Source: a virus | Direction: 5' to 3' (one strand) | Length of the DNA stretch: 64,000 nt | IMG/VR virus record: IMGVR_UViG_3300037010_001749 | Coordinates: 21,896 to 85,895 of that record | In this document: in pieces, positions 1-64,000 of the stretch | Numbering within the stretch: the stretch's first letter is position 1 | Layout of the letters: every line of letters starts with the position of its first letter | Notes under the pieces: model-generated | Told to the model about the DNA's origin: nothing | The model's database searches: none | What the model saw: the letters and a program-made list of their open reading frames with translations, nothing else | Position numbers and translations under genes: made by a program

Positions 1-27
1 TCTTCGCTGCTTTTGCCGCGGTTGGCT

Positions 28-276
28 TCACTCCTCGTCGCCACGGGATTGCTCCTTGCGTTCCCGGATCGTGGCCGAGATGTTGAGATGGATATAGGTG
101 CTCTGCAGTTCGTCCTCGCTGAGGCTCATGACCCGCTGTAGAAGGCGCGCACGCTGCAGCGTGATGACCCCGGCGAGCTCGACGCGAAAGCCCCCTTGCG
201 TCTTGTAGGACAAGACCGCGTGGGCCTGGCCTCTCGGTGCCGAATCCTTCGGTAGCTTTGCTTTCCAGTCGCTCAT
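28..276 (-). CDS. Hypothetical protein
   Basis: ATG with GAGG RBS, co-directional with the replication operon. Confidence 0.65.
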   Translation of the reverse strand: MSDWKAKLPKDSAPRGQAHAVLSYKTQGGFRVELAGVITLQRARLLQRVMSLSEDELQSTYIHLNISATIRERKEQSRGDEE

Positions 277-283
277 TTGTTCC

Positions 284-601
284 TCAAAAGGGGGTCGTGT
301 CCCCTGTATGTGATTTCAGTCGCAAGCCCAGCCAGGCAACTGCGCCTTCGTCTTCCCCGGCTCGAACTGCTCTGTTGGCCTCGCCTTCAGGGTGCTGGTC
401 ACAGAGGGCTGAGCCCTTTCGGTGTGGCCCCCAGAAGTAGGCCCCGGCACACCTGCAAGGTACGCGATGGATACGCTCAAGATCGAGGTAAAAGCGGTCA
501 TAACCGCAGTCCCGGCACTTGCGTTTTCGCCTGTACCACTGCAGGGAGTGCTTGAAGGTGTTGCGTGTTCTGCATCGGCTGCAGCGGTAGATGTGGGCCA
601 T
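284..601 (-). CDS. Cys-rich zinc-finger-like protein
   Basis: CSRC, CRDC, CRC and later C/H residues. Confidence 0.65.
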   Translation of the reverse strand: MAHIYRCSRCRTRNTFKHSLQWYRRKRKCRDCGYDRFYLDLERIHRVPCRCAGAYFWGPHRKGSALCDQHPEGEANRAVRAGEDEGAVAWLGLRLKSHTGDTTPF

Positions 602-948
602 AGTGCGGCTTGCTCCATGAAGATATTTCCTTTGGCTAGGTTAGCCGCCATCGGCAGCACTCGCAAGTTGTAGTGAACGTGCAGGCCGCAGACCAGATCG
701 CCTTTGAGCGGGATGATGTGATCCACGCTGTGTAGCGTGCCTGTCTCTTTGGTGAGACGCTTAGCGTCTCTGTAGAGCCTACGGATCAGGGCTTTATCGG
801 CCCAAGGCGGTGTCGCCATCTTCACCTTCAGCCGGTAGACTTTTCCGCGGAAGTTCCCTCGGCTGATGCGCAGTGGGCACCCAGGCCTGAATAACGGTCC
901 TGGGTGCTGTCCATCAAGCTGCAGCGATAGCTGTTCTGCTCTTGGCAC
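316..948 (-). CDS. HNH endonuclease (start and C-terminal extension uncertain)
   Basis: ATPPWAD...HSVDHIIPLKGDLVCGLHVHYNLRVL...N..KGN. Confidence 0.85.
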   Translation of the reverse strand: MPRAEQLSLQLDGQHPGPLFRPGCPLRISRGNFRGKVYRLKVKMATPPWADKALIRRLYRDAKRLTKETGTLHSVDHIIPLKGDLVCGLHVHYNLRVLPMAANLAKGNIFMEQAALWPTSTAAADAEHATPSSTPCSGTGENASAGTAVMTAFTSILSVSIAYLAGVPGPTSGGHTERAQPSVTSTLKARPTEQFEPGKTKAQLPGWACD

Positions 949-3900
949 GAGTCTCTTCCAGCTTTGCCATGCCGTAGGCCACAGCCTCGGCCGTGGGCTG
1001 CTCACCGATCTCGATCTGCTCGCCGAACGACGGGCCAAAGCTGATCGACGACTCGATGGGGATGGCCATGCCGCCATACGGCTGCACCATACAAGCGTGC
1101 ATCTCCTGCAGGAATGGCAGCAGATCTTTGGTCGCCACGCTCCACACGACTTCGTCGTGGATGGGACCGATGAACACGCAGTCGTACTTGAAGATCAGCC
1201 GGCGCTTCCAAGCCGCACCGTAGGCGCGCTTGGTTTGCTCTGCGGCAGACCCCTGTACCTTGAAATTCACAGCCTGGCGTTCAGCCTTGCTGGCCACATA
1301 GCCGTCGCCGCTGTTGAGCGCTGCCTGCAGGTGCCGCACCGCGCCACCCATCGTCCGCACGAAGCCCTTGTTGCTGGCTTCGCTGATGACGTCGTCCTTC
1401 CAAGCCGCAGCCACGGGGAAGGCTTCTTCCTTCGCAGCCACGAAGACTTCAGCGTCCTCCAGCGGGATCAGCAGCGTCTCGGCGACCTTCTTGGCCATTG
1501 CGCCGTACTCGGTCGTGAAGTTGACCTTCTTGCCGTAGACCCGAGAGTCCTTCGCTTCAGTATGCAGCGGGCTGGTCTTGTCTTGACGGGCGGCCTCAAA
1601 GGCCTCGTAGCTCCACTCATGCGCCGGGTACTTCCACTTCGCGATCCCGAGGCCAGTCAGCGAGTGCATGTCGCGCTTGTGCTCGCCAACGTAGCAGGCC
1701 ACCATGGCCGGGTCCTTGCTGTAGTCCGCGATGATGCGGAGTTCCTGCGAGGACTCGTCAAGTGAGGCGATGACCGCATCTGCGTGGTGGGGCACGATCA
1801 CTTCCCGGAACCGGGGAAGCTGACCCTCGATCTTCGGGTGCTTTGGCAGCTGCTGCTTGTTCGGCCCGCTCTCGCTTGACCTCCGGGTATTGGCTTCGCA
1901 CTGGTTCAGCGAAGAATGGAGCTTGCCAGTCTTCCAGTGCAGCAGGCCGGGGTACTTGTTGTAGTACAGGCTGCGCCGAGTCTCGACCATCTGCATCAGC
2001 TTCATCGCATTGAGGGCCTGCTTGTCATCCTCCTTAGCGTCGAACTTCAAGGCCCAATCGATGGCCAGCACGTCGGTCTTGGCCGACCCTTCACGCTGGC
2101 CGGCGGCCTTCATCACGTCCGTTGGCTTGTTACGAATGCGGATAGGCAGGCCCATCACTTCGTACATCAACCGGGCCTTCTGCTGCGGAGACCCACCATT
2201 GAACTTCGGTTCACCCTTGAAGTGGTTCTTGACGTAGGTGTTGAACGCAACCCAGGCCTGTGTCATCGAGCCGTCGTCGTTGTAGGCCGGCAGCTTGTAG
2301 CAGTTCAGAAGCAGCGCCGCCAAGGTGTCTTCCCCTTCAGCCGCCATCAGCGCCGCGAGCTTCTCGGACTTACGCGCCTGGGTGTCCAGGACCTTGTCTG
2401 TCACCAGGCTATAGGCCAGCTTCAGATCCGACGGCGTGCTCTTGGAGTCGAACACCGGGCAGACCGAGCCCTCCCAGCCGCGCTCCATGAGGTATCCACG
2501 TAGGATCGCCCAGGCCTCGTCGTAAGTCTTGTCGTCTTCCTTCGAAAGTTCCCGCATCTTCCCAGCCGAGAAATCAGTGCCCTGCAGGAACCCGGCGGCG
2601 CTCATGTAGGCCGCATCGATCTCTGTCTCGAGGTAGCACTGCCATGTGTGTTCGAGTTCCATCACAAGTCGGTAGAAGACGTGCAGCGCCGCAGTGCAGA
2701 TAGTGTCATCAGCGCCGTAGCTGAAGACCTCCGTTGCTGGCAACTCGTTAATCTTGTAGAGCCGAGTCACGGTGGCCGGGGTGTACGAGGCGGTCTCGCC
2801 GGCAGCGTCAAGTTCCAGCGCCTGCTCTTCGGTGATCTCGTTGTTGCCCGCGTCGTAGTAGGCCGCCGGGATGTTGACCCTGACGAGGCGGCCGCCCTTG
2901 CGCATCTCGTCTTCCGGGCCGGTGCGGCTGCAGGTTTCCTTGTACGTTTGCTGCTTGTATCCCAGGTGGTAGTCAGAGCGGAACTTGAGCCCGTTCTTCA
3001 GGTTCTCGTCCACGTAGGACGCTTCAATCTTGGTATCGAGGCAGTTGGTCAGAAAGCCGTCGGCGCCGTTGTCCTCCTGCTGCGCGGACCACTCCTGGTA
3101 CAGCACCGTGAGTTCGAAGCTCAGGTTCTGGATCACCTTCTCGGGCTTGATCTGGGCAATCAGCTGCCGCACAGCTTCGCTGGGCACGTTGCGGGTCTCA
3201 GCGTGGTCCACACTGATGTAGACCGTGTACTGCAGGTTGTCCCCGAACGTGAGGCTCAAGCCTGTCAGCGTGCTGCCCAGGACGTCGACGCCGTCCGGGT
3301 CTGGCGGCTGCTGGTTCTGCAGCCACTCATCGGACTCGGGCGGAGTCGATGTCTCGATGTCCAGTGCCACGAACGGTGAGCGCTGGCACTGCTGCAAGCA
3401 GAAGTCGCGCTGGGCTTCCCAGTTGTCCGTAGTCACGAGCCAGGACTGGCCGGCGTAGCGCTCCAAGCGCTCGTCGGTCACGCCGCGCACGAAGGTCTTC
3501 ACCTTACCTGGGCGCCACTTCAGCTGGAAGCTCCGGCTATTGACCCACTCCGGGTGCAGCGATGCGAGCTTGAAGCTCTGCATCGTGCGCTCGGCGTTCT
3601 TGCAGATCAGCGCGATGGCCTTGTCTTCCTCGGCCTGGGCAAACAACGGGCCCAGCGAGCCGGCCTGCATCAAGTCCAGCAGGTGCTGCAGGCCTTCGTT
3701 GTCATACACCAGGCGGAAGCCGTCCCAGGTCTTCTCACCGAAGCCCGGGCAGCCTGGGATGTTGTCGCTGTCATCACCCACAAGCGACTTGTAGACGGTA
3801 ATGAGGTGGAAGGGAAAATCGCCGTACTTGTTGTGATTGACCTTTCCGTTGATCCACACGTGGACCTTGGCACCCTGCTCGTTCGTGCCCACCAACGCTG

Positions 3901-4345
3901 CCATGTCGTTGTCGTGGGTGGCGATCAGGATGTCACGCTCGGAGTGCTTAGCTAAGTAGGCCAGCACGTCGTCGCCTTCGACCGTGTCCTGACTCACCGC
4001 AGTGGCGCCCACGTCACGCCAGGTCTGCTCGAGCATGCCCAGCATCTTCTGGAACTCGGCGTAGGCTTCGGGCGGCCGCGCATCGCGCTTACCCTTGTAC
4101 TTCGGGTCAATGGCCAGCCGGCGACGCTTGCTGTTCTGGCCTTCGAAGACCAGGATGCATTCGTGGGGCGTAGCGCCTGCCGCCTTCATCGCACCCAGCA
4201 TCGAGTTCATGGTGTTCTCGTAGCCATACGGTGCGGTGTTGATGTGGACTTCTTTCTCTTCGTGGAGAACCTTGTAGCCCTCCTTGTCTTTCGAGACCAG
4301 GAGGCCATTCCAGCCGAAGCTGGACATATCAAATGCGAGTTGCAT
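914..4345 (-). CDS. polA: Family A DNA polymerase with N-terminal 5'-3' exonuclease and 3'-5' exonuclease domains
   Basis: EGDDVL and GDDSDNIPGCPGFGEKT (5'-3' exo); ALDIET (ExoI); motif A DESSQELRI, motif B KKVNFTTEYG, motif C IHDEV. Confidence 0.95.
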   Translation of the reverse strand: MQLAFDMSSFGWNGLLVSKDKEGYKVLHEEKEVHINTAPYGYENTMNSMLGAMKAAGATPHECILVFEGQNSKRRRLAIDPKYKGKRDARPPEAYAEFQKMLGMLEQTWRDVGATAVSQDTVEGDDVLAYLAKHSERDILIATHDNDMAALVGTNEQGAKVHVWINGKVNHNKYGDFPFHLITVYKSLVGDDSDNIPGCPGFGEKTWDGFRLVYDNEGLQHLLDLMQAGSLGPLFAQAEEDKAIALICKNAERTMQSFKLASLHPEWVNSRSFQLKWRPGKVKTFVRGVTDERLERYAGQSWLVTTDNWEAQRDFCLQQCQRSPFVALDIETSTPPESDEWLQNQQPPDPDGVDVLGSTLTGLSLTFGDNLQYTVYISVDHAETRNVPSEAVRQLIAQIKPEKVIQNLSFELTVLYQEWSAQQEDNGADGFLTNCLDTKIEASYVDENLKNGLKFRSDYHLGYKQQTYKETCSRTGPEDEMRKGGRLVRVNIPAAYYDAGNNEITEEQALELDAAGETASYTPATVTRLYKINELPATEVFSYGADDTICTAALHVFYRLVMELEHTWQCYLETEIDAAYMSAAGFLQGTDFSAGKMRELSKEDDKTYDEAWAILRGYLMERGWEGSVCPVFDSKSTPSDLKLAYSLVTDKVLDTQARKSEKLAALMAAEGEDTLAALLLNCYKLPAYNDDGSMTQAWVAFNTYVKNHFKGEPKFNGGSPQQKARLMYEVMGLPIRIRNKPTDVMKAAGQREGSAKTDVLAIDWALKFDAKEDDKQALNAMKLMQMVETRRSLYYNKYPGLLHWKTGKLHSSLNQCEANTRRSSESGPNKQQLPKHPKIEGQLPRFREVIVPHHADAVIASLDESSQELRIIADYSKDPAMVACYVGEHKRDMHSLTGLGIAKWKYPAHEWSYEAFEAARQDKTSPLHTEAKDSRVYGKKVNFTTEYGAMAKKVAETLLIPLEDAEVFVAAKEEAFPVAAAWKDDVISEASNKGFVRTMGGAVRHLQAALNSGDGYVASKAERQAVNFKVQGSAAEQTKRAYGAAWKRRLIFKYDCVFIGPIHDEVVWSVATKDLLPFLQEMHACMVQPYGGMAIPIESSISFGPSFGEQIEIGEQPTAEAVAYGMAKLEETRAKSRTAIAAA

Positions 4346-4780
4346 TTACTTGTTGTCCTTGATCGTGTAGTGGTGCGGCTGCTTGCCCTTGTGCAGCTCG
4401 AGGATGGCCGCCGCCTGGCTGTTCAACTCGGCAAGTTCAAAAGAGACGCCGTTCATCGGACGGTCGTCAACCATGTTCCCCTGCAGCATAGAGTCGCGCA
4501 GCACCATGAGGCTTGCGATGGCCTTGTCCAGGTGGTGCATGCCGCTGTCAGGGTCGATGTCTTGGCCTTCCCACCATGGGACGATGTGCCGGGCGACCGT
4601 AGCGTCGAAGTAGACCGAGGCTCGAACGCCGGCGCCGCGGTAGTTGTGCCGGCCGTACTTCGCAGCGCCTTCGAGCATGGCCAGGCCTATGCGCCACAGC
4701 ACACGCATAGGCAGGGTAGAGAAGGGCACCTTGGCAGTGCCAATGGCGTCCTTCGGGTTGGTCTCTTTACGCTCGCCCAT
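4346..4780 (-). CDS. dATP/dGTP diphosphohydrolase N-terminal domain (DUF5664-like) protein
   Basis: NPKD..G..K, GAAKYGRHNYR, RH...WWEGQDIDPDSGMHHL..A. Confidence 0.85.
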   Translation of the reverse strand: MGERKETNPKDAIGTAKVPFSTLPMRVLWRIGLAMLEGAAKYGRHNYRGAGVRASVYFDATVARHIVPWWEGQDIDPDSGMHHLDKAIASLMVLRDSMLQGNMVDDRPMNGVSFELAELNSQAAAILELHKGKQPHHYTIKDNK

Positions 4781-5792
4781 TCTCAGCCTTGTTGATCTCG
4801 AATTTGAGTGTGTTGACGATCCGGCTTTCCACTCGGCGACTCAGCACCGCAGGCAGTATCCGACGTGGGTCGTAGACCCGTTTGGCAAAGTCTTCCAGGC
4901 GCATGTGAGTCGGCACCAGGATCTCCACGAGCATCGAGACTTTGAGGCGATCCACGTACTGCCAGTCCTCCATAACGCCCAAGGCCTCCTTGAACGCCGC
5001 CACCCGCGCCTTGCGCTTGAAGGCCTCGACTGACATGCGCTCCACCGCTTGCACAAGCTCCTTGCATAGCTGACCGTCAGACAAGATACGCAGCGTCTGC
5101 AGCGCGTAGTCCACACCTTCGAACTCTGGAAACTTCTCCAGGTTCTCGTGCAGCACGGAGCGCAGCCTGGCGATGAGGTCGTAGTGGCAAGTCATGGAGA
5201 TGATGCCCCGGGGCATCTCCAGCATGCCTGCCACAGCGTTGGAGCAGTCAGCGTCCCAGGCCTCGGCGTACACCGAAGGGAAGCCGGAGACGACACCGAT
5301 CTGGCCCCACTGAGTCTCAGCGTAGTAGTTGCTTGCGTCTTCGACGAAACCTATGATGCCGGCACAGGAGGTGCGGAATACCCGGGCCACTTCCATGGCA
5401 AACATGGCGCCAGTTGCGTGCGTGCCTACCGGCCAGTCCTCGGGTAGCGGAAACGCCATCTTGCGCTCGCCAACCGGGACCTTCTGAAAGACCAGGGCCA
5501 TGCCGCGGTGGCCATCCAATGTGCTGAACTCTTCCGGAGCAAAGCGAAGAAGCTCCAGGCCTCGACGGTAGAAGGCGTGGAGTTCCTCAGCGTTAAGGGG
5601 CAACGGATAGTCCAGGTACTCGTGCAGAGGTACGCCCAGAAGCATCTGCGGGGCCTTCAGCGGTGGGGCCTGCCAGGGCAGGTCCGTGATGCTGATAGGC
5701 CCCTGCAACAAGTCCGCTGGGCTATAGCCAGCGTTGCTGAAGGAGGTGGCTATGGCCTCCGACAGTACGCGGGTTCTATTGAGCCTGGCCAT
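4767..5792 (-). CDS. Hypothetical protein, 341 aa
   Basis: Long ORF overlapping both neighbours in the operon. Confidence 0.7.
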   Translation of the reverse strand: MARLNRTRVLSEAIATSFSNAGYSPADLLQGPISITDLPWQAPPLKAPQMLLGVPLHEYLDYPLPLNAEELHAFYRRGLELLRFAPEEFSTLDGHRGMALVFQKVPVGERKMAFPLPEDWPVGTHATGAMFAMEVARVFRTSCAGIIGFVEDASNYYAETQWGQIGVVSGFPSVYAEAWDADCSNAVAGMLEMPRGIISMTCHYDLIARLRSVLHENLEKFPEFEGVDYALQTLRILSDGQLCKELVQAVERMSVEAFKRKARVAAFKEALGVMEDWQYVDRLKVSMLVEILVPTHMRLEDFAKRVYDPRRILPAVLSRRVESRIVNTLKFEINKAENGRA

Positions 5793-6378
5793 TCCCCGCG
5801 CCCGCCTCCAGAACCGTCCGCTCGTTGGTCAGATCGCGGTCCAGCGTGGCCTGCAGGTCGAAGACCGCGCCACCGTTGCGCGCCGCGAGCTTGGCGTCGT
5901 TGACCATCAAGCACTGGCGCATAGTGAAGCCATGGCGCTGCAGCAAGACAACCAGGAGCAGCATGCTCGCTTCGAGGCCTTCCAGCAGGTCGTAGTCACT
6001 GATACCCAGTTCAGCCTGGGCTGACACAGCGGCCAGCCCGGTGTTGAGTAACTTCACCAACCGCGGGCCAGCGTATTCGGCCTCTCTGGCCTCGGCTTTC
6101 GCCAGAGACTTCATGGCCTTCTCGACCCAAGAGTCCAGCTTGCTCATGCTGATTTCTCGCTCGTCGCAGAGCAATGTGAAGTACCACAGCACGTCGCCGA
6201 TCTCTTCGAGAAGGTTGACGGCGTCGAACGGCCGGCCGTAGGCCAGGCAGCGCTTGTAGATATTGGCGATCTCTCCGGACTCGGAGATGATGCCCAGTTG
6301 GGCGTGCTCGATCTGGGCGTCATGATCCAACTTTGCCGCGCGATTCCGCACAGTCACAAGGTATTCGGTGAAGTTCAT
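5776..6378 (-). CDS. MazG-like NTP pyrophosphohydrolase
   Basis: LGIISESGEIANIYKR...LLEEIGDVLWY. Confidence 0.85.
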   Translation of the reverse strand: MNFTEYLVTVRNRAAKLDHDAQIEHAQLGIISESGEIANIYKRCLAYGRPFDAVNLLEEIGDVLWYFTLLCDEREISMSKLDSWVEKAMKSLAKAEAREAEYAGPRLVKLLNTGLAAVSAQAELGISDYDLLEGLEASMLLLVVLLQRHGFTMRQCLMVNDAKLAARNGGAVFDLQATLDRDLTNERTVLEAGAGNGQAQ

Positions 6379-7047
6379 TCAGATCTCCGCAGCGCGAAGC
6401 TGCATGAGTGAGTAGCGAAGGTCGTCGTCGATGCTGGCTTCCAGCAGTAGCCATGTGCGGTACTGCCTCGGCAGGCTCTCCAGTGGCCGGTCTTTGTGCT
6501 CGCCGAAGGGCATGGTATAGATCGTGTGGCGCGGCACGTTGAGCAGCGACAGCAAGTCGCGGCCGTCAAGCCTGAGCATCTGGCGCAAGCAGGCCTGCAC
6601 CGTCAGCACGTCGTCCATGGCCCTGTGGGCGGATCCCGGGTCCACACCGAAATGCGTGGCCATCGTGCCCAGCCGGTGGTTCTCCAGCGCCGGCAGCAAC
6701 CGGCGAACGTGCTGCAAGGTGCAGAAGGTTCGCTCGATGTTCAGTATCGGCGCGAAGAACGGCTTGTCGAACTTGACGTTGTGCGCGATGAAGGTGCAAG
6801 GATCCTCGATCCTGCCGCCCATCACGACCGAGACGTACTCTTCGATCGTCGGCTCGGTCAGCACGTGGTGGTCGTGTATCCCATGGATCTCCGTGGCCCC
6901 CGGAGAGATGGGCATCTCCGGGTCGATCAGGGATTGCCAGGACCGCAAGGTGTCCAGGCTGTAGGGGTCGATCTCAATGAAAGCGACCTCCACCGCTTTC
7001 GCTTTGTGGAGGCCGGTCGTTTCGGTATCACCGATGAAGTAGCGCAT
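6379..7047 (-). CDS. DEDDh 3'-5' exonuclease (ExoX/epsilon-like)
   Basis: DTETTG, AHNVKFD, AHRAMDD, C-terminal MPFGEHK; GGAG RBS before ATG 7047. Confidence 0.9.
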   Translation of the reverse strand: MRYFIGDTETTGLHKAKAVEVAFIEIDPYSLDTLRSWQSLIDPEMPISPGATEIHGIHDHHVLTEPTIEEYVSVVMGGRIEDPCTFIAHNVKFDKPFFAPILNIERTFCTLQHVRRLLPALENHRLGTMATHFGVDPGSAHRAMDDVLTVQACLRQMLRLDGRDLLSLLNVPRHTIYTMPFGEHKDRPLESLPRQYRTWLLLEASIDDDLRYSLMQLRAAEI

Positions 7048-7085
7048 AACGCTCCAGAAGGAGGAGCCCCGTAGGGCCCCTTGGC

Positions 7086-7904
7086 TTAGGTTGCTGCCGG
7101 GGTGCGGGTGAATACCAAGGCGGTGTAGTCCTTGTTGGCCTTCTTCTGCGTCTCGGCCGAGCAGGTGGCCCGGATGAAGCGCAGCTGGTCGAGCATCATG
7201 CGCTCCTTGGCCACGTCGAACGCCGACTGGTTCGTATAGCGCTCGAAGTTGGAGCGCGTCGTCGGCGGGACGTCGATCTGGAATAGTTCGCCCTCGTCCA
7301 CGTCTGCGTCCTTGTCGCAGTCCAGCAGAGAGACCACCAGGACCATGCGCTGGCTCAGGCGCGCATCCGGGTAATCGAGCTTCTTCAGGTTGGCGATGTA
7401 CTCGGAGCACAGTTCGCCGGAGCCCTTGACGTGCACACCGTCGTCGGAGTAGCGGGCCAGGTCGCGGGCTTCGTCGGTGTCCTTGCCCGGGGAGATCATC
7501 CAGTTGTCCTGGTAGGACAGCAGTTCGAAGTCGATCCAGTCACCGAAGGTGCGCTTGCCGTCAGCGGTCTTGATCTTGCCGCTGTTGAACTTCAGGCGCA
7601 CCAGCGTGTCCCAGTCGACGCGCAAAGCGTCCTTGATGGAACTGATGGCGGCCTTGACCTCGGCGATGCGGGCCACTGCGCTGTTGGTCGGCATGACCAG
7701 GCCGGTGCTGGTGGGCTTCGCCACCAGGCTGGAAGCGGCGGGAGCCGCCGCCGAAGCAGGAGCGGCGGCAGGTGCCGCGGCGGGAGCGGGAGCCGAGGCT
7801 TGAGCCTCGGCCGGGGCTGAGGCCACACCAACAGCAGGGGCAGATGCGTCAGGGCTCGGCTCGAAAGGAGCGGAGGCGGCGGAGGCGCGGCGTGTGAGTG
7901 CCAT
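7086..7904 (-). CDS. Hypothetical protein, possible ssDNA-binding protein, with Ala/Pro-rich N-terminus
   Basis: Position in the replication module; function is inference. Confidence 0.55.
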   Translation of the reverse strand: MALTRRASAASAPFEPSPDASAPAVGVASAPAEAQASAPAPAAAPAAAPASAAAPAASSLVAKPTSTGLVMPTNSAVARIAEVKAAISSIKDALRVDWDTLVRLKFNSGKIKTADGKRTFGDWIDFELLSYQDNWMISPGKDTDEARDLARYSDDGVHVKGSGELCSEYIANLKKLDYPDARLSQRMVLVVSLLDCDKDADVDEGELFQIDVPPTTRSNFERYTNQSAFDVAKERMMLDQLRFIRATCSAETQKKANKDYTALVFTRTPAAT

Positions 7905-7982
7905 GTGAGTTTGCTTTCGTTACGATCAATGTTGACGTTGAGATGGCCTACCTGACCCAGGTAGGAGATTGCGATTATGTCA

Positions 7983-10937
7983 CTAAGCTTTGAAAGGTTC
8001 AACCCCCATTCTTGCAAGCTCGTCTAGGTCGAAGATGAACGCTCCGCCTGGGATGTTCAGTTCCTGGCCAGGCCCATGGGAGATGAGCGCAGGGCAGTCC
8101 TTCAAGCCATGGAGAAAGGCATGGTCGCCAGGAAAGAGCGGCCGTTCAGAGGTCGACCGGCAGTAGGCGCGGTAGCGGTGATAGATCGCCCGGGCCGACA
8201 GCTCAATGACGGTCTTGCCGTTCACCGTTGCGTAGGCGTACTCCTGCTTCAGGCGCACCGCCATCGGCGATGAAGGGTCAAGGCTGACCGACATCGTGGC
8301 CACCTTGTTCAGCACCTTGATCCACTCAGCTTGAGTGGAGGGCAGCAGGTCGGACATGCGGTCGTAGACCGAAGCCTCCAGCTCGTCGAACTTCGCGTCG
8401 AACTCCTTGTCAAAGATGTCAGCAACCAGTTTGCGGAACCTCTGCAAGCCGAAGCGCACCACCGTGTAGTTGAACACCGTGCGCTCCTTGGCGCCCTGCT
8501 TGGCTTGCAGTTCCTGGTCCGACAGGCCGGCAACCAGGTCCTTCTCGTTGAGCATGTACTTGGCCTGGGCCGCATCGAGCAAGGCGTCGAACTCGGTGGT
8601 CAGCTTTTCGAAGCTGTAGTCGAGCACGATGTCGGAGGCCAGGTAGTGCCCAAGAGAAGACAGCACACGCTTGTGGCGCTCCGCGATATGGAAGCGGGTG
8701 CTCCACTTCATGGCCACACTGGCCGGTGGTCTCACCACTGTGCAGAGTACCACCCGCTCCATGACCGCAGCTTCCTCTTCGGCTGCTTCGGCGATCACCA
8801 CCATCGGTGCAGCAAGCTGTGTGGTGTAGAGCGCTCGGTAGTCGTCGTTGTCCCGAGTGCCACCGCCCCGGGTGACGTCCCGGCAGTTGTAGGCATCCCG
8901 CATCATGAGCTTGAGCTTGCCGTGGATCTCAGTCGGCATCTCGTGTGGCTTGTACTCGTCGATGATGAGAGGAATCGAGGCCGATCCGGCCAAGTGCTGC
9001 TGCAGGGCGAAGAGCGTGGAGCCAGGGGTCAGTGTCTTCGCCTCCTGCTGGTAGAAGAACAAGGACATCAGCATCCTGTTCATCTCGGTCTTGCCAGCGC
9101 CTGCTGCGCCGTTGACGTGCAGAATCGGGAACTTGGTGTAGACCTTGTGGAACAGCATGCGGTAGAAGCTGGCGGTGTACCAGCCCACCAGCTTGGCGAT
9201 CACGTTCGGCTGCTGGCAGCCCAGGAAGTTCTCCAGCACAACACGCAGCGTCTGCTTATTGTCTGCAGACTCTATCCAGTCGACCAGCTTGGGCGCGTCG
9301 CTGATGTCTGTCCGGAAAGACCCACGGGGATCAGGGTAGCCCTGGAAAGAGAACTCGTAGCCCTTGGCCGCGATCCGCGGCTCGAGCACCACACCTTTGC
9401 CGTCAGCCCAGACCATGAAGGGCTCGCGCATCTCAGGGTCTGTGTGGTTGACGATGTTGATGATGTCCAAGCCCTCACGGTTCAGGACGTACAACTCCTT
9501 GCCCTCCTTGCGGCCCTTTTCTGCGACTCGCATCATCATCCCTCTCACGTGTTGATCGCTTCCCTGCAGGGCATGCGAATGGCGGCTGGCGAACTTGTTG
9601 AAAGCCTGCAGGCCGCCGAAGATGTCAAGCTCCAGGGTCTGTCGGCCTTGCGGCTTGCCGTTGATGAGCACGTCGGCCTCGTAGCAGGAGACTTGCCCCG
9701 TCTGTGGTGAGCGCAGAATGTGGACCTTGTCAAACGAGATCGCGCAAACGCGCTTCTTCCCTTCCTCGGTGTTGGCGTACAGGCCGTACTTCGTCAACTG
9801 CACACTTGCGGCAACATCGGAGTACTCGTCCAGAGCTTCCTCTGTTGCCTGGCTGTCTGGGGCTGTGCCGTCCTCAGCCTTCTTGATATTCTCTTCGACC
9901 TCGGCCTTGCTGACCGGGATGCCATCCAAGTCCGGCGCGTCGTGGTTGAGCAAGGACTTGAGTCCACCGATCGAGAACTCGTAGCACGGGTTCCCTTCGA
10001 TGTACCGGTGCATGCGAATCAACTCAGCCCGGCGCTTCTCCGGCGTGTTGTACCGATGGCCGTCGCTGCTGTGCACGCTGCAAAGGCCCTCAGCCTTCTC
10101 TGCAAGCTGCTGCTCAGTCCAGCCCATAGCCTCGGACACGATGGCAAGCTGCAGCGCGATGGGGTGGAAGCCTGCGTCCGACTTGACTCCCCGGCCTTCC
10201 AGCAGCGCCTGCAAAGATGGCAGGTCGGTCTTCCTCAGCACTGAAGGGTCGGTGTTCTTCTTCTTCCGCTTGGCCAGCCGGTCAGCCACGTCCTGCTGCG
10301 CCTTGTCGAACATGACCATCAACTCCATGCAGAGCTTCGGAGTCTGCGCAGCAGGCAACAGCCGCGGTTCTGCGGTCAGCACGCTGTAGGACTCAACGGT
10401 GACGCCCTGCAGTTCCTCGTAGGTGATAGGCACTTTGTAGTGCCCGTTCTCCCGCTTGACACCCGGTGAACGCCACATACGGCCGCGGCCGCCGGAGTAG
10501 ACCCGAAAGTCCAGGTGGTCAACGGCAAGTGCAAAGGCCAGCTGCTTGTAGACCGTGGGCAGGTACTGCACGCCCTCCTTCGGGATCTTGGCCATGAAGC
10601 AGGCCATGGGGATCTCCAGGTGAAAGCCCCGGCCGCCCGTGGCGTACAGCTGGGCGCTGCCCATGTCGAAGCCCTTCTCCTCGAGCATCAGACAGAGCTT
10701 ATGCACGTCCTCCGAGACGGCGACCATGTCGGTCCCGTCCCAGTCGAAGTACAGCGGGCCGCTGTACTTGAGCTTGTGCCGATCTTCGCTCGGCAGTTCG
10801 TCGGCCAGCTGGCTGACTGCCAACACCGTGAAGAACGCCGGATGCTTCTCTTCGGTGAGTTGAGCCTGGTAGGCGAGCGGGCACGGCTTCCACGTTTCCT
10901 CTCCGCCCGTCTCCTGGTAGTACCTGTATTTGCTCAT
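7983..10937 (-). CDS. AEP-type primase fused to a P-loop ATPase/helicase domain
   Basis: YFDWDG, TGGRGFHL (AEP motifs I and II); GAAGAGKTE, IIDEYK (Walker A and B). Confidence 0.88.
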   Translation of the reverse strand: MSKYRYYQETGGEETWKPCPLAYQAQLTEEKHPAFFTVLAVSQLADELPSEDRHKLKYSGPLYFDWDGTDMVAVSEDVHKLCLMLEEKGFDMGSAQLYATGGRGFHLEIPMACFMAKIPKEGVQYLPTVYKQLAFALAVDHLDFRVYSGGRGRMWRSPGVKRENGHYKVPITYEELQGVTVESYSVLTAEPRLLPAAQTPKLCMELMVMFDKAQQDVADRLAKRKKKNTDPSVLRKTDLPSLQALLEGRGVKSDAGFHPIALQLAIVSEAMGWTEQQLAEKAEGLCSVHSSDGHRYNTPEKRRAELIRMHRYIEGNPCYEFSIGGLKSLLNHDAPDLDGIPVSKAEVEENIKKAEDGTAPDSQATEEALDEYSDVAASVQLTKYGLYANTEEGKKRVCAISFDKVHILRSPQTGQVSCYEADVLINGKPQGRQTLELDIFGGLQAFNKFASRHSHALQGSDQHVRGMMMRVAEKGRKEGKELYVLNREGLDIINIVNHTDPEMREPFMVWADGKGVVLEPRIAAKGYEFSFQGYPDPRGSFRTDISDAPKLVDWIESADNKQTLRVVLENFLGCQQPNVIAKLVGWYTASFYRMLFHKVYTKFPILHVNGAAGAGKTEMNRMLMSLFFYQQEAKTLTPGSTLFALQQHLAGSASIPLIIDEYKPHEMPTEIHGKLKLMMRDAYNCRDVTRGGGTRDNDDYRALYTTQLAAPMVVIAEAAEEEAAVMERVVLCTVVRPPASVAMKWSTRFHIAERHKRVLSSLGHYLASDIVLDYSFEKLTTEFDALLDAAQAKYMLNEKDLVAGLSDQELQAKQGAKERTVFNYTVVRFGLQRFRKLVADIFDKEFDAKFDELEASVYDRMSDLLPSTQAEWIKVLNKVATMSVSLDPSSPMAVRLKQEYAYATVNGKTVIELSARAIYHRYRAYCRSTSERPLFPGDHAFLHGLKDCPALISHGPGQELNIPGGAFIFDLDELARMGVEPFKA

Positions 10938-10951
10938 GGTCCTTCTTGGGG

Positions 10952-12385
10952 CTAGCGGCCGTGGATCGCATCACGCAGATCTTTGAAGCCACCTTGAACT
11001 TTGTTCGCAAGGGCGTCGTTGTGCAGCAGGTTCTGGTGGAGCCTTACCTGGATGGTGTCTTGAGCGATCGCTAGCCGGATGTTGGGCACATAGAGTTGCC
11101 CATCACGGGCCACTCGGCCCACACCTTGAACGAACGGCCAAGGAACCACGGGTTCCTCAATCCACAGAACTTCCTTGCACACGTGCTGAGGGTTCCAGCC
11201 TGCCCCACCGGACCCCGGCTGGGCGATGATGGCCCGGCATTTCGGGTCGTCGAGAAAGCGGGCGATGTTACGCGCCTGCTGCGCTCCTGACACCTCTGAG
11301 TAGCAGGCTACCGTGTCGTACTTGGCCATGAACTTCGTCACAGCGCGGCTCGTCATGATGTAGTAGGTGAAGATGATGAGCTTGCTAGCTGCGGGGTTGA
11401 GCAAGTCGATCTCGTCAGCAACTGCCTCGATCAGGTCGAAGACCGCTGGCACGCACTTCTCGTCTCCGCTGAAGTGTGACCAGTTGCAGATGATCTGCTG
11501 CGACGCGTTGTACAGACGGCCGGCTGACGTGGCGTCGATCTTGCCACCGTCCGGGAGCAACAGAAGCTGCTCGTCGACCAGCTGGTTGTATAGGCCCAGG
11601 TGCTCCGGAGCCAGGTCGTAGTGGATCGGGATGTAGTTTGGCTGCTTGAGATCCTTCAGCACATCGCCGCTCAGCCGGCGTGACGCCTGCAGCATCAGGT
11701 TGCTCTGCATCATCTCCAGGTTCTGCCACTCCTTGACGTTGCCGAAGAAGTCACGATCTGCCACGTGCAGGTTCTCAAAATGCGCCTGGCTTCGGTACAC
11801 GCTCGGGGTCTTCAGCTTCACGTAGCCGTAGGCGTCACCAGGTGACGAGATGGGAGTGCCTGTCAAGACCTGCAGCTTCTCACCCTCAGAGAACTCCTTC
11901 ACAGCCTTGTAGTTGGCCGTGCCTACGTTCTTGACCGAGTGGCCCTCGTCCACCGTGAGGTTTTTGCTACGCCCTTGAAGCTGGCGTTGGATGTGAGGCA
12001 AGTCGCTCTTGAACATCTGGATCGACGTGAGGATCCACTTGTACGCCTGCAGGTTGATCGCCTGCCGCTTCACAGGTGCGCCGCGGTAGGCCACGACCGC
12101 ACCGACGTCGTGCAGCGACTCGAGCCAGCGCTTCCACTGAGGCACCAGGATAGGAGGCATCAGGACGATGTTGTGGGCACAGTCCCAGGCCAGGCTCAGG
12201 ACTGTGCTCGTGGCGGTCTTGCCTGTGCCCACCTCGTTGAACAGGCCGACGCGGTCGAACGGGTAAAGCTCCTCCACGTCTTCGACCTGGTCAGCGCGGA
12301 GTTCGAAAGGGATCTGGTGGTACTTGAGCAGATCTCCGAGGTTGTCAAAGTCAGGCACGCTTCGGCACCTTGGGTAGTGTGGCAA
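10952..12385 (-). CDS. SNF2-family helicase
   Basis: EVGTGKT, VDEGH, LTGTP, QGVGRVARDGQ. Confidence 0.9.
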   Translation of the reverse strand: MPHYPRCRSVPDFDNLGDLLKYHQIPFELRADQVEDVEELYPFDRVGLFNEVGTGKTATSTVLSLAWDCAHNIVLMPPILVPQWKRWLESLHDVGAVVAYRGAPVKRQAINLQAYKWILTSIQMFKSDLPHIQRQLQGRSKNLTVDEGHSVKNVGTANYKAVKEFSEGEKLQVLTGTPISSPGDAYGYVKLKTPSVYRSQAHFENLHVADRDFFGNVKEWQNLEMMQSNLMLQASRRLSGDVLKDLKQPNYIPIHYDLAPEHLGLYNQLVDEQLLLLPDGGKIDATSAGRLYNASQQIICNWSHFSGDEKCVPAVFDLIEAVADEIDLLNPAASKLIIFTYYIMTSRAVTKFMAKYDTVACYSEVSGAQQARNIARFLDDPKCRAIIAQPGSGGAGWNPQHVCKEVLWIEEPVVPWPFVQGVGRVARDGQLYVPNIRLAIAQDTIQVRLHQNLLHNDALANKVQGGFKDLRDAIHGR

Positions 12386-12698
12386 TCACCTTGGGCTTCC
12401 AGGCCCGTCGCTTGAACTCCTCCAGGTTCACACGGAAGGCCAGGTCTGTCAGAGGCTCACCGCCAACCGTGATGTTCGGTGCGACGACGAAGGCCCACTG
12501 AGCCGTGGCGGTGTGCTGGCCGAGCGGTGGCACACCTGACGGCTCCCCGGCGGCCAGCCAGGCAAGATTGAACATGCCTGGGTGGGTGTCAATGAGGTTT
12601 GCCCACCCACGGCCATCTTCGTCGAGGTAGCCCCAGAATGGAACGGAGGACCACCACCAACGGCGGCGGCAGTGCTGCAAAAAGTCAACGGGGGTCAT
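12351..12698 (-). CDS. Hypothetical protein
   Basis: ORF in the leftward operon. Confidence 0.5.
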   Translation of the reverse strand: MTPVDFLQHCRRRWWWSSVPFWGYLDEDGRGWANLIDTHPGMFNLAWLAAGEPSGVPPLGQHTATAQWAFVVAPNITVGGEPLTDLAFRVNLEEFKRRAWKPKVIATLPKVPKRA

Positions 12699-12963
12699 CT
12701 GCTGCTGCTGCTGCTGCTGCTGCTGCTACTGCTACTACTGCTCTTGCGGCGGCCAGGGCTAGCCTGCCGCTCTTGTTGATGCTCTGGTGTTCGATGATCT
12801 TGCCTGTGCTATTCTGGTACGGACTCGGGCGTCCGACCGTGTCCACAAGGCCGAGACCTTCCATGCTGCGGTTGACACCTGGGTTGAACTGGTTCCGGGG
12901 CAGTGGCCCAGGCATCAGTCTGGCCAGCGCGTCACGTACTGCCGGAGTGATCTTTGGTGGCAT
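12685..12963 (-). CDS. Hypothetical protein with poly-Ala tail
   Basis: ORF containing the triplet repeat. Confidence 0.5.
   Translation of the reverse strand: MPPKITPAVRDALARLMPGPLPRNQFNPGVNRSMEGLGLVDTVGRPSPYQNSTGKIIEHQSINKSGRLALAAARAVVAVAAAAAAAAADDPR
12699..12742. repeat. (CTG)9 microsatellite continuing as CTA/CTG
   Basis: Directly visible. Confidence 0.95.
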
Positions 12964-13468
12964 TCAAGCGGCTCCACTTGTTGCAGGTCCCGGTACGCTT
13001 CACGGGAAAGCCTCCGAGGCCGCATCGCAGCCCCACATCCACAGCGCTGGCTTTCAGCCGCGCTGGGTCGTCAGGATACAGCTTCAGCGCCCAGTCTGGG
13101 GGCTGGCGTTGATATTGGAAGTGCCTACAGCTGGAGCAGACTTCGCGTTTCACGCGGTAGTTCTGCTCCAGCATGGCGTCATGGTGCGACGCCTTCGGCC
13201 GGCCTCGGTCAGCCAACGTCGAACGGGACTTCCTGGACCCGGACGCAGTCGCCTTCCGGACCCACAGCAGCAAACCACACGTAGCCAGCGGCCTGCTGGT
13301 TCCTGTTCAGGCTGATGCTGATGTCTTCCAGCCGGTCACGTGACATGATGCTGGCAGCCTTCGACGCACTGCTGAGCGCCCGGCTCAGCGTACCGTCGCC
13401 GGCAAAGACCCTGACCTCGACGTCGGCGTGGCGGTCATCGACCACCATAACCAGACATTTGCCCGGAC

Positions 13469-13771
13469 TCACTTGGCGTCCTTGATCGCCGCGATTGCGG
13501 CATCCTGCACCAGTTTGCGGATGCTCTCGTGGCGGTCGTATCTTTGGTTGCCGAGCACCTCGTTGAATGCTTCGTCGACCTTGCCTTTCAGCAAGCTGCG
13601 GGCCTCGCGCTCGGCGGTACCCGTCCAGTCGATGCGCTGCAGAGCCTTGCTGATGACCTCCTTGGCGTCGGCTTGAATGATCTCTCGGCTCAGCGCTGCG
13701 ATGGCGGCGTCGCATTGCGACTTGACGGCGTTGCGCAGCGCTTCGTCGTTGATCTCGATGACGAGCTTCAT
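13469..13771 (-). CDS. Hypothetical helical protein
   Basis: ATGA overlap with upstream ORF. Confidence 0.7.
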   Translation of the reverse strand: MKLVIEINDEALRNAVKSQCDAAIAALSREIIQADAKEVISKALQRIDWTGTAEREARSLLKGKVDEAFNEVLGNQRYDRHESIRKLVQDAAIAAIKDAK

Positions 13772-14133
13772 TTGGTATCCCTTTCCAGTGCTTCTTTGGC
13801 GTCGATGGCTTCGCGAAGCCAGTCAACATCTTGGCGGTGGATGTAACTTGTCTCGATTCTCACGCCTTTGCCGCGCAGCCTGTAAAGCTGGGCTATCAGC
13901 CGTTCCGGCTGGTCGTGAATGCAGAGGCCGTCCAGCATCGCACGGATCTCCTTGTGCTCGACGGTCAACTTCCTCGTGTTGAGCCAGCCAAACAGCTGGC
14001 CCAGACCAAAACGGATGACCCCATACACGGAGCCCACCACGGCAACTTTGTACACCAGGTAGCCGCACAGCACCCATACCGCCAGCGTTGGTAGATTGGC
14101 CACTGCATCGATCAGAAACTTGATATCTTCCAT
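13768..14133 (-). CDS. Hypothetical membrane protein
   Basis: N-terminal hydrophobic segment, GAGG RBS. Confidence 0.75.
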   Translation of the reverse strand: MEDIKFLIDAVANLPTLAVWVLCGYLVYKVAVVGSVYGVIRFGLGQLFGWLNTRKLTVEHKEIRAMLDGLCIHDQPERLIAQLYRLRGKGVRIETSYIHRQDVDWLREAIDAKEALERDTK

Positions 14134-14134
14134 G

Positions 14135-14344
14135 TCACACCCTCAGGCCGAGTTCGGCCTCACGTTCCTTGTTACGGACAGGCAATGGCGCCCACCCCCA
14201 GAAGTGCTCCCCGTACGCTCCGTACCAGTAGCCCTTGACGCACACACCGTGCTTGGTCAGGAGCAAGACGGTCTTCCCCTTCGGGGCGACCTCGTATGCA
14301 TAGGCACCGCCGCCGGCGATGTACCCCTTGGCGCTCCCGGTCAC
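14135..14344 (-). CDS. Small phage protein (WAPLP motif)
   Basis: APKGKTVLLLTKHG...WGWAPLP. Confidence 0.65.
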   Translation of the reverse strand: MTGSAKGYIAGGGAYAYEVAPKGKTVLLLTKHGVCVKGYWYGAYGEHFWGWAPLPVRNKEREAELGLRV

Positions 14345-14592
14345 GTGTCGTCCGACACGTAGACGCCCACGATGGGGTGGGTCTGCCCCACCACCTGCAG
14401 GACCACCGGAGCACCGCGCAGGATTGCCGCGATCTCTTCGGCATCGGGCTTCCAGAAACTGGACATCACCGTCAGGCCATCTTCACCCTTGCTGATCGTC
14501 ACCGGCAACGCCCCAACGTCAAGCGCCTTCTGGTCCCACCCCTTCGGGGCGCCAAAGACGTGGTTGTTGGTTTTGTGTTGGATGAACCTCAT
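14341..14592 (-). CDS. Conserved small phage protein
   Basis: GAPKGWD...LPV...SFWKP..EE...I..G...V.G..HP. Confidence 0.75.
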   Translation of the reverse strand: MRFIQHKTNNHVFGAPKGWDQKALDVGALPVTISKGEDGLTVMSSFWKPDAEEIAAILRGAPVVLQVVGQTHPIVGVYVSDDT

Positions 14593-14779
14593 ACGGGAAA
14601 GGCCACGAGCTGAAGGCTGTCAGCGAAGCCCAGAAGCCCTCTGGGCTGATCCTGATGCTCCCAGGTGTTCATGGCTCGGTTCAGCAGGCTACAAACTTCG
14701 CTGGCTGTCAGCGACACAGTGGCAACGACTTTGCCTCCATGCGTGAACTGCAGCAGACCAGGTTGTTCGTCTGTTCGCA

Positions 14780-15145
14780 TCAATTCGCTCCTTCGGTAGA
14801 GACCATGTCATCCGCCGCGGTGTGGATTTCGTCGTACAGGTCCTGCTCCAGGACCAGCTTGGCCACCTTGCGGAAGGCTTGGTCGAAGCTGAGCGTCGAG
14901 GCCACTGCCCGGCGCTCAGCCTTGCGCTTGGCTAGCGCAGTCTGGATGGCCCGCAGGGCTCGATTCACGCCCAGTTGCTTCTCGACCAAGGCGTCGTACT
15001 CGGCCACAGGCAAGTGGCCCTGACCCATGGCCACGCGCCGCCGGGCCTTGGTCATCTCAGCCTTGATCGTCTGCGACTGGCCATCCATACGGCCCTTGAC
15101 CTCCAAGAGTTCCTCTCGGGTCATGTCTTCCCAGTTGCGTTTCAT
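14780..15145 (-). CDS. Hypothetical coiled-coil protein
   Basis: ATGA coupling. Confidence 0.65.
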   Translation of the reverse strand: MKRNWEDMTREELLEVKGRMDGQSQTIKAEMTKARRRVAMGQGHLPVAEYDALVEKQLGVNRALRAIQTALAKRKAERRAVASTLSFDQAFRKVAKLVLEQDLYDEIHTAADDMVSTEGAN

Positions 15146-15600
15146 GCGGTGTTGGTCCGGTCAGCCAGGTATCGGAAGTAGCCGTCGGTGCACTTCGGGT
15201 CATGCTCGTCTTCGGCGTAGTAGCGCAGCACAAGGTCCCGGAGCGTAGGTTGGGGCTGCCCTTGCGGCCTGGGCGGGACTTCTGGGTCCACCAGGCGGGC
15301 CACGGACACCGCCACGGCTTGGCTGGCGTGCATCGAGGTTGCCCGGGTAGCCCAGAGCGGATCGACCTTCCTTAGGGCTAGGGCGACGCGACGCCACCCC
15401 TGCAGTTCAGTCTTGGGCTCACTTGGCTCCTTCCAGGCAAGATGCAGGTTACGCACCAGGTGGAAAAAGCTGTCATGTGCATCATGTAGTTTGCGCTGCT
15501 GGGCCTTGCTCAAGCGTTTCAGGCTTCCCACTTCGGAGAGCATCAGTTGGAACTGCTGCGCCGCTTCCAGCGTCAGCGTTGTCTCGTCTGGGTTGAACAT
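15142..15600 (-). CDS. Hypothetical protein
   Basis: GAGG RBS, operon context. Confidence 0.65.
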   Translation of the reverse strand: MFNPDETTLTLEAAQQFQLMLSEVGSLKRLSKAQQRKLHDAHDSFFHLVRNLHLAWKEPSEPKTELQGWRRVALALRKVDPLWATRATSMHASQAVAVSVARLVDPEVPPRPQGQPQPTLRDLVLRYYAEDEHDPKCTDGYFRYLADRTNTA

Positions 15601-15937
15601 ACTCGCCTCTTTCCTTGGCAGCCCGGTCTACGCAGTGCCTGGTGGTTGTGACTGGCATCTTGAACTCTCGCGCCGTCGCCGCAAGTGTGTGGCCTTGCAC
15701 TACATGGTAGATCCAGACTTTGTGATCTCGCTTGTGCCGCTCGCGGCGCTTCTCCGAGACCTTGGCCATGCGCTCGATGCGGTCCGTACCGATGCGCTTG
15801 GTCACAGCCTCGTATACCTCGTAGGTCCTGAAGCGGTGCTCGTTGTCACAGATGCGGTCTCGCCGAGACCGCTCTAACCTGGGCTCGTCTCTAGTGGCAA
15901 GCACGCGCGACAGGGCCCCACACTTCCGGCACCTCAA
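15482..15937 (-). CDS. NrdR-like zinc-ribbon protein with possible C-terminal HTH
   Basis: MRCRKCG...V..TR...RR.R.C...HRFRTYE. Confidence 0.7.
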   Translation of the reverse strand: MRCRKCGALSRVLATRDEPRLERSRRDRICDNEHRFRTYEVYEAVTKRIGTDRIERMAKVSEKRRERHKRDHKVWIYHVVQGHTLAATAREFKMPVTTTRHCVDRAAKERGEYVQPRRDNADAGSGAAVPTDALRSGKPETLEQGPAAQTT

Positions 15938-16113
15938 GGCTGCTGAACGGCCGCCAGCGCCAGGCTGCGTTGGACCAGGTCAACCATGTAGGACTTGGAG
16001 ACTTCCAGGGTCTGCCACTCGTGCAGGCAGTTGACGCAGCTGTAGGTGCGCTCGCCATCGACATGGGCATCAAGAGTGATGGCGTTGCTCTCACACTTTG
16101 GGCAGTGGTGCAT
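15934..16113 (-). CDS. Small zinc-ribbon protein
   Basis: CPKC...CVNC.H.W.TLE. Confidence 0.6.
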   Translation of the reverse strand: MHHCPKCESNAITLDAHVDGERTYSCVNCLHEWQTLEVSKSYMVDLVQRSLALAAVQQP

Positions 16114-16390
16114 TGAAGCTGCTTTCTTTGACAGCGCGTTGCCCACCGACGTGGCGGACTTCGAGGATTTTCTGGGGAGGCGTGTGCGCTCGGATGTTGC
16201 CGGCCTCGTCGACAAAGTCATCCTCGTTGACCAGGTAGAGATCGTATGGCATCTCCTTGCCGGGCTTTTTCGTCAACCTTGGGTAATTCTTGCGTGCAAC
16301 CGCCACGGCCTCGCCGGGCTTCTTGCTCCGCCCCCAGCAGTAGGGGGCGAGGCACAAGAAGATCTTGCCTTCCGGTGCCACCAGGCTCAT
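16091..16390 (-). CDS. Hypothetical protein
   Basis: Operon context. Confidence 0.55.
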   Translation of the reverse strand: MSLVAPEGKIFLCLAPYCWGRSKKPGEAVAVARKNYPRLTKKPGKEMPYDLYLVNEDDFVDEAGNIRAHTPPQKILEVRHVGGQRAVKESSFNAPLPKV

Positions 16391-16538
16391 GCCGGCGATG
16401 TCCCGTTCAGGAGGGCCAGGAACTCCACCTCGGCCTTCAGGTAGTTCTTGCCCTTGGTAGGCTGGCCTTGAAACTTCACGCGGTCACGCCAGGCCTGCTC
16501 GACCGCCGTGCGGACGGTGACTTGCTTGTCTTCTTGGT

Positions 16539-16904
16539 TCATGCGATGCCTAGGCCGCCAGCCCAGGCCTCCCCGTTTCCGTTGGGGACTTCAATCCTCA
16601 CGACAAAGCCGCGAGGGTCGTTCTGCAGGCAGACCTTCGATCCTACCCAGGCCGCGGTGAGTTCCTCACCCATCGCAAGAAGTTCGGCCCTGGTGACTTT
16701 TCGCGCGTCCCCAAACGGAAGTCCGGAGGCCCAGGCATAGTTGCACAGGTCCTCGTCCTGCTTATGCTTGACCATGGCCACAGCGCAGATCTGCGACAGC
16801 AGCGCTATGAACTCCTCAGTCTTGGGCACTGACGGGTCGAGCCGGTGCAAGTTCGCCTGCGCCTGCCGGCCGCGGCCGGTGATCTTTCGGACCCTAGCCT
16901 TCAT
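16539..16904 (-). CDS. Conserved phage early protein
   Basis: Q.DPRG motif. Confidence 0.65.
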   Translation of the reverse strand: MKARVRKITGRGRQAQANLHRLDPSVPKTEEFIALLSQICAVAMVKHKQDEDLCNYAWASGLPFGDARKVTRAELLAMGEELTAAWVGSKVCLQNDPRGFVVRIEVPNGNGEAWAGGLGIA

Positions 16905-17382
16905 TGACAGCCAAGGTGTACGTCGTGCCTTCTATGCCGACGGTCTCCCCGCAGGCCAGGGCCTGGATCTTGAGGTGCTGCCCGGCGTTCATGGTGTTGT
17001 CCGGGTCCAGCTTCTCGGCCAGAAACTCACGTGCCGCATCCGCGTCGGTGAATAGCACCGCGTCCTCGGCGTCTGAAGAGAAGGCCATCCAGATTTCCTT
17101 ATCGCTAAGGAAGTACTTGGCCAGTTCTTCCCAGTCGACGGTAGCCATAGCATCTTTGATGATGCCGTCCCACAGGCCGTTAACGACGGGCCTACCGTCG
17201 TTCACGATGGTTTCGATGTCCAAAGCCAGGGCTTCGATTGCGGCATTCCGTGCTGAGGGAGCGTGCGACTCCTTATCGCAGGCAACCTCGAGTGAGTCAA
17301 CGGCCTGTGCTTCGCACAGGCGGTAAAGCCTGGCGTCATTAGCCAGCCACAGCCCAATGCTGCGAGTGATGCTGTTGCTCAT
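16894..17382 (-). CDS. Acidic conserved phage early protein
   Basis: T..I.LWLAND..LY and VDWEELA. Confidence 0.7.
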   Translation of the reverse strand: MSNSITRSIGLWLANDARLYRLCEAQAVDSLEVACDKESHAPSARNAAIEALALDIETIVNDGRPVVNGLWDGIIKDAMATVDWEELAKYFLSDKEIWMAFSSDAEDAVLFTDADAAREFLAEKLDPDNTMNAGQHLKIQALACGETVGIEGTTYTLAVNEG

Positions 17383-17756
17383 GCGCGAACCAGGTAGTGG
17401 TCACCAAGAATGTTGACGGACCGGTAGTCTTGCCGCAGGGCCTGGGCAGCCTTATCCCAGTCGATGCAGTCGTAGGGCCAGCCGACAACCGGCCCCAACT
17501 GACGCGCGAGGTCCTCAGCGAAGCCTCCGTAGAAATAGTCTTCGCGAACGAATAGCGCAAATACGTTCCAGTAGGCCTCGTCCAACACCGACTGGAGACC
17601 TTCGGCCTCTTCCACGGCCTCAGCAACTTCCTCAAGGGTGTCATTGCTACCGATCACCTTCTTCAGGTCGAGGATCGCAGCACGGATTTCATCCGAGCTC
17701 ACTGTCTTTCCCAGGTTAGCCAAAGCGCTTCCCTTCCGCGGTAAATGTGTATCCAT
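17379..17756 (-). CDS. ArdA-like (C-terminal domain) putative antirestriction protein
   Basis: WPYDCIDWDKAAQAL.QDY..V...G..Y.VR; acidic. Confidence 0.55.
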   Translation of the reverse strand: MDTHLPRKGSALANLGKTVSSDEIRAAILDLKKVIGSNDTLEEVAEAVEEAEGLQSVLDEAYWNVFALFVREDYFYGGFAEDLARQLGPVVGWPYDCIDWDKAAQALRQDYRSVNILGDHYLVRA

Positions 17757-18348
17757 TGGCCTCGATCGTCTCGGCCACAGCTTCGTCGGAGGTGAGGTAG
17801 TTGTACTCAGCCTCCAACTGACGGTAGATCCATTTGGCGAACGCCCGGAAAGCCTCGGTGATTCGGGCTTCAGCCGCCACCGTCGGCAAGTCGTCCTGCT
17901 CTTCGTCCGGCAGCATCCACCAGAACTCGAAGTCCATCGAGAACTCGTGGCAGTAGTTGCCGCGCTTGGTGATGCTGGCCTGCAGGCCGTGCTTCACTGA
18001 GGCTTGAGCCTCGTCCAGGTCCTGGGCGATGCGGAGCAGGTCCTCGTCCTGCGGCGCCCAGTCCTTGACCTGGGCCAGGGCGCCCTTCGTGCCAGCGTAG
18101 CGGCCCGCAAAGCAGGCTCCATCGCCCTGGGACCCGAAGCCGCTGAAGAAGATGCCACGCTTGTGGTCCTTCGCGTCGAAGGGCTCGATGTCCAGGCCCA
18201 GGCGCTTGGCAATCTCGTAATTATCCTCGAAGCCCCACCAGTCGAAGTCGAGGTCGCCGTCGTCGCGCCACCAGCCGCGGGCCTGAGCCTTCGCGGCATC
18301 ACTCAGTTCGTCGTAGTGGTAGACCGTGGTGGTGATCTGCTCAGGCAT
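17716..18348 (-). CDS. Acidic conserved phage early protein
   Basis: VY.YDELSD.AK..AR, FSGF.SQGDGACF, Y.YLTSDEAV.ETIEANGY.F. Confidence 0.8.
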   Translation of the reverse strand: MPEQITTTVYHYDELSDAAKAQARGWWRDDGDLDFDWWGFEDNYEIAKRLGLDIEPFDAKDHKRGIFFSGFGSQGDGACFAGRYAGTKGALAQVKDWAPQDEDLLRIAQDLDEAQASVKHGLQASITKRGNYCHEFSMDFEFWWMLPDEEQDDLPTVAAEARITEAFRAFAKWIYRQLEAEYNYLTSDEAVAETIEANGYTFTAEGKRFG

Positions 18349-18727
18349 TGGATGCCTCCGTCAAGGTGTCGCAGAGGCTGTCCAGCATGGAGACGAGGCC
18401 GTCCACTATGGGTTGGCGCATGCCCTTCTCGATCGCCTGCTTGGCCAGGTCGCGGGCAGATCCCAGCACGTCACTGGCCGCCTCGAGGCAGCCCAGGATC
18501 TCCTGCAGCCGGTCGTAGGTGTAGGCGCCCGGCGTGGTGTCCGCCATGGCCTCAGCGTCGTCGGCGATTGAAGAAAGGTCGACCTCGGCATCGCCGATCC
18601 GGTCATGGAGGTCCACGCAAAAGGACTTGTCCATCTCGTTGGTAAACGTGGCCTGCAGCAAGCTGCTCATGGCCCCACACTCAGTTTCGACAGCTAGGAT
18701 CTGGCCGCGGATGTCTTCGATGCTCAT
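18341..18727 (-). CDS. Acidic helical hypothetical protein
   Basis: AAGGA RBS. Confidence 0.65.
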   Translation of the reverse strand: MSIEDIRGQILAVETECGAMSSLLQATFTNEMDKSFCVDLHDRIGDAEVDLSSIADDAEAMADTTPGAYTYDRLQEILGCLEAASDVLGSARDLAKQAIEKGMRQPIVDGLVSMLDSLCDTLTEASNA

Positions 18728-18926
18728 GTAGATCCTTCAGTGAGCGTCGCCGCGTTCTTCGCGGCGAAGCAATTCCTTAACCTTGAGGAGGGAGTAGAGC
18801 CTGCGCCCTGGGTTGGACAGGACCAGGCTCGGTGCCAGACATCGTCTGGCCACCAGGCTCCGCAGAATCTCTGCGGGCTTGCCGACACGCTCCGCAATGT
18901 CGGCCAGGGTCATCTTCGGACCCGCG

Positions 18927-19148
18927 TCAACGCTTGCGGGTCTTGCTTTTGGGAGGTGGGTCACGGCGCAGCGTTTGCATGGCTTCGTATGCCCAGTCCG
19001 TGAACCATTGGAGGTTCCATTCCTGGGCCTGCTGAAAAGTCTGGTCGTCATCGAAGACCACTTCGAAGCCCGAGACGCTCTCGAACCATTGGCACCAGGC
19101 AACCTGATCTTCTGCCAATTCTGGGTAGACCGCTTTGTAGTCGATCAT
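18927..19148 (-). CDS. Hypothetical protein
   Basis: AGGAGG RBS. Confidence 0.65.
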   Translation of the reverse strand: MIDYKAVYPELAEDQVAWCQWFESVSGFEVVFDDDQTFQQAQEWNLQWFTDWAYEAMQTLRRDPPPKSKTRKR

Positions 19149-19354
19149 GGTGCCTCCTGGCTATTGGGGTTTTCCCTGGGCCACTGCGGAAACGAGGCCA
19201 CGAGCGTGCGCTCCACGCGGTAGACCTCGATCGGGCCATCGGCCTGGTATTGCATCAAGTAGCGGCCCATCTCGGCCATGGCCTCAGGCATCGTCGGGGC
19301 TTCAACCGCAGCAACAAGCTCCCCGTTGCAGTGCATCTCTGCTTCGTATCCCAT
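19145..19354 (-). CDS. Hypothetical protein
   Basis: TGATG coupling. Confidence 0.6.
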   Translation of the reverse strand: MGYEAEMHCNGELVAAVEAPTMPEAMAEMGRYLMQYQADGPIEVYRVERTLVASFPQWPRENPNSQEAP

Positions 19355-19612
19355 CAGTGCACCTTCTCCACAGTCCAGCCGCCAAAGCGTTGGTCTTCTT
19401 TCACCACGATCGGCATATCCTTGTATCGAGCGTAGGCCAGGATCACCCACAAGGTTCCGCCGGTGGCACTGAGGTAGTAGCCGTCTTTCTCGAACTGCCT
19501 GGCCAGCTTCTTCGCTGTGGCCCGGCGTAGCGGGATGGGCCGGCCCATCGTCGGCCACTCTGGCCGGGGTTCGATCACGTGGCGCCCGTCGCCCTCGACG
19601 ACGTAGGCAGCA

Positions 19613-19834
19613 TCACTTGTCTTCGAACAGCTTCTCGACATGGGTCAAATTACTCCACCGATTTTCGTCAGGCTGCCATTGCAAGCAAGAGCAGCTGAAC
19701 CCGTTGAGATGCTCACGCATGACCCAGCGAAAGCCGTCGCCTGTATCCTGGTATACCGTGCGCAGGACGCGCCCAATGCTCACGGGAGCCGGAGTGCCTT
19801 CAGGCATGCCTGGGTTCTCCAAATTCACTTCCAT
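19613..19834 (-). CDS. Hypothetical protein
   Basis: TAAGGAG RBS. Confidence 0.6.
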   Translation of the reverse strand: MEVNLENPGMPEGTPAPVSIGRVLRTVYQDTGDGFRWVMREHLNGFSCSCLQWQPDENRWSNLTHVEKLFEDK

Positions 19835-19836
19835 GC

Positions 19837-20586
19837 CTACTCCTTAGCCCTAGAGAAAAGCCTGGGCGCCGCAAACTTGCGCGCCTTCCGCCCGTGGACT
19901 GTGATGACCACTGAGGCCCTATTGCTTCGGCCGTCGGCCGTGCCGTTGCATGCACCGCACGCGATGCACGTGAGGCGCTTGCCCGCCTCTTCGCTGGCCG
20001 GGCAGACCATCTCACGCACTCCGGCCCCAGCCTTGGGCGTGCGCACACGGAAGTAACGCAGCCCCAGAGTCTGGGCCAGCGTAGCTTCAGCATCGCTGTC
20101 GACGCTGGCCATGCAGAGTTCGGTGACACCTTGCCACTGCTCCAGGGGCAAGTCTCTGTTCTGCCACTGGTGCGTGTAGCCTGTGTGGCCTGCGGCCTTG
20201 GACACCAGGGCCTGCCAGACCCTGGCAGGCACAGCCATCGGGTCCCCATAGGAGCCCAGGCGGACCATTCGGCCCTCACCCAGCACCGAGGGGTCTTCGT
20301 GCAGAGGGTAGCCGCCGCGGCGCCACTTCTTGTAGACCACGGCAGGCCCACGGTCTACCAGCACATAGCAGGCACCGCCGCGGCTGGGGCGCCAGGCACA
20401 CTCTCCGCACACAGAGACATCTGCGCCCGAGGCTACAGCCTCAGCCGGGTGCATGTCCTGGCGCAGGATGTATGTCTGCACCATGTTGCCTGTCTTCACG
20501 TTGGCGCTCGCCTTCAGGGCAATGGCCATGATGGGCGCCGCGTCAAGCAGCGACGCCCCTTGCCAGATGACGTGGCCCGTCGTCAT
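19837..20586 (-). CDS. Conserved Cys-rich phage protein (GP88-like, possible Fe-S protein)
   Basis: N.KTG.MVQT.I, CGEC...CYV, RLGSYGDP, TGYTHQW, SVDS, CPA...C..C..C. Confidence 0.7.
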   Translation of the reverse strand: MTTGHVIWQGASLLDAAPIMAIALKASANVKTGNMVQTYILRQDMHPAEAVASGADVSVCGECAWRPSRGGACYVLVDRGPAVVYKKWRRGGYPLHEDPSVLGEGRMVRLGSYGDPMAVPARVWQALVSKAAGHTGYTHQWQNRDLPLEQWQGVTELCMASVDSDAEATLAQTLGLRYFRVRTPKAGAGVREMVCPASEEAGKRLTCIACGACNGTADGRSNRASVVITVHGRKARKFAAPRLFSRAKE

Positions 20587-21167
20587 GTGGGTTCGTCGGC
20601 GAGCCAGCTTCGCGGCACGCAGTAGCATGCAACCATACCGCCTATAGTCGGCATCTCTTCGCCTTCCAAGTAGAAACCCCCATCGAGGTCAGCCGCCCCG
20701 GGCACGTAGGGACTGCAGGCCCTGTTGGCATGACCGGCTGGCCCGGCGAACACCCACAGCAGCGGCGCACCACCCAACCAGTCAATCCGATAGTTGACGC
20801 CGTCATAGACGCCTTCGATGATCGGCTCGCTGATATCGATGTTGTCTCGCCGGCGCTCGACGTGTTCCTCGACAAAGGCATCCTTGTCCGGCTCCTGATT
20901 CTTGAACCCGAACCAGTTTTGCTGGAAGATCTCGGAGTCGAAGCCCACCTCTCGGTCAGCGCCGCTCTCAGCGGCGCTAATGCAGCACTCCTCCGTCAAG
21001 GCTTCGTATTCGCCCTCGGCCTCGGCCACCAGTTCAGTGACGGCCGCCTCGTAGCTGACGTCCTTGGCGTGCTGGCCATAGAACAGGTCATCCAGGCACC
21101 AGGGCTGTAACGAGTTGAAAGAGATCACGCCGTAGGCGAGACCAGTGGTGGGGTTGTAGTCGGGCAT
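20583..21167 (-). CDS. Acidic hypothetical protein
   Basis: TAAGGAG RBS; CSPYVPGAADLD motif. Confidence 0.75.
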   Translation of the reverse strand: MPDYNPTTGLAYGVISFNSLQPWCLDDLFYGQHAKDVSYEAAVTELVAEAEGEYEALTEECCISAAESGADREVGFDSEIFQQNWFGFKNQEPDKDAFVEEHVERRRDNIDISEPIIEGVYDGVNYRIDWLGGAPLLWVFAGPAGHANRACSPYVPGAADLDGGFYLEGEEMPTIGGMVACYCVPRSWLADEPT

Positions 21168-21314
21168 CGTTGCTCCTTAGGGCTAGGTACGCTCACACCT
21201 CAAGCCACCACGCGGCCCGAGGCTGAGAAGAAATATGTCAAGCAAAACTTGTCATCTTCGAGCCGCGCAACCGCCGGATGTGCAGCCACTCGCCGTCTGT
21301 GAGACTGCGTAGCT

Positions 21315-21521
21315 TCACAGCGTCACCCGCTCAGCCAGCGCCTGGCTGATCTCACCATTCCGGGACAAGCTGTCGACGTAGTCCGAGAAGGCGCAGCGTG
21401 TGTCGGTCACGTGCATGGTGCCGTTGCCGCTGTAGTCGGGGGTCTTTTTGCGCTCCGCGTCGGGGTGCGCTTCCCAAAAGGCAGCGCGAACCTCACGCTG
21501 CGCGGTGTAGGTAGGCTTCAC
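21315..21521 (-). CDS. Conserved small phage protein
   Basis: VR.AFW...DTRCAF.DYVDSL.R.G.IS..LA..VTL. Confidence 0.7.
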   Translation of the reverse strand: MKPTYTAQREVRAAFWEAHPDAERKKTPDYSGNGTMHVTDTRCAFSDYVDSLSRNGEISQALAERVTL

Positions 21522-21603
21522 AGCGGGTAGCCCACCCGCTTCACGACCTTGCAGTTCACCACCTCGACCGTGTCTCCGACACGGATGACACCCTCCCGCC
21601 GGC

Positions 21604-21822
21604 TCATACCAGGTTCAAGGTAGTGACCCACCAACTGTTGCAAGCCAGGTAGGCGTCGTAATCCTGGTAGAGATCCTTGGTGCCTTCGTAGTGGCTCACG
21701 CGGAGCCGGTACAGCTGCCGCTCCGCGTGGAGGTTTGCGTTACCGTGGTCCACCAGCACAGCCGCGACGCACTCGCTGTTGTTCTTGATGACGATGACCT
21801 GTGTAGCTGCGTTGGGGCTCAT
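21604..21822 (-). CDS. Hypothetical protein
   Basis: ATGA coupling. Confidence 0.55.
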   Translation of the reverse strand: MSPNAATQVIVIKNNSECVAAVLVDHGNANLHAERQLYRLRVSHYEGTKDLYQDYDAYLACNSWWVTTLNLV

Positions 21823-22115
21823 GCTTCGAACCCCGCCTGGAAGCCGAAGTAGGCGATGTCCACGTGGCCACGGCTGCAGAAGACCATGTCGAAGTCGCAG
21901 GGATTGACGAGGCCTTCGATGTACCCCTGCGCCTTCCGGTCTTCGCGCCAGGCTTTGGCCACTTCAGCCCGCGCCTTCTTCAGTGCAGCCAAGGCCTCGG
22001 TGTAGTTGTCGCCAGCCGGCACAGACACCAGTGCCACATGGAAGGGCCAGGCGTGCACCCAGTCGGGCGGGAACCTGTAGTGGAGCACCACCGTCCAGGG
22101 CTTGCTGGCCCTCAC
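21819..22115 (-). CDS. Hypothetical protein
   Basis: GTGA coupling. Confidence 0.55.
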   Translation of the reverse strand: MRASKPWTVVLHYRFPPDWVHAWPFHVALVSVPAGDNYTEALAALKKARAEVAKAWREDRKAQGYIEGLVNPCDFDMVFCSRGHVDIAYFGFQAGFEA

Positions 22116-22305
22116 GACAGCGTCTCCGACTTAGCCTCTTCACCCAGGGCGCGCAACGTGGTGGCCAGCAAGGTACTGGCACGGATCGGGCTCATGCCCG
22201 AGGCGATGAGCAGGCGCTTCGCGTCCTGCATGGCCTGCAGCCCCTGTAGATTGGTCTGGCGCACGGCACTGCTGAAGGTGCGGATGATTTCGTGTTCGAT
22301 ATCGT

Positions 22306-22542
22306 TCAAACGTCTTCCTTAGGGTTGGGGAAAGGCTTGCGCTCCAAGGGGAACGAGGCTAGTCGGATCTGGCCCATGCCCTTGCGAATGTAAATATGCT
22401 GGCGGTGATCAAAACGAAAGGCCAGCATGTCACTGGCCAGGTTGGCCTTCAGGATCGCCAAGTCTTCGGTGTGATAGAACGCCCATCGGGCGGCCTTGAT
22501 GGCGCGGCCAAGGTCGCGCCAGGTCTAGCGCAGCGGGGTCAC
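22306..22542 (-). pseudogene. Small ORF with an in-frame TAG at codon 6
   Basis: Coupled GTG start, TAG at 22525-22527, frame open afterwards to TGA at 22306. Confidence 0.45.
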
Positions 22543-22700
22543 CCCACCACCGCCATGTCGCGCTCGCAAGTATTGAACTCCAGCCCGTGCTCCACGGCTA
22601 GGTCTTCGGCCTTCTGCAGAGCATCCTGCTCCGACTCGGCTTCGATTTCCACCATCGTGGCGTACGTCTCCGTGACGGCCACTTTGTACATTTTGGTCAT
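22539..22700 (-). CDS. Small acidic protein, 53 aa
   Basis: MTKMYKVAVTETYATMVEIEAESEQDALQKA. Confidence 0.6.
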   Translation of the reverse strand: MTKMYKVAVTETYATMVEIEAESEQDALQKAEDLAVEHGLEFNTCERDMAVVG

Positions 22701-22715
22701 GCTATTGTCTCTAGA

Positions 22716-22733
22716 TTAGCTCGAACGTTATGC
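22716..22733 (+). other. Truncated attC (L'/R' half), left edge of the array
   Basis: TTAGCTCGAAC GTTATGC; 22716-22737 is identical to 25019-25040. Confidence 0.8.
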
Positions 22734-22849
22734 GCCTGTCTCGGAATGGGTGAGCTTCACCGCATGCCAAGTGCCTAAAACCTCGTCTGCCGCCGTCAGC
22801 CAGTCTTGCGGCAGCGGGTGCGCTTCAGCAGGGCCAGCGCAGCGGCACC

Positions 22850-23563
22850 CTACTCCACCGGGTTCACTGCGCTTCGCGCAATCTCAATGAGCAAGTCTCG
22901 GAACTCAGGCGGTGTACCGTTGCGGATCGCAGTCTTATCCTTGCCGCCCACCATCGCCATCATTCCAATGCGCCGCGCTTTCGCGTATCCGGGCAACTCC
23001 ACGGCGCGCGGGTGTAGCCGCTGCGGTGTCTTGCCCCAGCGCAGTTCGGGCAGCAGGCGCTTTTGCACGCCAGCCACAAGCAGCCATGTTCCTTTGCCGG
23101 CAAGGTGCCCGTAGTGGCCTTGGTACACGCAGCACGTCCACAAGCCTGGCGCGGCCTCAACCCACCCACCTTTGCGCGGCGGCTTCTTCAGCCTGAAGTA
23201 CGCCCACGCATGCGAGTCCATCGGGTGTTCAAGCACGCCACCGTTCAGACGCAGCGCCGCCAGTGCGGTAGCAAAACACCCATCGTCGGCGCCCAGCTTG
23301 TACTGGTGCGGCTTGCGCGTGCTGCCGTGCCAGAACCTGCCCCAGCGCTGGCAGGGCAGGTGCGCCACTACCGGGTGCGGGCCTGCATAGGTACGGGCAT
23401 CGCGGGCTTGGTCCCACGGGTCAACGCCCGGCACGCCTACATAGCAGCCCTTCGGCTCAACGTAGAGGGCCGCCACCGTACGGAAGCTCTCCACCTGGCG
23501 CATAACCCCTCGCACAAGCTGAGAGCCAACGGCGGGTGTAATGGGTGCTTCAGGTTTGGTCAT
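22850..23563 (-). CDS. Cassette ORF: divergent C5 DNA methyltransferase-like protein
   Basis: VAALYV..., VVAHLPCQRWG (PC motif), VLEHP; start codon inside attC. Confidence 0.55.
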   Translation of the reverse strand: MTKPEAPITPAVGSQLVRGVMRQVESFRTVAALYVEPKGCYVGVPGVDPWDQARDARTYAGPHPVVAHLPCQRWGRFWHGSTRKPHQYKLGADDGCFATALAALRLNGGVLEHPMDSHAWAYFRLKKPPRKGGWVEAAPGLWTCCVYQGHYGHLAGKGTWLLVAGVQKRLLPELRWGKTPQRLHPRAVELPGYAKARRIGMMAMVGGKDKTAIRNGTPPEFRDLLIEIARSAVNPVE

Positions 23564-23596
23564 GCCGTTGGTTCCAGCTTTGCTTGGTCATTAGGC
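23500..23596 (+). other. attC type A (97 bp), R' core mutated GTT>ATT
   Basis: GCATAAC CCCTC GCACAAGC...GCTTTGC TTGGTC ATTAGGC. Confidence 0.85.
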
Positions 23597-23784
23597 GGCT
23601 TGCGCAACTCGAACATCACAACCCGCCGCAGACCCAGGCGCCGCAGGTAGTCGGCGCTCGGGTTCACCTTCTCGCCATCACGCAGCCGCGACAGGTAGCC
23701 GCAGTCAATCTCGGTCACGCGGGCCACGGCGCGCAGGCTGCCGTGCTGCGAGACGAGTTGGTCAATGCGCTCTGCCAGCGTCAT
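23560..23784 (-). CDS. Cassette ORF: XRE-like HTH protein
   Basis: GSLRAVARVTEIDCGYLSRLRDGEKVNPS. Confidence 0.8.
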   Translation of the reverse strand: MTLAERIDQLVSQHGSLRAVARVTEIDCGYLSRLRDGEKVNPSADYLRRLGLRRVVMFELRKPPNDQAKLEPTA

Positions 23785-24125
23785 GACTGATACCCGGCCA
23801 GCGCGTTGGCTAGCGCGGCATCCGCTTCGCCGAGAAAATCGTCCGGCACAATGAACGACACCCACGCGGGAGCGTTCGGCGTTGCTGGATGCCTCGCGTA
23901 TTGCAAGAGCGTCGCAAGCAGCACGGCACAGCGCTTCGGCGCAGCCCGCACCAGCACTGCAAACCGCTCCAGGTGCTCCTGCGTCACGCCGTGGCAGCCT
24001 TCGCTGTACACGCACGAACCGCTGCCGTGGTTCAGCACGTTCACCATTCCAGCAGCCTCCACCAGCGGGCCTAACCCCTCTGTCGAGCCGAGTGCCAACG
24101 GCTGGCTGGTTTTGGTAGTGTTCAT
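23781..24125 (-). CDS. Cassette ORF: hypothetical protein
   Basis: AAGGAG RBS and ATG lie in the attC loop. Confidence 0.75.
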   Translation of the reverse strand: MNTTKTSQPLALGSTEGLGPLVEAAGMVNVLNHGSGSCVYSEGCHGVTQEHLERFAVLVRAAPKRCAVLLATLLQYARHPATPNAPAWVSFIVPDDFLGEADAALANALAGYQS

Positions 24126-24173
24126 CGTTGCTTCTCCTTGGCCGTTGTCACCGGCTCAACTCCAACGTTAGGC
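24069..24173 (+). other. attC type B (105 bp)
   Basis: GCCTAAC CCCTC TGTCGAGC...GCTCAAC TCCAAC GTTAGGC. Confidence 0.9.
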
Positions 24174-24174
24174 C

Positions 24175-24468
24175 TCACACCAGCCACGATGCAGCGGCAG
24201 CTTGGCGAGAGGCTGTGTCGCGTGCCTTGATGCCCGCCAACAAGTCGGCGGCCAGCAGCGGGTATTCGGCGGCGCACGATTCTACGTATGCGCGCAGGGC
24301 CGCCGCAGCGTGCTTATCATGCGTCAGGTCCAGCACAAAGTAAACGCAGCCGCAGTGCTTGCCGCCCGGCGCGCTACTGCCGTCCGTTCGCGTCACGTTG
24401 AATCTGCTGTACAGCCCACGATTCCTGTCACAGGGCATTGGCTCGCCGCACAGTTCACACTTGCTCAT
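24175..24468 (-). CDS. Cassette ORF: conserved phage protein (alternative GTG start at 24549 within attC)
   Basis: GLY..F.V.RTDG....GGKH..C.YFVLDL.HD.HA..AL.AY. Confidence 0.8.
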   Translation of the reverse strand: MSKCELCGEPMPCDRNRGLYSRFNVTRTDGSSAPGGKHCGCVYFVLDLTHDKHAAAALRAYVESCAAEYPLLAADLLAGIKARDTASRQAAAASWLV

Positions 24469-24491
24469 GCTTTTCCTCGCTCCGGCACCAG

Positions 24492-24592
24492 GCCGAACCA
24501 TTCGCACAAGCTGCGCCCCAACGGCGGGGCACAGCAACTCGGTAGGCACCGCCTGCGCGGCCGTTGGTGCCAGCTTTCCTCAATCGTTAGCC
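24492..24592 (+). other. attC (101 bp)
   Basis: GCCGAAC CATTC GCACAAGC...GCTTTCC TCAATC GTTAGCC. Confidence 0.88.
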
Positions 24593-24605
24593 AGCGCCAA
24601 AACCA

Positions 24606-24926
24606 TCACGCCGGCTCGTAGGTGGCTGCGAAGATGTCCGGTTTGCATGGATAGTGCTCGCCGGCCACGCCGCGAATGATCCAGTCGCCTGGGCTAGCGA
24701 CATGCTGGCCTTCAAGCGTCGGAACCATGATGTTGTTGTTGTGCCATTGCGCCAGCTCGCGCCCGATGGCGTGCTGTCCCTCGTTGATCCAGAGAATCAG
24801 CGCATAGCTACTTCCGTCGTTGCGGAACTGGCGTGCTTCAATCACGATAGGTTTCTTCCTGAAGCGCGTTGTCTGTTCGGTTGTTGCCGCGTCCAGCTCA
24901 TGGCCGGCGCTGAGAAATGTTTGCAT
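24606..24926 (-). CDS. Cassette ORF: PGDYG-like conserved phage protein
   Basis: FRKKP.VIEA.QF...TLEG...ASPGDWIIRGV.GE.YPCKPDIF..TYE. Confidence 0.85.
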   Translation of the reverse strand: MQTFLSAGHELDAATTEQTTRFRKKPIVIEARQFRNDGSSYALILWINEGQHAIGRELAQWHNNNIMVPTLEGQHVASPGDWIIRGVAGEHYPCKPDIFAATYEPA

Positions 24927-24966
24927 GACGGTTCCTTCTGTGTTGTGCCAGCATGGGTCGGGCGCT

Positions 24967-25036
24967 GGCTAACCCCTCGCTCAAGCGGATTTGCCACGGA
25001 GTACCATGTCAAACGCGCTTAGCTCGAACGTTATGC
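24967..25036 (+). other. attC type C (70 bp)
   Basis: GGCTAAC CCCTC GCTCAAGC...GCTTAGC TCGAAC GTTATGC; canonical extra base in L''. Confidence 0.93.
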
Positions 25037-25635
25037 GCCTTGAGGCACGCCACCATTTGCCGCGCCGACTGTCTCGCGTCCATCAACGGGTGGTGCGCCG
25101 GTAGTTCGTCCGGCAAGCGCTCGGTCAGTTCCAGCGCGTTGCCGCCCAGCGCCAGGATCACGCTTGCCAAGTCGTGCAGCGGGTACGGGCCTTGCCACTC
25201 GCGCTCGGCGTGGTTCAGCTTCACGCACGCGCTCAGAAAGTTGGCTTCCACCGGCCAAGCGCAGTCAGCCACCAGCACCGCGCCCTGGTCGGCCCAGCTT
25301 CGCCACTCATGCCAAAAGTGGTTCCGCAGGTGCTGCTTCGTTGGGCTTGTCACCGGCAGCGCCGGCACATGCTCGCCCACCCACAGCCGGCTTTCGGCGG
25401 TGCCGGTGCAGTCGGCGGGGTCGCAAGCAATGCAGCCTTCGTCCAGCCGCTCGCCTTCTCGGTTCACCACTACCCAGGCCACTGCAAAGCCCTCGCCATG
25501 CAGGCCAATGCTTTCCACGTCAAACACCATAAATTTGTCCATCACCATCCTCTCGTTTCTCGCTGCAGGCGCCGTAACACCTCGCACAAGCTGAGAGCCA
25601 ACGGCGGGTGTAGTGGGTGCTTCAGGTTTGGTCAT
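25009..25635 (-). CDS. Cassette ORF: DEDD 3'-5' exonuclease-like protein
   Basis: VFDVESIG...HHPLMDARQS; starts and stops inside attC sites. Confidence 0.75.
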   Translation of the reverse strand: MTKPEAPTTPAVGSQLVRGVTAPAARNERMVMDKFMVFDVESIGLHGEGFAVAWVVVNREGERLDEGCIACDPADCTGTAESRLWVGEHVPALPVTSPTKQHLRNHFWHEWRSWADQGAVLVADCAWPVEANFLSACVKLNHAEREWQGPYPLHDLASVILALGGNALELTERLPDELPAHHPLMDARQSARQMVACLKAHNVRAKRV

Positions 25636-25668
25636 GCCGTTGGCTCCAGCTTTGCTCGATCGTTAGGC
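25572..25668 (+). other. attC type A (97 bp)
   Basis: Near-identical to 23500-23596; ends GTTAGGC. Confidence 0.9.
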
Positions 25669-25968
25669 GCTTACCGCAGGGCCAGCAGGCAGCGGCATCC
25701 AGTGCGTCACACGTCTCACCAGCGCTGGCGGCAGCGGCCAGTTGTGCTGGTCCACCTCCCACCGAGGGCCCTCACCAGTAAGCCGGAACTTCGTGATGTG
25801 CGCGTGTCCAGGAGTCAGCCGGTCAAAGACCCCGCGGCGCCACACCAGCACGGTGGCGTTGTGACTGGGCAAGCGCTCGCCAGTCGGCACCCACGCGCAT
25901 AACCCCTCACTGCAACCGAGCCCCAACGGCTGGCCCGTGCTGCTGTCATCGGTAGTTTCAGTGGTCAT
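25663..25968 (-). CDS. Cassette ORF: DUF551-like protein
   Basis: W.P..ERLP...VLV...VTHWMPLP..P. Confidence 0.85.
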   Translation of the reverse strand: MTTETTDDSSTGQPLGLGCSEGLCAWVPTGERLPSHNATVLVWRRGVFDRLTPGHAHITKFRLTGEGPRWEVDQHNWPLPPALVRRVTHWMPLPAGPAVSA

Positions 25969-26016
25969 CGTGTTTCCTCTCGTGCCGTTGTGTCCGGCTC
26001 ACCTCGAACGTTAGGG
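25897..26016 (+). other. attC (120 bp)
   Basis: GCATAAC CCCTC ACTGCAAC...GCTCACC TCGAAC GTTAGGG. Confidence 0.85.
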
Positions 26017-26184
26017 CGCAGGGCCACGCTTGCGGTTCTCGCGGCGCTGCAACTTCGCTTCCAGCGCCCTGACCTCTGGCACGTACTCCGGGCGCACATG
26101 CACTGTCACCGCAGTGCGCCCGGATTCCTTGTGGCGCTGCCGCTCGTCGGCCTTGCGCTCTGCTGCTGTTTTCGCTGGGCTCAT
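26011..26184 (-). CDS. Cassette ORF: 57-aa basic protein, possible DNA-binding or antitoxin-like
   Basis: MSPAKTAAERKADERQRHKESGRTAVTVHVRPE...; ATGA-coupled; stop is the TAA in the R' site. Confidence 0.7.
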   Translation of the reverse strand: MSPAKTAAERKADERQRHKESGRTAVTVHVRPEYVPEVRALEAKLQRRENRKRGPAP

Positions 26185-26423
26185 GCCAGCGTGGCGCCGG
26201 CCGCTAGGTAGTGCGCCAGCTCGCTGTCCGGGATCGAAACGAACCTGTAGCCCATGCGGTGCGCAGTGGAGCCATCAGGAATGGTCACAACGCTGAACGG
26301 CTCACCCTTCATTTCGGCAATCTGCTTTGCGTAGGCACGCACTGGCTCGGCCTGCGAGTGGATCGGTTCCACTTGCAGGGCTGCGCGCTGGCGCTTCAGT
26401 GTCTTGGTCATCTCAGCTTGCAT
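26181..26423 (-). CDS. Cassette ORF: hypothetical protein
   Basis: AAGGAG RBS downstream of the cassette promoter. Confidence 0.7.
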   Translation of the reverse strand: MQAEMTKTLKRQRAALQVEPIHSQAEPVRAYAKQIAEMKGEPFSVVTIPDGSTAHRMGYRFVSIPDSELAHYLAAGATLA

Positions 26424-26462
26424 CTCTTGCTCCTTCTGCTGCACTGTAGCCGCAGTGGCTAC

Positions 26463-26491
26463 AGTATCGCTCATCGTGACACGTCACGCAA
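26463..26491 (-). promoter_or_regulatory. Sigma70-like promoter with overlapping palindromic operator inside a cassette
   Basis: TTGCGT-17bp-GATACT; CGTGAC-GT-GTCACG dyad overlaps the -35 and spacer. Confidence 0.7.
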
Positions 26492-26506
26492 GCATTCTCG
26501 CGTGCG

Positions 26507-26612
26507 CCCTAACCCCTCGTTGCAACCGAGCCCCAACAGGCTGCGGTCAGTTGTGGCCTTTCGGCCTGCTTATGCACGGCCTGTTGGGGCCGGCTGAACT
26601 CGAACGTTAGGC
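26507..26612 (+). other. attC type D (106 bp)
   Basis: CCCTAAC CCCTC GTTGCAAC...GCTGAAC TCGAAC GTTAGGC. Confidence 0.92.
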
Positions 26613-26911
26613 CCTTCAATGCCGCGAGCAATCTTGCTGGCGGCATTCCGCGCGTTCACCGTCACGCCGTCAGCGTGCGTCTCGCCCCAGCGGCGGGCAA
26701 TGGCGGCGCAGCGTGCGCGCTCGGCGGCCACGGCCTTGTCAATGCGCCACTGCACATGCGCCGGGCTTGACCAATGGCCGCACTCGGCGGGGTCATCGTT
26801 TGTGCCGCAGATTGTCATGGTCAGGTATTGGCCCTCGCGCTGCGGTGGCAGCGGGCCTAACCCCTCTGTCGAGCCGAGTGCCAACGGCTGGCTGGTTTTG
26901 GTAGTGTTCAT
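26570..26911 (-). CDS. Cassette ORF: hypothetical phage protein
   Basis: AVAAERARCAAIA motif; starts and stops in attC sites. Confidence 0.75.
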   Translation of the reverse strand: MNTTKTSQPLALGSTEGLGPLPPQREGQYLTMTICGTNDDPAECGHWSSPAHVQWRIDKAVAAERARCAAIARRWGETHADGVTVNARNAASKIARGIEGPNVRVQPAPTGRA

Positions 26912-26959
26912 CGTTGCTTCTCCTTGGCCGTTGTCACCGGCTCACATCGATCGTTCGGT
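26855..26959 (+). other. attC type B (105 bp)
   Basis: Near-identical to 24069-24173; ends GTTCGGT. Confidence 0.88.
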
Positions 26960-26966
26960 GTGTTGC

Positions 26967-27197
26967 TCACCGCGAGCAACCCAAATGCTTGCCGTCGCTC
27001 GTCATGCGTGGCGTGAGTCCGCCGGCCGAAGTGCGCAGATACTGGCACCCGGTCAGCGCGTCGGTGCTGGGCACCAAGCCGCTGCGGGCGCCCCACGCGC
27101 CGGGGTCCGTGTCATCGCGCCCAATGGGCAGCAGGCCCACAACCAGCATCATGGCCACGCCAATCAGCAGGTACTTCCCGCACCAGCGGGCGAACAT
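26967..27197 (-). CDS. Cassette ORF: membrane-anchored DUF6440-like protein
   Basis: TM helix then D.TD...RSGL...TD.LTGCQYL....GGLTPR...DG. Confidence 0.75.
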   Translation of the reverse strand: MFARWCGKYLLIGVAMMLVVGLLPIGRDDTDPGAWGARSGLVPSTDALTGCQYLRTSAGGLTPRMTSDGKHLGCSR

Positions 27198-27218
27198 TTT
27201 TGCTTCTATCAACGACAC

Positions 27219-27324
27219 GCCTAACCCCTCGTTGCAACCGAGCCCCAACAGGCTGCGGTCAGTTGTGGCCTTTCGGCCTGCTTATGCACGGCCTGTTGGG
27301 GCCGGCTGAACTCGAACGTTCGGC
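27219..27324 (+). other. attC type D (106 bp)
   Basis: Near-identical to 26507-26612; ends GTTCGGC. Confidence 0.9.
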
Positions 27325-27325
27325 A

Positions 27326-27628
27326 TCAATACCGGCTTTCGAGTTTCGCCAGCGCCGCTTTGATGATCGACTGCATCACCTCATCGGTCATGTGCTTGGC
27401 CATTGCGTCCTTGATGCCGGTTTCCAGCAGCGGCGCGTAGGTGGCCAGCACTTCCTTTTCGATCAGTTCGCGCACGTACCGCTTGACGACATCATCGAAT
27501 GGGTTGTTGTAGCTCTTGGACAGTTCAGCGATGCTGCGCTGAACGGCACCCTTCACTACTTCACCGATCTGGCTGTCCATCACAGTCTTGGCGATGAACT
27601 CGTTAATTTGCTGCGGGGTCAGTTCCAT
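27326..27628 (-). CDS. Cassette ORF: helical hypothetical protein
   Basis: AAGGA RBS; fills its cassette. Confidence 0.8.
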   Translation of the reverse strand: MELTPQQINEFIAKTVMDSQIGEVVKGAVQRSIAELSKSYNNPFDDVVKRYVRELIEKEVLATYAPLLETGIKDAMAKHMTDEVMQSIIKAALAKLESRY

Positions 27629-27651
27629 GTCGTTTCCTTCTGTGCGTTGAT

Positions 27652-27756
27652 GCCGAACTGGCAGTTCAAGCAGAGCCCCAACGGCGGCCTGCTTTTGTGG
27701 TTAAAAACTCCGGCGTCCGTGGCGCCGTTGGTACCTGCTTAACCTAAACGTCAGCC
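27652..27756 (+). other. attC (105 bp), R' core GTT>GTC
   Basis: GCCGAAC TGGCA GTTCAAGC...GCTTAAC CTAAAC GTCAGCC. Confidence 0.88.
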
Positions 27757-27792
27757 GGCACCAATACCCTCGGTGCCGGCATACTCGTGTTG

Positions 27793-28071
27793 TCAGAACG
27801 TGGTGGGCTGCGCAATGCCGCGAATCAACTTCATGAAGCCCACTTGCAGGTCAGTGGCTCCCATGCTGACCCACCGCTGGTCAAGGTCCAGTGACAGCGG
27901 CCTGCCATCGGCCACAGGCGTATCGGTGCGCGTGATGTCAGGGTGTTGACGCAGTTTCGCCACAAAAGCGCCGCACTGCTCGGCCAGCGCCTTGCCCTCG
28001 TTCATCAGCGCTACTTCAGCACCGCTCAGTTGACGGTAGCCCGTCACTTTCGGTTGAATCATCGTTTCCAT
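27793..28071 (-). CDS. acb2: Cassette ORF: Acb2-family anti-CBASS cyclic oligonucleotide sponge
   Basis: KVTGYRQLS..E..LMN..K and RW..MG.TDLQ.G.M..IR.IAQP..F match the Acb2 termini; 92 aa. Confidence 0.88.
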   Translation of the reverse strand: METMIQPKVTGYRQLSGAEVALMNEGKALAEQCGAFVAKLRQHPDITRTDTPVADGRPLSLDLDQRWVSMGATDLQVGFMKLIRGIAQPTTF

Positions 28072-28111
28072 GTGGTTCCTTAAGTTGCATGCCAGCGTTG
28101 GTGCGGGTGCT

Positions 28112-28181
28112 GGCTAACCCATCGCTCAAGCGGATTTGCCACGGAGTACCAAGTCAAACGCGCTTAGCTTGAACGTTCGGT
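28112..28181 (+). other. attC type C (70 bp)
   Basis: Near-identical to 24967-25036; ends GTTCGGT. Confidence 0.92.
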
Positions 28182-28415
28182 CCGTTCATTCGCCACCGCC
28201 ACTGCATCAAGCACACCCGGCTTCATCGCCAGTTCCAGCAGGCTGCCCATCATGCGCTTGCCGTGCGCCCGGTTGGCATCCAGTAGATCGATGTACTTCT
28301 TGCGATACTGGTGAAGTTCTTCGTTTTCCTCGCGCAGCCGCTCTAGTTCGTGATGCATGTCCAGCACGTCGGCGGCCATCTGCACAGCCAGGGGCACTTT
28401 GTAGTCTCGCCTCAT
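28164..28415 (-). CDS. Cassette ORF: coiled-coil hypothetical protein
   Basis: GGAG RBS; stop inside attC. Confidence 0.75.
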   Translation of the reverse strand: MRRDYKVPLAVQMAADVLDMHHELERLREENEELHQYRKKYIDLLDANRAHGKRMMGSLLELAMKPGVLDAVAVANERTERSS

Positions 28416-28434
28416 CTCGTTTCTCCACCAACGG

Positions 28435-28470
28435 GCCTAACCCGTCGCTCAAGTTGAGAGCCAACGGCGC
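28435..28470 (+). other. Truncated attC (R''/L'' half), right edge of the array
   Basis: GCCTAAC CCGTC GCTCAAGT TGAGAGCCAACGGC; no right arm. Confidence 0.8.
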
Positions 28471-28482
28471 CAGCAGGCACCG

Positions 28483-29394
28483 TCATGCCGCCTCCTTAGC
28501 CTTGAGGAGGCCCAGTTGGTGGGCGATACCTTCGATCTCATCGAAGGCGATGTCATGGCAGCCGACCACGATATTGCCGTTGGTGCAGATCTTCGTCAAC
28601 TCGTAGTGACCCAAGGTCATGCCTACCTCGTAGTCCTTCTTGCCCTTCATGACGCGCTGGATGACCGGCCAGAGCTTCTTCGCGTCTTCGACGGGGATGC
28701 TGGCGTGGCGGCTGGTCTGGATCATGAACGACGGCAAGTCCAGCCGCAGCATCGTCGGAAGATCCCGGCTGAGCGCTGGGCTCCCACTCCGCCGCCAGGC
28801 TGTAATGGCGACGGCCTGCAGCCTCCGAAAGGCCTTGGCCTGCGACACTGCGCGGCGTTTCTCCGAGACGGCTTTCTTGGCCAGGTGCTCGCGGTGCTGC
28901 TCCGGGCTCCACGTCGCCGCATCGATCGGCTTGATACGGGCCTTGTGCTTCAGCAGCTTCGCAAACTGGTTGAAGTCGGCGGTGATCTGCGCCGCTTGGC
29001 TGAGGTAGACAGGCCGATTGCCGTCGGCCTTGGCGCGTAGGGCCTTGGCCAGCAGGTTGTCGACGAGGGCCTGAGTGCCTTCCGTGTCCGGCGCGTCGTG
29101 CTCCGGGTTCAGCACGGACACCTGCTTCAGGTGCCTGGTGGCGTGTCGTGCCTCCCAGACGTGCCTGTTTGTCGTGGAAGAATTCTTCTCCAGGTTGATG
29201 GCCACCCAGCCGCCGGGTAAGTGGCGACCGATGCAGTAGTGCTTGCCGTAGCTGTAGAAGTAGTCGCCTTCGACGAAGGCCTGGATGACGCGGCCGCCGT
29301 TCATGCCGGGACGCTCGGGCATCCGAGCTTCAGCCTGCCGTTTGTGGGCCCAGATGTGGGCCAGTTCTTCCGAGTGGTTGTACACCGTCTTCAT
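28483..29394 (-). CDS. Conserved phage early protein, 303 aa
   Basis: AH.WA...YSYG.HY.I...S.TT..H; GCH.I...EI. Confidence 0.8.
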   Translation of the reverse strand: MKTVYNHSEELAHIWAHKRQAEARMPERPGMNGGRVIQAFVEGDYFYSYGKHYCIGRHLPGGWVAINLEKNSSTTNRHVWEARHATRHLKQVSVLNPEHDAPDTEGTQALVDNLLAKALRAKADGNRPVYLSQAAQITADFNQFAKLLKHKARIKPIDAATWSPEQHREHLAKKAVSEKRRAVSQAKAFRRLQAVAITAWRRSGSPALSRDLPTMLRLDLPSFMIQTSRHASIPVEDAKKLWPVIQRVMKGKKDYEVGMTLGHYELTKICTNGNIVVGCHDIAFDEIEGIAHQLGLLKAKEAA

Positions 29395-29645
29395 GCGATG
29401 AGTCCTCGTTGTCTTGCGTACTCGACCAGATGGGGTTGCCACTCAGCTTCGCTGTTGGCTGACCGACTATTGAAGCCGGCGAGGCGTGGAGCGGTCAGGT
29501 AACCCGACTCGATCTCCTCGTTGATGGCCTCGACATCAAGGCTGAAAATCTCGCGCCCCCTCGGGGTGCTGAGGCTGGCGTATCCGTCGCCTCGTTCAAA
29601 CCACACGCTGGCCACGTACTCGTGGTCAGCGATCTTCTTTGCCAT
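29391..29645 (-). CDS. Hypothetical protein
   Basis: TAAGGAG RBS. Confidence 0.7.
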   Translation of the reverse strand: MAKKIADHEYVASVWFERGDGYASLSTPRGREIFSLDVEAINEEIESGYLTAPRLAGFNSRSANSEAEWQPHLVEYARQRGLIA

Positions 29646-29709
29646 GGCGGCTCCTTAGGGCTAGAGAACCCGGCCGATGCGGTCCTGGCCTTTGATCTTG
29701 ATGGCCATG

Positions 29710-29985
29710 TCAGTACAGGTTCTCGCTGTACAGCGTCCCATCGTTGGCATCGTCGCCACCGCAGCGGCGGACGATCTGGCCTGCCGCTTCGGCAACCTTC
29801 CAGGCCACCGTCCGAGACATGAACACACCGTGCTGGTCGATGAAGCCCTGCTCCTCTTTCGGGTCATGCGGAGTGAAGGCCTGCACGAGTCGCCACTGGT
29901 CGCGCATCACCAGGTCCCAGTGCCGGGCGCCGACCAGCATGTGGTAGTCGCCGATCTTGGTGGCCGCGCAAACGACGCGTCTCAT
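29710..29985 (-). CDS. Conserved small phage protein
   Basis: G.RH.D...EQGFIDQ.G.F.SR..A..VA..AGQ...LYSENLY. Confidence 0.8.
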   Translation of the reverse strand: MRRVVCAATKIGDYHMLVGARHWDLVMRDQWRLVQAFTPHDPKEEQGFIDQHGVFMSRTVAWKVAEAAGQIVRRCGGDDANDGTLYSENLY

Positions 29986-32900
29986 CGCACACCTGACAGG
30001 TTCTCGTACTCTTCGACGCCCATGATGACGCACTCGATGACAGCCAGGCCGTCTCGAAGCCACATCGGGCACTCGCGCTTGGCCTGCTGCCCGTCTTCCT
30101 CCGTCAGGTGGAACTGGTTCGCACCCTTCTCGAAGCCCAGCGGCTTGCCGGCGCGATCCTTCTGCATGGCCACCCACACTTGAGTCGGCGCCGTCACTTC
30201 AGCACACCTGCAATCTTGGCGTACTTCTCGAGCAGTTCCGGGAACGCATCTTCGATGCGCCGGATGCTGTCGTCGTCAGCCACGAGGTAGGCCTCGGCCA
30301 ACTTGGCGGCGAACCCTCCGCCGTAGGCTCGCATCACCCGGATGATGTCCAGGCGGTCGTTCAGTTCGTAGTGCATGACGCCTCCTTAGCGCTGAGGAGC
30401 CAAGGTATAGAAGCGGACCGCCGCATCGCGGCGCCAGGCATCCAGCAGTTCACCGTCAGCGCCGGGATACTTCTGGACCTTGTCGCCCACCCAGGCCCGC
30501 TGCAGGTTCTCCTTCAGACGTTCCGCCTGAACTGGGTCAGCAAAGCGCGACACCGTGAGCAACTCGTTGGGCGGGTCGCACACGACGGTGTACAGCGTCG
30601 GGTGGTAGAGCGGCGGGATACCCGCCTTCTGCTGATGCCACGTGCTCAAGCTCGATCCTCCTTAGCGTTGAGGGCGTTGGCGATAACCTGGGCCTGCCCC
30701 ATGCCGGAGCACTCGCAGACGACCTGGTTTCCGTACCAGTCGTCGCCTGCCTCTCGTGCGTACGGCGGCGGGTCGATGTTCGTGTCCACCACTGAGGCAT
30801 CAAAGCAGCAGGCATGGCCGAGGATGCTGCGCTCCACAGCCTTGTACCGCGGCGTCATGTCACCTCCCGCAAGGTGGCCTTGTCGCGCAAGTCAGCACGC
30901 CACTGCTCGGCCCAGCTGGTCAAGTCTGGGATGTGCTCACGGACAAGCTCGCACACCATGTCCGCGAAGTAGCCTGCGGCGCAGCGCTGCCAGAACTCAT
31001 CGGCGTTGCCGTAGCAACACGCGCCCAGGCTTTCCTCGCCCAGCATCTCGCCACGGTGCCATAGGCTCACGTCGGCGTTGAACCAGGCGAAGTCCTCGAT
31101 CTCGCGGTACTGCTGCGGCGTCCACCCGCACTCCTTCACGAAATGCCGGTGCATGCTGACCGACTCTTCCGGAGGAGCATCGAAGCAAATCATGTAGTCG
31201 GTGCCAGGGATCACAAGCACTGGTTTCATTTCTGCCTTTCAGCGAGGCCAGAGGCTGCGGCGGCTTCCGCATGCTCCAGCGAACCCAGGTAGCTGCGGCC
31301 TTCAATGGCGCGCAGTTCGGTCAGGCGGTCGCCCAACTCCTTAGCCCTGAGGAATTCGTCCCCGGCCAGCCGGCTGCCCAGCGCCTTCAGGATCAGCAGT
31401 GTGTCGAACTTGTTGAGTTCGAAGATCCAGTTGGGCTTGAGGTGCAGTTGCGGCTTGTCGATTCGTTCACCGTTCATCGGCTATCCCTCATCTTGTCCAC
31501 GTTGAAGCGCTTGATCCAGCGCTCGATGATCGTGTCGCACACGCCCAGGCCATCCAGCAGCCCATCGAGGTCTTCCGCACGCAGGCATAGGCTGACGTGC
31601 CCGTAACTCTCGTGGCTTTCGATACCCCGCTCCGGATCACCCTTGAACGCCTCGTCGAGCATGTCAATCAGCTGAGTGACGTAGTAGCCACCTGGCTGCT
31701 GATTGCGCTCTTCGGCGTCACGCAGCACAAACTCCAGCCGGTGCCCATGCCAGGTCTTGACGTTGAGCCAGCCGTCGACGTGGGTCAGCTCAGCATAGAT
31801 GTCGTCGTCGTCGCTCACAGCTTCTCCGCCACCAAGCCAGCGAGCATCGTGCGCATGGCCTGGGTGTAGCCCATCAGGTAGAGATCGCCGTTCTCCTTAG
31901 CGTTGAGTATGATGTTGTCCAGGCCCTGGAACATCGATTCGATGCGGTAGTCATCGACTAGCCGGTTGCGCCGTCGGCGGTCAGGCCGCTCGATCCCTTG
32001 ATTGTCGGTGTAGTAGTCCATGTCAGGTCTCCACGATTCGTGCGTCCCAGCCGTAGGCGATACTCTCGCCTCCCTTGGACAGCATGTTGAACATCTGCTT
32101 GATGTCATCGAGCACGTCATTTGGGTCACGCAGCATCTCGCCTTCCTCGGACGGGAGAAGCGTGACCATGATGTGCACGGGCTTCGCCCGCGGCTCGCCA
32201 TCATCGGGGCCATCGGCCCCGGCACGCTCGAAAGGCTCGTGGCTGTCGCAGCCGTCGTCGTACTCTTCAGGGAGCATCAGCTTTCCTCGGGTGCAGCGTA
32301 GAGCTGCTCAACGACAAGGTCCTGGGGCCGGGCCAGCGGCGGTTGGGTGTAACGCCAATGTTGCGACTCATCGGAGTTCTTCCAGAACCAGCGCGTGCCT
32401 GCGTAATACGTCAAGGGGCTCGCCTGAAAGGCGGCCTGCAGCATTGCTCCATAACCATCTTCTTCAACCGCCTCCATGGCGTCGAGCATCGCTCGTGTCG
32501 CCACGGTGGGCACCAGCTTCCAGTGGGTCACAGGTCCACCTCGCGCCCATCGGGCATGATCAGCGTGGTCTCGGTGCTGATACCGAGCACCGCGTCGAGG
32601 ATCTTGAGGCTGTAGCTGGGCAGGGCCGGCGCCACGAGATTTTCGAGCGTCTCGTGCAGGGTTTCCACGTGGTCGTCCTGGTTGGGGTCGAAGTCGTCGG
32701 GCACTTCGACCTCGAACGTCTCGCGCTCCCAGACGGCCTGGTCGCGTTGGATTCGGATCTTCATTCAATGCCTCCAAACAAAGCCGTCTTCGGTGAGGAA
32801 GCCGCCGCCGATGCCACGTTCGGTGTAGGCGCCTTGCAGGGCGTACTCGAGGACGTCAAGCTGGGTGAGTCTCACCGCCCGGCTCCTTCGCGTCCTGGTA

Positions 32901-34357
32901 CATCGGGCACGACGGCGTCAGGCCGTCACAGTTTTCGCGAATCAGACGCCGACGGACTTCCGCGTAGCCGTCGCTCATGGCGCAATAGCTGTCGCCGTCC
33001 TGATCTGCGTCTCGGTAGGGGCATCGCCCGCACTCGGTCACAAAGAAGCTGAAGCCCTTCACAGCAGCCTCGCTACTTCAAGGCGAAACTGGTCAATCAT
33101 CCTGGTAACGTGCCAGGTGATCGGTAGCACGTCATCGACGCGCCACCATGAGCCGGCCCTGATCTTCTTCGGCGTGAAGCCCCAGGCCTCGATGTCCTGC
33201 GCCTTCATCACGAAGGGCAGGGCCGCGTTGAGTTCGGCGGTGCTCACGTAGAGCACACCGTCGATCATTTCAGTCTTCAAAGGACCTCCTTAGGGCTGAG
33301 GATCAGGCAAAGCGCTGGGCGCTCTCTCGGTACCAGACATACTCTTCTTGGGCCCAGATCCAGTCTGGGTAGCCAAGGCACTTGACGGCTTGCCAGATTT
33401 CCTCGCAAGCCCCGGCCTGGCCTTCAGCGTAGGCCTTGACGTATTCGGCGTACACCTCCTCGGGTACGTCCATCACTGCAGTTTCGCCAACTGTTGCTTG
33501 CCCAGCGTAGTCAACCACAGCTTGCCCGCTGAGTCCACCGTGATGTACCTCAGGTCATCGAAGTAGGTGGCCCACAGCCGCGGGCCCACCGGATCGAAAT
33601 CGTCGAAGAAGATGACCTTGGTGGCACCGCCACCAGTGTTGTGCACGTACTGCAGCACCTGCTTTTGGAATGTGCTCATCCCGCCTCCTTAGCGTTAGGG
33701 AGCCGCCGGTGCTCCTGCCGGTCGTCTTTCAGCCGCTTCTCGACCCGGTCACCAGTCCCGCCGTTGACGGCGATGTGCACAAGGCCGTCGACCCAGGGCT
33801 CGCAGTAGAAGCTGACCGTGTTGGCCACCAGGATGGCGGCCAGGCGTTGGGCCGTGGCCTCATGCATCTCGAAGATGGCGACCCCATCGGGACCACCCTT
33901 GATGAGCAGGGCCACGTCAGTCCCCCGGCGTGTCGCTGCTGGGCGCGTCGTAGCTGGCGTCGGCACCACCGCCGCCGAAGTCACCACCGCCGCCGGACTC
34001 AATTCCGTCGGTGCCGCCGAAGCCCACGGTCGGACGGCCTGTGCCCTCGGGAATCTCGGGGCTGTCCTGGATCGCATCGACGATCAAGCTGCCCACAGCC
34101 ATGGCCTCGGTAGGCAGTGCGCCGACTGCCGGCGGCGCCCAGTGAAGCTCCAGCGCCTCGGGGTAGAAGGTTCTGCCATAGCATTCGGCATAGTGCGTCA
34201 CGTAAACACGGCCCGAACTGCTGGCGTTGTTCGGCGCGCTGGCGTCGTCCAGGCGCCAGACGTCACCCCACTTGTCAGTGATCCGCTGGCCGGCCACAAC
34301 AGGCTTGAACCACTTGTCCAGCAGCGTATAAGTGCCGTTGTACCCTTGCTTTTCCAT
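29982..34357 (-). other. Run of about 17 small, tightly coupled hypothetical early ORFs (e.g. 30194-30376, 30386-30649, 30646-30858, 30855-31229, 31226-31477, 31474-31818, 31815-32021, 32023-32277, 32277-32531, 32528-32764, 33059-33280, 33473-33679, 33676-33915, 33917-34357)
   Basis: Consecutive minus-strand ORFs with ATGA overlaps or TAAGGAG RBS. Confidence 0.65.
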
Positions 34358-34370
34358 GTCTGACTCTCCT

Positions 34371-34524
34371 TAGTCCTGGGGAACGTAATTCTTGAAAAAG
34401 ACCCGGCCATAGCTCTGACTCGGGACCTCATCGGGAAACGCGCTGCGGCTTCCGCAGCGATCTTGGTTGGGTAGAGCACGTCGCGCAAGTCTTGCACGCG
34501 CCAAAGATCCACGACATCAGGCAT
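34371..34524 (-). pseudogene. Probable frameshifted small ORF
   Basis: N-terminal frame (...YPTKIAAEAAAR) and the C-terminal frame ending at the RBS-motif stop (AFPDE...YVPQD*) are offset. Confidence 0.35.
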
Positions 34525-34548
34525 CGCCTACGTGGCGCAAGTAATCAG

Positions 34549-37500
34549 TCACTTGGTTTCCTTTGCCAGTGAGCGGGCCACACGTGCCCGCAGCTTCTCA
34601 AACTGCACCATCTCATCGGTAATCTCGTCGAGCACCTCGTCGTAATAGTTGACATCGGGGCAGGTGGCGATCTGGTTGTGCAATTCCGCGATGGCCAGGC
34701 CCAGGCCCTCGTGGACCATCTTCAGGTTCTTGCCTGTGAAGATCACGGAGCGCACCCCATGATCTGCTTGCGCACCCAGACATCCTGCTCGCGCCGGTCG
34801 ATCAGTTCCTTCAGCGCGTCAGCCAGATCCTGGCTGTCCACGTGCTCGAAGTCTCCAGTGGGTAAACGCGCTCCGCGGTTGGCTGACAGGCCCCCCTCGT
34901 GGCGCATGCGGCGCAGCTTGCTGTGCATCGTGTGCAACTCCTCAAGGCTAAGGTTCAGTACGGTCCCCAGTCGTATGAGTAGGGCACGTCGAACCAGGCC
35001 TGCTGCGGCGACATGCCTGCTTCGAAGCGGCTCTTCCATGCCTGGCGTTCTTCCAGCGGGCCGGACTCCGCGTCATAGTGCGCCAGCTTCTTCTCGGCGG
35101 CGATGCGCTTGAGTTCGGCAAACCACACAGCCTTGTCCCAAGGCAGGCCCACCAGGTGCTTGTGGCGGTTCACCACGTTGAAGTAGATGCCGTCCTCGTC
35201 ACTGGCGAAGTAGCCGACGATGCGCTTGCCTTTGTGCTCGGTCACGGCCGGCACGCTGAAGTAGGTGTCAGCGTAGCCGCTGGCGTAGCAGGTGAGTCTC
35301 AGCTGCGTGCCGGCGATGGGGCAGTTGCGGACCTTGGCGTAGGGGCCGAGGCAGTCGAACGAGCCGCCGGGTCGGTGACCCACCGCACCGTTGGGCCAGG
35401 TGAACGTGTCGGTCGGATGTGCGTAGAACTTCTGTCCTGCCATGACCTCTCCCTAGCGGCTAAGGAACCGCGGCTTCTTCTTGCCGATGAAGTTGGCCAG
35501 GCGTTCCACCTGGTCAGTGACAGGGACAGGAACCGGCTTGGGCATCGGCGCCGGCGGCTTGGCCAGCAATGCTGCCTGCACTGCGTCCGCGCCCTCGCCC
35601 TGCTTGGGCAAGGCCGGGCGGATAGCGCTGCCAATACGGGTCGGGCTCCAGTCCTTCTGCAGCGTCACAAGGCTGCCAGTGCGCTCCAGCATCAGTCGTA
35701 CTGCGCGCCGCTGGGGCGCAGCCGGCCGTGCTCAATCAGAACCTGGATGATGAGGTTCATCTCGGCCCGGCTCGGGATGCCGAACTGTTCGTTGCGCCAG
35801 CCCTGCGCACCGTAGACGAAACGACGGACCGCGCTGCGGTGCAGCAGCTTGTCCAGCCAGTTCAGTTCATACTCGACCACGACTTCTTCGTAGCCGGAAG
35901 GACCCTTCGACCAGAAGGTAACGGAGCGGACTTGCATCAGGAGTTGTCCATTTCTTTGAAAGCCGCAGCAAGAAAGTCGACGGCGTCGGCCACGGCCTGG
36001 TCGTAGGTGTCGAGAACCGGACCGACCACGCACTCTTTGGCAAGTTGCCACCAGTGGCCGCCGTTGAGATCATCCTGGCGGAACTCGAAGCCTGCAGCCT
36101 GCAGGTGATGCACCGGAATCATGGCCACGGTGCGGACGATGGGTAGGTCTTGCATGCCTTCTCCTTAGTCCTGAGGAATCACGCAGTTGGCCACGTACAG
36201 GTCCAGCTGCGGGTTGAGGTAGTGCGCCCCTTGTGCCTCGGTCATGGCGATCTGCATGAGCAGGCCGCCGATGGAGTCTTCGATATAGGTCGACAGGAAC
36301 CACGGTGTGCGCAGGCGCTCGCATTGCGCCTCGGCCTTGGCCACCCCGTCCTTGATAGCCGGGTCTCCGAAAGTGACGTGGCCTTCGGCGACCTCACGCA
36401 GCAGGCCCTGATAGTGCCACTGCCTGGCGTAATCCCGCTGTTTGGGCGACAGCTGGTCGTAGGTCAGCAGAGCCTGGTCCAGGCCGGCGTTGAAGGCCTT
36501 GCGAGAGAACGTCGCAGGCGTCACCAACAATTCCCGGTCCCGTGTTGAAGGCTCGAGGCTTTCGTACCACGCGTCAAAGTCCATCACTTTTCCTTCCAGT
36601 TGGCGCAGCAGCGCTGCGAGATCCAGTAGTCCGCTGAGGTGTCGCAGATCAGGTACTCCTGCAGCGCCTTTCGGGCTTCAGCCCGAGTCTCGAACTCGTC
36701 GACCGTTTCGGTGTGGCCCTGGCCACGTCGGTTGATGTAGGTCATTCCCTAGCCCTGGGGAATTTCGGCAACCGAGGCAAACCAGCACTCGGTCAATGAC
36801 TCGTCGTCGTTGAAGGTCTCGAACAGGTACTCGCAAGCGGCTTCGCCGATGCCCTGCGCCGTGAACGCGTTCTCCGCCTGGACGGCGATCTTGACTGTCA
36901 CGACAAACTCTCCCGGTTTCGTAGCCATGCTTTGGTTCTCCAATCGTTGGGCAAGCGCTGCACGCGCTGCAGCCGCACCCGCGGCTCAACGCTGGCGCAG
37001 AACGCTTCGTACTGCTTGAACAAGGTCTCAGCCTGCTTGGCGTAGGCGTGCGGGGGCTTGGTGCCCCAGTAGAACTCCAGCGAAGCCTCGCTGTGCCCTT
37101 CGCTCGGGTGCCAGCAAGCGATGTAGCCGCGGTTCACCTCGTCGTAGGGCAGGAACAGTTCCAGCTCGCGCCCCTCGGGCAGACTGCGCTCCTTCAGCGT
37201 CTTGGGCGGGATGCACCGGATCAGGACCGGCACCGTGATGAGCCAGTCGGTGATGGCGTAGCGCGGTCTCACTTCAGCCGCTCCGCACGGCGCGCCATCT
37301 TCGCCGCCAGCTTCTCGCGCTTGGCCGCTTCGACCTCGCGGTTGTGCTTGGCGATTTCCATCTGGAGGAGAGCCTGCTGCGCCCTGTTGGCGGTGCTGTT
37401 GCTGCGGTTCGGCCGACCAGTCTTTGACGCCTTCATGCCGCTGCTCGCGGCAGCTGCCATGAGCATAGCGCTGAGGCTAAGGCTGAATTTCTTGAGTCCG

Positions 37501-39108
37501 TTGAACATGGAGTTCTCCTTAGGGTTGGGGAGCCGCGTAGTGCCGCGCAGCTTCCAGTTCGACAAGTGCTGTGATGGTGCGGTGCTTCTCGGTTTCTGCC
37601 ACATCAATCTCGAAGAGCGTGTCTCCCGCTTTGCCGCACTGCACGACGTAGGCGTCACGCCAGGCCTCGGAGTAGAACCACTGCGTCTTTGGGTTTGTCG
37701 GGCTGTTGAGCGCGACGACGTAGATCTTCATGGTCACTCCTTAGGGTTAGGCAAAAGGTAGGTTCAGCATGGCGCCAGCGCCGTGCAGGATGCTGATGAT
37801 CTTCTCGCCGGCGCTTCGCGTCGGCAAGGGGCCGGATATATGCTGCTGGCCGTCCACGTCGAAGACGTAGAAGGGCGGATATCGCCCTTCGGTCTCGTTC
37901 GTAGACTGCACGCCGCTGCCATCTGGTGTGTCTTCGCCATCAATGGCAAGCCACCTGCGTGTCAGGTCGGGAGTGGTCATCACGCCCCCACCAGGTGGGC
38001 ACGCTTTTCCAGCTCGAACAGGTGGCGATCACGGCCAGGCTCCAGCACCACGCCGCGGGCACGCTCCCGGGCCCGGTCGGCTTCCAGCGTCGTGTCGCCA
38101 GTCTTCGGGCCGCTGGCCAGCGCCGCGGCCGCAGCCACACGCTCAGCCGCCTTGGCCTTGCGCTCCATGCGCCTGGTGTAGTCCAAGCCACGAATGATCT
38201 CGTCGCCCCAGGCTTCAGCATCAGCTGCGCCCAGGAACTCGACATCGAAGCCGCCCATACGGGCTGTGGCAAGTGTGTAGCGGCTGGCCCGGTCGATGAT
38301 TTCCTGGCCGTGCCGGAACTGGTCCAGGTACTGGGCTGGGCAGACGAAGATCTGCTGCACAGGGCTGGCGCCGAGGGCAATGGCCGTGATGTCGTTCAGG
38401 GTGGCGCCTTCGATGATGGCGTCGACCGTGTCAGGGTGCCGCAGCACGACCGTGAACAGGTTCGGGGGCAGGTAACCGGTTTGCTGGTTCATCATGAACT
38501 CCTTAGTCCCTAGGGACCGCTTGGTTGACGGCTGGGGCACTCCCCAGCCGGGTTGTTTCACCGGCCGTCGGCCGGTGTCTTCTCGCCGCGGATGTCCACA
38601 AGGCCGAGAGCCTCGCCGTACGTCCAATGGGCTCTGACTTCGTGTACCAGGAAGCCCTGGTCTCGCGCCTGGTAGATCAGGTCCACCATCTTGCGCTGGA
38701 TGTCTTTCAGCGCGAGCGGCAGAGGGGTGTAACTGGTCATGGGTGTTTCCGCGGCTGGGGCAGGTCGCCTTCTTTGGGCAAAGCATTCCAGGCCTTGCGC
38801 TCGGCGTAGCCGCCGAGAAGGTAGCCAACAGCGAAGAGGGCGAGACCGAGAGCCACGAAGATGCCGGCCGACAGAGCGATGAACATGTCCATGTGGGCTC
38901 CTTAGGGTTGGGGAAGGTCGAGCTTGAAGACGGCGTGCTGCGTGGCAAGACACGCAAGGTGCCCGGCGTCCACGCTGGCCCGGCAAGCGTGGTACGGCTG
39001 CGCCCGTTCGTCGAAGAACAGGCACTGGCAACAGTGCGGATTGCCTGGGTGTTCCTCGGGGTGTGCAGGAACAACGACAAGTCGAACAGGAAAGCCCAGG
39101 ACGTTCAT
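34549..39108 (-). other. Run of small hypothetical early ORFs (e.g. 34549-34755, 34955-35443, 35453-35692, 35692-35937, 35937-36155, 36165-36587, 36898-37272, 37269-37508, 37519-37737, 37747-37983, 37980-38495, 38558-38740, 38902-39108)
   Basis: Consecutive minus-strand ORFs, many preceded by the TAAGGAG motif. Confidence 0.65.
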
Positions 39109-39335
39109 AGCACGCGCTCCAAGAGGTGTTTGCGCTCCCGGTCGGCGTAAGCGATCAGCTGCGCCATCTTCGAGAGCTTGTCGGCCATCAAAAACCTCCA
39201 GTGATTGAAAGAGCCACTTGTCGGCCCCATCGGTAGGCAGTCGGGCTGCCCTGCGGGTCCCGCAAGTTGTCGACGATGTAGTCGACGAAGCCCAAGCAGA
39301 AGTATTTCACAGCTTGCCAGGTTTGCAAAATGTGA

Positions 39336-39782
39336 TCAGTCACCGTAGGCCTCCTTAGCATTGAGGAGCCAGAGGATCATCGGCTCGGGGTCCGGCGGAT
39401 TGCCGTTGGTTCCCTTGGAGTAGGGGCTGTGGTGCTCGCCGCTCATGAGGCGGTCACAAGCCGTGTTGCCGCGCACCTCGTGCAGCGGGCACTCCTCGCA
39501 CTCCGGAGTGCCGGACCAATCCGGGTCGTCCACTTCACGCTCCTCCGCGTCGGTGTCGTAATGCTTCGCGCACAGCGCGCAGCTTTTGGCATCGATTCTG
39601 AGGGCAGATTCGCGTCCCTCCCCGGTAACAACGCCATCTGTGAAGCTGACGCCGTGCTTGGCCAGATTCTCGGGCCGCAGGCCGATCCACTTCTGCAGGC
39701 TGTGCGCCGTGGGCTTGGCCCTGGCCTCAGGCGAGTCGGCACAGCAGGGGTAGAACTCCTTTGACCAGGTTTTATAGCTCAT
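39336..39782 (-). CDS. Cys-rich hypothetical protein
   Basis: SL.KW.GL, CALC, CEECPL. Confidence 0.75.
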   Translation of the reverse strand: MSYKTWSKEFYPCCADSPEARAKPTAHSLQKWIGLRPENLAKHGVSFTDGVVTGEGRESALRIDAKSCALCAKHYDTDAEEREVDDPDWSGTPECEECPLHEVRGNTACDRLMSGEHHSPYSKGTNGNPPDPEPMILWLLNAKEAYGD

Positions 39783-39794
39783 TTCAAGCTCTCC

Positions 39795-40349
39795 TTAGCG
39801 TTGAGGACGGGCGTTCTTGCCCTTGGTGGTGATAGCGCCCTGGGCGTTGAGATAGCCCAGGGCGATAAGGGAGCGCTTCGCAAGCGCGAAGCGCTCGGTC
39901 GAGATGCCGCGGCGCCGCAGTTCGTCGGCCCGTGCGAAGCTCTTCAGCCCACACGTCACGTCAAGCACCTGCAGTTCGTCGGCCGACAGAGTCGGGCCCG
40001 GCGCCGGCAGCAAAGGCGCCGCGTTGTCCGGATGAACGTAGACCGTCGGGTCCATGTACTTGCCGCAGAAGCAGCACGACTCAACGATGGCGAAGCCTGG
40101 CTTCAGGTGGATGTTCTTGTCCTTGCGACAGCTGAACCAGGGCGGGCTCCACGCATCGGTGACGCTGGCCATGCGGCCCGTGGCCAGTTCCAATGCGTCG
40201 TACTGGTAGCGAGTGCCACCGTCCCACACGCCAGCGTATGCCGGGATGTGCACTTCCGTGGTGGCGTGCAACTTGACAGACTTTCGTCCTGTGATGCCGC
40301 GCAAGTGCAGCGGCAGTTCCTTGGTGTCAACGTGAATGGCTTGGCTCAT
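39795..40349 (-). CDS. Conserved phage early protein
   Basis: WDGGTR..Y; GAIT.KG.NA; AGGAG RBS. Confidence 0.75.
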   Translation of the reverse strand: MSQAIHVDTKELPLHLRGITGRKSVKLHATTEVHIPAYAGVWDGGTRYQYDALELATGRMASVTDAWSPPWFSCRKDKNIHLKPGFAIVESCCFCGKYMDPTVYVHPDNAAPLLPAPGPTLSADELQVLDVTCGLKSFARADELRRRGISTERFALAKRSLIALGYLNAQGAITTKGKNARPQR

Positions 40350-40434
40350 GGCTAACTTCTCCTTTGACTGACCACTATGGCCAGTGGCAAGCGTTGGCGC
40401 TTGCCACTACCCACGAGGGATAGCGGTGCGTGCT

Positions 40435-40830
40435 TTACTCCGCAAGGTTCGTGGCGGGCATCTCCTTAGTACTAGGGACCGGAGCAGGCAGCACTCGCCG
40501 CGCCAGGTCATCGATGAGTTGGGCCACGACCGTCGGCACGCTGTCAAGGGTCTGGTCGTCGTCCAGGCGCCTGAGCCTGCGGTCGCGCTTGATGGCGATG
40601 GTGTGCTTGGCTACCGTTGTCGTGCCGTTCGCGTACACCTTAACGGTCATGGGGCGGCCGCTCAGGCTCTGTACGATCCAGGAAGGGTGCTTCAGGGCTC
40701 GGCTGTTGGCCCGGCCAGCCAGAAGCCTTGGGTCTGCTCCGGCCTTGGGGCGGTCAAGCACCAGGACGACAGCTCCGGCGTCATTCCCGGAAATAACAAG
40801 GGCTTTGCAGCCCGGTTCGATCGGTTTCAT
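40435..40830 (-). CDS. Hypothetical protein
   Basis: TAAGGAG RBS. Confidence 0.7.
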   Translation of the reverse strand: MKPIEPGCKALVISGNDAGAVVLVLDRPKAGADPRLLAGRANSRALKHPSWIVQSLSGRPMTVKVYANGTTTVAKHTIAIKRDRRLRRLDDDQTLDSVPTVVAQLIDDLARRVLPAPVPSTKEMPATNLAE

Positions 40831-40845
40831 GCTGGCTCCTTAGGG

Positions 40846-41229
40846 TTAGGGAGTCAGGCTGCGCCGCTTGGCGCAGCCACGTGCGTACTCGGTGCCGGCC
40901 GCGTCCGTGGCCAGCGTGATGAGACCGTGGGCCATCTGGTTGTGGTCGAACCAGAGGAATAGCCAGGCACGCTGGCCGTACACCACGCAGGCCTCACCAT
41001 CGGCCGGCGTCTCGCTCCGGCACAGCTCCGTGTAGAGGACAGGGCGGCAGCCGTGCGGCATCTCGCCCAGGTCGTGAGCCGTCAGCGGGTCGCGGCAAGC
41101 CACAAGGTCGGGGGCCTGGGCCATGCCTGCGCAGGCCGCTACTGCGCGCTCGGCCTCAGCGTGGAAGTAGACGCCAGACCAGAAGCAGTCGGCCATGGTG
41201 GCATGGGCATGGCCAAAGAAGTTGTGCAT
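40846..41229 (-). CDS. Hypothetical protein
   Basis: TAAGGAG RBS. Confidence 0.65.
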   Translation of the reverse strand: MHNFFGHAHATMADCFWSGVYFHAEAERAVAACAGMAQAPDLVACRDPLTAHDLGEMPHGCRPVLYTELCRSETPADGEACVVYGQRAWLFLWFDHNQMAHGLITLATDAAGTEYARGCAKRRSLTP

Positions 41230-41238
41230 GGCGGCTCC

Positions 41239-41700
41239 TTAGGCGTTAAGGAGAAAGGAGAGGACAGCGACCATCTCCCGGGCCTGGTCGGGCATCACGT
41301 AGTCGATGCCCGACTCACCGGGCCTGACGTCGGCCATGAGGTCGATCGACACCCGCTCGAAGGCAAGCAGGCGCAGATGGCTGCGTATGGCCGACTCGTT
41401 CCGGGCGGTCACCCACATAGGTGGCGCGCTCGGGCTGTCGTCGATGGTCAGCTGATAGACCTTGGGGCTCCGCTGGGCCCGGTCCTCGGGCCAGCCGAAA
41501 ACCTTGGCCGCCTCGTGGGCCAGCCAGCATTCGAAATCGCTGCAGCTGCCGTCCAGGGTCTTGCGGCCCTCCAGGTAGGCCCAGACAACCTCGAGGGTGC
41601 GGGCAGCGAAGTCGCGGGGGTCGGGGCAGAAGTTGGGCTCGCGGTCCATGCGCTCTGCGCAGGCACCGCGGACGAACATGCGGAGATGGTTGAGTTCCAT
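41239..41700 (-). CDS. Hypothetical protein
   Basis: TAAGGAG RBS. Confidence 0.7.
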   Translation of the reverse strand: MELNHLRMFVRGACAERMDREPNFCPDPRDFAARTLEVVWAYLEGRKTLDGSCSDFECWLAHEAAKVFGWPEDRAQRSPKVYQLTIDDSPSAPPMWVTARNESAIRSHLRLLAFERVSIDLMADVRPGESGIDYVMPDQAREMVAVLSFLLNA

Positions 41701-41728
41701 GTAGATGCTCCTTAGGGTTGGGGAAGGG

Positions 41729-41965
41729 TCAGCGCAGGTTGATGTAGCCGGGCATGCCCACAGCTCGGGCGAACAGGTTTGCGTCGTGCCTGTTCGCAAG
41801 GTGTTGGATCAGGTACTTGGACAGGCTCACGGCTTCGTCGCTGAGCCGGCGTGCCTCGATGAACTGCTCCATGGTGACCTGGTCAAAGTGACCGGTCATC
41901 GGCACGTGCTTGCCTATACGTGCTCTGAGCGGACGCGCCATGCGGCAGATCGTTTTTGGGTGCAA
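41729..41965 (-). CDS. Hypothetical protein
   Basis: TTG start after TAAGGAG. Confidence 0.5.
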   Translation of the reverse strand: MHPKTICRMARPLRARIGKHVPMTGHFDQVTMEQFIEARRLSDEAVSLSKYLIQHLANRHDANLFARAVGMPGYINLR

Positions 41966-42049
41966 GGTTCTCTCCTTAGGGGCTAGGGAAGGGGCTGGTT
42001 CGGTGGGTCTACGTGTTGCTGGTCGTAGGAGTCTCCTTAGGGTTGGGGA

Positions 42050-42400
42050 AGTAACTTAGTTACGGGGTTGGGCGAAACTGCGGAACAGAGGCGGTTACAA
42101 CTGCGTTTTTGCAGATGTACTACAGATGACAAAATTCTGGTGATTTTGCTTTTGTCAACTTGGATCCGGATTTAAGAAAAAAATAGGGGGTGGGGGGGCA
42201 GCTCCAGAGCGCTTTTTGGCGCGTTTTCAGGCGTTTTGGGCATGGGTGGGGGGTATGCCTGAAGGACAAAACACGTGAAAAAGCCAGCTTATTACGAGGG
42301 TTTCCCTGTAGGTGTAAGTAAATCTACATAGGGTCATCTAAGATCATCTGATGCTGAGTTACAGCCGTTTTCCGAATCTGTGTGTGATTTACTGCACACT
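42050..42400. other. AT-richer non-coding segment, possible replication origin
   Basis: No good ORF; repeated GTTAC/GTAAC/TGTA words, A and G runs. Confidence 0.4.
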
Positions 42401-42432
42401 TGCGCTCTGGCCTGTGACTTCCGTCACGGCTC

Positions 42433-42464
42433 AGCCCCGGGACACTTGCGAGTGTCCCGGGGTT
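42433..42464. terminator. Strong GC hairpin (terminator or processing site)
   Basis: CCCCGGGACACT-TGCG-AGTGTCCCGGGG. Confidence 0.5.
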
Positions 42465-43585
42465 CCTTCTGTCTTGCACCGTTTTACGCGTTATCCAAGA
42501 CTCCACCGGGCGGCCAGACCCGGCTTCAAGACATAGCCCGCGAGTGAACCCTGTGCAGGCATGCATGCCTGCTCCCTAGGGGTAGGGAACACTGGCCAGC
42601 CCACAAAGTGGGCTGGGCGCTGTTCCTTACGCTCCGTACTGCAGAACCCGGAGCGTGTCGGCGTCATACCTGACTCCGGGCTCGCAGTTCACGCCGGTCT
42701 CGTCCATGTGGGTGAAGGCGGCTTCGCGGTTTTGCCCGTCCAGCTCATGCCAAGCCGCCGCGCTATCTCGCGGTGCCGCGGTTTGAATGGTAGGCCTCAG
42801 CCAGCCCTGGGCCTGGTGATAGCGCCTCATACTTGCTCCGCGCAGTCAAGGCACAGAGCCGCAAGGCAGGCGCAGATCACCGCGCCACCAAGCGCTGCCG
42901 CAGGGTGCAAGCCGTGCCCGATGTCCACGTAATCGGTCGCGAGACTTGCGAAAATGCCGATACAGGCAAGCATGCCCGTGAAAAACGCCAGAAAAACTGT
43001 GCGCATGATCAGACCTTTGCGGGTTGCAGGTTACGAATGGGCGCGGGCTTGATGGCCGCGAAGCGCTGGGCAAGGGCCTGGTTTTCCTTAGCGCTGAGGA
43101 AGCGGGCTTCCGCTTCGCGCTGCAGTTGCTCAGCCAGGCTCATGTGGGCCAGTCGGTCACTTTTCACTTTGAGCCCTTCCATGTGCGGATGGTCGAAGAT
43201 GTGTAGGCCGTGCCGATGACGTGGACCTTGGCAGGCGGCCACCTGCTAGGCTGCTGTGCCACGGGCGCCGGTCCCTTGGCCTTTGCCGTCGAATGCCACC
43301 ATGGCCGGACCGGGTCTGGTTCCCCCATGCACGTGCCCAGCGCCCACACAACCTGTAGCGTGCCCCAAATGCGAACTTCAGCGCCGGGAGTCAGCTTTGC
43401 CCTTTCGATAGCCCTGTGCATGCTTTTGGTGCGCCGGCCATAGGCACACAGAACCCCGTCGCTGGGGCAGAAAGTTTGGTAGAACATCCGTTCGTCCTTT
43501 TCGCAGGCACCATGCCTACGGGCTTCCCTAGTGCACTGGGGAAGCCCGTAGATACGGGGCCCCGGGAGCGTCCCGGGGCAGGCCC

Positions 43586-44236
43586 TCAAGCGGCAAGGGC
43601 CAGACCGTCGGCGCGTTCGGCCATCGGTGTGACCTTTGTAGCTGGGCGGATGCTTGCCAGCGCTTCGACTTGCGCTGGGGTCAAGGCGTCAGCCTTGTGC
43701 ATGGCGCACAGCTGGGCGATCACTGCATCTACGTTCAAGCCGCCGGACTCGGTGCCGGACTTGGCGCCGGACTCGGTGCCGGACTTGGCGCCGGACTCGG
43801 TGCCGGACTTGGCGCCGGACTCTGATGCTTTTGTCAACCGCTCGGCTTCGGCTTTCAGCGCCGATTGGTTTGACGTAGCAACGCTGGCAGTGATGCGGCC
43901 AAGGTCGAAGGGTTCCAATGTCACGACTCGTGCAGGCCCTTTGCCGCTAGCCACGTAGTAGTTCACGACTCCACTGCGGGCTCTGGCGAACTTCCGTAGG
44001 GTGAGAATGTAGACGTACAGCGTCTTTACCGGGCCGGACAATGACTTGTCCAACGTGGCCCACCCCGTAGCCGCAGGAAGCTCGTTTCGTTCGCAGACGA
44101 GCTGGCGGATCTCCTCGGCCAGTACTTCCATGGTAACGAAAGATTGTAGTGCTGCTTCTTGTAGCAGGGCAAACGCGGTGCCTTTGCCTTGAGCTGCAGC
44201 GTAAACGGCGATAGCTTTTTCGGAGAATTGGCGCAT
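43586..44236 (-). CDS. First leftward gene; hypothetical protein with ESGAKSGT repeats
   Basis: TAAGGA RBS, 216 aa. Confidence 0.75.
   Translation of the reverse strand: MRQFSEKAIAVYAAAQGKGTAFALLQEAALQSFVTMEVLAEEIRQLVCERNELPAATGWATLDKSLSGPVKTLYVYILTLRKFARARSGVVNYYVASGKGPARVVTLEPFDLGRITASVATSNQSALKAEAERLTKASESGAKSGTESGAKSGTESGAKSGTESGGLNVDAVIAQLCAMHKADALTPAQVEALASIRPATKVTPMAERADGLALAA
43741..43822. repeat. 24-bp tandem repeat, about 3.4 copies, in frame
   Basis: CGCCGGACTCGGTGCCGGACTTGG. Confidence 0.95.
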
Positions 44237-44774
44237 GGTATCGATCCTTAAGACTAGGGTAAATGCGGCCCGATTATTCGGGCCGGTAATCCGAAGGATT
44301 ACCCTAATGGGCGGCCATTAGGGAAACCCTCGTGAGGGTTTCGGTTTCACAAGCCGCGGGTTAGGCCCTAAACCTTACCGCGGCTAGAAACCATGAGCGC
44401 TAAGACAATGCGCATGCCTCAAAAAGTTAGCCGGGTTCTCAATTTTGACCCGTGGCTAACTTCGCTGCTATCAAAACCCGTTACAGGGTGCCTGTCTGCA
44501 CTATGCATATACATCCGCGCCTTTCGGCTGCTAATCGGGGTCATTCTTTCGCTTTTCGAATGGTTTGCACGGCGGCTATGTTCGGGGTTTTCTTTCGCAT
44601 CCTTTCCCTCGTTTGTTTCTCTTGGCACAAGGTGGCCTCACGTCCTATCTCACCGCCTAGGTGGGCGCCGGGCCCGCTATCCCGGCCGCGCCTCACGGCG
44701 CGGATTTCTGGCCTAACCCTGCCAGTCTGGTGCGCAAACCCCTAGGGGCTCACCCTAGAGATAGCGCGCTTGAG

Positions 44775-44787
44775 TTGTTAAAGAGCG
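44775..44787 (-). promoter_or_regulatory. boxA antitermination element preceded by small hairpins
   Basis: CGCTCTTTAACAA on the minus strand at the head of the leftward arm. Confidence 0.75.
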
Positions 44788-45266
44788 CTGCCGGAGCCTA
44801 CCGCCGGACTGCGCCGCGGGCTTACCGCCCGGGGCTTGCATCTATCGTTTCCTCTAGTGCATGGCTAGTAATGTATCCCTAAGCGCTAAGGAACCAATCA
44901 GGACAAACCCTAATAGGGTTTACCCCACATATAACTTCGGTGCGCGACGCATGCACGCGTTAAATAGATTCGGAATTAGCGAAACGCAATAGGGGTTTAC
45001 CCTAATGTTCTGCATTCGCTGTTTTTTCAGACCCCCATAGGGGTTAGGTACCAAAAGGCAAAAAAGGCCATAAACGGCCGTCTGATGCTTTCCAGCGGCA
45101 AAGGGTTAACCCCTAGTCTAGCTGGCCTGGTTTTTGACGGCATGTTTGTTGCCTGTTACAATTACACGCCCATTAGTAACACACTGATACGCACGCATCG
45201 GCTATTCGGCCCATGCCAGCAAGCACGCACATCCTTAGCCCTAAGGGCCATGCGGGTATCACTGGG

Positions 45267-45691
45267 CCATGCCCAGCGCTCGACCCGGGGCCATGACCCG
45301 GGCCCATGCCCAGCGCTCGACCCGGGGCCATGGCAAGGGCTCGACCCGGGCCCATGGCAAGGGCTCGACCCGGGCCCATGGCAAGGGCTCTACCCGGGGC
45401 CATGGCAAGGGCTCTACCCGGGGCCATGACCCGGGCCCATGCCCAGCGCTCGACCCGGGGCCATGGCAAGGGCTCGACCCGGGGCCATGGCAAGGGCTCG
45501 ACCCGGGCCCATGGCAAGGGCTCGACCCGGGGCCATGACCCGGGGCCATGCCCAGCGCTCGACCCGGGGCCATGGCAAGGGCTCGACCCGGGCCCATGGC
45601 AAGGGCTCGACCCGGGGCCATGACCCGGGGCCATGCCCAGCGCTCGACCCGGGGCCATGGCAAGGGCTCGACCCGGGGCCATGACCCGGGC
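45267..45691. repeat. Composite tandem repeat of 24-bp A, 24-bp B and 13-bp S units
   Basis: 5 A + 10 B + 5 S = 425 bp. Confidence 0.97.
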
Positions 45692-45843
45692 CCATGGTGG
45701 CCGCCGAATCCGCGCCCCAGGGAGTGTCAGGGCCCCAGGTACACTTTGCGCCATGGGCCTGGTCCTGGGCCACGGCCCTGGGCCCCTCCCCCTTCGCGAA
45801 ATTTTTGGTATCTTTTCGGCCAGTTTTGCAAGACAATACCCCC

Positions 45844-46155
45844 ATGACCATTCTGGATCGCGCTCAGCCCTACATCCCGACCCTGGAGGCCCGGGAGATC
45901 ACCATCCGCGCCCTGGCCAAGATCCTCGGATGCCACGAGTGCTACCTCTCCAGGGCACTCCAAGGGCACTTGAACCGGGTCGAAAGCAGCACCAAACTCC
46001 GCAGAAAACAAGCAAAGTTGCTCGAATCTCGCAAAGAAATGCGCCAAAGACACGCGCTTTTGGTGAAAAGCGGGGCGAAAAGCCTCAAAAAAGGCGCCGC
46101 AGACGCGAGATGCAGCGAAAGAACCATTCGGCGCTATGTTGCCAACCTATCCTGA
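45844..46155 (+). CDS. Double-HTH DNA-binding protein (packaging or regulatory)
   Basis: TIRALAKILGCHECYLSRAL and AADARCSERTIRRYV. Confidence 0.7.
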   Translation: MTILDRAQPYIPTLEAREITIRALAKILGCHECYLSRALQGHLNRVESSTKLRRKQAKLLESRKEMRQRHALLVKSGAKSLKKGAADARCSERTIRRYVANLS

Positions 46156-46157
46156 CC

Positions 46158-46613
46158 ATGGCCCTCAAAGACCACAGCCTCAGCGGCGTTCCACGTGAAA
46201 CCGCCCTCGTCAATCTCGACATCCTGGACGAGCTCGAGCTCCTCAGCCTTAGGGCCCAGATCGACAGCCGACTGAACCTAGGCACCATCCGGGAAATCGA
46301 CCTCGGCCACGAGTTGACGCTACAGTTGCGCACCGTAAAGGCCTTGCAGCAGGCCGCCAGCGACGACCTCGACACGCCTTTCGGCCAGAAGGCCCAGACG
46401 GCCATGGCTGTGCAGCGCTTGCTGCAGGACCTGGTCAAGATGCAGACCGAAATCCACAACTCCGAGTTCGCCAAGGCGCTCGAAGGTATGGTCATCAAGG
46501 CCTTCGCCCTTTGCGAGGCTGCGGCCGACCCAACACTTGCGGGCGTGCTCAAGCAGGTCAAGGACCTATTCTTCGAGCAGTACGAGTCGCTGCAGGCCTC
46601 AGCAAGTGAGTGA
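46158..46613 (+). CDS. Putative terminase small subunit
   Basis: Helical 151-aa ORF directly upstream of the large subunit. Confidence 0.55.
   Translation: MALKDHSLSGVPRETALVNLDILDELELLSLRAQIDSRLNLGTIREIDLGHELTLQLRTVKALQQAASDDLDTPFGQKAQTAMAVQRLLQDLVKMQTEIHNSEFAKALEGMVIKAFALCEAAADPTLAGVLKQVKDLFFEQYESLQASASE
46188..46201. promoter_or_regulatory. parS-like site
   Basis: GTTCCACGTGAAAC versus consensus tGTTtCACGTGAAACa. Confidence 0.6.
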
Positions 46614-48297
46614 GCACTCACTTACGCCGGCGGCAAGCCTTGCCAGGCTAAAGGCGGGCGTCTACGCCACCTATAGCCTGAGCCAGATTCCGACCTGGAT
46701 CACAGAAAAGACGTTCCTGCATGGCCGCCGGTACTCGTTCAAGGGCCACGAGTTCCAGCACCAGGTCGTTCAGGATGAAAGCCAAGAGGTCAACTGCCAG
46801 AAGTGCAGCCAGATCGGCATGACCGAGGCCCAAGCCCGGTGGAGCATGGGGATCTGCAAGGTCTTCCCCAACTTCTCGCTGATCTACACGATGCCCTACA
46901 GCAACGACGCAGAGATCCTGTGCCGGACCCGGGTCGACCCTATCATCGCCAGCAGCCCCGAGCTTGCGCAAGCGATGAACCCCGACATGAACAACTCCCA
47001 GATCAAGCAGATCGGGAACTCATTCATCTACTTCCGGGGCACCCAGGGCAACACCCAGGCCATCTCGATCCCGGCCGACTGCATCATTTCCGACGAGATC
47101 GATCGGTCATCAGCGCATATCCTAAGCCAGTACACCAGCCGGCTGACCCATAGCCCGTGGAAGCTGCGGCGCAACTTCTCGACGCCTACGATCGACGGGT
47201 TCGGCATCGCCGGCAAGATGGAGACTTCAAGGCGCTTCCGTAACGTCTGCAAGTGCCACCACTGCAGCCACACCTTCGTGCCGGACTACTATCAGCACGT
47301 GGTGATTCCCGGTTTCGCCGGCAAGCTCGAGGAAGTGACGAAGCCACTGCTGGCGCGCATCCGGTGGAAGGAGGCCAAGCTGCTATGCCCGCGCTGCGGC
47401 CAAGTGCCCAGCCTGCTACCGCAGCACCGGGAGTGGGTCCAGGAGAACACCCTGGATCTTCATGACGCCGCGGGCTACTACGTAAGCCCGTTCGACGCTC
47501 CGCTGCTCATCACCGTCACGAGCCTTGTGAAAGCGAGCACGGAATACGCCCGGCTGTCCGAGTTCAAGAACCAGAACCTGGGCATCACCGCCCAGGAGGC
47601 CGAGGATGTCCTCACGCTCGATGACTTGCGCAAGAGCCTGGTCCAGGGCGACCTCAAGGACAGCGGGCTGTACGCCATGGGCGCGGACATGGGCCTAATC
47701 TGCCGCATTGTCATCGGCCGCCTGGACGCCAACGGGGTCCTAGTGGTAGTACACCGGGAGAAGGTGCCACTGGGCAACTTCGAGAACCGGTACAGGGAAC
47801 TCACGAGCGAGTTTCGGTGCCTGATGAAGGTGTTCGACAGCCAGCCGTACGTCGACCTTGTGATGCGGCTACAGAGCCAGGACCCTAACCTCTATGCCGG
47901 CGTATTCGTCAAGAGCAAGCGGGTCGAGGTCTTCCGCGCCCAAGAACAGAAGGAAGATCCAGAGGCCGGAAAGCTGGACATGCGCCAGGTGCAGATCAAC
48001 CGAAACAAGGCGCTCGACGAGCTTGTGGGGCACATCAAACACCAGGGCCTAGCACTTCAGGCCAACCCGAACGAGGATGAGGACTATGAGAAGGAGTGCC
48101 TCGACCTCAAGCGGGTGCAGGTCCGCGATGAGTCCGGCGACCTCACGTTCAGCTGGGAGAAGTCCGCCCAGGGCAACGACCACTACCTATTTGCCACCCT
48201 TTACCTGTATGCTGCGGCCCGGCTGCGGGGCATGGCCAGCAGTAGCTTCATGCCGACCAGCATACTGAGCACCTTTGCTCTCAAACGAGACGTCTAG
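46606..48297 (+). CDS. terL: Terminase large subunit, gpA-type ATPase
   Basis: KCSQIGMTE, IISDEID, FSTPT, CHHC/CPRC, GADMG, C-terminal DHY. Confidence 0.92.
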   Translation: MSEHSLTPAASLARLKAGVYATYSLSQIPTWITEKTFLHGRRYSFKGHEFQHQVVQDESQEVNCQKCSQIGMTEAQARWSMGICKVFPNFSLIYTMPYSNDAEILCRTRVDPIIASSPELAQAMNPDMNNSQIKQIGNSFIYFRGTQGNTQAISIPADCIISDEIDRSSAHILSQYTSRLTHSPWKLRRNFSTPTIDGFGIAGKMETSRRFRNVCKCHHCSHTFVPDYYQHVVIPGFAGKLEEVTKPLLARIRWKEAKLLCPRCGQVPSLLPQHREWVQENTLDLHDAAGYYVSPFDAPLLITVTSLVKASTEYARLSEFKNQNLGITAQEAEDVLTLDDLRKSLVQGDLKDSGLYAMGADMGLICRIVIGRLDANGVLVVVHREKVPLGNFENRYRELTSEFRCLMKVFDSQPYVDLVMRLQSQDPNLYAGVFVKSKRVEVFRAQEQKEDPEAGKLDMRQVQINRNKALDELVGHIKHQGLALQANPNEDEDYEKECLDLKRVQVRDESGDLTFSWEKSAQGNDHYLFATLYLYAAARLRGMASSSFMPTSILSTFALKRDV

Positions 48298-48306
48298 GAG
48301 GACGCG

Positions 48307-48561
48307 ATGACCCAAGTACGTGCCAAATTCCGAGTCAATCTGGTGACCCCTTACCTGGACGTGGGCGGCAAGCCCAGCGGGTGGCGTATCAGCCTGGCGC
48401 CGGTCTACGACAGTAACCCGCAGTCGGAGAACGGCCAGTTCTACCAGCAGACCCCTTGGGGTGACATCACCCTGGGCACGGTCAACTCCGCGGCCTCTGA
48501 GTTTTTCAAGAGTGGCGCTGAGATCTACGTGGACTTCACCCCCGTGCAGCCGGCGGATTGA
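48307..48561 (+). CDS. Conserved small phage protein
   Basis: VRAKF.V...EN..F...TP.G.I...N...G.E.YVDFTP; AGGAGG RBS. Confidence 0.85.
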   Translation: MTQVRAKFRVNLVTPYLDVGGKPSGWRISLAPVYDSNPQSENGQFYQQTPWGDITLGTVNSAASEFFKSGAEIYVDFTPVQPAD

Positions 48562-48587
48562 CAGCCCTGCGGAGTCTGACTTAGACT
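48558..48587 (+). promoter_or_regulatory. Possible sigma70 promoter overlapped by an inverted repeat
   Basis: TTGACA-18bp-TAGACT; GCGGAGTCT/AGACTCCGC dyad. Confidence 0.5.
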
Positions 48588-48728
48588 CCGCGTCGTCGAG
48601 AGAGCTTGGGCCGTGGGTCAGCAATGTGGCCTCCCTGCTGACATCTGGACCAGCACGCCGTGGAGTCCTCCCTGCTGGTGAATAACTGAGGACCAGGGGC
48701 CACGCCCCAAGCTCTCTCGACGGCGCGG
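48588..48728 (+). ncRNA. Candidate structured RNA: 29-bp closing stem and two CCUCCC-loop hairpins
   Basis: Inverted repeats visible directly; G-U pair favours the + strand. Confidence 0.6.
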
Positions 48729-48754
48729 CGCGCCACAGGCACAATGGGGGACCC

Positions 48755-50266
48755 ATGAAGACGCCCATCGACATCTTCGAGACCCCCCTCTGGAAGGCTG
48801 CCACCTCTGTGGCACCGGTCCAGATGCCCAAGGTCAGCCCGAAGCAACAGAGCTACCCGGGCTTTGCCGTGGGACTCACAGCCAGCACGTCCGTGCTTCG
48901 CCGCGAAGACCTGGGGCTGGCCAGCACCGACATTCTGTCGTTTCGGTCAGAAGGTGATAGCCGAAAGATGCTGGCCAAGCTGGCTCGGGCCAATCCGGAC
49001 CTGGGCGCAGCTGTCAATGCCTACCTCCGGGTGGGCCTGACACAGTCGGCCAAATGCTGGGCCATCAACATGGCGGACGGCAGCTTCAACCGTGATGCCA
49101 CCATCCTTGCGCACACCCTGGTGCGCCGCTTCGACCTGGTACCCGACTACGTGGCGGACGGCTTCAGCCAGACGGCCAGCATTCGCTCTTTCGCGGAGTC
49201 CGCGGCACTTGAGATCCTGTTCAATGGCGCGGCCTGCTCCGAGCTTGTGCTGGACAAGACCCGCTTGCCTGGCAAGCTGATGCTGGTGCCTGTCGTCAAC
49301 ATCAAGTTCTACCAGGACGACAAGGGCGTCCGGCCTGTGCAACTTGTGGGCGGCCAGGAGGTTGACCTCGACTTTCCGACCATCTTCTGGACCAGCGTGG
49401 ACCAGCCGGTGCTCAGCGCCTACGCGCACAGCCCGCTGGAGGCCAGCATTCAGCCTGTGCTGGCCGACAGCGAGTATCTGAACGATCTTCGTCGCGTGCT
49501 CAAGCGCGCTGTGCAGCCGCGCCTGCAGGCCCTGATCGATATGGATGTGGCCAAGAAGATGGCGCCTCCTGAAGTCCAGGTGGACCCAGCCAAGATGGAA
49601 GCTTTCCTGGTCCAGATCCGCGCCGACGTGGAACGGACGCTGAACGGGCTGAGCCCGGAAGACGCTCTCGTGGCGTTCAACATGATCAACTTCAGCTATG
49701 TGTCAGGTGGCACGGGCGACGTGCCAGACGTCATCACGGTCATCCAGCAGCTGCTGAACGCCAAAATGTCGGCCGGGTCCAAGACGTTACCGTCTGTGCT
49801 CGGCCATGGCTCTGGCAGCCAGAACATCGCCAGCAGTGAGACGCTGCTCTTCATGAAGTCAGCCGACGGCATCGTGCGTAGCAAGCTCAACGAGATGCTC
49901 TCGAAGATGCTGACACTGGGCGTGCGACTGTTCGGCCAGGACGTTGCAGTCTATTTCGAGTACGACCCCATCCAGTTGCGGCCTGCAGATGAACTGGAGG
50001 CCTTCAAGGCCATGCAGCAGGCCAGGGTGCTGGAGCAGTTGAGCCTTGGCTTTCTGGAAGACGACATGGCGGCGATCCTCCTGACAAGCCGTGTCACTCC
50101 CAACGGCTTCAAGCCACTATCCGGCACCCAGTTTTATGGCGCCAAGTCGGTAGACCCGGCAGGCAACGGCTACTCGGGCACCAGCAACGGTGGCGCGGGT
50201 GGCGGGGCGCTGAACCAGAGCCTCAAGCCTGGCACGCCCAAGAAGGCAGGGGGCAAGTCGCAGTGA
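48755..50266 (+). CDS. Portal protein
   Basis: 503 aa after terL with a portal-like layout. Confidence 0.8.
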   Translation: MKTPIDIFETPLWKAATSVAPVQMPKVSPKQQSYPGFAVGLTASTSVLRREDLGLASTDILSFRSEGDSRKMLAKLARANPDLGAAVNAYLRVGLTQSAKCWAINMADGSFNRDATILAHTLVRRFDLVPDYVADGFSQTASIRSFAESAALEILFNGAACSELVLDKTRLPGKLMLVPVVNIKFYQDDKGVRPVQLVGGQEVDLDFPTIFWTSVDQPVLSAYAHSPLEASIQPVLADSEYLNDLRRVLKRAVQPRLQALIDMDVAKKMAPPEVQVDPAKMEAFLVQIRADVERTLNGLSPEDALVAFNMINFSYVSGGTGDVPDVITVIQQLLNAKMSAGSKTLPSVLGHGSGSQNIASSETLLFMKSADGIVRSKLNEMLSKMLTLGVRLFGQDVAVYFEYDPIQLRPADELEAFKAMQQARVLEQLSLGFLEDDMAAILLTSRVTPNGFKPLSGTQFYGAKSVDPAGNGYSGTSNGGAGGGALNQSLKPGTPKKAGGKSQ

Positions 50267-50589
50267 GCGCTCAACCCATTGTCATCGAGTGGAAGCGCGG
50301 GGACTTCTTCAGCGTCGCCTGCCAGTATCGGGATGACGCCGGCGTCAACACTGACTTCACGGCGCTTGGCATCTCGGTACGCAGCCAGGTGCGGCGGCCG
50401 GACGGAAGGCTTGTCGCCGAACTTGCTGTGGCTTCTGGCGCCACGGGGGCCTACCTCCTTGAGCAAACGACGGCCGACTGGCCTCTCGGCGACTTGCTCT
50501 GGGACATCCAGTACACGCTGGCGACGAAGCCCTTCTCGACTCAGAACATGACCATCCGCGTTTTTCGCGGCGCGACGGAGCCGAATTGA
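50263..50589 (+). CDS. Virion beta-domain protein (BppU N-terminal-like)
   Basis: KRGD.F, SQVR, T..WP.G.L.WDIQ.T. Confidence 0.6.
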   Translation: MSAQPIVIEWKRGDFFSVACQYRDDAGVNTDFTALGISVRSQVRRPDGRLVAELAVASGATGAYLLEQTTADWPLGDLLWDIQYTLATKPFSTQNMTIRVFRGATEPN

Positions 50590-51032
50590 GCACGACCGAG
50601 ATCATCGTTCGAGCCGGATCCGGGACCGCGGTCAGCCAGGTCGTCTACCAGACAGTCCTGAACCAGGCCCTGCTCATCGCCGGGCCGCCTGGGCCAGTCG
50701 GGCCGCCAGGCGGCGCCGTACCGACCCTTGCGTTCTCGTACGGAGACGCAACGCCGGAACTTGTGGCAACCCTGTTGGCCGGCCAGCGGCTTGTTGAAGT
50801 TCGGTTGTCGGTCGAGACGGCGTTCAACGGTAGCGGCGCCAGGCTATCGGTGGGCACCACGGCAGACCACAATGCTTTTGCGGACGAGTCCGTCGTGGAT
50901 CCTACGACGGCCGCGGTGTTTGAGTTCTCGCCGCAGACCGTGTTTTTGGTGGATACTCCGGTGTATCTTTTCATTACCCCTGGCAGCGGAGCTTCCGCAG
51001 GCAAAGGGAGTGTCATTCTTCAACGTCAGTAG
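50586..51032 (+). CDS. Putative virion structural protein with a short collagen-like stretch
   Basis: GPPGPVGPPG; V.TAFNG....LSVG domain. Confidence 0.6.
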   Translation: MSTTEIIVRAGSGTAVSQVVYQTVLNQALLIAGPPGPVGPPGGAVPTLAFSYGDATPELVATLLAGQRLVEVRLSVETAFNGSGARLSVGTTADHNAFADESVVDPTTAAVFEFSPQTVFLVDTPVYLFITPGSGASAGKGSVILQRQ

Positions 51033-51044
51033 GGAACCTACGTC

Positions 51045-51731
51045 ATGGGCATCTATCAGGACCTGGTTGGCACACTCCGTGCCGCTCTCAAGATCGGTGG
51101 CACCGCAGGCGTGGTGCTGAAAAACTCGGCTGGCAACCTGCTGGTCCGCAACACCGGCGACAGTGCCGACGCTGCGGTCACAGCCAGCAAGGTCAGTGTG
51201 TCAGGCGAGGTCCTGGAGTTGAACTCTGACGCCGCGGGCTCAGGCGCCGACTGGAAGACGACCATTCAGCGCCCGGCCAGCGGCCAGGCTGCTGCGCTGA
51301 CTTTGACCTTGCCGGTCAATGCGGGCACTGCCGCCCAAGTGCTGTCCACTGACGGCACGGGCGTGCTTTCCTGGGTCAGCGCTGGCTCGAATGCCTCCAG
51401 CGACAAGATGGACACGACCGGCTTGGCCTTCGGCACTGCCAGCCCTCTGACCCTGTTCAGCACAGGTGCTGCCGACATCATCGAGAAGGTTCAGGTCGTC
51501 ATTGACACGGCCTTCAACGGTGCGCCTACCCTGTCGGTTGGTGTTTCCGGCACTACCAGCAAGTACATGAGCGCCACCGACGTGGACTTGACGGCTGCTG
51601 CCGGCACCGTATTTGAGGTCCACCCAGGCCTGACCGCTGCCGGCGTCGAAGCCCTGATTGCCACCTACGCTGCTGGCGGTGCCTCAGCAGGCGCCGCTCG
51701 CATTCTCGTCTTCTTCGGCTCACCGGCCTAA
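51045..51731 (+). CDS. Putative fibre-like virion protein
   Basis: TLTLP...GT..QVL.TDG.G.LSW. Confidence 0.7.
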   Translation: MGIYQDLVGTLRAALKIGGTAGVVLKNSAGNLLVRNTGDSADAAVTASKVSVSGEVLELNSDAAGSGADWKTTIQRPASGQAAALTLTLPVNAGTAAQVLSTDGTGVLSWVSAGSNASSDKMDTTGLAFGTASPLTLFSTGAADIIEKVQVVIDTAFNGAPTLSVGVSGTTSKYMSATDVDLTAAAGTVFEVHPGLTAAGVEALIATYAAGGASAGAARILVFFGSPA

Positions 51732-51749
51732 GCGACCAGGGGCCCCTAG

Positions 51750-52097
51750 ATGGGGATCTTTCAAGACCTCCTGGGCACGCTTAGGGCGTCGTTCAAGATC
51801 GCTAAGGCCACTCTCTCGACGAGTGGCCTTACTGCTGCCCGGACGTTTAATTTTCCAGACGTTGGCGGCACTGTCGCGCTCAACTCGCAATACCGCTTGC
51901 TCATCCAGGCGACCATTGCCGAGGGTGCGACGACGCCAGACCCCGGTGCCACCGGTTGCTGGGCGTGGTCAACCACGCTCTCATCCATCGTCTTTTGGGA
52001 TGGCACCCGCTGGCGCGCAGCGACGCCCGGCATTACAGTTGGGACCACAGCACCAGCCAACCCCGCCGTGGGCCAGATCTGGGTAGATACAAACTGA
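51750..52097 (+). CDS. Putative fibre-like virion protein
   Basis: LTAARTF.FPD..GTVAL; VGTTAP.NP..G.IW.DT. Confidence 0.7.
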   Translation: MGIFQDLLGTLRASFKIAKATLSTSGLTAARTFNFPDVGGTVALNSQYRLLIQATIAEGATTPDPGATGCWAWSTTLSSIVFWDGTRWRAATPGITVGTTAPANPAVGQIWVDTN

Positions 52098-52104
52098 GGT
52101 AGTC

Positions 52105-52504
52105 ATGCCCGCGAACAAGATCCCCCGTAAAGGCTGGCAGGAAACTCGAAGGCCCGGGACCTGGTCGTCTAGAGGCAGAGAGGTCGTCACCGACGCTTCA
52201 GTACGGGAGGACCTCTGCAGTCTCATGGCCTTGATGGGCCCAGGTAACAAGGTGCAGAGCCTTGGGCAGGCTTTCGTACGGATTGGCCCGCACCTGTATG
52301 CTTGAGCCGGCTAGACAGCAGCTGGCCCGAAAGGTCAGTAGCCTTGAACGGAGATTGTCTCAGGCTGAACGGGACAGCTTCGGGGCGCTGGCCGAGTCAT
52401 TCAAAGCTGAAATCTCCCGAATCACTCACGCGCTACGGGGCATGCCGCACCAGCGCAAAACACCGAAAGCTGAACCACCATGTCACTCTCTCCCGCCCAA
52501 CTGA
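52105..52504 (+). other. Two small ORFs (52105-52305, 52298-52504), hypothetical
   Basis: GAGGT RBS; overlapping ATG. Confidence 0.4.
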
Positions 52505-53007
52505 CCACCCTGCAAGCCGCGATCCAGGCGGACCCCACGGCCAACGTGATGTTTCTGGCCCAGAACACGCCTGACCTGACGACCTGGTGCAACGCCCAGA
52601 AACCCGGGTCAACCGCGTGGGCCACGTCCATCACACCCGAGAGCCTGGACAGCGCGGCCACGTACCTGAATTTCGACTCGCTGGTTGCGGGTAAGCGGGA
52701 CTCCTGGAAGATGCTGGTGACGTTCAACCGCGACCCCTCTTTGCTGAAAATCCGCAACTGGGTTGCCGACGTGTGGGGGGCGAACGACACCGCGTCCGTT
52801 ACGGCTGACGTGCTGGCCGCCTGCACGGAGTTGGCTACGAACGCGCAGACCGCTCTGGGCCTCACACAGCCTGCCACCGTGACGGGCGCCACCCGGGTGG
52901 GCACCAGCACGCTGACGGCTGGCAAGCGCAACTTCACGGGCTCTGTGACGCAAGACGAGATCAGCCGCATGGTTGCCGTCGCCGCAGCGGCGCGCATGGG
53001 AGGCTGA
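52480..53007 (+). CDS. Putative virion-associated protein
   Basis: M.L...QL.TL.AAI.AD N-terminus. Confidence 0.7.
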   Translation: MSLSPAQLTTLQAAIQADPTANVMFLAQNTPDLTTWCNAQKPGSTAWATSITPESLDSAATYLNFDSLVAGKRDSWKMLVTFNRDPSLLKIRNWVADVWGANDTASVTADVLAACTELATNAQTALGLTQPATVTGATRVGTSTLTAGKRNFTGSVTQDEISRMVAVAAAARMGG

Positions 53008-53008
53008 G

Positions 53009-53488
53009 ATGGCTGGCGAGTTTCGCGCCCAAGGCCGGTCTATCGTGACGTTGACCACGGCTGGTGCCGCCCTGTCCAACAACAGCGCGGCGGTCGCCAA
53101 CGCCACGGCAGACCTGGATGCCCGCAACACGGGTAATGCTGGAGAGGACTTCCAGTGCGTGTTTGAACTCACCTGTCAGTGGGCGACGGTGGCGGGCATC
53201 CTCAAAGACATCGTGGTGGCGGAACTCTACTTGGTGCCTCTGCTTGACGGCACGAACCTGCCCGACATTGACCTGACGGCCGGAGCGAGCGTGCTGCCAC
53301 AGGCAACCTACGTCGGGCCGTTCGTGGCGACCAAGGCCCCCACTGTGAACGTCGATGCTAGGTTCCCGTCGCCGGTCGTTTCGCTCATGCCGCTGCTCTA
53401 CAGGCCCTACATCCAGGACCGCAGCGGTCAAGCCATTTCGGCCAACTGGACCCTCAAGGTTGTGTCGGCTCACGGTCAGTACACCTGA
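53009..53488 (+). CDS. Putative virion-associated beta-sandwich protein
   Basis: GGAGG RBS; ELYL.P.LDGTN. Confidence 0.7.
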   Translation: MAGEFRAQGRSIVTLTTAGAALSNNSAAVANATADLDARNTGNAGEDFQCVFELTCQWATVAGILKDIVVAELYLVPLLDGTNLPDIDLTAGASVLPQATYVGPFVATKAPTVNVDARFPSPVVSLMPLLYRPYIQDRSGQAISANWTLKVVSAHGQYT

Positions 53489-53491
53489 GCC

Positions 53492-54340
53492 ATGCTGCTG
53501 CCTGCCTCACCCTGGTCTCGCCAACCGACGCTGCAAAGCGGGCTGGTGCTGCGGCCGGGGATCAACTGGTCGGCGGGAATCCTTGCCCGGGACTGGACGC
53601 TGCGCAGCGGGCGCCCCACGCGCATAGGCACGGTGTCACTTGCTCGCAACGGGCAAGGGGAGGCCGCATCGTTCAGCGGCACAGGCACCAATGCCGTCAG
53701 AACGTCGATTCTTGGGGGTGTTGCGCTTGGCGCGGGCCCCCTTGCACTACTTGCCGTTTTCAGAACGCTGAACACCACGGCCGACAAGACGTTTGTCGGG
53801 CTCGGGTCAGAAACAGGGGGCACGGGCAACTCGGTTTTTGCTATTGCTTGTAGTGCGACAAACGCGGCGCAGATTCGGCTGATCGCTGGCGGCTCCAGCA
53901 GCAACGGAGATGGCGGTGGGGTCGCAGGAACGGTCATCAATGACGGCGCGGTCCACGCGGCGCTGTTGGCTGTTGACAAGTTCAGCACCTCCGTGGCCAG
54001 CAGTGCCCGGTTGTTTCTCGATGGGCGTCTTGTGCAGACGTATGCCACGCCCGCAATCGGGCTGAGCAACTACACCAGCTTGGTGTCGGGCGGGTTCCGG
54101 CGCGCAGCCACTGACTTTGCGGGAGGGGCGTGCGACGTACTGTGGGCCCAACTCCTCGTTGGCGGCGTCACCGACGCCGTCGGTAACGACTTGACGCGCA
54201 CCCCGTGGGCGAGTTTTCAACAGCCGGGCCGCCGAGGGTGGGGTCTTCCCTCTGCGGCCAGCACCCCCACGCTCTCCGCAGCCACGGTCTTCAACATCAC
54301 GTCCACGACGGTCAGACCGCGTGTGACAATCACGTTCTGA
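53492..54340 (+). CDS. Concanavalin/LamG-like putative adhesin
   Basis: INDGAVH...RLFLDG; Gly/Thr/Ser-rich. Confidence 0.55.
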   Translation: MLLPASPWSRQPTLQSGLVLRPGINWSAGILARDWTLRSGRPTRIGTVSLARNGQGEAASFSGTGTNAVRTSILGGVALGAGPLALLAVFRTLNTTADKTFVGLGSETGGTGNSVFAIACSATNAAQIRLIAGGSSSNGDGGGVAGTVINDGAVHAALLAVDKFSTSVASSARLFLDGRLVQTYATPAIGLSNYTSLVSGGFRRAATDFAGGACDVLWAQLLVGGVTDAVGNDLTRTPWASFQQPGRRGWGLPSAASTPTLSAATVFNITSTTVRPRVTITF

Positions 54341-54347
54341 GGCTCCC

Positions 54348-54641
54348 ATGGCAACTGGGCAAGGCACCGTTACCTTCGACTTTGGCTCCGCGCCAGGGAC
54401 GAACATCGTCCAGGCCACCGTGATCGGCCAAGGCGCCATCGGCGCAGGCAGCAAGGTCGATTTCTTTTTGATGGGCACGGACTCCACGGTGAACCACAAC
54501 GGTTACGAGCACGCGCTGCTCTCGCTGTTCATGGGCTTTGCCTGCATGTCCATCACCCCGGCCTCTGGGTTTGTCGCCCAGGCCATGTCGAACTTGAGGC
54601 TCACGGGCCTCGTAACCGCCCGCTTCGTCTGGGCCGATTGA
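54348..54641 (+). CDS. Putative structural protein
   Basis: GAGG RBS; GT.T.DFG. Confidence 0.65.
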   Translation: MATGQGTVTFDFGSAPGTNIVQATVIGQGAIGAGSKVDFFLMGTDSTVNHNGYEHALLSLFMGFACMSITPASGFVAQAMSNLRLTGLVTARFVWAD

Positions 54642-54651
54642 GGAGTACAAA

Positions 54652-56154
54652 ATGGGTCTGCAAGTAGAAGGTTTTGCCGTCGCAAACGGCATGAATGTTG
54701 ACGCTGCAAACAACGCGCGGGTCAACACCCCGGGCTACAACTCGGCCGGAGTCGCTGTCGGGGGCGGTGACATCAACGGCCCAGCGGTCTTCAGCGAGGT
54801 TGACAGCGGGACGATCACCGCCGCGCGTAGGGTGCTGTCCCCTGAAGTTGACGATGACTACCGCTTCCGTGTTGCCACAGACACCATGCTGGACGAGTAC
54901 GCGTTTCTCGACGTGGTGCAGAACACGGCGAAGTTCAAGCACGACTTCCTGACGTTGACGGCCACTGCCTCAGCCGCTGGCCTCCTGTGCAACAGCGGGG
55001 CCATCACGACCACGACCACAGGTATGACGTTCGGCACGTTCGCCATGTTCCCCTGCGGCGGAACGCAGTCGCTGATCACTTGCCAGGAATTTGCGATGTC
55101 GGCCCAGCCGAGCGCCAACCAGGTGTTTGACATCGGCCCGTTCCAGCGTGGCGCGGCCAACCCGTTCTTGCCGCTGGACGGCGCGTATTTTCGAATTTCC
55201 GCTGCCGGTGTGCAGGGCGTGGTGAACTTCAACGGCACCGAGACCTCCTCTGGCGTGTTCACGAACGCCGGGAACACTGGCACTTTCGCCTACGCCAACA
55301 ACCAGGTATACCACTGGCTGATCCAGGCTAACGCCCTGAAGACGACGTTCTGGATTAACAACATCCTGTACGCGGAAATCCTCACGCCGATTGGTCAGCA
55401 CGCGCCCTTCATGTCCCGGGCTTTGCCGTGGTCCCTCCGAGACTCAATCGTGGGCGGCGCGGCCGGCTCTGCCCTACAGCCGTTGGTCAAGTCGTACCAG
55501 GTCTACACGCGAGGGGCGGTCTCCGCCGAGCCTCTGAGCGCCATGCGCAACCGTGTGGACGGCAGCTACCAGCGGCCTGACGCAGCAGTGCTTGGCAGCC
55601 TGGGCACTTACGCGAACAGCACCAATCCAACAGCAGCGGTGCCGAGCAACACGACGCTGACAGTCGGCGCGGCGGGTCTGCTCAATCAAGCGTGGGAGAC
55701 TTTCAGCTTGGCGGTCAACACCGACGCTCTGCTGGCGAGTTACCAAGTCCCTGCAGGCTCAGCCACGGTCCCAGGCAGGCGCTTGAAGGTCATGGGCGTG
55801 AAGCTCTCCAGCTACGTCCAGACTGTGCTCGTGGGCGGCCCGTGCGCCCGAACCTTTGGCTTGGCTTTCGGTGGCACGGCCGTATCGCTGGCCCAAGGCG
55901 AGTCAGCCTCGTTCGCCACGGGCACGACCAAGGCCCGGCGTGTGGTGCTTCTCCCTGAACTCACCCAGATCATCACGGCGGCGCAGGTCGTGAGCACCAT
56001 GATTTCGCAACCCCAAGGCAGCGTGTCGATGTTTCCTGCCCCGGTGTACGTCAACCCGGGCGAATTCGTCCAGGTGTTCGAAAAGATCGTCGGGACTGTG
56101 GGCACCAGCGGCACCATCGTCAACCACATCCAGATCATCGCCGAACCGGAGTGA
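54652..56154 (+). CDS. Putative lectin-like structural protein, 500 aa
   Basis: GAGGAG RBS; beta-rich composition. Confidence 0.7.
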   Translation: MGLQVEGFAVANGMNVDAANNARVNTPGYNSAGVAVGGGDINGPAVFSEVDSGTITAARRVLSPEVDDDYRFRVATDTMLDEYAFLDVVQNTAKFKHDFLTLTATASAAGLLCNSGAITTTTTGMTFGTFAMFPCGGTQSLITCQEFAMSAQPSANQVFDIGPFQRGAANPFLPLDGAYFRISAAGVQGVVNFNGTETSSGVFTNAGNTGTFAYANNQVYHWLIQANALKTTFWINNILYAEILTPIGQHAPFMSRALPWSLRDSIVGGAAGSALQPLVKSYQVYTRGAVSAEPLSAMRNRVDGSYQRPDAAVLGSLGTYANSTNPTAAVPSNTTLTVGAAGLLNQAWETFSLAVNTDALLASYQVPAGSATVPGRRLKVMGVKLSSYVQTVLVGGPCARTFGLAFGGTAVSLAQGESASFATGTTKARRVVLLPELTQIITAAQVVSTMISQPQGSVSMFPAPVYVNPGEFVQVFEKIVGTVGTSGTIVNHIQIIAEPE

Positions 56155-56159
56155 ACTGA

Positions 56160-56597
56160 ATGGCCCTACTGCTGGCGCTCACGGGCGGCCCGGCAGTCCC
56201 GGCGATTTACTACGTCATCGGGCCTGCTGCTGGGTGGGTAGACCCGACTGACGACGAGGTAGTTGCCGGGCAACTCAGCGGCGGCGGGACCGCGACCGCC
56301 CAAGGCAGCCAAGCATCGGCAACATCCACCACGACGGTGGACTTTGCCCTTGATGCCTTCGGGCTGACCCCGGGCGGAAGCTACAAGATAGCCTACGTCT
56401 GGTGGGATGGGGTGGCCCCCATAGCTCCCCCGGACAGCAGCAACGTCCAGGTTTCTGCCGCGTTCACCATGCTCGGCGGCAACCGGTTCAAAGTCTGGAG
56501 CGGCTCAGCCTGGACCGCCAAAATCTTGAAGTTCTGGAACGGCACGGCTTGGGTGCCCAAGCCCGGGAAGTTCTGGAACGGGACGACCTGGGCCTGA
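56160..56597 (+). CDS. Putative fibre-tip protein with K.W.G.AW repeats
   Basis: KVWSGSAW, KFWNGTAW, KFWNGTTW. Confidence 0.7.
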   Translation: MALLLALTGGPAVPAIYYVIGPAAGWVDPTDDEVVAGQLSGGGTATAQGSQASATSTTTVDFALDAFGLTPGGSYKIAYVWWDGVAPIAPPDSSNVQVSAAFTMLGGNRFKVWSGSAWTAKILKFWNGTAWVPKPGKFWNGTTWA

Positions 56598-56684
56598 TAG
56601 CGCACCAACGACTTGCGAGGTATCATGAAAGGATCGTTTGACCAAGTCCTGGCTGACCCCTTCCTCGGCCTTCAGGAGACCTTC

Positions 56685-57155
56685 ATGAGTACAGCGCTGC
56701 CCGCCTCCCCTGAGCTACTAGATCCCGCGCCGGCGCCTCCGCCCACCGAAGCCTGGAGCCTGGCGGATCCGCCTGCTGGCGCGGTGGCCAACGTCAGCTA
56801 CGTTGTGGTGCCGGCCGAGCAAATTCGCGAGTGGCAGGCTAGCGTCGCTTGGATGCAGCAGCAGGCGCAGATCTTTGATCGTGCCACGTTGGCGGCTGAG
56901 AGCAATGCCCAGACGTTCCAGCAGCAAAAGGTTGCGATGGAACGCCACGCAACCGCGGTCGAGAACCTGGTCAACGGCCTGTCAGCTACGATGTCTCAGC
57001 CGGTGGCGCAAGCTCCGAGGACCACGCTACAGGTTGCTGACGCCCTGCTCGCGGTGCTTGCCCCTATCATGCAGGACAAAACACCGCTTGCTGTGTTCCA
57101 GCGCGTGAAGGCCTTGACCGACATGCGCAAAGCCTACCTTTCTGCCTTCCAATGA
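56685..57155 (+). CDS. Hypothetical coiled-coil protein
   Basis: AGGAG RBS. Confidence 0.6.
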   Translation: MSTALPASPELLDPAPAPPPTEAWSLADPPAGAVANVSYVVVPAEQIREWQASVAWMQQQAQIFDRATLAAESNAQTFQQQKVAMERHATAVENLVNGLSATMSQPVAQAPRTTLQVADALLAVLAPIMQDKTPLAVFQRVKALTDMRKAYLSAFQ

Positions 57156-57487
57156 TCGGACCACTCACTATGACCAAGAACCTCCTGATCTCGATCGAAA
57201 ATTCAGTCGAGACGCCGCTGCCCGACAGCGTGACCTTCGCGGGCTTCAAATTCACGCTGCGGTCGATGCAGCCTGGCGTGGCCGACAGTGCCTCCAGCGT
57301 GGTGGCCGAGACCGTGTACACGTTTCCCGACGTGGCTCTCGGCAGCTATGTGGCTGAGGTGGTAGCCATGGGGTCGAACGACCAGCCCCTCGGAACACCG
57401 GTGTCGATCAAGGTCGAAGTGGCTGATGTACCGCCGCCGGCCCTGACGTACCCCCAACCTGCAGTCCTTGCTTTCTCCGTGTTCTGA
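57152..57487 (+). CDS. Hypothetical Ig-like protein
   Basis: TF.DV..G.Y...V.A. Confidence 0.6.
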   Translation: MIGPLTMTKNLLISIENSVETPLPDSVTFAGFKFTLRSMQPGVADSASSVVAETVYTFPDVALGSYVAEVVAMGSNDQPLGTPVSIKVEVADVPPPALTYPQPAVLAFSVF

Positions 57488-57618
57488 GGCTGGCGGTGTA
57501 CTATCCAGCCCAAAGTGCCGGCGCTGTGAAGGCGCTGTCTGGCGATCACCCGAAAAGCCAGGCTGGGCGCTTGAATCCTTCAAGCACAGCCCAGCTCACC
57601 GGGCGTGGAGTCAAGCGC

Positions 57619-58044
57619 ATGCGCAACCCCTACACCACCCTGGGTGTCCTCAAGCTCTACGCCTGCCTTGCGGCAGGTATCACTGGCTGGGAAGGCCTGG
57701 CCACGCAACCAGCAGTGCCTTTTGCCCATCTGCTGGCTTTCGGCCTGCTGCTGAGCGTGGCGATGGTTGGCCTGGTTGACGCGGTGGTGAACGATATGCT
57801 GCCGGCTCACTACGAAGCGACGTGGACAGCCACCTACCGCTACTTCATTTTCGTGGCGTTGGCCACTGGCCAGTTGTCAGTTCTGCACGCCTACGTGGTG
57901 GGTGAGCACATCAGCTACTCAGCAATCCGGTATGCTCTCGATGCCGCGGCGGCTGTCTCAGTTGCCGTTCTTGACATCGGACTCAGGCGCCACCATGCAA
58001 AAAATCGAAGTGCCGAATCTACGCTACCAGCTGGTGTTGCTTAG
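57619..58044 (+). CDS. Multi-pass membrane protein
   Basis: About 4 hydrophobic segments. Confidence 0.65.
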   Translation: MRNPYTTLGVLKLYACLAAGITGWEGLATQPAVPFAHLLAFGLLLSVAMVGLVDAVVNDMLPAHYEATWTATYRYFIFVALATGQLSVLHAYVVGEHISYSAIRYALDAAAAVSVAVLDIGLRRHHAKNRSAESTLPAGVA

Positions 58045-58435
58045 GAACCTGGCGCTACTCCTGGGGATCCTGCCGGCGGTGGCCTGGGGCTTTGCTGAAC
58101 CACTCACGATCGACAATCAACTGGCGGTGATACCCACCGTGGTGTACATCATCACGATGGTTTCGGCCTCTCTTGGCGGTTTGGCCGGTACGCTCCACAG
58201 AGTGTCAAAACACCTCGAGCCCACCGAGACGGTCATCAGGCACCCCAAGATCTTCGTGGCCGCCAACATGCTTGGCGGCCTTGTTGCTGGATGGGTGATG
58301 TTCTTCATGAGCACCCATGCCGGCACGCCGACGCTGCTGGTCCAGGGCTTTGTGCTCATGTGCTCGTTCGGTGGCGCTGCGCTGGTCGAGCGCTTTGTCG
58401 ACCGCTACTTCCCGGCTCCGGGCGAAAAGGGTTGA
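57995..58435 (+). CDS. Holin-like membrane protein
   Basis: Several TM segments; SFGG..LVE.F motif. Confidence 0.55.
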   Translation: MQKIEVPNLRYQLVLLRNLALLLGILPAVAWGFAEPLTIDNQLAVIPTVVYIITMVSASLGGLAGTLHRVSKHLEPTETVIRHPKIFVAANMLGGLVAGWVMFFMSTHAGTPTLLVQGFVLMCSFGGAALVERFVDRYFPAPGEKG

Positions 58436-58437
58436 CC

Positions 58438-59253
58438 ATGTTCCAGCTGCCTTCTTTCTGGGCTGGCGACGACCAGTCCCTTGACCTCCTTGCCTCGGCG
58501 ATGGAGTCGGTCTACGCTATGACCGAGGCGCGGGCAGGCAAGTCTTCCAGCCCATTCGAACTGCCCCCGCTGGTCAACGTGCAGGACGGCGTCGGTGTGG
58601 TCAGTCTGAAGGGCTCCCTCGTCGCCGGCTCTGCGGGCCTCATGCGCCTATTCGGAATCACGGGCTACACGGACTTCCAGGAGGCATTGCTCGAGGCGGC
58701 CACTGACAAGTCGGTCAAGTCCATCATGCTGGACGTGGCCAGTGGCGGCGGCGACGTGAACGGTGTGGACGAGACCAGCGACATCCTGAAGCAGATTGCT
58801 GCGCTCAAACCCGTGATGACCTACGCTAGCGGCCTGATGAACTCAGCTGCGTACTGGCTGGGCTCGGCCGGCACGCGCCGCCTGGCCAGCCAGACCTCCC
58901 AGGTCGGCTCCATCGGCGTCATCGCCGTGCACATGGAGCGGACCAAGCAGATGGAGAAGGATGGCGTCACACCGACGGTTGTACGCAGCGGCAAGTGGAA
59001 GGCCCTTGGCGGCCCCTACGAGAAGCTCTCCGCACTTGCGGAAGCGGAAATCACCAAGCAGGTGATGGCCATCAGCGGTATTTTCGAGAACCGCGTGGCC
59101 AGCAACCTCGGTACGACTCAGGCCAAGGTGCACGACCGCATGGGTCAAGGCCGGGTATTTCTCGGCGCTGAAGCCGTTGATGTTGGCCTTATTCACGGCA
59201 TCGCTACCCACCAGCAGGCGTTCCTCGCTGCAAAAGCGATGGCACGTAGTTGA
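58438..59253 (+). CDS. S49-family prohead protease
   Basis: LDV.SGGG.V.G, SAAYWLGS, VGSIGV. Confidence 0.92.
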   Translation: MFQLPSFWAGDDQSLDLLASAMESVYAMTEARAGKSSSPFELPPLVNVQDGVGVVSLKGSLVAGSAGLMRLFGITGYTDFQEALLEAATDKSVKSIMLDVASGGGDVNGVDETSDILKQIAALKPVMTYASGLMNSAAYWLGSAGTRRLASQTSQVGSIGVIAVHMERTKQMEKDGVTPTVVRSGKWKALGGPYEKLSALAEAEITKQVMAISGIFENRVASNLGTTQAKVHDRMGQGRVFLGAEAVDVGLIHGIATHQQAFLAAKAMARS

Positions 59254-59278
59254 CACTGAGTTAGTGCTCACTCACAAT
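59250..59278 (+). promoter_or_regulatory. Sigma70-like promoter upstream of scaffold/capsid genes
   Basis: TTGACA-17bp-CACAAT with a TGAG/CTCA dyad in the spacer. Confidence 0.6.
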
Positions 59279-59304
59279 CCCGCAACTTTCGAGGACTACA
59301 CCAA

Positions 59305-59859
59305 ATGGGCAAGAAGATCGTTTTGGACGATGCCACCCGGGCCCTGATCCTGGCCGGCGGCACCGAGATCGAAATCGAGGAGACCACTCCGGCACCTGCC
59401 ACTGGCGCCGCGCCGGTGACGCCTCCCGTTTCGGCTGCTGCCCCTGCCGCTGCCCCTGCGGCCGCGCCTGTCGCCCCGGTGGCCCCTTCTGCTGATCTGG
59501 TCGCCAACCTGATGAGCCAGATCAGCGCGAAGGACACTGCGCTGGTAGAAGCCAACGTCAAGATTGCCACGCTGACCGCTGCGTCCAAAGACGCCACCGA
59601 CAGCCTGCCCGGTCTGCTGGCCATCGCCCAAGGGGTGATTGGCAACATGCAGGTGGCCCTCGGTGCCAGCAGCACAGCTGCCGCCTTGAGCGCTGCTGAT
59701 GCTGTCAAGGAGCACGCACGCATCTCCCCGCTCTACACCGAGAAGTTCAAGACGGGTGGCATCGCCTCCCCCCAGGCTTCCACGGAAGAACCGGGTGCCG
59801 GCAACGTCACCATCCACCCCGCATTTGCCCAGCGCCTCGCTGCGGCCAACGCTAAGTAA
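59305..59859 (+). CDS. Putative scaffold protein
   Basis: Ala/Pro-rich plus coiled coil, between protease and capsid. Confidence 0.65.
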   Translation: MGKKIVLDDATRALILAGGTEIEIEETTPAPATGAAPVTPPVSAAAPAAAPAAAPVAPVAPSADLVANLMSQISAKDTALVEANVKIATLTAASKDATDSLPGLLAIAQGVIGNMQVALGASSTAAALSAADAVKEHARISPLYTEKFKTGGIASPQASTEEPGAGNVTIHPAFAQRLAAANAK

Positions 59860-59868
59860 GGAGCTCCC

Positions 59869-60360
59869 ATGAGCCGCGACCACCGCATCGTCCCCACCGC
59901 GCCGACTGAAGCCAGCAAGACCGTGCGTCTCGGCGCCGGCACCGGCGCAGCCAACAACTTTGACCTGAAGGAGCAAGGCAAAGCTGTCAAGCTGGTTGCT
60001 GAATCCCGCTACGACCTTTGCGCCGCCGGCGACGAGATCGAGGGCTTCATCACTTCCGTCGAAGGTGCCACGCAGAACGGCTACAGCATCGGCGGCATTG
60101 CCCAAGAAGACCTGCAGTGGGCTACGGCCGACGGCCTGCAAGGCACCCTTGGCGTTGGTGTGATCGCCGTTGGTGACTACATACTGGCCGGTACCCTGAC
60201 GGCCAAGGGTACTGCCCTGCTGCAGTACCAGAAGGTGGCCAAGGCCACCACGCAGGCCAACGTCAAGGCTTCGCCTTTCAGCTGGCGCGTCGAGTCTCTG
60301 GGCCCGGCTGGCACCGGTGCCGTCGGTACCGCCATCGTCATCCGCCGCCAGGCCTGCTGA
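59869..60360 (+). CDS. Putative capsid decoration protein
   Basis: GKAVKL...GDEIEG; directly upstream of MCP. Confidence 0.65.
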   Translation: MSRDHRIVPTAPTEASKTVRLGAGTGAANNFDLKEQGKAVKLVAESRYDLCAAGDEIEGFITSVEGATQNGYSIGGIAQEDLQWATADGLQGTLGVGVIAVGDYILAGTLTAKGTALLQYQKVAKATTQANVKASPFSWRVESLGPAGTGAVGTAIVIRRQAC

Positions 60361-60384
60361 TCCCTCACCCTCACGGAGAATCCA

Positions 60385-61602
60385 ATGAGCGCATTTCTGA
60401 ACCACAAGGGTGAGCCGGAGCAAGTCCAGCTGACCCCGGAAATCTACCGCGCCGCGCATGACGCCAACCTGTCTGTGCCGGCCTTCCTGAACCGTGAGTA
60501 CGGTTCGAAGACGGATCGGGCCAAGCACGGCGACATCTTCAAGCAGATGTGCGTGTCGGAAGGCATCTACATCCCCGGCCGCGACGGCATGGACTTGCGC
60601 GCCGCCACCGTGGGCGACATCCTCGACGGCAAGGCCTCCTTGACCATGGGGGCTGCCACGACCCAGCAGCGCAACACCGACTACGGTGGCACGCAAGCCC
60701 GGATCTTGTTCCCCGCCGCGGTGGTGGACATCATCGAGTCCACGCTGAAGAAAGACCTGGTCACTGACCTGAACCTCTTCAACAGCATGATCTCGCTGCG
60801 CCTGGGTGTCGCCAGCGACACGTTCGAGCAGCCGATGATCAACTACCAGACCAACAACGGTCCGGATGGTGCTGCTCGGGCAACCGCACAGCGCGTTGCT
60901 CAGCTGGCCACACCACCCGCGATGGCTGTCTTCACGACCAGCCAAACCCCCCGTCGGCTGCCGACCTTCTCCATGGGCGCCGAGTTCTCTCAGCAAGCCC
61001 TGAAGACGGCCACGCTGGACCTGGTGGCCCTGAGCTTGGCGCGCTTCATGCAGGTGGAAGAAGACGCCCGCGTGTACGAGTGGCTGTCGAATTTGTGGTC
61101 CGGTGACCTCGACTTCAACATGGCTGCCATCAGCGCTGTGACCACGACTTCCCTGGACGCCCTGGCCACCGGTGGCGTGTTGACGCACAAGGCCTGGGTC
61201 AAGTGGCTGTACCGCCAACGCAAGTACCGTCGCCTCACGCATGCGGTCTGCGACATCGACACGTACTTCAAGATCGAAGGCCGCACGGGTCGCCCGGGCG
61301 CCATCGGCCTGCTGGACCCGACGCTGCCGAAGATCGCACCGGAAGGCATGGCGCAAAACCCGTACGTCGACAACGTGAAGATCATGCTGGTCGACGCGGC
61401 TATCGACGGCGGCCCGGTGCCGGCCAACACCATCTGGGGCGTGGACTCACGCTTCGGCATCGTCAAGGTCAGCAACACCAGCGCGGCCTACAGCGCTGCC
61501 GAGACCTTCGCGATGAAGCGTTCGGAGGCCTTCCGCATCGACACCTCGGAGTCGGTGTACCGCCAGTGGGACGCGGCGTTCGATGTCCTGACGATCGCCT
61601 GA
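60385..61602 (+). CDS. Major capsid protein
   Basis: 405 aa, canonical position, followed by a terminator. Confidence 0.8.
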   Translation: MSAFLNHKGEPEQVQLTPEIYRAAHDANLSVPAFLNREYGSKTDRAKHGDIFKQMCVSEGIYIPGRDGMDLRAATVGDILDGKASLTMGAATTQQRNTDYGGTQARILFPAAVVDIIESTLKKDLVTDLNLFNSMISLRLGVASDTFEQPMINYQTNNGPDGAARATAQRVAQLATPPAMAVFTTSQTPRRLPTFSMGAEFSQQALKTATLDLVALSLARFMQVEEDARVYEWLSNLWSGDLDFNMAAISAVTTTSLDALATGGVLTHKAWVKWLYRQRKYRRLTHAVCDIDTYFKIEGRTGRPGAIGLLDPTLPKIAPEGMAQNPYVDNVKIMLVDAAIDGGPVPANTIWGVDSRFGIVKVSNTSAAYSAAETFAMKRSEAFRIDTSESVYRQWDAAFDVLTIA

Positions 61603-61604
61603 GC

Positions 61605-61832
61605 GTGGCTGAAATCACTGTCGTCGATGTGGACGGGCGCTGGGTACTCAACCCCAACGCCTTTCCCTTCGCGGATCCGGAGACCAGAGTGGTCTTCGTC
61701 CCTGGCCAGGTCTACAAGGTGAAGTATGCCGAGGAGTCCTGGATTCACCAGCAGGTGGCGGCAGGCGTGCTTGCCAAGGCCCCAGACCCGATGAAGCCGG
61801 ACAAAGCCGCACCGGCCGAGTCCAAGACCTGA
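61605..61832 (+). CDS. Small hypothetical protein
   Basis: GTG start right after MCP. Confidence 0.6.
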   Translation: MAEITVVDVDGRWVLNPNAFPFADPETRVVFVPGQVYKVKYAEESWIHQQVAAGVLAKAPDPMKPDKAAPAESKT

Positions 61833-61845
61833 CCCGGCAAGACAG

Positions 61846-61870
61846 AAAGGGCCCCTCACGGGGCCCTTTT
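61846..61870 (+). terminator. Rho-independent terminator
   Basis: AAAGGGCCCC-TCAC-GGGGCCCTTTT. Confidence 0.9.
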
Positions 61871-61884
61871 CACTGGAGCACCTG

Positions 61885-62373
61885 ATGCTTGCGGACTACA
61901 CCACTTTCGACGAGATCCGCGCTGCCCTCGGGGTTTCCGATGAGGAGATCACCGACGAGACCCTGGGGCTGGAGATCCACGAGATCCGTTTCGAAGAGGA
62001 CCTGCGCAGTCTCTCAACACTTGCGTTGAGCACTTGGCTCGCGCTGCCCGGGATCGATAGCCGGTCAACTGCTGAGGTGCGCTTCGGCAAGCTGCTCAAG
62101 CTCTACGCCACCTACTCGGTGGCCTACGCTTTGACCGACAGCGCGGAACTTTTCGGCTTCCTGAAGGTGGCGGACGGCCGGGCGTCCACAGAGCGCACTG
62201 CGCAGGCTTTTGCCAATCTTCGTGGCAGCCTGGCCGGCCGAGTCCGGTCCTTCGGTGACCTGATGCTTGAAGCCTTGAGCGTCATCGTCCCTGACGTGCC
62301 GGCGCCGACTGGCGAATTCCCACTTTGGGTCTCAGCTGTCGGCGGAGCCACCGACCCGGTGACCGACACATGA
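61885..62373 (+). CDS. Putative head-tail adaptor
   Basis: YTT..EIRA.LG; position after capsid. Confidence 0.6.
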   Translation: MLADYTTFDEIRAALGVSDEEITDETLGLEIHEIRFEEDLRSLSTLALSTWLALPGIDSRSTAEVRFGKLLKLYATYSVAYALTDSAELFGFLKVADGRASTERTAQAFANLRGSLAGRVRSFGDLMLEALSVIVPDVPAPTGEFPLWVSAVGGATDPVTDT

Positions 62374-63200
62374 AGCTCAAGAGCGCGGCGCGCTACTACG
62401 ATGACACACCGGTGGCCGACGGCTACACCGGTGACTATCTGTGGCGGTGCCAGTTCTCCAGCTTCAACGACGTGAATGCGGTGGGCTCGACGTCCACTCG
62501 CCGGATCCTGTCCATCGCACCGGACCTACAGCTGCCGGCGCGCCGTGTCGTCAAGGTCTTCGACGACCGGTGGCTTGTGGGCGACGGCAATCCGGACTCC
62601 TGGCGCGGCGAGGTCATCCGCCAATCCTTCAACATGAAGAAGGCCACGGCGCTGGCCCAGATGCTCACGCCAGCGCAAGCCTGCCTCAGCCAGGCCGGCA
62701 CCGAGGCGTATACCCAGGCCATCTACTTCAAGGACACGGTCAACTCGCTCAACAACGCAGATTACGACCCGTTCTGGAACTACTTCTTTGCGCCGACTGA
62801 GCCAGTGGGCAAGGGTTCGTTCATCCGCGACGGTACGCGGCTCCTCCGCGTACGTAGCAGCTACGTCCCGCTCGAGGACTTGCGCATCTGCCAGAGCGAC
62901 GAGATTGACATGCTGCCCCAGGCCGCGGTGTTCGGCACAGGCGCCTACGACCCGGCCTCCGATAGCTTCGGCGCCGGGACCGTGGCGACTCCGGTCATCC
63001 TCTTCGACACGGTGAAGGCGTACACCAATGTTACTCAGGCTACAGCCTCGGTGGCCAAGGGCGACCTAAGCGGGTTGGTGGCAGCTTCAGCCGTCACGCC
63101 GGCCGTGGGCAAGACGGTGGACATCGCGGGCACTGCCTGGCGAATTCTGGGCAGCACCGCTGATCTCGACGCCTGGCTACTGCACTTGCGTCGTGCTTGA
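62370..63200 (+). CDS. Putative head-closure/neck protein
   Basis: Position, ATGA coupling. Confidence 0.55.
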   Translation: MKLKSAARYYDDTPVADGYTGDYLWRCQFSSFNDVNAVGSTSTRRILSIAPDLQLPARRVVKVFDDRWLVGDGNPDSWRGEVIRQSFNMKKATALAQMLTPAQACLSQAGTEAYTQAIYFKDTVNSLNNADYDPFWNYFFAPTEPVGKGSFIRDGTRLLRVRSSYVPLEDLRICQSDEIDMLPQAAVFGTGAYDPASDSFGAGTVATPVILFDTVKAYTNVTQATASVAKGDLSGLVAASAVTPAVGKTVDIAGTAWRILGSTADLDAWLLHLRRA

Positions 63201-63729
63201 GATCGACACGTCAGGAGTGGAAGCGTACGCGGCCTGGCTTGAGCAGGAAGCCGCCCGCATCACGCTCGACTTTCGCCAGTTCCTACACAGCTGGGCGCTG
63301 TTCGTGCACGCGGACATCACGAGCTTGACCCCGCAGTGGTCAGGCAACCTGGCGGCCAACTGGGCACTTGACGTCGGCGCAGAGACCACCGCCGCCACGA
63401 CCTTTGCCGGTCCGGCCGGGGACCAGCCTTTCAAGGGCGGCCGCGGTGGTGGCCCAATGTACTCTCGCGGCATGCAGCCGGCGGTGGCCATTTCGCTGGC
63501 CCGGGCCCGGCAGGCCCGGTTGCCAGAATTGAGTGAGACGGTGTACATCCACAACCCGGTGGAGTACGCTGAGGCTGTTGAGAACGATTCGGGCCCACTG
63601 CGCGTCCGGGCCATCAACCGTTTGCCTCGCACCGAGGCTGGTAAGATCGCCATGGTACTGCATGCTTACACCAAGTATTCGCAGACTGCCGACTTCAGCT
63701 ACTTGGCGGAGCCCTATGGAAGATCTTGA
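63193..63729 (+). CDS. Putative neck/tail-completion protein
   Basis: TP..SG.L.ANW; VYI.N.V.YA..VE. Confidence 0.65.
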   Translation: MLEIDTSGVEAYAAWLEQEAARITLDFRQFLHSWALFVHADITSLTPQWSGNLAANWALDVGAETTAATTFAGPAGDQPFKGGRGGGPMYSRGMQPAVAISLARARQARLPELSETVYIHNPVEYAEAVENDSGPLRVRAINRLPRTEAGKIAMVLHAYTKYSQTADFSYLAEPYGRS

Positions 63730-64000
63730 ACCCTGGCTTGTTCGCGCTGAAAACCTTCTCCGTTTTGATCCGGAAACGGGCTACTTCTATTGGAGGCAGA
63801 GCCGAGGTGGCACTGCTCGGGCCGGGGAAAGGGCCGGGGGGATCGACGCCTACGGCTACTGGGTTGTGAAGCTAGAAGGTAAGAGCTACAAGGCCCACAG
63901 ACTTGCTTGGGCCTTCATTCATCGGGCATGGCCGGCCGGAGATTTGGACCACAAGTTCAGTTCTCACCAAGACAACCGTGTAGCCTTTTTGCGCCCGGCC
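63716..64000 (+). CDS. HNH homing endonuclease (runs off the window)
   Basis: FDPETG.F.W...GY...YKAHRLAW...DH...DNR. Confidence 0.85.
   Translation, partial: MEDLEPWLVRAENLLRFDPETGYFYWRQSRGGTARAGERAGGIDAYGYWVVKLEGKSYKAHRLAWAFIHRAWPAGDLDHKFSSHQDNRVAFLRPA

What the first reader, a model, noticed from the sequence alone, without database searches (positions are those of the whole stretch)
23500..28486. attC sites double as translation-initiation modules and encode shared protein ends
Seen: type B sites (24069, 26855) carry AAGGAG and ATG in the central loop, so two unrelated ORFs both begin MNTTKTSQPLALGSTEGLGPL. Type A sites (23500, 25572) give two unrelated enzymes the leader MTKPEAP(I/T)TPAVGSQLVRGV. 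Site 25897 supplies GAGGA and ATG (MTTETTDDSSTGQPLGLGCSEGL). Four ORFs read into the neighbouring attC and stop there (...PNDQAKLEPTA*, ...HNVRAKRV*, ...PNVRVQPAPTGRA*, ...ERTERSS*), one with ATGA coupling to the next gene. Two others use the TAA of the R' core as their stop. Inference: the variable loop has been adapted so each inverted cassette carries its own start signal, while C-terminal tails and coupling depend on cassette order. This points to long-term adaptation to antisense use rather than a recent accidental capture.
Basis: partly seen in the sequence, partly recalled or inferred. Interest (0 to 1): 0.88.

Follow-up and report, generated by a model that had tools for sequence, protein, structure and literature searches.

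The report
Phage gene cassettes starting inside attC hairpins
A phage carries a row of integron-type swappable gene cassettes written backwards, so that each folded recombination site sits in front of its gene and often supplies the ribosome-binding site, the start codon, the first ~20 amino acids and sometimes the stop codon.

Summary
Observation confirmed; interpretation supported. Window 22692-28486 holds 11 full and 2 half attC sites between small minus-strand genes of an 86-kb phage contig (polymerase, terminase, portal, capsid; no tyrosine recombinase). The sites belong to the attC family of chromosomal integrons of Rubrivivax-like Burkholderiales. Extra-helical bases, fold stability, coding strand of bacterial arrays and the position of intI all make the + strand the top strand, so every phage gene is inverted. 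Five ORFs start at an ATG in the attC loop, exactly as described. This is not a local accident. In other viral contigs, 34 of 72 distinct long attCs carry SD+ATG in the loop on the bottom strand. The figures are 11 of 242 in bacterial arrays and 3 of 72 on the viral top strand. 30 of 36 leaders continue in the frame with the coding signature. Homologues show that at least three window genes need the loop start; one (25009-25635) has its own start, and its relative uses the leader as a coupled uORF. Stops lie in the R' core in 44 of 88 viral sites. Translation itself is untested. I found no paper describing this. Unchecked notes of this scan report similar arrays in other phages.

The parts
22692..22735 (+). 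S0: right half of an attC (loop remnant, L', R' GTTATGC). Left end of the array.
   Evidence: 82% alike to the right half of S5 (family D4). ORF 22539-22700 starts MTK at the loop-type ATG. Its DpnD/PcfM domain starts at residue 5.
23500..23596 (+). S1, type A attC. Loop ATG at 23561-23563 (minus strand) starts ORF 22850-23563. R' is ATTAGGC, which departs from GTT.
   Evidence: CM 91.8 bits on + against 23.9 on -. Folds. Leader.
24069..24173 (+). S2, type B attC. AAGGAG and ATG (24123-24125, minus strand) in the loop start ORF 23781-24125.
   Evidence: CM 109.8 bits. In the RNA fold the AUG is unpaired in the loop, z -5.0.
24492..24592 (+). S3 attC without a loop start. The gene 24175-24471 has its own GAGGA and ATG outside the site.
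24967..25036 (+). S4, short 70-nt attC. Spacers of 5 nt (left) and 6 nt (right) and one extra C in the left stem. ORF 25009-25635 ends inside it.
   Evidence: Fold. CM 31.5 bits. Stop position.
25572..25668 (+). S5, type A attC. Loop ATG 25633-25635 (minus strand). R'' is CCGTAAC, with one extra base compared with the L007 copy. The TAA of its R' (25663-25665) stops ORF 25663-25968.
25897..26016 (+). S6 attC. GAGAGGA and ATG (25966-25968, minus strand) in the loop start the DUF551 gene. The TAA of its R' (26011-26013) stops ORF 26011-26184.
26507..26612 (+). S7 attC, 99% alike to S9, no loop start. ORF 26570-26911 ends 43 nt inside it.
   Evidence: (D7).
26855..26959 (+). S8, type B attC. Loop AAGGAG and ATG (26909-26911, minus strand) start ORF 26570-26911.
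   Evidence: (D5).
27219..27324 (+). S9 attC, no loop start.
27652..27756 (+). S10 attC, R' GTCAGCC. The loop holds a terminator-like hairpin with a T run on the minus strand (27711-27727).
28112..28181 (+). S11, short attC, 92% alike to S4. ORF 28164-28415 ends 18 nt inside it.
   Evidence: (D10).
28435..28486 (+). S12: left half of an attC (R'', L'') joined to the phage's own TAAGGAGG motif. Right end of the array.
   Evidence: CM 19.1 bits. Sequence.
28412..28486 (-). 24-codon leader uORF (MTVPAGAVGSQLERRVRPVGGETR). Its ATG overlaps the TGA of gene 28483-29442, and its TGA overlaps the ATG of gene 28164-28415.
22850..23563 (-). Cassette gene c1, phrog_12600, 237 aa with a 20-aa attC leader.
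   Evidence: The profile aligns from residue 28. Homologues in L005 and L006 also start in an attC loop. The L006 copy has no other in-frame ATG before codon 75, though an SD-preceded in-frame start (ATG or GTG) stands at codon 12.
23781..24125 (-). Cassette gene c2a, 114 aa with a 21-aa leader. Followed by the ATGA-coupled HTH-like gene 23560-23784.
25009..25635 (-). Cassette gene c5, 208 aa. Leader fused in frame, but the gene also has its own GAGAGGA and ATG (MDKF).
25663..25968 (-). Cassette gene c6, DUF551, 101 aa. The domain starts at W26, upstream of the only other start (GTG at V27).
26570..26911 (-). Cassette gene c8, 113 aa, with the same 21-aa leader as c2a.
27793..28071 (-). Cassette gene c11, Acb2/Tad1 hairpin domain, with its own start outside the attC.
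   Evidence: PF24729, E 2.7e-12, 47.1 bits against a cut-off of 27.

Best explanation
The array is a phage-borne cluster of genuine integron attC cassettes with no integrase, in which every gene lies on the attC bottom strand. This is the mirror image of bacterial cassettes. Read in mRNA sense, one cassette runs: last base of R', L' arm, loop, L'' arm, R'', gene body, first six bases of the next R'. The hairpin therefore sits in front of its own gene. In about half of the long phage sites the loop has acquired a Shine-Dalgarno sequence and an ATG. Ribosomes then start in the loop and read the 3' arm as a 15-30 residue leader. Only the two frames not closed by the TAG of GTTAGGC are used. The leader either continues into the gene (fusion) or stops on the gene's own start (coupled uORF). 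At the other end, the TAA of the R' core is often the gene's stop. That TAA is the last triplet of the cassette. Genes in another frame run on into the neighbour's 5' arm and gain order-dependent tails, sometimes ending as ATGA on the next loop ATG. Each cassette is thus a self-contained translation unit inside one long phage transcript, presumably shuffled by the host's IntI. Shown here: the anatomy, strand polarity, enrichment, frame bias and cassette boundaries. Inferred: initiation at the loop ATG, read-through transcription, and IntI as the recombinase.
For: attC identity and polarity. RYYYAAC...GTTRRRY cores and an L stem in which 10 of 19 pairs show compensatory change. The extra bases lie on the + strand 5' arm, which is the arm opposite 5'-AAC on the minus strand; passages of Nivina 2016 give this as the mark of the bottom strand. 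The minus strand folds better in 10 of 11 sites. The CM scores 82-110 bits on + against 19-29 on -. The same family fills arrays in Rubrivivax, Aquabacterium, Hydrogenophaga and other Burkholderiales. In those arrays genes lie on the top strand: 102 top, 13 bottom, 54 ambiguous of 169 cassettes. In 2 of 2 intI loci that contained a site, the sites read away from intI. Phage arrays are the reverse: 0 top, 7 bottom, 3 ambiguous of 10 in the window, and 2, 54, 27 of 83 in other viral contigs. Loop starts. SD+ATG on the bottom strand occurs in 34 of 72 distinct long viral attCs, 11 of 242 bacterial ones (Fisher p 2e-16) and 3 of 72 on the viral top strand. Of the 34, 29 are fused, 2 coupled, 2 run off the contig and 1 is other; none stops inside the site. 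30 of 36 leaders continue in the frame with the highest GC3 (binomial p 9e-10 against 1/3). All 39 leaders use frames 0 or 2 of the R'' core and none uses the TAG frame. Need for the loop start. The DUF551 domain begins at W26, before the only other start. Relatives of c2a outside attC loops begin 13 or more residues upstream of the internal Met. The L006 relative of c1 has no other in-frame ATG before codon 75. Cassette unit. Window and L007 are alike from exactly GTTATGC of one R' to the next R', with co-varying arms and different neighbours. A contig of an independent sediment run joins 26012 to 26976, so it lacks two cassettes. Ends. The upstream stop lies in the R' core in 44 of 88 classifiable viral sites, deeper in 20 (5 of them as ATGA on the loop ATG) and before the site in 24.
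Against: There are no expression, ribosome or protein data. ORF 25009-25635 has its own SD and ATG. Its 88%-identical L007 relative has the leader as a separate uORF, and the window's fusion goes with a 1-nt difference in R''. Leaders can therefore be dispensable for the protein. c2a also has an internal ATG behind GGAGG, and the source's gene caller used it (P0001, 88 aa). The L006 relative of c1 also has an SD-preceded in-frame start (ATG or GTG) at codon 12 past the attC, so its loop start is not forced. In type A sites the SD-like bases are paired in the stem, and the S6 RNA fold is no better than shuffles (z +0.58). 38 of 72 long viral attCs and all short ones lack a loop start. The viral set was found with a pattern from the window's own left arm, and further sites with a CM built on window sites, so it samples close relatives only. 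The GC3 strand call left about a third of cassettes ambiguous. No integrase and no attI were found; the contig is 71% complete. Both array ends are half-sites, which IntI insertion alone does not explain.
Confidence: 0.75

Rival explanations
1. The loop ORFs are translated, but mainly as regulatory leader peptides. Ribosomes load in the loop, melt the hairpin and hand over to the real start by termination and re-initiation. In-frame fusions are tolerated accidents of indels in the arm.
For: The S12 uORF is chained by two ATGA overlaps. The L007 uORF ends as TGATG on the MDKF start, while the window copy is fused through a 1-nt difference. L033:402-509 is a second coupled case. ORF-11 of attI1 works this way according to passages of PMC8876359.
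Against: Only 2 of 34 viral loop starts are coupled uORFs, against 29 fused. Several fused genes have no usable downstream start.
Confidence: 0.2
2. The leaders are not translated at all. Genes start downstream, and SD+ATG in the loops is a relic of how these cassettes arose, for example by fusion of an attC to a gene start.
For: Downstream starts with good SD exist for c2a and c5. A gene caller chose the internal start of c2a. Both array ends (S0, S12) are junctions placed exactly at gene-start signals.
Against: Frame bias of 30 of 36. No leader stops inside a site. The TAG frame is never used. Conserved residues lie upstream of the downstream starts. Loop sequences differ widely yet keep SD and ATG.
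Confidence: 0.1
3. The repeats are not integron sites but a phage-specific hairpin repeat (RNA stability, processing or another recombinase) that merely resembles attC.
For: No IntI in the contig. Gene polarity is opposite to integrons. One loop holds a terminator-like hairpin.
Against: The same family, found with an exact 17-base pattern and scoring up to 88 bits with the CM, fills arrays next to intI in Burkholderiales genomes. Extra-helical bases and spacer asymmetry fit attC. Homology between cassettes breaks at the GTT of R'.
Confidence: 0.04

Closest known systems
Clusters of attC sites lacking an integrase (CALINs) in phage genomes (Qi et al. 2023, PMC9892861; outline, passages and section 3.4 read)
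   Same: attC sites and cassettes inside phage genomes without intI. That paper showed phage attCs to be recombined by IntI1.
   Different: That paper reports 17 CALINs, each needing at least two attC sites, and describes same-direction cassettes as typical. The passages I read say nothing of genes on the bottom strand or of SD or start codons in the loop ('ribosom' and 'start codon' occur 0 times). Here there are 11 full and 2 half sites, all genes are inverted, and the sites carry translation signals.
Sedentary chromosomal integrons of Burkholderiales (Rubrivivax, Aquabacterium, Hydrogenophaga and others)
   Same: The same attC sequence and structure family, with IntI beside the arrays.
   Different: Bacterial sites are mostly 132-138 nt, their genes lie on the top strand, and only 11 of 242 loops have SD+ATG on the bottom strand.
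ORF-11, ORF-17 and ORF-18 in attI1 of class 1 integrons (Hanau-Bercot 2002, as described in the review PMC8876359; passages read)
   Same: A recombination site that carries its own SD and ATG. A short ORF crosses the crossover point, its stop is supplied by the 7-bp core, and it helps the next gene by coupling or fuses to it.
   Different: That element sits in attI, on the top strand, and serves only the first cassette. Here the signal is in the attC loop, on the bottom strand, and travels with each cassette.
Inverted cassettes with their own promoter in chromosomal integrons (e.g. toxin-antitoxin cassettes; named from the review PMC8876359 and from recall)
   Same: Genes antisense to the array.
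   Different: Those are a minority with their own promoters. Here the whole array is inverted, no sigma-70-like promoter was found, and the site supplies the translation signals.

Membership tests
Integron attC site | Inverse core sites R'' RYYYAAC and R' GTTRRRY at the two ends | tested here: met
   All 11 full sites. Departures: S1 R' ATTAGGC, S10 R' GTCAGCC, S5 R'' CCGTAAC.
Integron attC site | [quoted passage not shown] | tested here: met
   Extra A or C on the + strand left arm, which is T or G on the minus strand 3' arm. Rule taken from passages of PMC5027507. 10 of 19 stem pairs show compensatory change.
Integron attC site | Bottom strand folds more stably than top strand | tested here: met
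   10 of 11 sites, S1 being the exception.
Integron attC site | Same site family present in arrays next to an integron integrase | tested here: met
   Pattern hits in at least 120 genome loci. IntI above the TIGR02249 cut-off in 4 of 5 genomes tested. A site reading away from intI in L158 and L159; no site within the roughly 4-kb loci L160, L161 and L163.
Integron gene cassette | Mobile unit bounded at G|TT of successive R' cores | tested here: met
   One pair: homology between window 25030-25668 and L007 starts at GTTATGC and ends at the next R'. One Logan contig (X3, depth 3.7, side 30) joins 26012 to 26976.
Integron gene cassette | Gene on the top strand, with its attC downstream | tested here: not met
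   0 of 10 window cassettes and 2 of 83 viral cassettes code on the top strand.
Complete integron | intI and attI in cis | tested here: not met
   No PF00589 or TIGR02249 match in the 85.9-kb contig, which is 71% complete. attI was not searched for. Hence CALIN-like.
Integron attC site | Recombined by IntI as a folded bottom strand | not testable with these tools
   Needs an attC x attI assay.
Translation-initiation region | SD 4-11 nt before an ATG that opens the gene's reading frame | tested here: met
   4 of 5 window loop starts pass the SD rule (S1 does not). 34 of 72 viral sites pass it. 30 of 36 leaders are in the coding frame.
Translation-initiation region | Ribosomes start there in vivo | not testable with these tools
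   No RNA holder listed. No proteomics available.
Acb2/Tad1 (cassette c11 only) | Match to PF24729 above the gathering score | tested here: met
   E 2.7e-12, 47.1 bits against a cut-off of 27, residues 11-88. Nucleotide binding not tested.

The most novel reading that the evidence does not exclude
Phages of integron-bearing Burkholderiales keep a cassette pool of their own, the mirror image of the bacterial one. In it the attC hairpin has been rebuilt into a plug-in expression module: SD, start codon, leader and stop all lie inside the recombination site. Any cassette dropped into a transcribed phage array by the host's IntI would then be translated at once. The same cassette captured by a bacterial integron would be antisense to Pc and silent. 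The pool carries counter-defence genes (an Acb2/Tad1 relative here). It also reshapes protein ends: order-dependent C-terminal tails, and one conserved N-terminal module joined to many different C-terminal halves.
Probability: 0.45. Interest if true: 0.9.

Novelty: new variant of a known kind. Interest (0 to 1): 0.8.

Why it matters
Integron cassettes are textbook promoterless genes read from one promoter in one orientation. attC sites are treated as pure recombination signals, or at most as weak terminators. This array shows the same sites reused on the opposite strand, in phages, as translation starts, coding sequence and stop codons. It implies a separate phage cassette pool exchanged between otherwise unrelated phages, probably by the host's integrase. 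That would be a new route for rapid turnover of phage accessory and counter-defence genes, and a natural system that builds proteins across a recombination site. On the practical side, gene callers mis-start these genes: the source called c2a 26 residues short. IntegronFinder-style surveys that expect top-strand genes may also overlook such arrays. The idea is directly testable with reporter fusions and attC x attI assays.

Tried and rejected
Megablast of 22600-28600 against 50,697 phage records found nothing. Sequence searches of the two type A genes against PDB chains and NCBIfam, and Pfam for most cassettes, gave no function, so 'enzymes' stays unsupported.

The promoter scan found 0 sigma-70-like sites in 22000-30000 (shuffles averaged 1.3). 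Terminator-like sites numbered 10, not above the shuffles (7.2 +/- 2.5).

No RNA holder was listed for the stretch, so I have no expression evidence either way. In read laying, most joints between attC sites had sides of only 18-31 letters and come from Logan contigs that break at repeats. I disregarded all of them except 26012 to 26976 (side 30, 19 letters between), and I treat that one as weak.

I considered that R'(n) matching R''(n+1) could fix the polarity. I rejected this because both polarities predict the same match. I considered that conservation of VEAAG before the internal Met of c2a might only reflect its GGAGG. Relatives in which this stretch is clearly internal argue against that, but I could not do a codon-level test.

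The viral loci share no backbone genes with this phage within the flanks held. They are therefore not close relatives, and I could not compare array positions. PHROG checks of 10 flanking ORFs from 10 viral loci gave terminase (2), tail (2), primase/helicase or helicase (2), RecE-like (1), integrase that is not IntI (1), an unknown-function family (1) and no hit (1).

For the bacterial control I scanned all 120 genome loci, but only the best 150 of 197 matches of the second batch entered the count. The papers searched gave no description of inverted phage cassettes or loop-borne starts.

Full report
WHAT IS THERE. The window is bases 21896-85895 of an 85.9-kb IMG/VR virus contig, linear and 71% complete. 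It is a real phage. PHROG hits include DNA polymerase, primase, helicase, large terminase, portal and major head protein. Between 22692 and 28486, small minus-strand genes are separated by 11 full imperfect palindromes and 2 half-sites. The bodies of the ORF pairs that share a leader are unrelated. Calling the type A genes 'enzymes' has no support.

THE REPEATS ARE attC SITES AND THE + STRAND IS THE TOP STRAND. Each site has RYYYAAC ... GTTRRRY cores. Each has an L stem in which 10 of 19 pairs show compensatory change across 9 sites. One or two extra bases sit on the + strand 5' arm. Passages of Nivina et al. [quoted passage not shown] Here the minus strand has its extra T or G on the 3' arm and folds better in 10 of 11 sites. 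A covariance model of 9 window sites scores 82-110 bits on + and 19-29 on -, and hits nothing else in the window.

An exact pattern from the left arm found 33 viral loci and at least 120 genome loci. The genome loci are mostly Rubrivivax, Aquabacterium, Hydrogenophaga and other Burkholderiales, many with several copies per few kb. In those bacterial arrays the coding strand, judged by GC3, is the model's strand in 102 cassettes, the opposite strand in 13, and ambiguous in 54 of 169. IntI above the curated cut-off is present in 4 of 5 genomes tested. In the two intI loci that held a site, the site reads away from intI. The polarity call is therefore anchored on canonical integrons. The phage contig has no tyrosine recombinase, which makes the array CALIN-like.

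PHAGE ARRAYS ARE SYSTEMATICALLY INVERTED. In the window, 0 cassettes code on the top strand, 7 on the bottom and 3 are ambiguous, of 10. In the other viral contigs the counts are 2, 54 and 27 of 83. These contigs carry terminase, tail, primase/helicase or RecE genes beside the arrays. Within the flanks held they share only cassettes with this phage, not backbone genes.

LOOP STARTS ARE A PROPERTY OF THE PHAGE SITES. After removing identical sites, 34 of 72 long (90 nt or more) viral attCs have SD+ATG in the loop on the bottom strand. Of these, 29 run at least 30 codons past the site, 2 are uORFs ending on a start codon, 2 run off the contig, 1 is other, and none stops inside the site. Controls: 3 of 72 on the viral top strand, 11 of 242 on the bacterial bottom strand, and 8 of 242 on the bacterial top strand. 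Fisher's test of viral against bacterial gives p = 2e-16. Of 36 leader ORFs (5 window, 31 viral), 30 continue in the frame with the highest GC3; the other 6 still have the lowest GC at codon position 2 (binomial p 9e-10 against 1/3). All 39 leaders use frame 0 (...GV(R/M)..., 14 cases) or frame 2 (...EGLG..., 25 cases) of the R'' core. None uses the frame closed by TAG. Loop sequences differ widely, but the design persists. The type A leader recurs on another ORF in L030, and the type B leader recurs on P0039.

DO THE WINDOW GENES NEED THE LOOP START?
- c6 (25663-25968): the DUF551 profile aligns from W26, and the only other start is the GTG at V27.
- c2a (23781-24125): 38 relatives share the module LVEAAGMVNVLNHG... 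behind varied attC-type leaders. In relatives where no attC loop supplies the start (L166, L167, P0016, P0027), the protein begins 13 or more residues upstream of the internal Met. The source's 88-aa call (P0001) is therefore probably too short.
- c1 (22850-23563): phrog_12600 aligns from residue 28. The L006 relative has no other in-frame ATG before codon 75, though the scan found an SD-preceded in-frame start (ATG or GTG) at codon 12.
- c8 (26570-26911): no SD-preceded alternative start was found.
- c5 (25009-25635) is the counter-example. It has its own GAGAGGA and ATG. In L007, 88% identical, the leader is a 31-codon uORF ending as TGATG on that start. The window copy is fused through one extra base in R''.
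- S12 shows the coupled form within the window. Gene 28483-29442 ends with an ATGA overlap on a 24-codon leader uORF, which in turn ends with an ATGA overlap on gene 28164-28415.

ENDS. In viral arrays the upstream gene's stop lies in the R' core in 44 of 88 classifiable sites, deeper in the site in 20 (5 of them as ATGA on the loop ATG) and before the site in 24; 20 further sites had no clear upstream ORF. On the bottom strand the crossover falls between AA and C. The core TAA is therefore the last triplet of the gene's own cassette. Tails beyond it belong to the neighbouring cassette and depend on cassette order. Many relatives of c2a end in GPN... tails, which are translated from an R' core.

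CASSETTES MOVE AS UNITS. Window 24900-25720 and L007 8000-8860 are unalike in the left-hand attC. They become alike exactly at GTTATGC, stay alike through the gene and R''/L'', show co-varying arms and different loops, and diverge again after the next R'. A Logan contig from an independent sediment run joins 26012 to 26976, skipping two cassettes at R' cores (one contig, depth 3.7, weak). Both array ends are half-sites fused at gene-start signals (S0, S12). IntI insertion alone does not explain this.

MECHANISM AND STATUS. See Best explanation. RNA folds place the AUG of type B sites in the open loop (z -5.0 for S2, -2.0 for S8). In type A sites the SD-like bases are in the stem, so coupling from the upstream ORF may be needed. 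That upstream ORF ends as ATGA on S1 and at the base of the hairpin on S5. No sigma-70-like promoter lies in the array, which fits read-through transcription.

COMPARISON WITH WHAT IS KNOWN. Phage CALINs are published (Qi et al. 2023; abstract, passages and section 3.4 read). That paper does not mention bottom-strand genes or loop starts. The closest functional analogue is ORF-11/17/18 of attI1 (review PMC8876359, passages read). Five literature searches found no description of this design. The scan's own notes report similar arrays in other phages. These notes are unchecked AI notes and I did not use them as evidence.

CAVEATS. Translation is inferred. The viral sample was ascertained through the window's own arm motif and model.

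Noticed in passing
window 27793-28071 (-): Cassette c11 matches the Acb2/Tad1 hairpin domain (PF24729, E 2.7e-12) and phrog_717, so at least one cassette looks like a counter-defence sponge.
   Followed up: partly
window 23781-24125 (-); proteins P0002-P0039: About 38 predicted proteins share a roughly 45-residue N-terminal module (LVEAAGMVNVLNHGSGSCVYSEGCHGVTQEHLERF...). They carry different attC-type leaders in front and quite different C-terminal halves behind, so it looks like a modular protein family built around the cassette junction.
   Followed up: partly
window 23560-24125 and 26011-26474 (-): Two cassettes hold two genes each: an unknown small ORF followed by an ATGA-coupled short basic or HTH-like protein (weak hits to phrog_8 and phrog_536, both transcriptional regulators). 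The layout recalls Acr-Aca pairs or toxin-antitoxin pairs.
   Followed up: no
window 27711-27727 (-), inside the loop of S10: A GC hairpin followed by a T run, on the coding strand inside an attC loop. It is terminator-like and could split the array's transcript.
   Followed up: no
window 28491-28507, 30381, 30657, 31336, 31892 (+): A 17-nt dyad (CCTCCTTAGCNNTGAGG type) recurs before early genes outside the array and contains their SD on the minus strand. At S12 it replaces the right half of the attC.
   Followed up: partly
window 26012-26976; run X3: A contig from an independent sediment metagenome joins the R' of S6 to just past the R' of S8, with 19 slightly different letters between. It is a natural variant lacking two cassettes.
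   Followed up: partly
L011:443-1501 (+): One viral contig has a phage-type tyrosine integrase (phrog_1; not IntI by NCBIfam) about 800 nt from its inverted attC array. Such arrays therefore occur in temperate phages too.
   Followed up: partly
window 22539-22700 (-): The gene at the left half-site is DpnD/PcfM-like (PF14207, E 4.9e-6). The domain starts at residue 5, three codons after the loop-type ATG.
   Followed up: no

What the first reader, a model, noticed from the sequence alone, without database searches (positions are those of the whole stretch)
27751..28175. Anti-CBASS Acb2 homologue packaged as a mobile cassette
Seen: a 92-aa ORF with the Acb2 signature termini is the only gene in one cassette, with its own TAAGGA RBS and a downstream hairpin (27754-27780). 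Known: Acb2 sequesters cyclic oligonucleotide signals of CBASS, and bacterial integrons carry anti-phage defence cassettes. Inference: the array may be the mirror image, a swappable anti-defence library, which makes the unknown cassette ORFs (23781, 24175, 26570, 27326, 28164) candidate new counter-defence proteins.
Basis: partly seen in the sequence, partly recalled or inferred. Interest (0 to 1): 0.85.

Follow-up and report, generated by a model that had tools for sequence, protein, structure and literature searches.

The report
Phage Acb2 gene in integron cassette
A phage gene for a known inhibitor of bacterial CBASS immunity (Acb2) sits inside an integron-type gene cassette, in a 12-site cassette array whose genes all read backwards relative to normal integrons, which suggests that phages shuffle counter-defence genes with the same machinery bacteria use to shuffle defence genes.

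Summary
ORF 27793-28071 (-) is a full-length Acb2 homologue: Pfam PF24729 scores 47 bits, PaMx33 Acb2 (PDB 8h2j) matches at E 3.6e-9 (1.7e-25 with a profile), and all four published ligand-contact residues are conserved. It is the only gene between two attC sites.

A covariance model built from the attC sites of a complete betaproteobacterial integron finds 12 sites at 23497-28514. All are on the + strand, and there are none elsewhere in the 85.9-kb phage contig. The model also finds the textbook aadA1 attC of plasmid R100, on that gene's own strand. Every cassette ORF in the phage is antisense to its attC.

The same reversed layout holds in other viral contigs (116 of 116 scorable intervals). 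Bacterial control arrays are mostly sense (37 sense, 10 antisense).

A module of acb2, its 5' UTR and a short attC recurs in 7 other viral arrays with different neighbours. Two other cassettes recur elsewhere, with homology breaking at the attC R' site.

The contig has no integrase, so this is a CALIN; host IntI is the likely recombinase. The "anti-defence library" idea is only partly supported: recognisable cassettes are Acb2, DNA methyltransferases and Lar, but most are unknown.

Earlier scan notes concern this same genome only.

The parts
27793..28071 (-). acb2 homologue, 92 aa
   Evidence: Pfam PF24729 E 2.7e-12, 47.1 bits against a cut-off of 27, covering the whole profile 1-58. PDB 8h2j 'p26' E 3.6e-9; profile search E 1.7e-25, and T4 Vs.4 (7uq2) at 0.0047. 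Y12 and K27 are invariant; R66 and T73 are conserved in at least 90% of 35 homologues.
28077..28082 (-). Shine-Dalgarno-like TAAGGA, 5 nt upstream of the ATG
   Evidence: Read from the sequence. The 5' UTR is conserved with acb2 in other arrays.
27754..27780 (-). hairpin downstream of the acb2 stop codon
   Evidence: RNA fold -25 kcal/mol, z -4.4. It is not followed by a U-run, so it is not a canonical intrinsic terminator.
28109..28185 (+). attC belonging to the acb2 cassette (short type). R'' GGCTAAC 28112-28118; R' GTTCGGT 28175-28181.
   Evidence: Model R1 25.8 bits, E 1.5e-4, + strand. 92% identical to the attC at 24954-25032. Its left arm and the acb2 5' UTR are conserved in 7 other viral loci.
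27649..27759 (+). attC of the neighbouring cassette; its R' (27750-27756, GTCAGCC) forms the left boundary of the acb2 cassette
   Evidence: Model R1 41.4 bits, E 1.1e-8, + strand. The core reads GTC instead of GTT. A terminator-like hairpin plus T-run lies on the - strand at 27727-27711, inside its loop.
27751..28175 (+). acb2 cassette as defined on the attC top strand; the ORF is antisense
   Evidence: Bounds taken from the R' cores. One codon-supported ORF lies inside.
23497..28514 (+). array of 12 attC sites (a CALIN) holding 11 inter-site units, with every ORF on the - strand
   Evidence: Model R1 finds 12 hits, all on the + strand, E 7e-14 to 3.8e-4, and no hit below E 0.1 elsewhere in the contig. 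The best ORF is on the - strand in 11 of 11 intervals. 10 of 19 stem pairs show compensatory changes.
22692..22735 (+). half-site (right arm and R' GTTATGC only) at the low-coordinate end of the array
   Evidence: 82% identical to the right half of the attC at 25627-25670 (family D4). Not found by model R1.

Best explanation
Shown by sequence
- The 92-aa protein is an Acb2-family protein.
- Its gene is an integron-type cassette, made of one reversed ORF plus its own attC, inside a 12-site attC array of a phage genome that lacks an integron integrase.

Inferred from homology
- Acb2 is a known sponge for cyclic oligonucleotides. This protein should form the Acb2 hexamer and sequester the cyclic di- and trinucleotide signals made by host CBASS cyclases. 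That would keep CBASS effectors silent during infection.

Inferred from context
- The attC sites are of the type found in chromosomal integrons of Burkholderiales such as Rubrivivax and its relatives. The integron integrase of the host, or of a co-resident phage, can therefore cut out and insert these units by attC x attC recombination. This would let related phages exchange accessory genes, counter-defence genes among them.
- Expression does not use an integron promoter. All cassette ORFs lie antisense to the attC top strand and are co-oriented with the flanking phage genes. They are most likely read as part of a long phage transcript, each with its own ribosome-binding site.
For: Acb2 identity
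- Pfam above cut-off.
- End-to-end match to solved PaMx33 Acb2.
- 1824 of 1828 candidate homologues score E <= 0.001, and 117 of the 120 listed carry PF24729.
- PaMx33 residues Y11 and K26 are needed for cGAMP binding, and R67 and T74 for cA3 binding (passages of PMC10312549). They align with Y12, K27, R66 and T73. Y12 and K27 are invariant and R66 and T73 nearly invariant in 35 homologues.

attC identity
- The arm pattern hits 6 times against 0 expected.
- The same pattern occurs in arrays of betaproteobacterial genomes.
- 4 of 4 such genomes tested have IntI above the TIGR02249 cut-off. One has intI beside the array.
- Model R1, built from 15 attC sites of that complete integron, finds 12 sites in the window and none elsewhere in the contig.
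- R1 also finds the aadA1 attC of plasmid R100, at 39.7 bits on the gene's strand against 11.5 on the other.

Mobility
- The c25009 cassette is 86% identical in L004, and homology begins at the R' GTT of the upstream attC.
- The c26967 cassette is 81% identical in L029.
- The acb2 + UTR + attC module occurs in 7 further loci, and none of the window's neighbouring cassettes is conserved there.

Phage origin
- DNA polymerase, SNF2 helicase, terminase and protease genes flank the array.
- GC content is 0.62-0.63, the same as the backbone.
- One Logan contig of run X1 spans 27291-31000, running from the array into the backbone.
Against: - No integron integrase or any PF00589 recombinase is present in the contig. 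The contig is estimated to be 71% complete.
- 3 of the 12 R' cores are degenerate: ATT at 23590, GTC at 27750 and CTT at 28495. The GTC core bounds the acb2 cassette itself, so excision of acb2 alone may be impaired.
- No fold, oligomer, ligand binding or anti-CBASS activity was tested.
- A CD-NTase (SMODS) family match was found in only 1 of 4 candidate host-lineage genomes.
- Acb2-family genes in sampled Burkholderiales genomes had no attC nearby, in 0 of 8 loci.
- Reversed ORFs are atypical for integron cassettes.
Confidence: 0.72

Rival explanations
1. Fossil array. The attC sites are relics of past integron activity. The acb2 unit is now a fixed phage gene and no longer moves.
For: - No IntI in the contig.
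- 3 of 12 R' cores are degenerate, including GTC at the acb2 boundary.
- The array ends in half-sites.
Against: - 9 of 12 sites keep a canonical GTT, and stems keep pairing through compensatory changes in 10 of 19 pairs.
- Cassette-level mosaicism between phages at 81-86% identity points to fairly recent exchange.
- IntI is present in candidate hosts (4 of 4) and in 2 of 36 related viral loci.
Confidence: 0.2
2. The repeats serve the phage mainly as RNA or translation elements, such as transcript punctuation or ribosome-binding modules. Their likeness to attC would be secondary.
For: - Some loops carry a ribosome-binding site and an ATG.
- A terminator-like hairpin lies in the loop at 27727-27711.
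- The coding strand equals the attC bottom strand.
Against: - The sites score with a model built from true integron attC sites, and they keep the strand asymmetry of attC.
- Homology between phages breaks at the R' crossover point.
- Terminator-like sites are not enriched: 10 found against 7.3 expected.
Confidence: 0.08
3. The protein is a sponge for signals other than CBASS signals (Thoeris or type III CRISPR messengers), so the 'anti-CBASS' label is too narrow or wrong.
For: - The Pfam family also covers Tad1.
- Binding spectra differ among Acb2 homologues (PMC10312549).
Against: - The end-to-end match is to Acb2 proteins (PaMx33 p26, T4 Vs.4), and no Tad1 structure appeared.
- All four Acb2 contact residues are conserved.
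Confidence: 0.12
4. The array is bacterial DNA joined to a phage contig by mis-assembly.
For: Logan contigs break at the attC repeats.
Against: - Phage genes lie on both sides and on the same strand.
- Cassette ORFs match phage families, and none matches the 81 bacterial loci.
- GC content is the same as the backbone.
- Contigs run from the backbone into the array at both ends (records 1 and 8 of X1).
- Four runs from four studies hold 63-98% of the words; two of these runs may be the source.
Confidence: 0.03

Closest known systems
Acb2 of Pseudomonas phage PaMx33 (PDB 8h2j, 8ixz) and T4 Vs.4 (7uq2)
   Same: Same size (92 against 93 aa). Collinear over the whole length. Y/K dinucleotide-pocket and R/T trinucleotide-pocket residues are conserved. 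Same Pfam family.
   Different: The HMMER E-value of 3.6e-9 reflects distant sequence similarity to PaMx33. The central loop differs. No biochemical data exist. The gene lies in an attC-bounded cassette, which I found described in no paper.
[quoted passage not shown] 2023, PMC9892861; section 3.4 read)
   Same: attC sites in a phage genome without IntI. Cargo includes DNA methyltransferases, which those authors read as counter-defence.
   Different: The array is large (12 sites). Every ORF is antisense to its attC; that paper does not mention this ('opposite', 'antisense' and 'reverse' each occur 0 times). An Acb2 cassette is present. The attC type is shared with Burkholderiales chromosomal integrons.
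Sedentary chromosomal and mobile integrons as stores of anti-phage defence cassettes (bioRxiv 10.1101/2024.07.02.601686 and 10.1101/2024.07.02.601719; passages read)
   Same: Same recombination-site family, same array architecture, and the same logic of swappable small immune-related genes.
   Different: The carrier is a phage. The cargo is counter-defence and phage-type genes. ORFs are reversed. There is no Pc/attI/intI platform in this contig.
Anti-defence islands of phages and anti-defence genes in mobile elements (Tesson et al. 2024, PMC11724313; passages read)
   Same: Anti-defence genes are clustered in an accessory region. That paper notes anti-defence genes in integrons of bacterial genomes.
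   Different: Here each gene is bounded by attC sites, which gives a defined exchange mechanism.

Membership tests
Acb2 (Pfam PF24729 Acb2_Tad1_hairpin) | Match to the family HMM above the gathering score | tested here: met
   47.1 bits against 27; profile positions 1-58 of 58
Acb2 (Pfam PF24729 Acb2_Tad1_hairpin) | Full-length collinearity with a structurally solved Acb2 | tested here: met
   8h2j_A at E 3.6e-9, query 7-92 against chain 6-93. Profile search E 1.7e-25; T4 Vs.4 at 0.0047.
Acb2 (Pfam PF24729 Acb2_Tad1_hairpin) | Cyclic-dinucleotide pocket residues (PaMx33 Y11, K26) | tested here: met
   Y12 and K27 are invariant in 35 of 35 aligned homologues. Their role is taken from PMC10312549.
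Acb2 (Pfam PF24729 Acb2_Tad1_hairpin) | Cyclic-trinucleotide pocket residues (PaMx33 R67, T74) | tested here: met
   R66 and T73 are present and conserved in at least 90% of the alignment
Acb2 (Pfam PF24729 Acb2_Tad1_hairpin) | Interlocked hexamer fold; nucleotide binding; CBASS inhibition | not testable with these tools
No bench test was possible.
Integron attC site / gene cassette | Inverse core sites R'' (RYYYAAC) and R' (GTTRRRY) flanking an imperfect palindrome | tested here: met
   The acb2 cassette's own attC has GGCTAAC ... GTTCGGT. 9 of 12 sites have a GTT core. The left-boundary site has GTC.
Integron attC site / gene cassette | Recognised by a structure-and-sequence model of bona fide attC sites | tested here: met
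   Model R1 was built from 15 sites beside an intI gene. It gives 12 hits, all on the + strand. The control aadA1 attC of R100 is found at 39.7 bits.
Integron attC site / gene cassette | Strand asymmetry (extra bases on the R''-L'' arm) that defines top and bottom strands | tested here: met
   The left arm has 4 unpaired columns and the right arm has 2. The - strand scores at most 12.3 bits.
Integron attC site / gene cassette | ORF co-oriented with the attC top strand and upstream of it (typical, not strictly defining) | tested here: not met
   All 11 intervals have the ORF on the opposite strand. Bacterial controls gave 37 sense and 10 antisense.
Integron attC site / gene cassette | Unit-wise exchange with breakpoints at the R' crossover | tested here: met
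   The L004 and L029 homologous cassettes, and the acb2 module in 7 loci
Integron attC site / gene cassette | Recombination by an integron integrase | not testable with these tools
   Needs an attC x attI or attC x attC assay
Complete integron | intI gene and attI next to the array | tested here: not met
   No PF00589 match in the 85,895-base contig. The element is therefore a CALIN. The contig is 71% complete.
Phage anti-defence island | Several known anti-defence genes clustered together | tested here: inconclusive
   In this window only Acb2 is recognisable. Across viral arrays, Acb2, methyltransferases and Lar recur, but most ORFs are unknown.

The most novel reading that the evidence does not exclude
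Phages of integron-bearing Burkholderiales keep their own mirror-image pool of integron cassettes. The ORFs are antisense to attC, so they are expressed from phage transcripts. They would stay silent if captured behind a bacterial Pc promoter, just as bacterial cassettes would stay silent in a phage array. These cassettes are exchanged by host or phage-encoded IntI and serve largely as a swappable counter-defence library, of which Acb2 is one recurrent member. The many unknown cassette ORFs would then be a rich source of new anti-defence proteins. The reuse of one attC type with unrelated genes would bear on how cassettes are born.
Probability: 0.35. Interest if true: 0.9.

Novelty: new variant of a known kind. 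Interest (0 to 1): 0.75.

Why it matters
Integrons were recently shown to stockpile anti-phage defence cassettes in bacteria. This locus shows the counterpart on the phage side.

- A known immune-signal sponge is packaged as a cassette, using the same recombination sites as the likely host's chromosomal integron.
- This gives a concrete mechanism for rapid exchange of counter-defence genes between phages.
- The sample holds 139 cassette families, most of them unannotated, which marks out a defined set of small proteins to screen for new anti-defence functions.
- The uniformly reversed gene orientation is unexplained. It may bear on how cassettes are expressed, kept apart from bacterial cassette pools, or created.

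Tried and rejected
- **Rfam and tRNA.** An Rfam scan at gathering thresholds and a tRNA scan of the window found nothing.
- **Phage database.** Megablast of 20000-32000 against phage records gave no match. The terminase has only about 30% identical relatives, so the phage is not close to any named one.
- **Structure.** No fold or oligomer evidence was obtained, and fold search was therefore not used.
- **Gene contexts.** The contexts of the closest Acb2 homologues (80% identity) and of the 5 contigs that carry the identical protein could not be read.
- **Expression.** No RNA holder was listed.
- **Read laying.** All four runs are Logan contigs that break at the attC repeats. The joints between attC sites have sides of only 18-31 letters, so they may be repeat artefacts. 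I do not count them as excision events.
- **Promoters.** No sigma-70-like promoter in 22000-31000 (0 found, 1.3 expected). Terminator-like sites are not enriched.
- **GC skew.** It gave no usable replication signal.
- **Host genomes.** Acb2 was not found in 4 of 4 candidate host-lineage genomes with this query. In 301 sampled genomes of the order, 9 have a PF24729 match. One of them, G209, is flagged unpublished, and its locus was not analysed. 0 of the 8 other loci have an attC.
- **Neighbour ORF.** An Atlas look-up of ORF 27326 gave only viral hypothetical clusters.
- **Enrichment.** I did not compute a matched baseline for anti-defence enrichment. In the Pfam census, 5 of the 6 Acb2 hits come from loci chosen through Acb2.
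- **Sequences dropped.** 10 of 160 non-redundant ORFs, the shortest ones, were left out to fit the 150-sequence limit.
- **Intervals dropped.** In some searches, intervals shorter than 120 or longer than 3000 bases were skipped. Intervals whose best ORF scored under 5 are counted as '?' and yielded no ORF.
- **Supplements.** Paper supplements were not opened. The supplementary tables of PMC9892861 and PMC11724313 may list cassette contents that bear on novelty.

Full report
**Setting.** The window is bases 21896-85895 of an 85,895-base IMG/VR virus contig, classed as linear and estimated 71% complete. It is a phage. A family A DNA polymerase with 5'-3' exonuclease lies at 914-4345 (-). An SNF2 helicase lies at 10952-12385 (-), a gpA-type large terminase at 46537-48297 (+) and an S49 protease at 58291-59253 (+). 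No named phage is close: megablast of 20000-32000 found nothing, and the terminase is about 30% identical to Vibrio phage proteins.

**The ORF.** ORF 27793-28071 (-) encodes 92 residues.
- It matches Pfam PF24729 (Acb2/Tad1 hairpin domain) at E 2.7e-12 and 47.1 bits against a cut-off of 27, over the whole profile. It also matches phrog_717.
- Against all PDB chain sequences the only hits are 'p26' of entries 8h2j and 8ixz, at E 3.6e-9, aligned from residue 7 to the C-terminus. That these entries are PaMx33 Acb2 rests on my own knowledge. It fits the residue numbers below.
- A profile of 35 homologues raises this to 1.7e-25 and also finds T4 Vs.4 (7uq2) at 0.0047.
- The family is large. 1824 of 1828 candidates score E <= 0.001, the best at 70-80% identity, and 117 of the 120 listed carry PF24729.

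**Ligand-contact residues.** Passages of PMC10312549 state that Y11 and K26 of PaMx33 Acb2 are needed for cyclic-dinucleotide binding. R67 and T74 are needed for cA3 binding. One hexamer binds three dinucleotides and two trinucleotides. Counting along the alignment, these residues correspond to Y12, K27, R66 and T73. In the 35-sequence alignment Y12 and K27 are invariant, and R66 and T73 are conserved in at least 90%. By sequence this is an Acb2 that should bind both ligand classes.

All hold.
- TAAGGA lies 5 nt upstream of the ATG.
- The hairpin at 27754-27780 folds at -25 kcal/mol, z -4.4.

**The repeats are attC sites.** Intergenic repeats of 60-128 nt, with GCCTAAC-like and GTTAGGC-like ends, recur between 23.5 and 28.5 kb.
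- A 28-position pattern from their left arm hits 6 times, all on the + strand, against 0 expected.
- The same pattern occurs in at least 120 stretches of bacterial genomes. These are mostly Burkholderiales (Rubrivivax, Aquabacterium, Hydrogenophaga and others), often in arrays spaced 500-700 bases apart.
- All 4 of 4 such genomes tested encode an integron integrase above the TIGR02249 cut-off. In one of them intI lies on the opposite strand, upstream of an array of at least 17 sites.
- From 15 of those sites I built covariance model R1. R1 finds 12 sites in the window, at 23497-28514, all on the + strand, with E from 7e-14 to 3.8e-4. Nothing else in the whole contig scores below E 0.1.
- As an outside control, R1 finds the attC of the aadA1 cassette in plasmid R100. 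It scores 39.7 bits on the strand of aadA1, directly after its stop codon, against 11.5 bits on the other strand.

The acb2 ORF lies alone between the sites at 27649-27759 and 28109-28185.

There is one flaw. The left R' reads GTC rather than GTT. Two other sites in the array are also degenerate (ATT, CTT). No integrase is present in the contig, so the element is a cluster of attC sites without an integrase (a CALIN).

**Reversed orientation.**
- In the bacterial arrays, ORFs lie on the strand of the attC top strand and end in its R'' core.
- In the window, the best codon-scored ORF is on the opposite strand in 11 of 11 intervals. Several of these ORFs have phage-family matches.
- R1 found 186 hits in the 36 viral loci retrieved with the pattern. 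Between consecutive sites the best ORF is antisense in 116 intervals and sense in 0, with 13 undecided and 1 skipped.
- The same script on 11 bacterial loci gave 37 sense, 10 antisense and 37 undecided. Fisher's p is about 8e-28, though the intervals are not independent.
- The viral loci come from real and varied phages. Tail, endolysin, terminase, RecE-like and helicase genes lie beside the arrays.
- Two viral loci, L014 and L017, also carry an IntI that is 52% identical to the bacterial one. It is placed as in a normal integron relative to the attC sites, but it is co-oriented with the cassette ORFs and downstream of them. L166 has an IntI-like fragment.

**Mobility.**
- The cassette holding ORF 25009-25635 recurs in L004 at 86% identity. 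The upstream attC sites differ, and high identity begins at the GTT of the upstream R'. It runs through the ORF into the cassette's own attC, which shows compensatory changes, and ends after that R'.
- The cassette with ORF 26967-27248 recurs in L029 at 81% identity with the same kind of bounds.
- None of the window's cassette proteins matched the 81 bacterial loci.

**Mobility of acb2.** 53 viral loci encode relatives of 37-72% identity.
- R1 finds attC sites in 9 of the 53. All 44 hits are antisense to acb2.
- In 7 loci an attC lies within about 110 nt upstream of the start codon. In 6 loci acb2 has sites on both sides.
- In those 7 loci nucleotide similarity to the window runs from the stop codon through the 5' UTR into the left arm of the attC. 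In loci without attC sites it stops at the gene.
- The neighbours differ. Of the window's other cassette proteins, only two have any homologue in these 53 loci.
- The conserved unit is therefore a reversed ORF plus its UTR plus an attC. That is a cassette as defined on the attC top strand.

**The library idea.** From all the viral arrays I extracted 187 cassette ORFs: 186 antisense, 160 non-redundant at 90% identity, and 139 families. Of these, 150 were scanned.
- Pfam found Acb2 (6, of which 5 come from Acb2-selected loci), N6_N4 methyltransferase (5), DUF551 (2), Lar (2), ASCH (2), UPF0020 methyltransferase domain (2), D12 methyltransferase (1), DUF5131 (1) and some HTH domains.
- PHROGs added methyltransferase families, Lar-like proteins and one queuine tRNA-ribosyltransferase.
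- In PADLOC, the 25 best families are 24 methyltransferase models plus mad2, each matching the same 4-5 members.

The recognisable cargo leans towards counter-defence, but most ORFs are unknown and I computed no baseline. Qi et al. 2023 (PMC9892861; section 3.4 read) had already reported CALINs in phages, functional attC sites, and methyltransferase cargo read as counter-defence. Tesson et al. 2024 (passages) note anti-defence genes in integrons.

I found no paper that links Acb2 with a phage cassette, or that describes reversed phage cassettes (searches; term look-up). The library searched is not all of the literature, and supplements were closed.

**Mechanism.**
- Shown: family membership, the cassette anatomy, the attC family and its strand, and cassette-wise mosaicism.
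- Inferred from homology: a hexameric sponge that sequesters CBASS signals.
- Inferred from context: exchange by host or phage IntI, and expression by read-through of a minus-strand phage transcript. No promoter-like site lies in 22-31 kb.
- Unexplained: why the ORFs are reversed. One possibility is that the orientation keeps phage and bacterial cassette pools silent in each other's arrays. Another is that it places the recombining strand on the non-template strand. Neither was tested.

**Weak points.**
- There is no integrase here.
- The R' core at the acb2 boundary is degenerate.
- A CD-NTase family match was seen in only 1 of 4 candidate host genomes.
- Acb2-family genes in 8 sampled Burkholderiales loci lack attC sites.
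- Public-run data were contigs that break at the repeats, so they show presence in four runs but no excision events.

**Verdict.** This is a known protein family and a known kind of element in a new and consistent configuration.

Noticed in passing
L017:1489-2529 (-) and L014:3278-4288 (+): Two viral contigs carry an integron integrase (52% identical to a bacterial IntI) next to attC arrays. It is co-oriented with the reversed cassette ORFs and downstream of them. In L014 it sits beside a second tyrosine integrase and a host Lon gene; in L017 it sits beside a large serine recombinase. This looks like complete integrons at prophage ends.
   Followed up: partly
window 23500-26960 (attC loops at about 23563, 24125, 25635, 25968, 26911): Start codons and ribosome-binding sites lie inside several attC loops. 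Unrelated ORFs therefore share N-terminal leaders (MTKPEAP..., MNTTKTSQPLALGSTEGLGP) encoded by the attC arm. PHROG alignments suggest that the true starts may lie downstream.
   Followed up: partly
window 21386 and 30011: Contigs in three runs (X1, X3, X4) join 21386 to 30011 with two extra letters between. That form would skip the whole array and its flanks. I saw no repeat at the two ends. It may be a variant genome or an artefact.
   Followed up: partly
window 24954-25032 and 28099-28177: The acb2 cassette and the cassette of ORF 24606-24926 (phrog_419 family) share the same short attC type at 92% identity, together with a similar leader.
   Followed up: no
window 23560-23790 (-) and 26011-26474 (-): Two inter-attC units hold two ORFs each. 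In the first, a short protein that I read by eye as helix-turn-helix-like follows ORF 23781-24125; this was not tested. In the second, ORFs 26181-26474 and 26011-26184 overlap by 4 bases. An earlier scan note likened the second unit to an Acr-Aca pair.
   Followed up: no
window 25009-25635 (-): This cassette ORF has a motif (FDVES...) that I read by eye as DnaQ-like exonuclease; this comes from recall and was not tested. It had no Pfam match at E 0.1. An 89% identical protein sits in a cassette of another viral contig (L004).
   Followed up: partly
window 22692-22735 and 28432-28514: The array ends in incomplete sites. At the low end only a right arm with R' is present. At the high end there is a site whose R' (CTTAGCC) lies inside the 3' end of the 319-aa phage gene 28483-29442.
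   Followed up: partly
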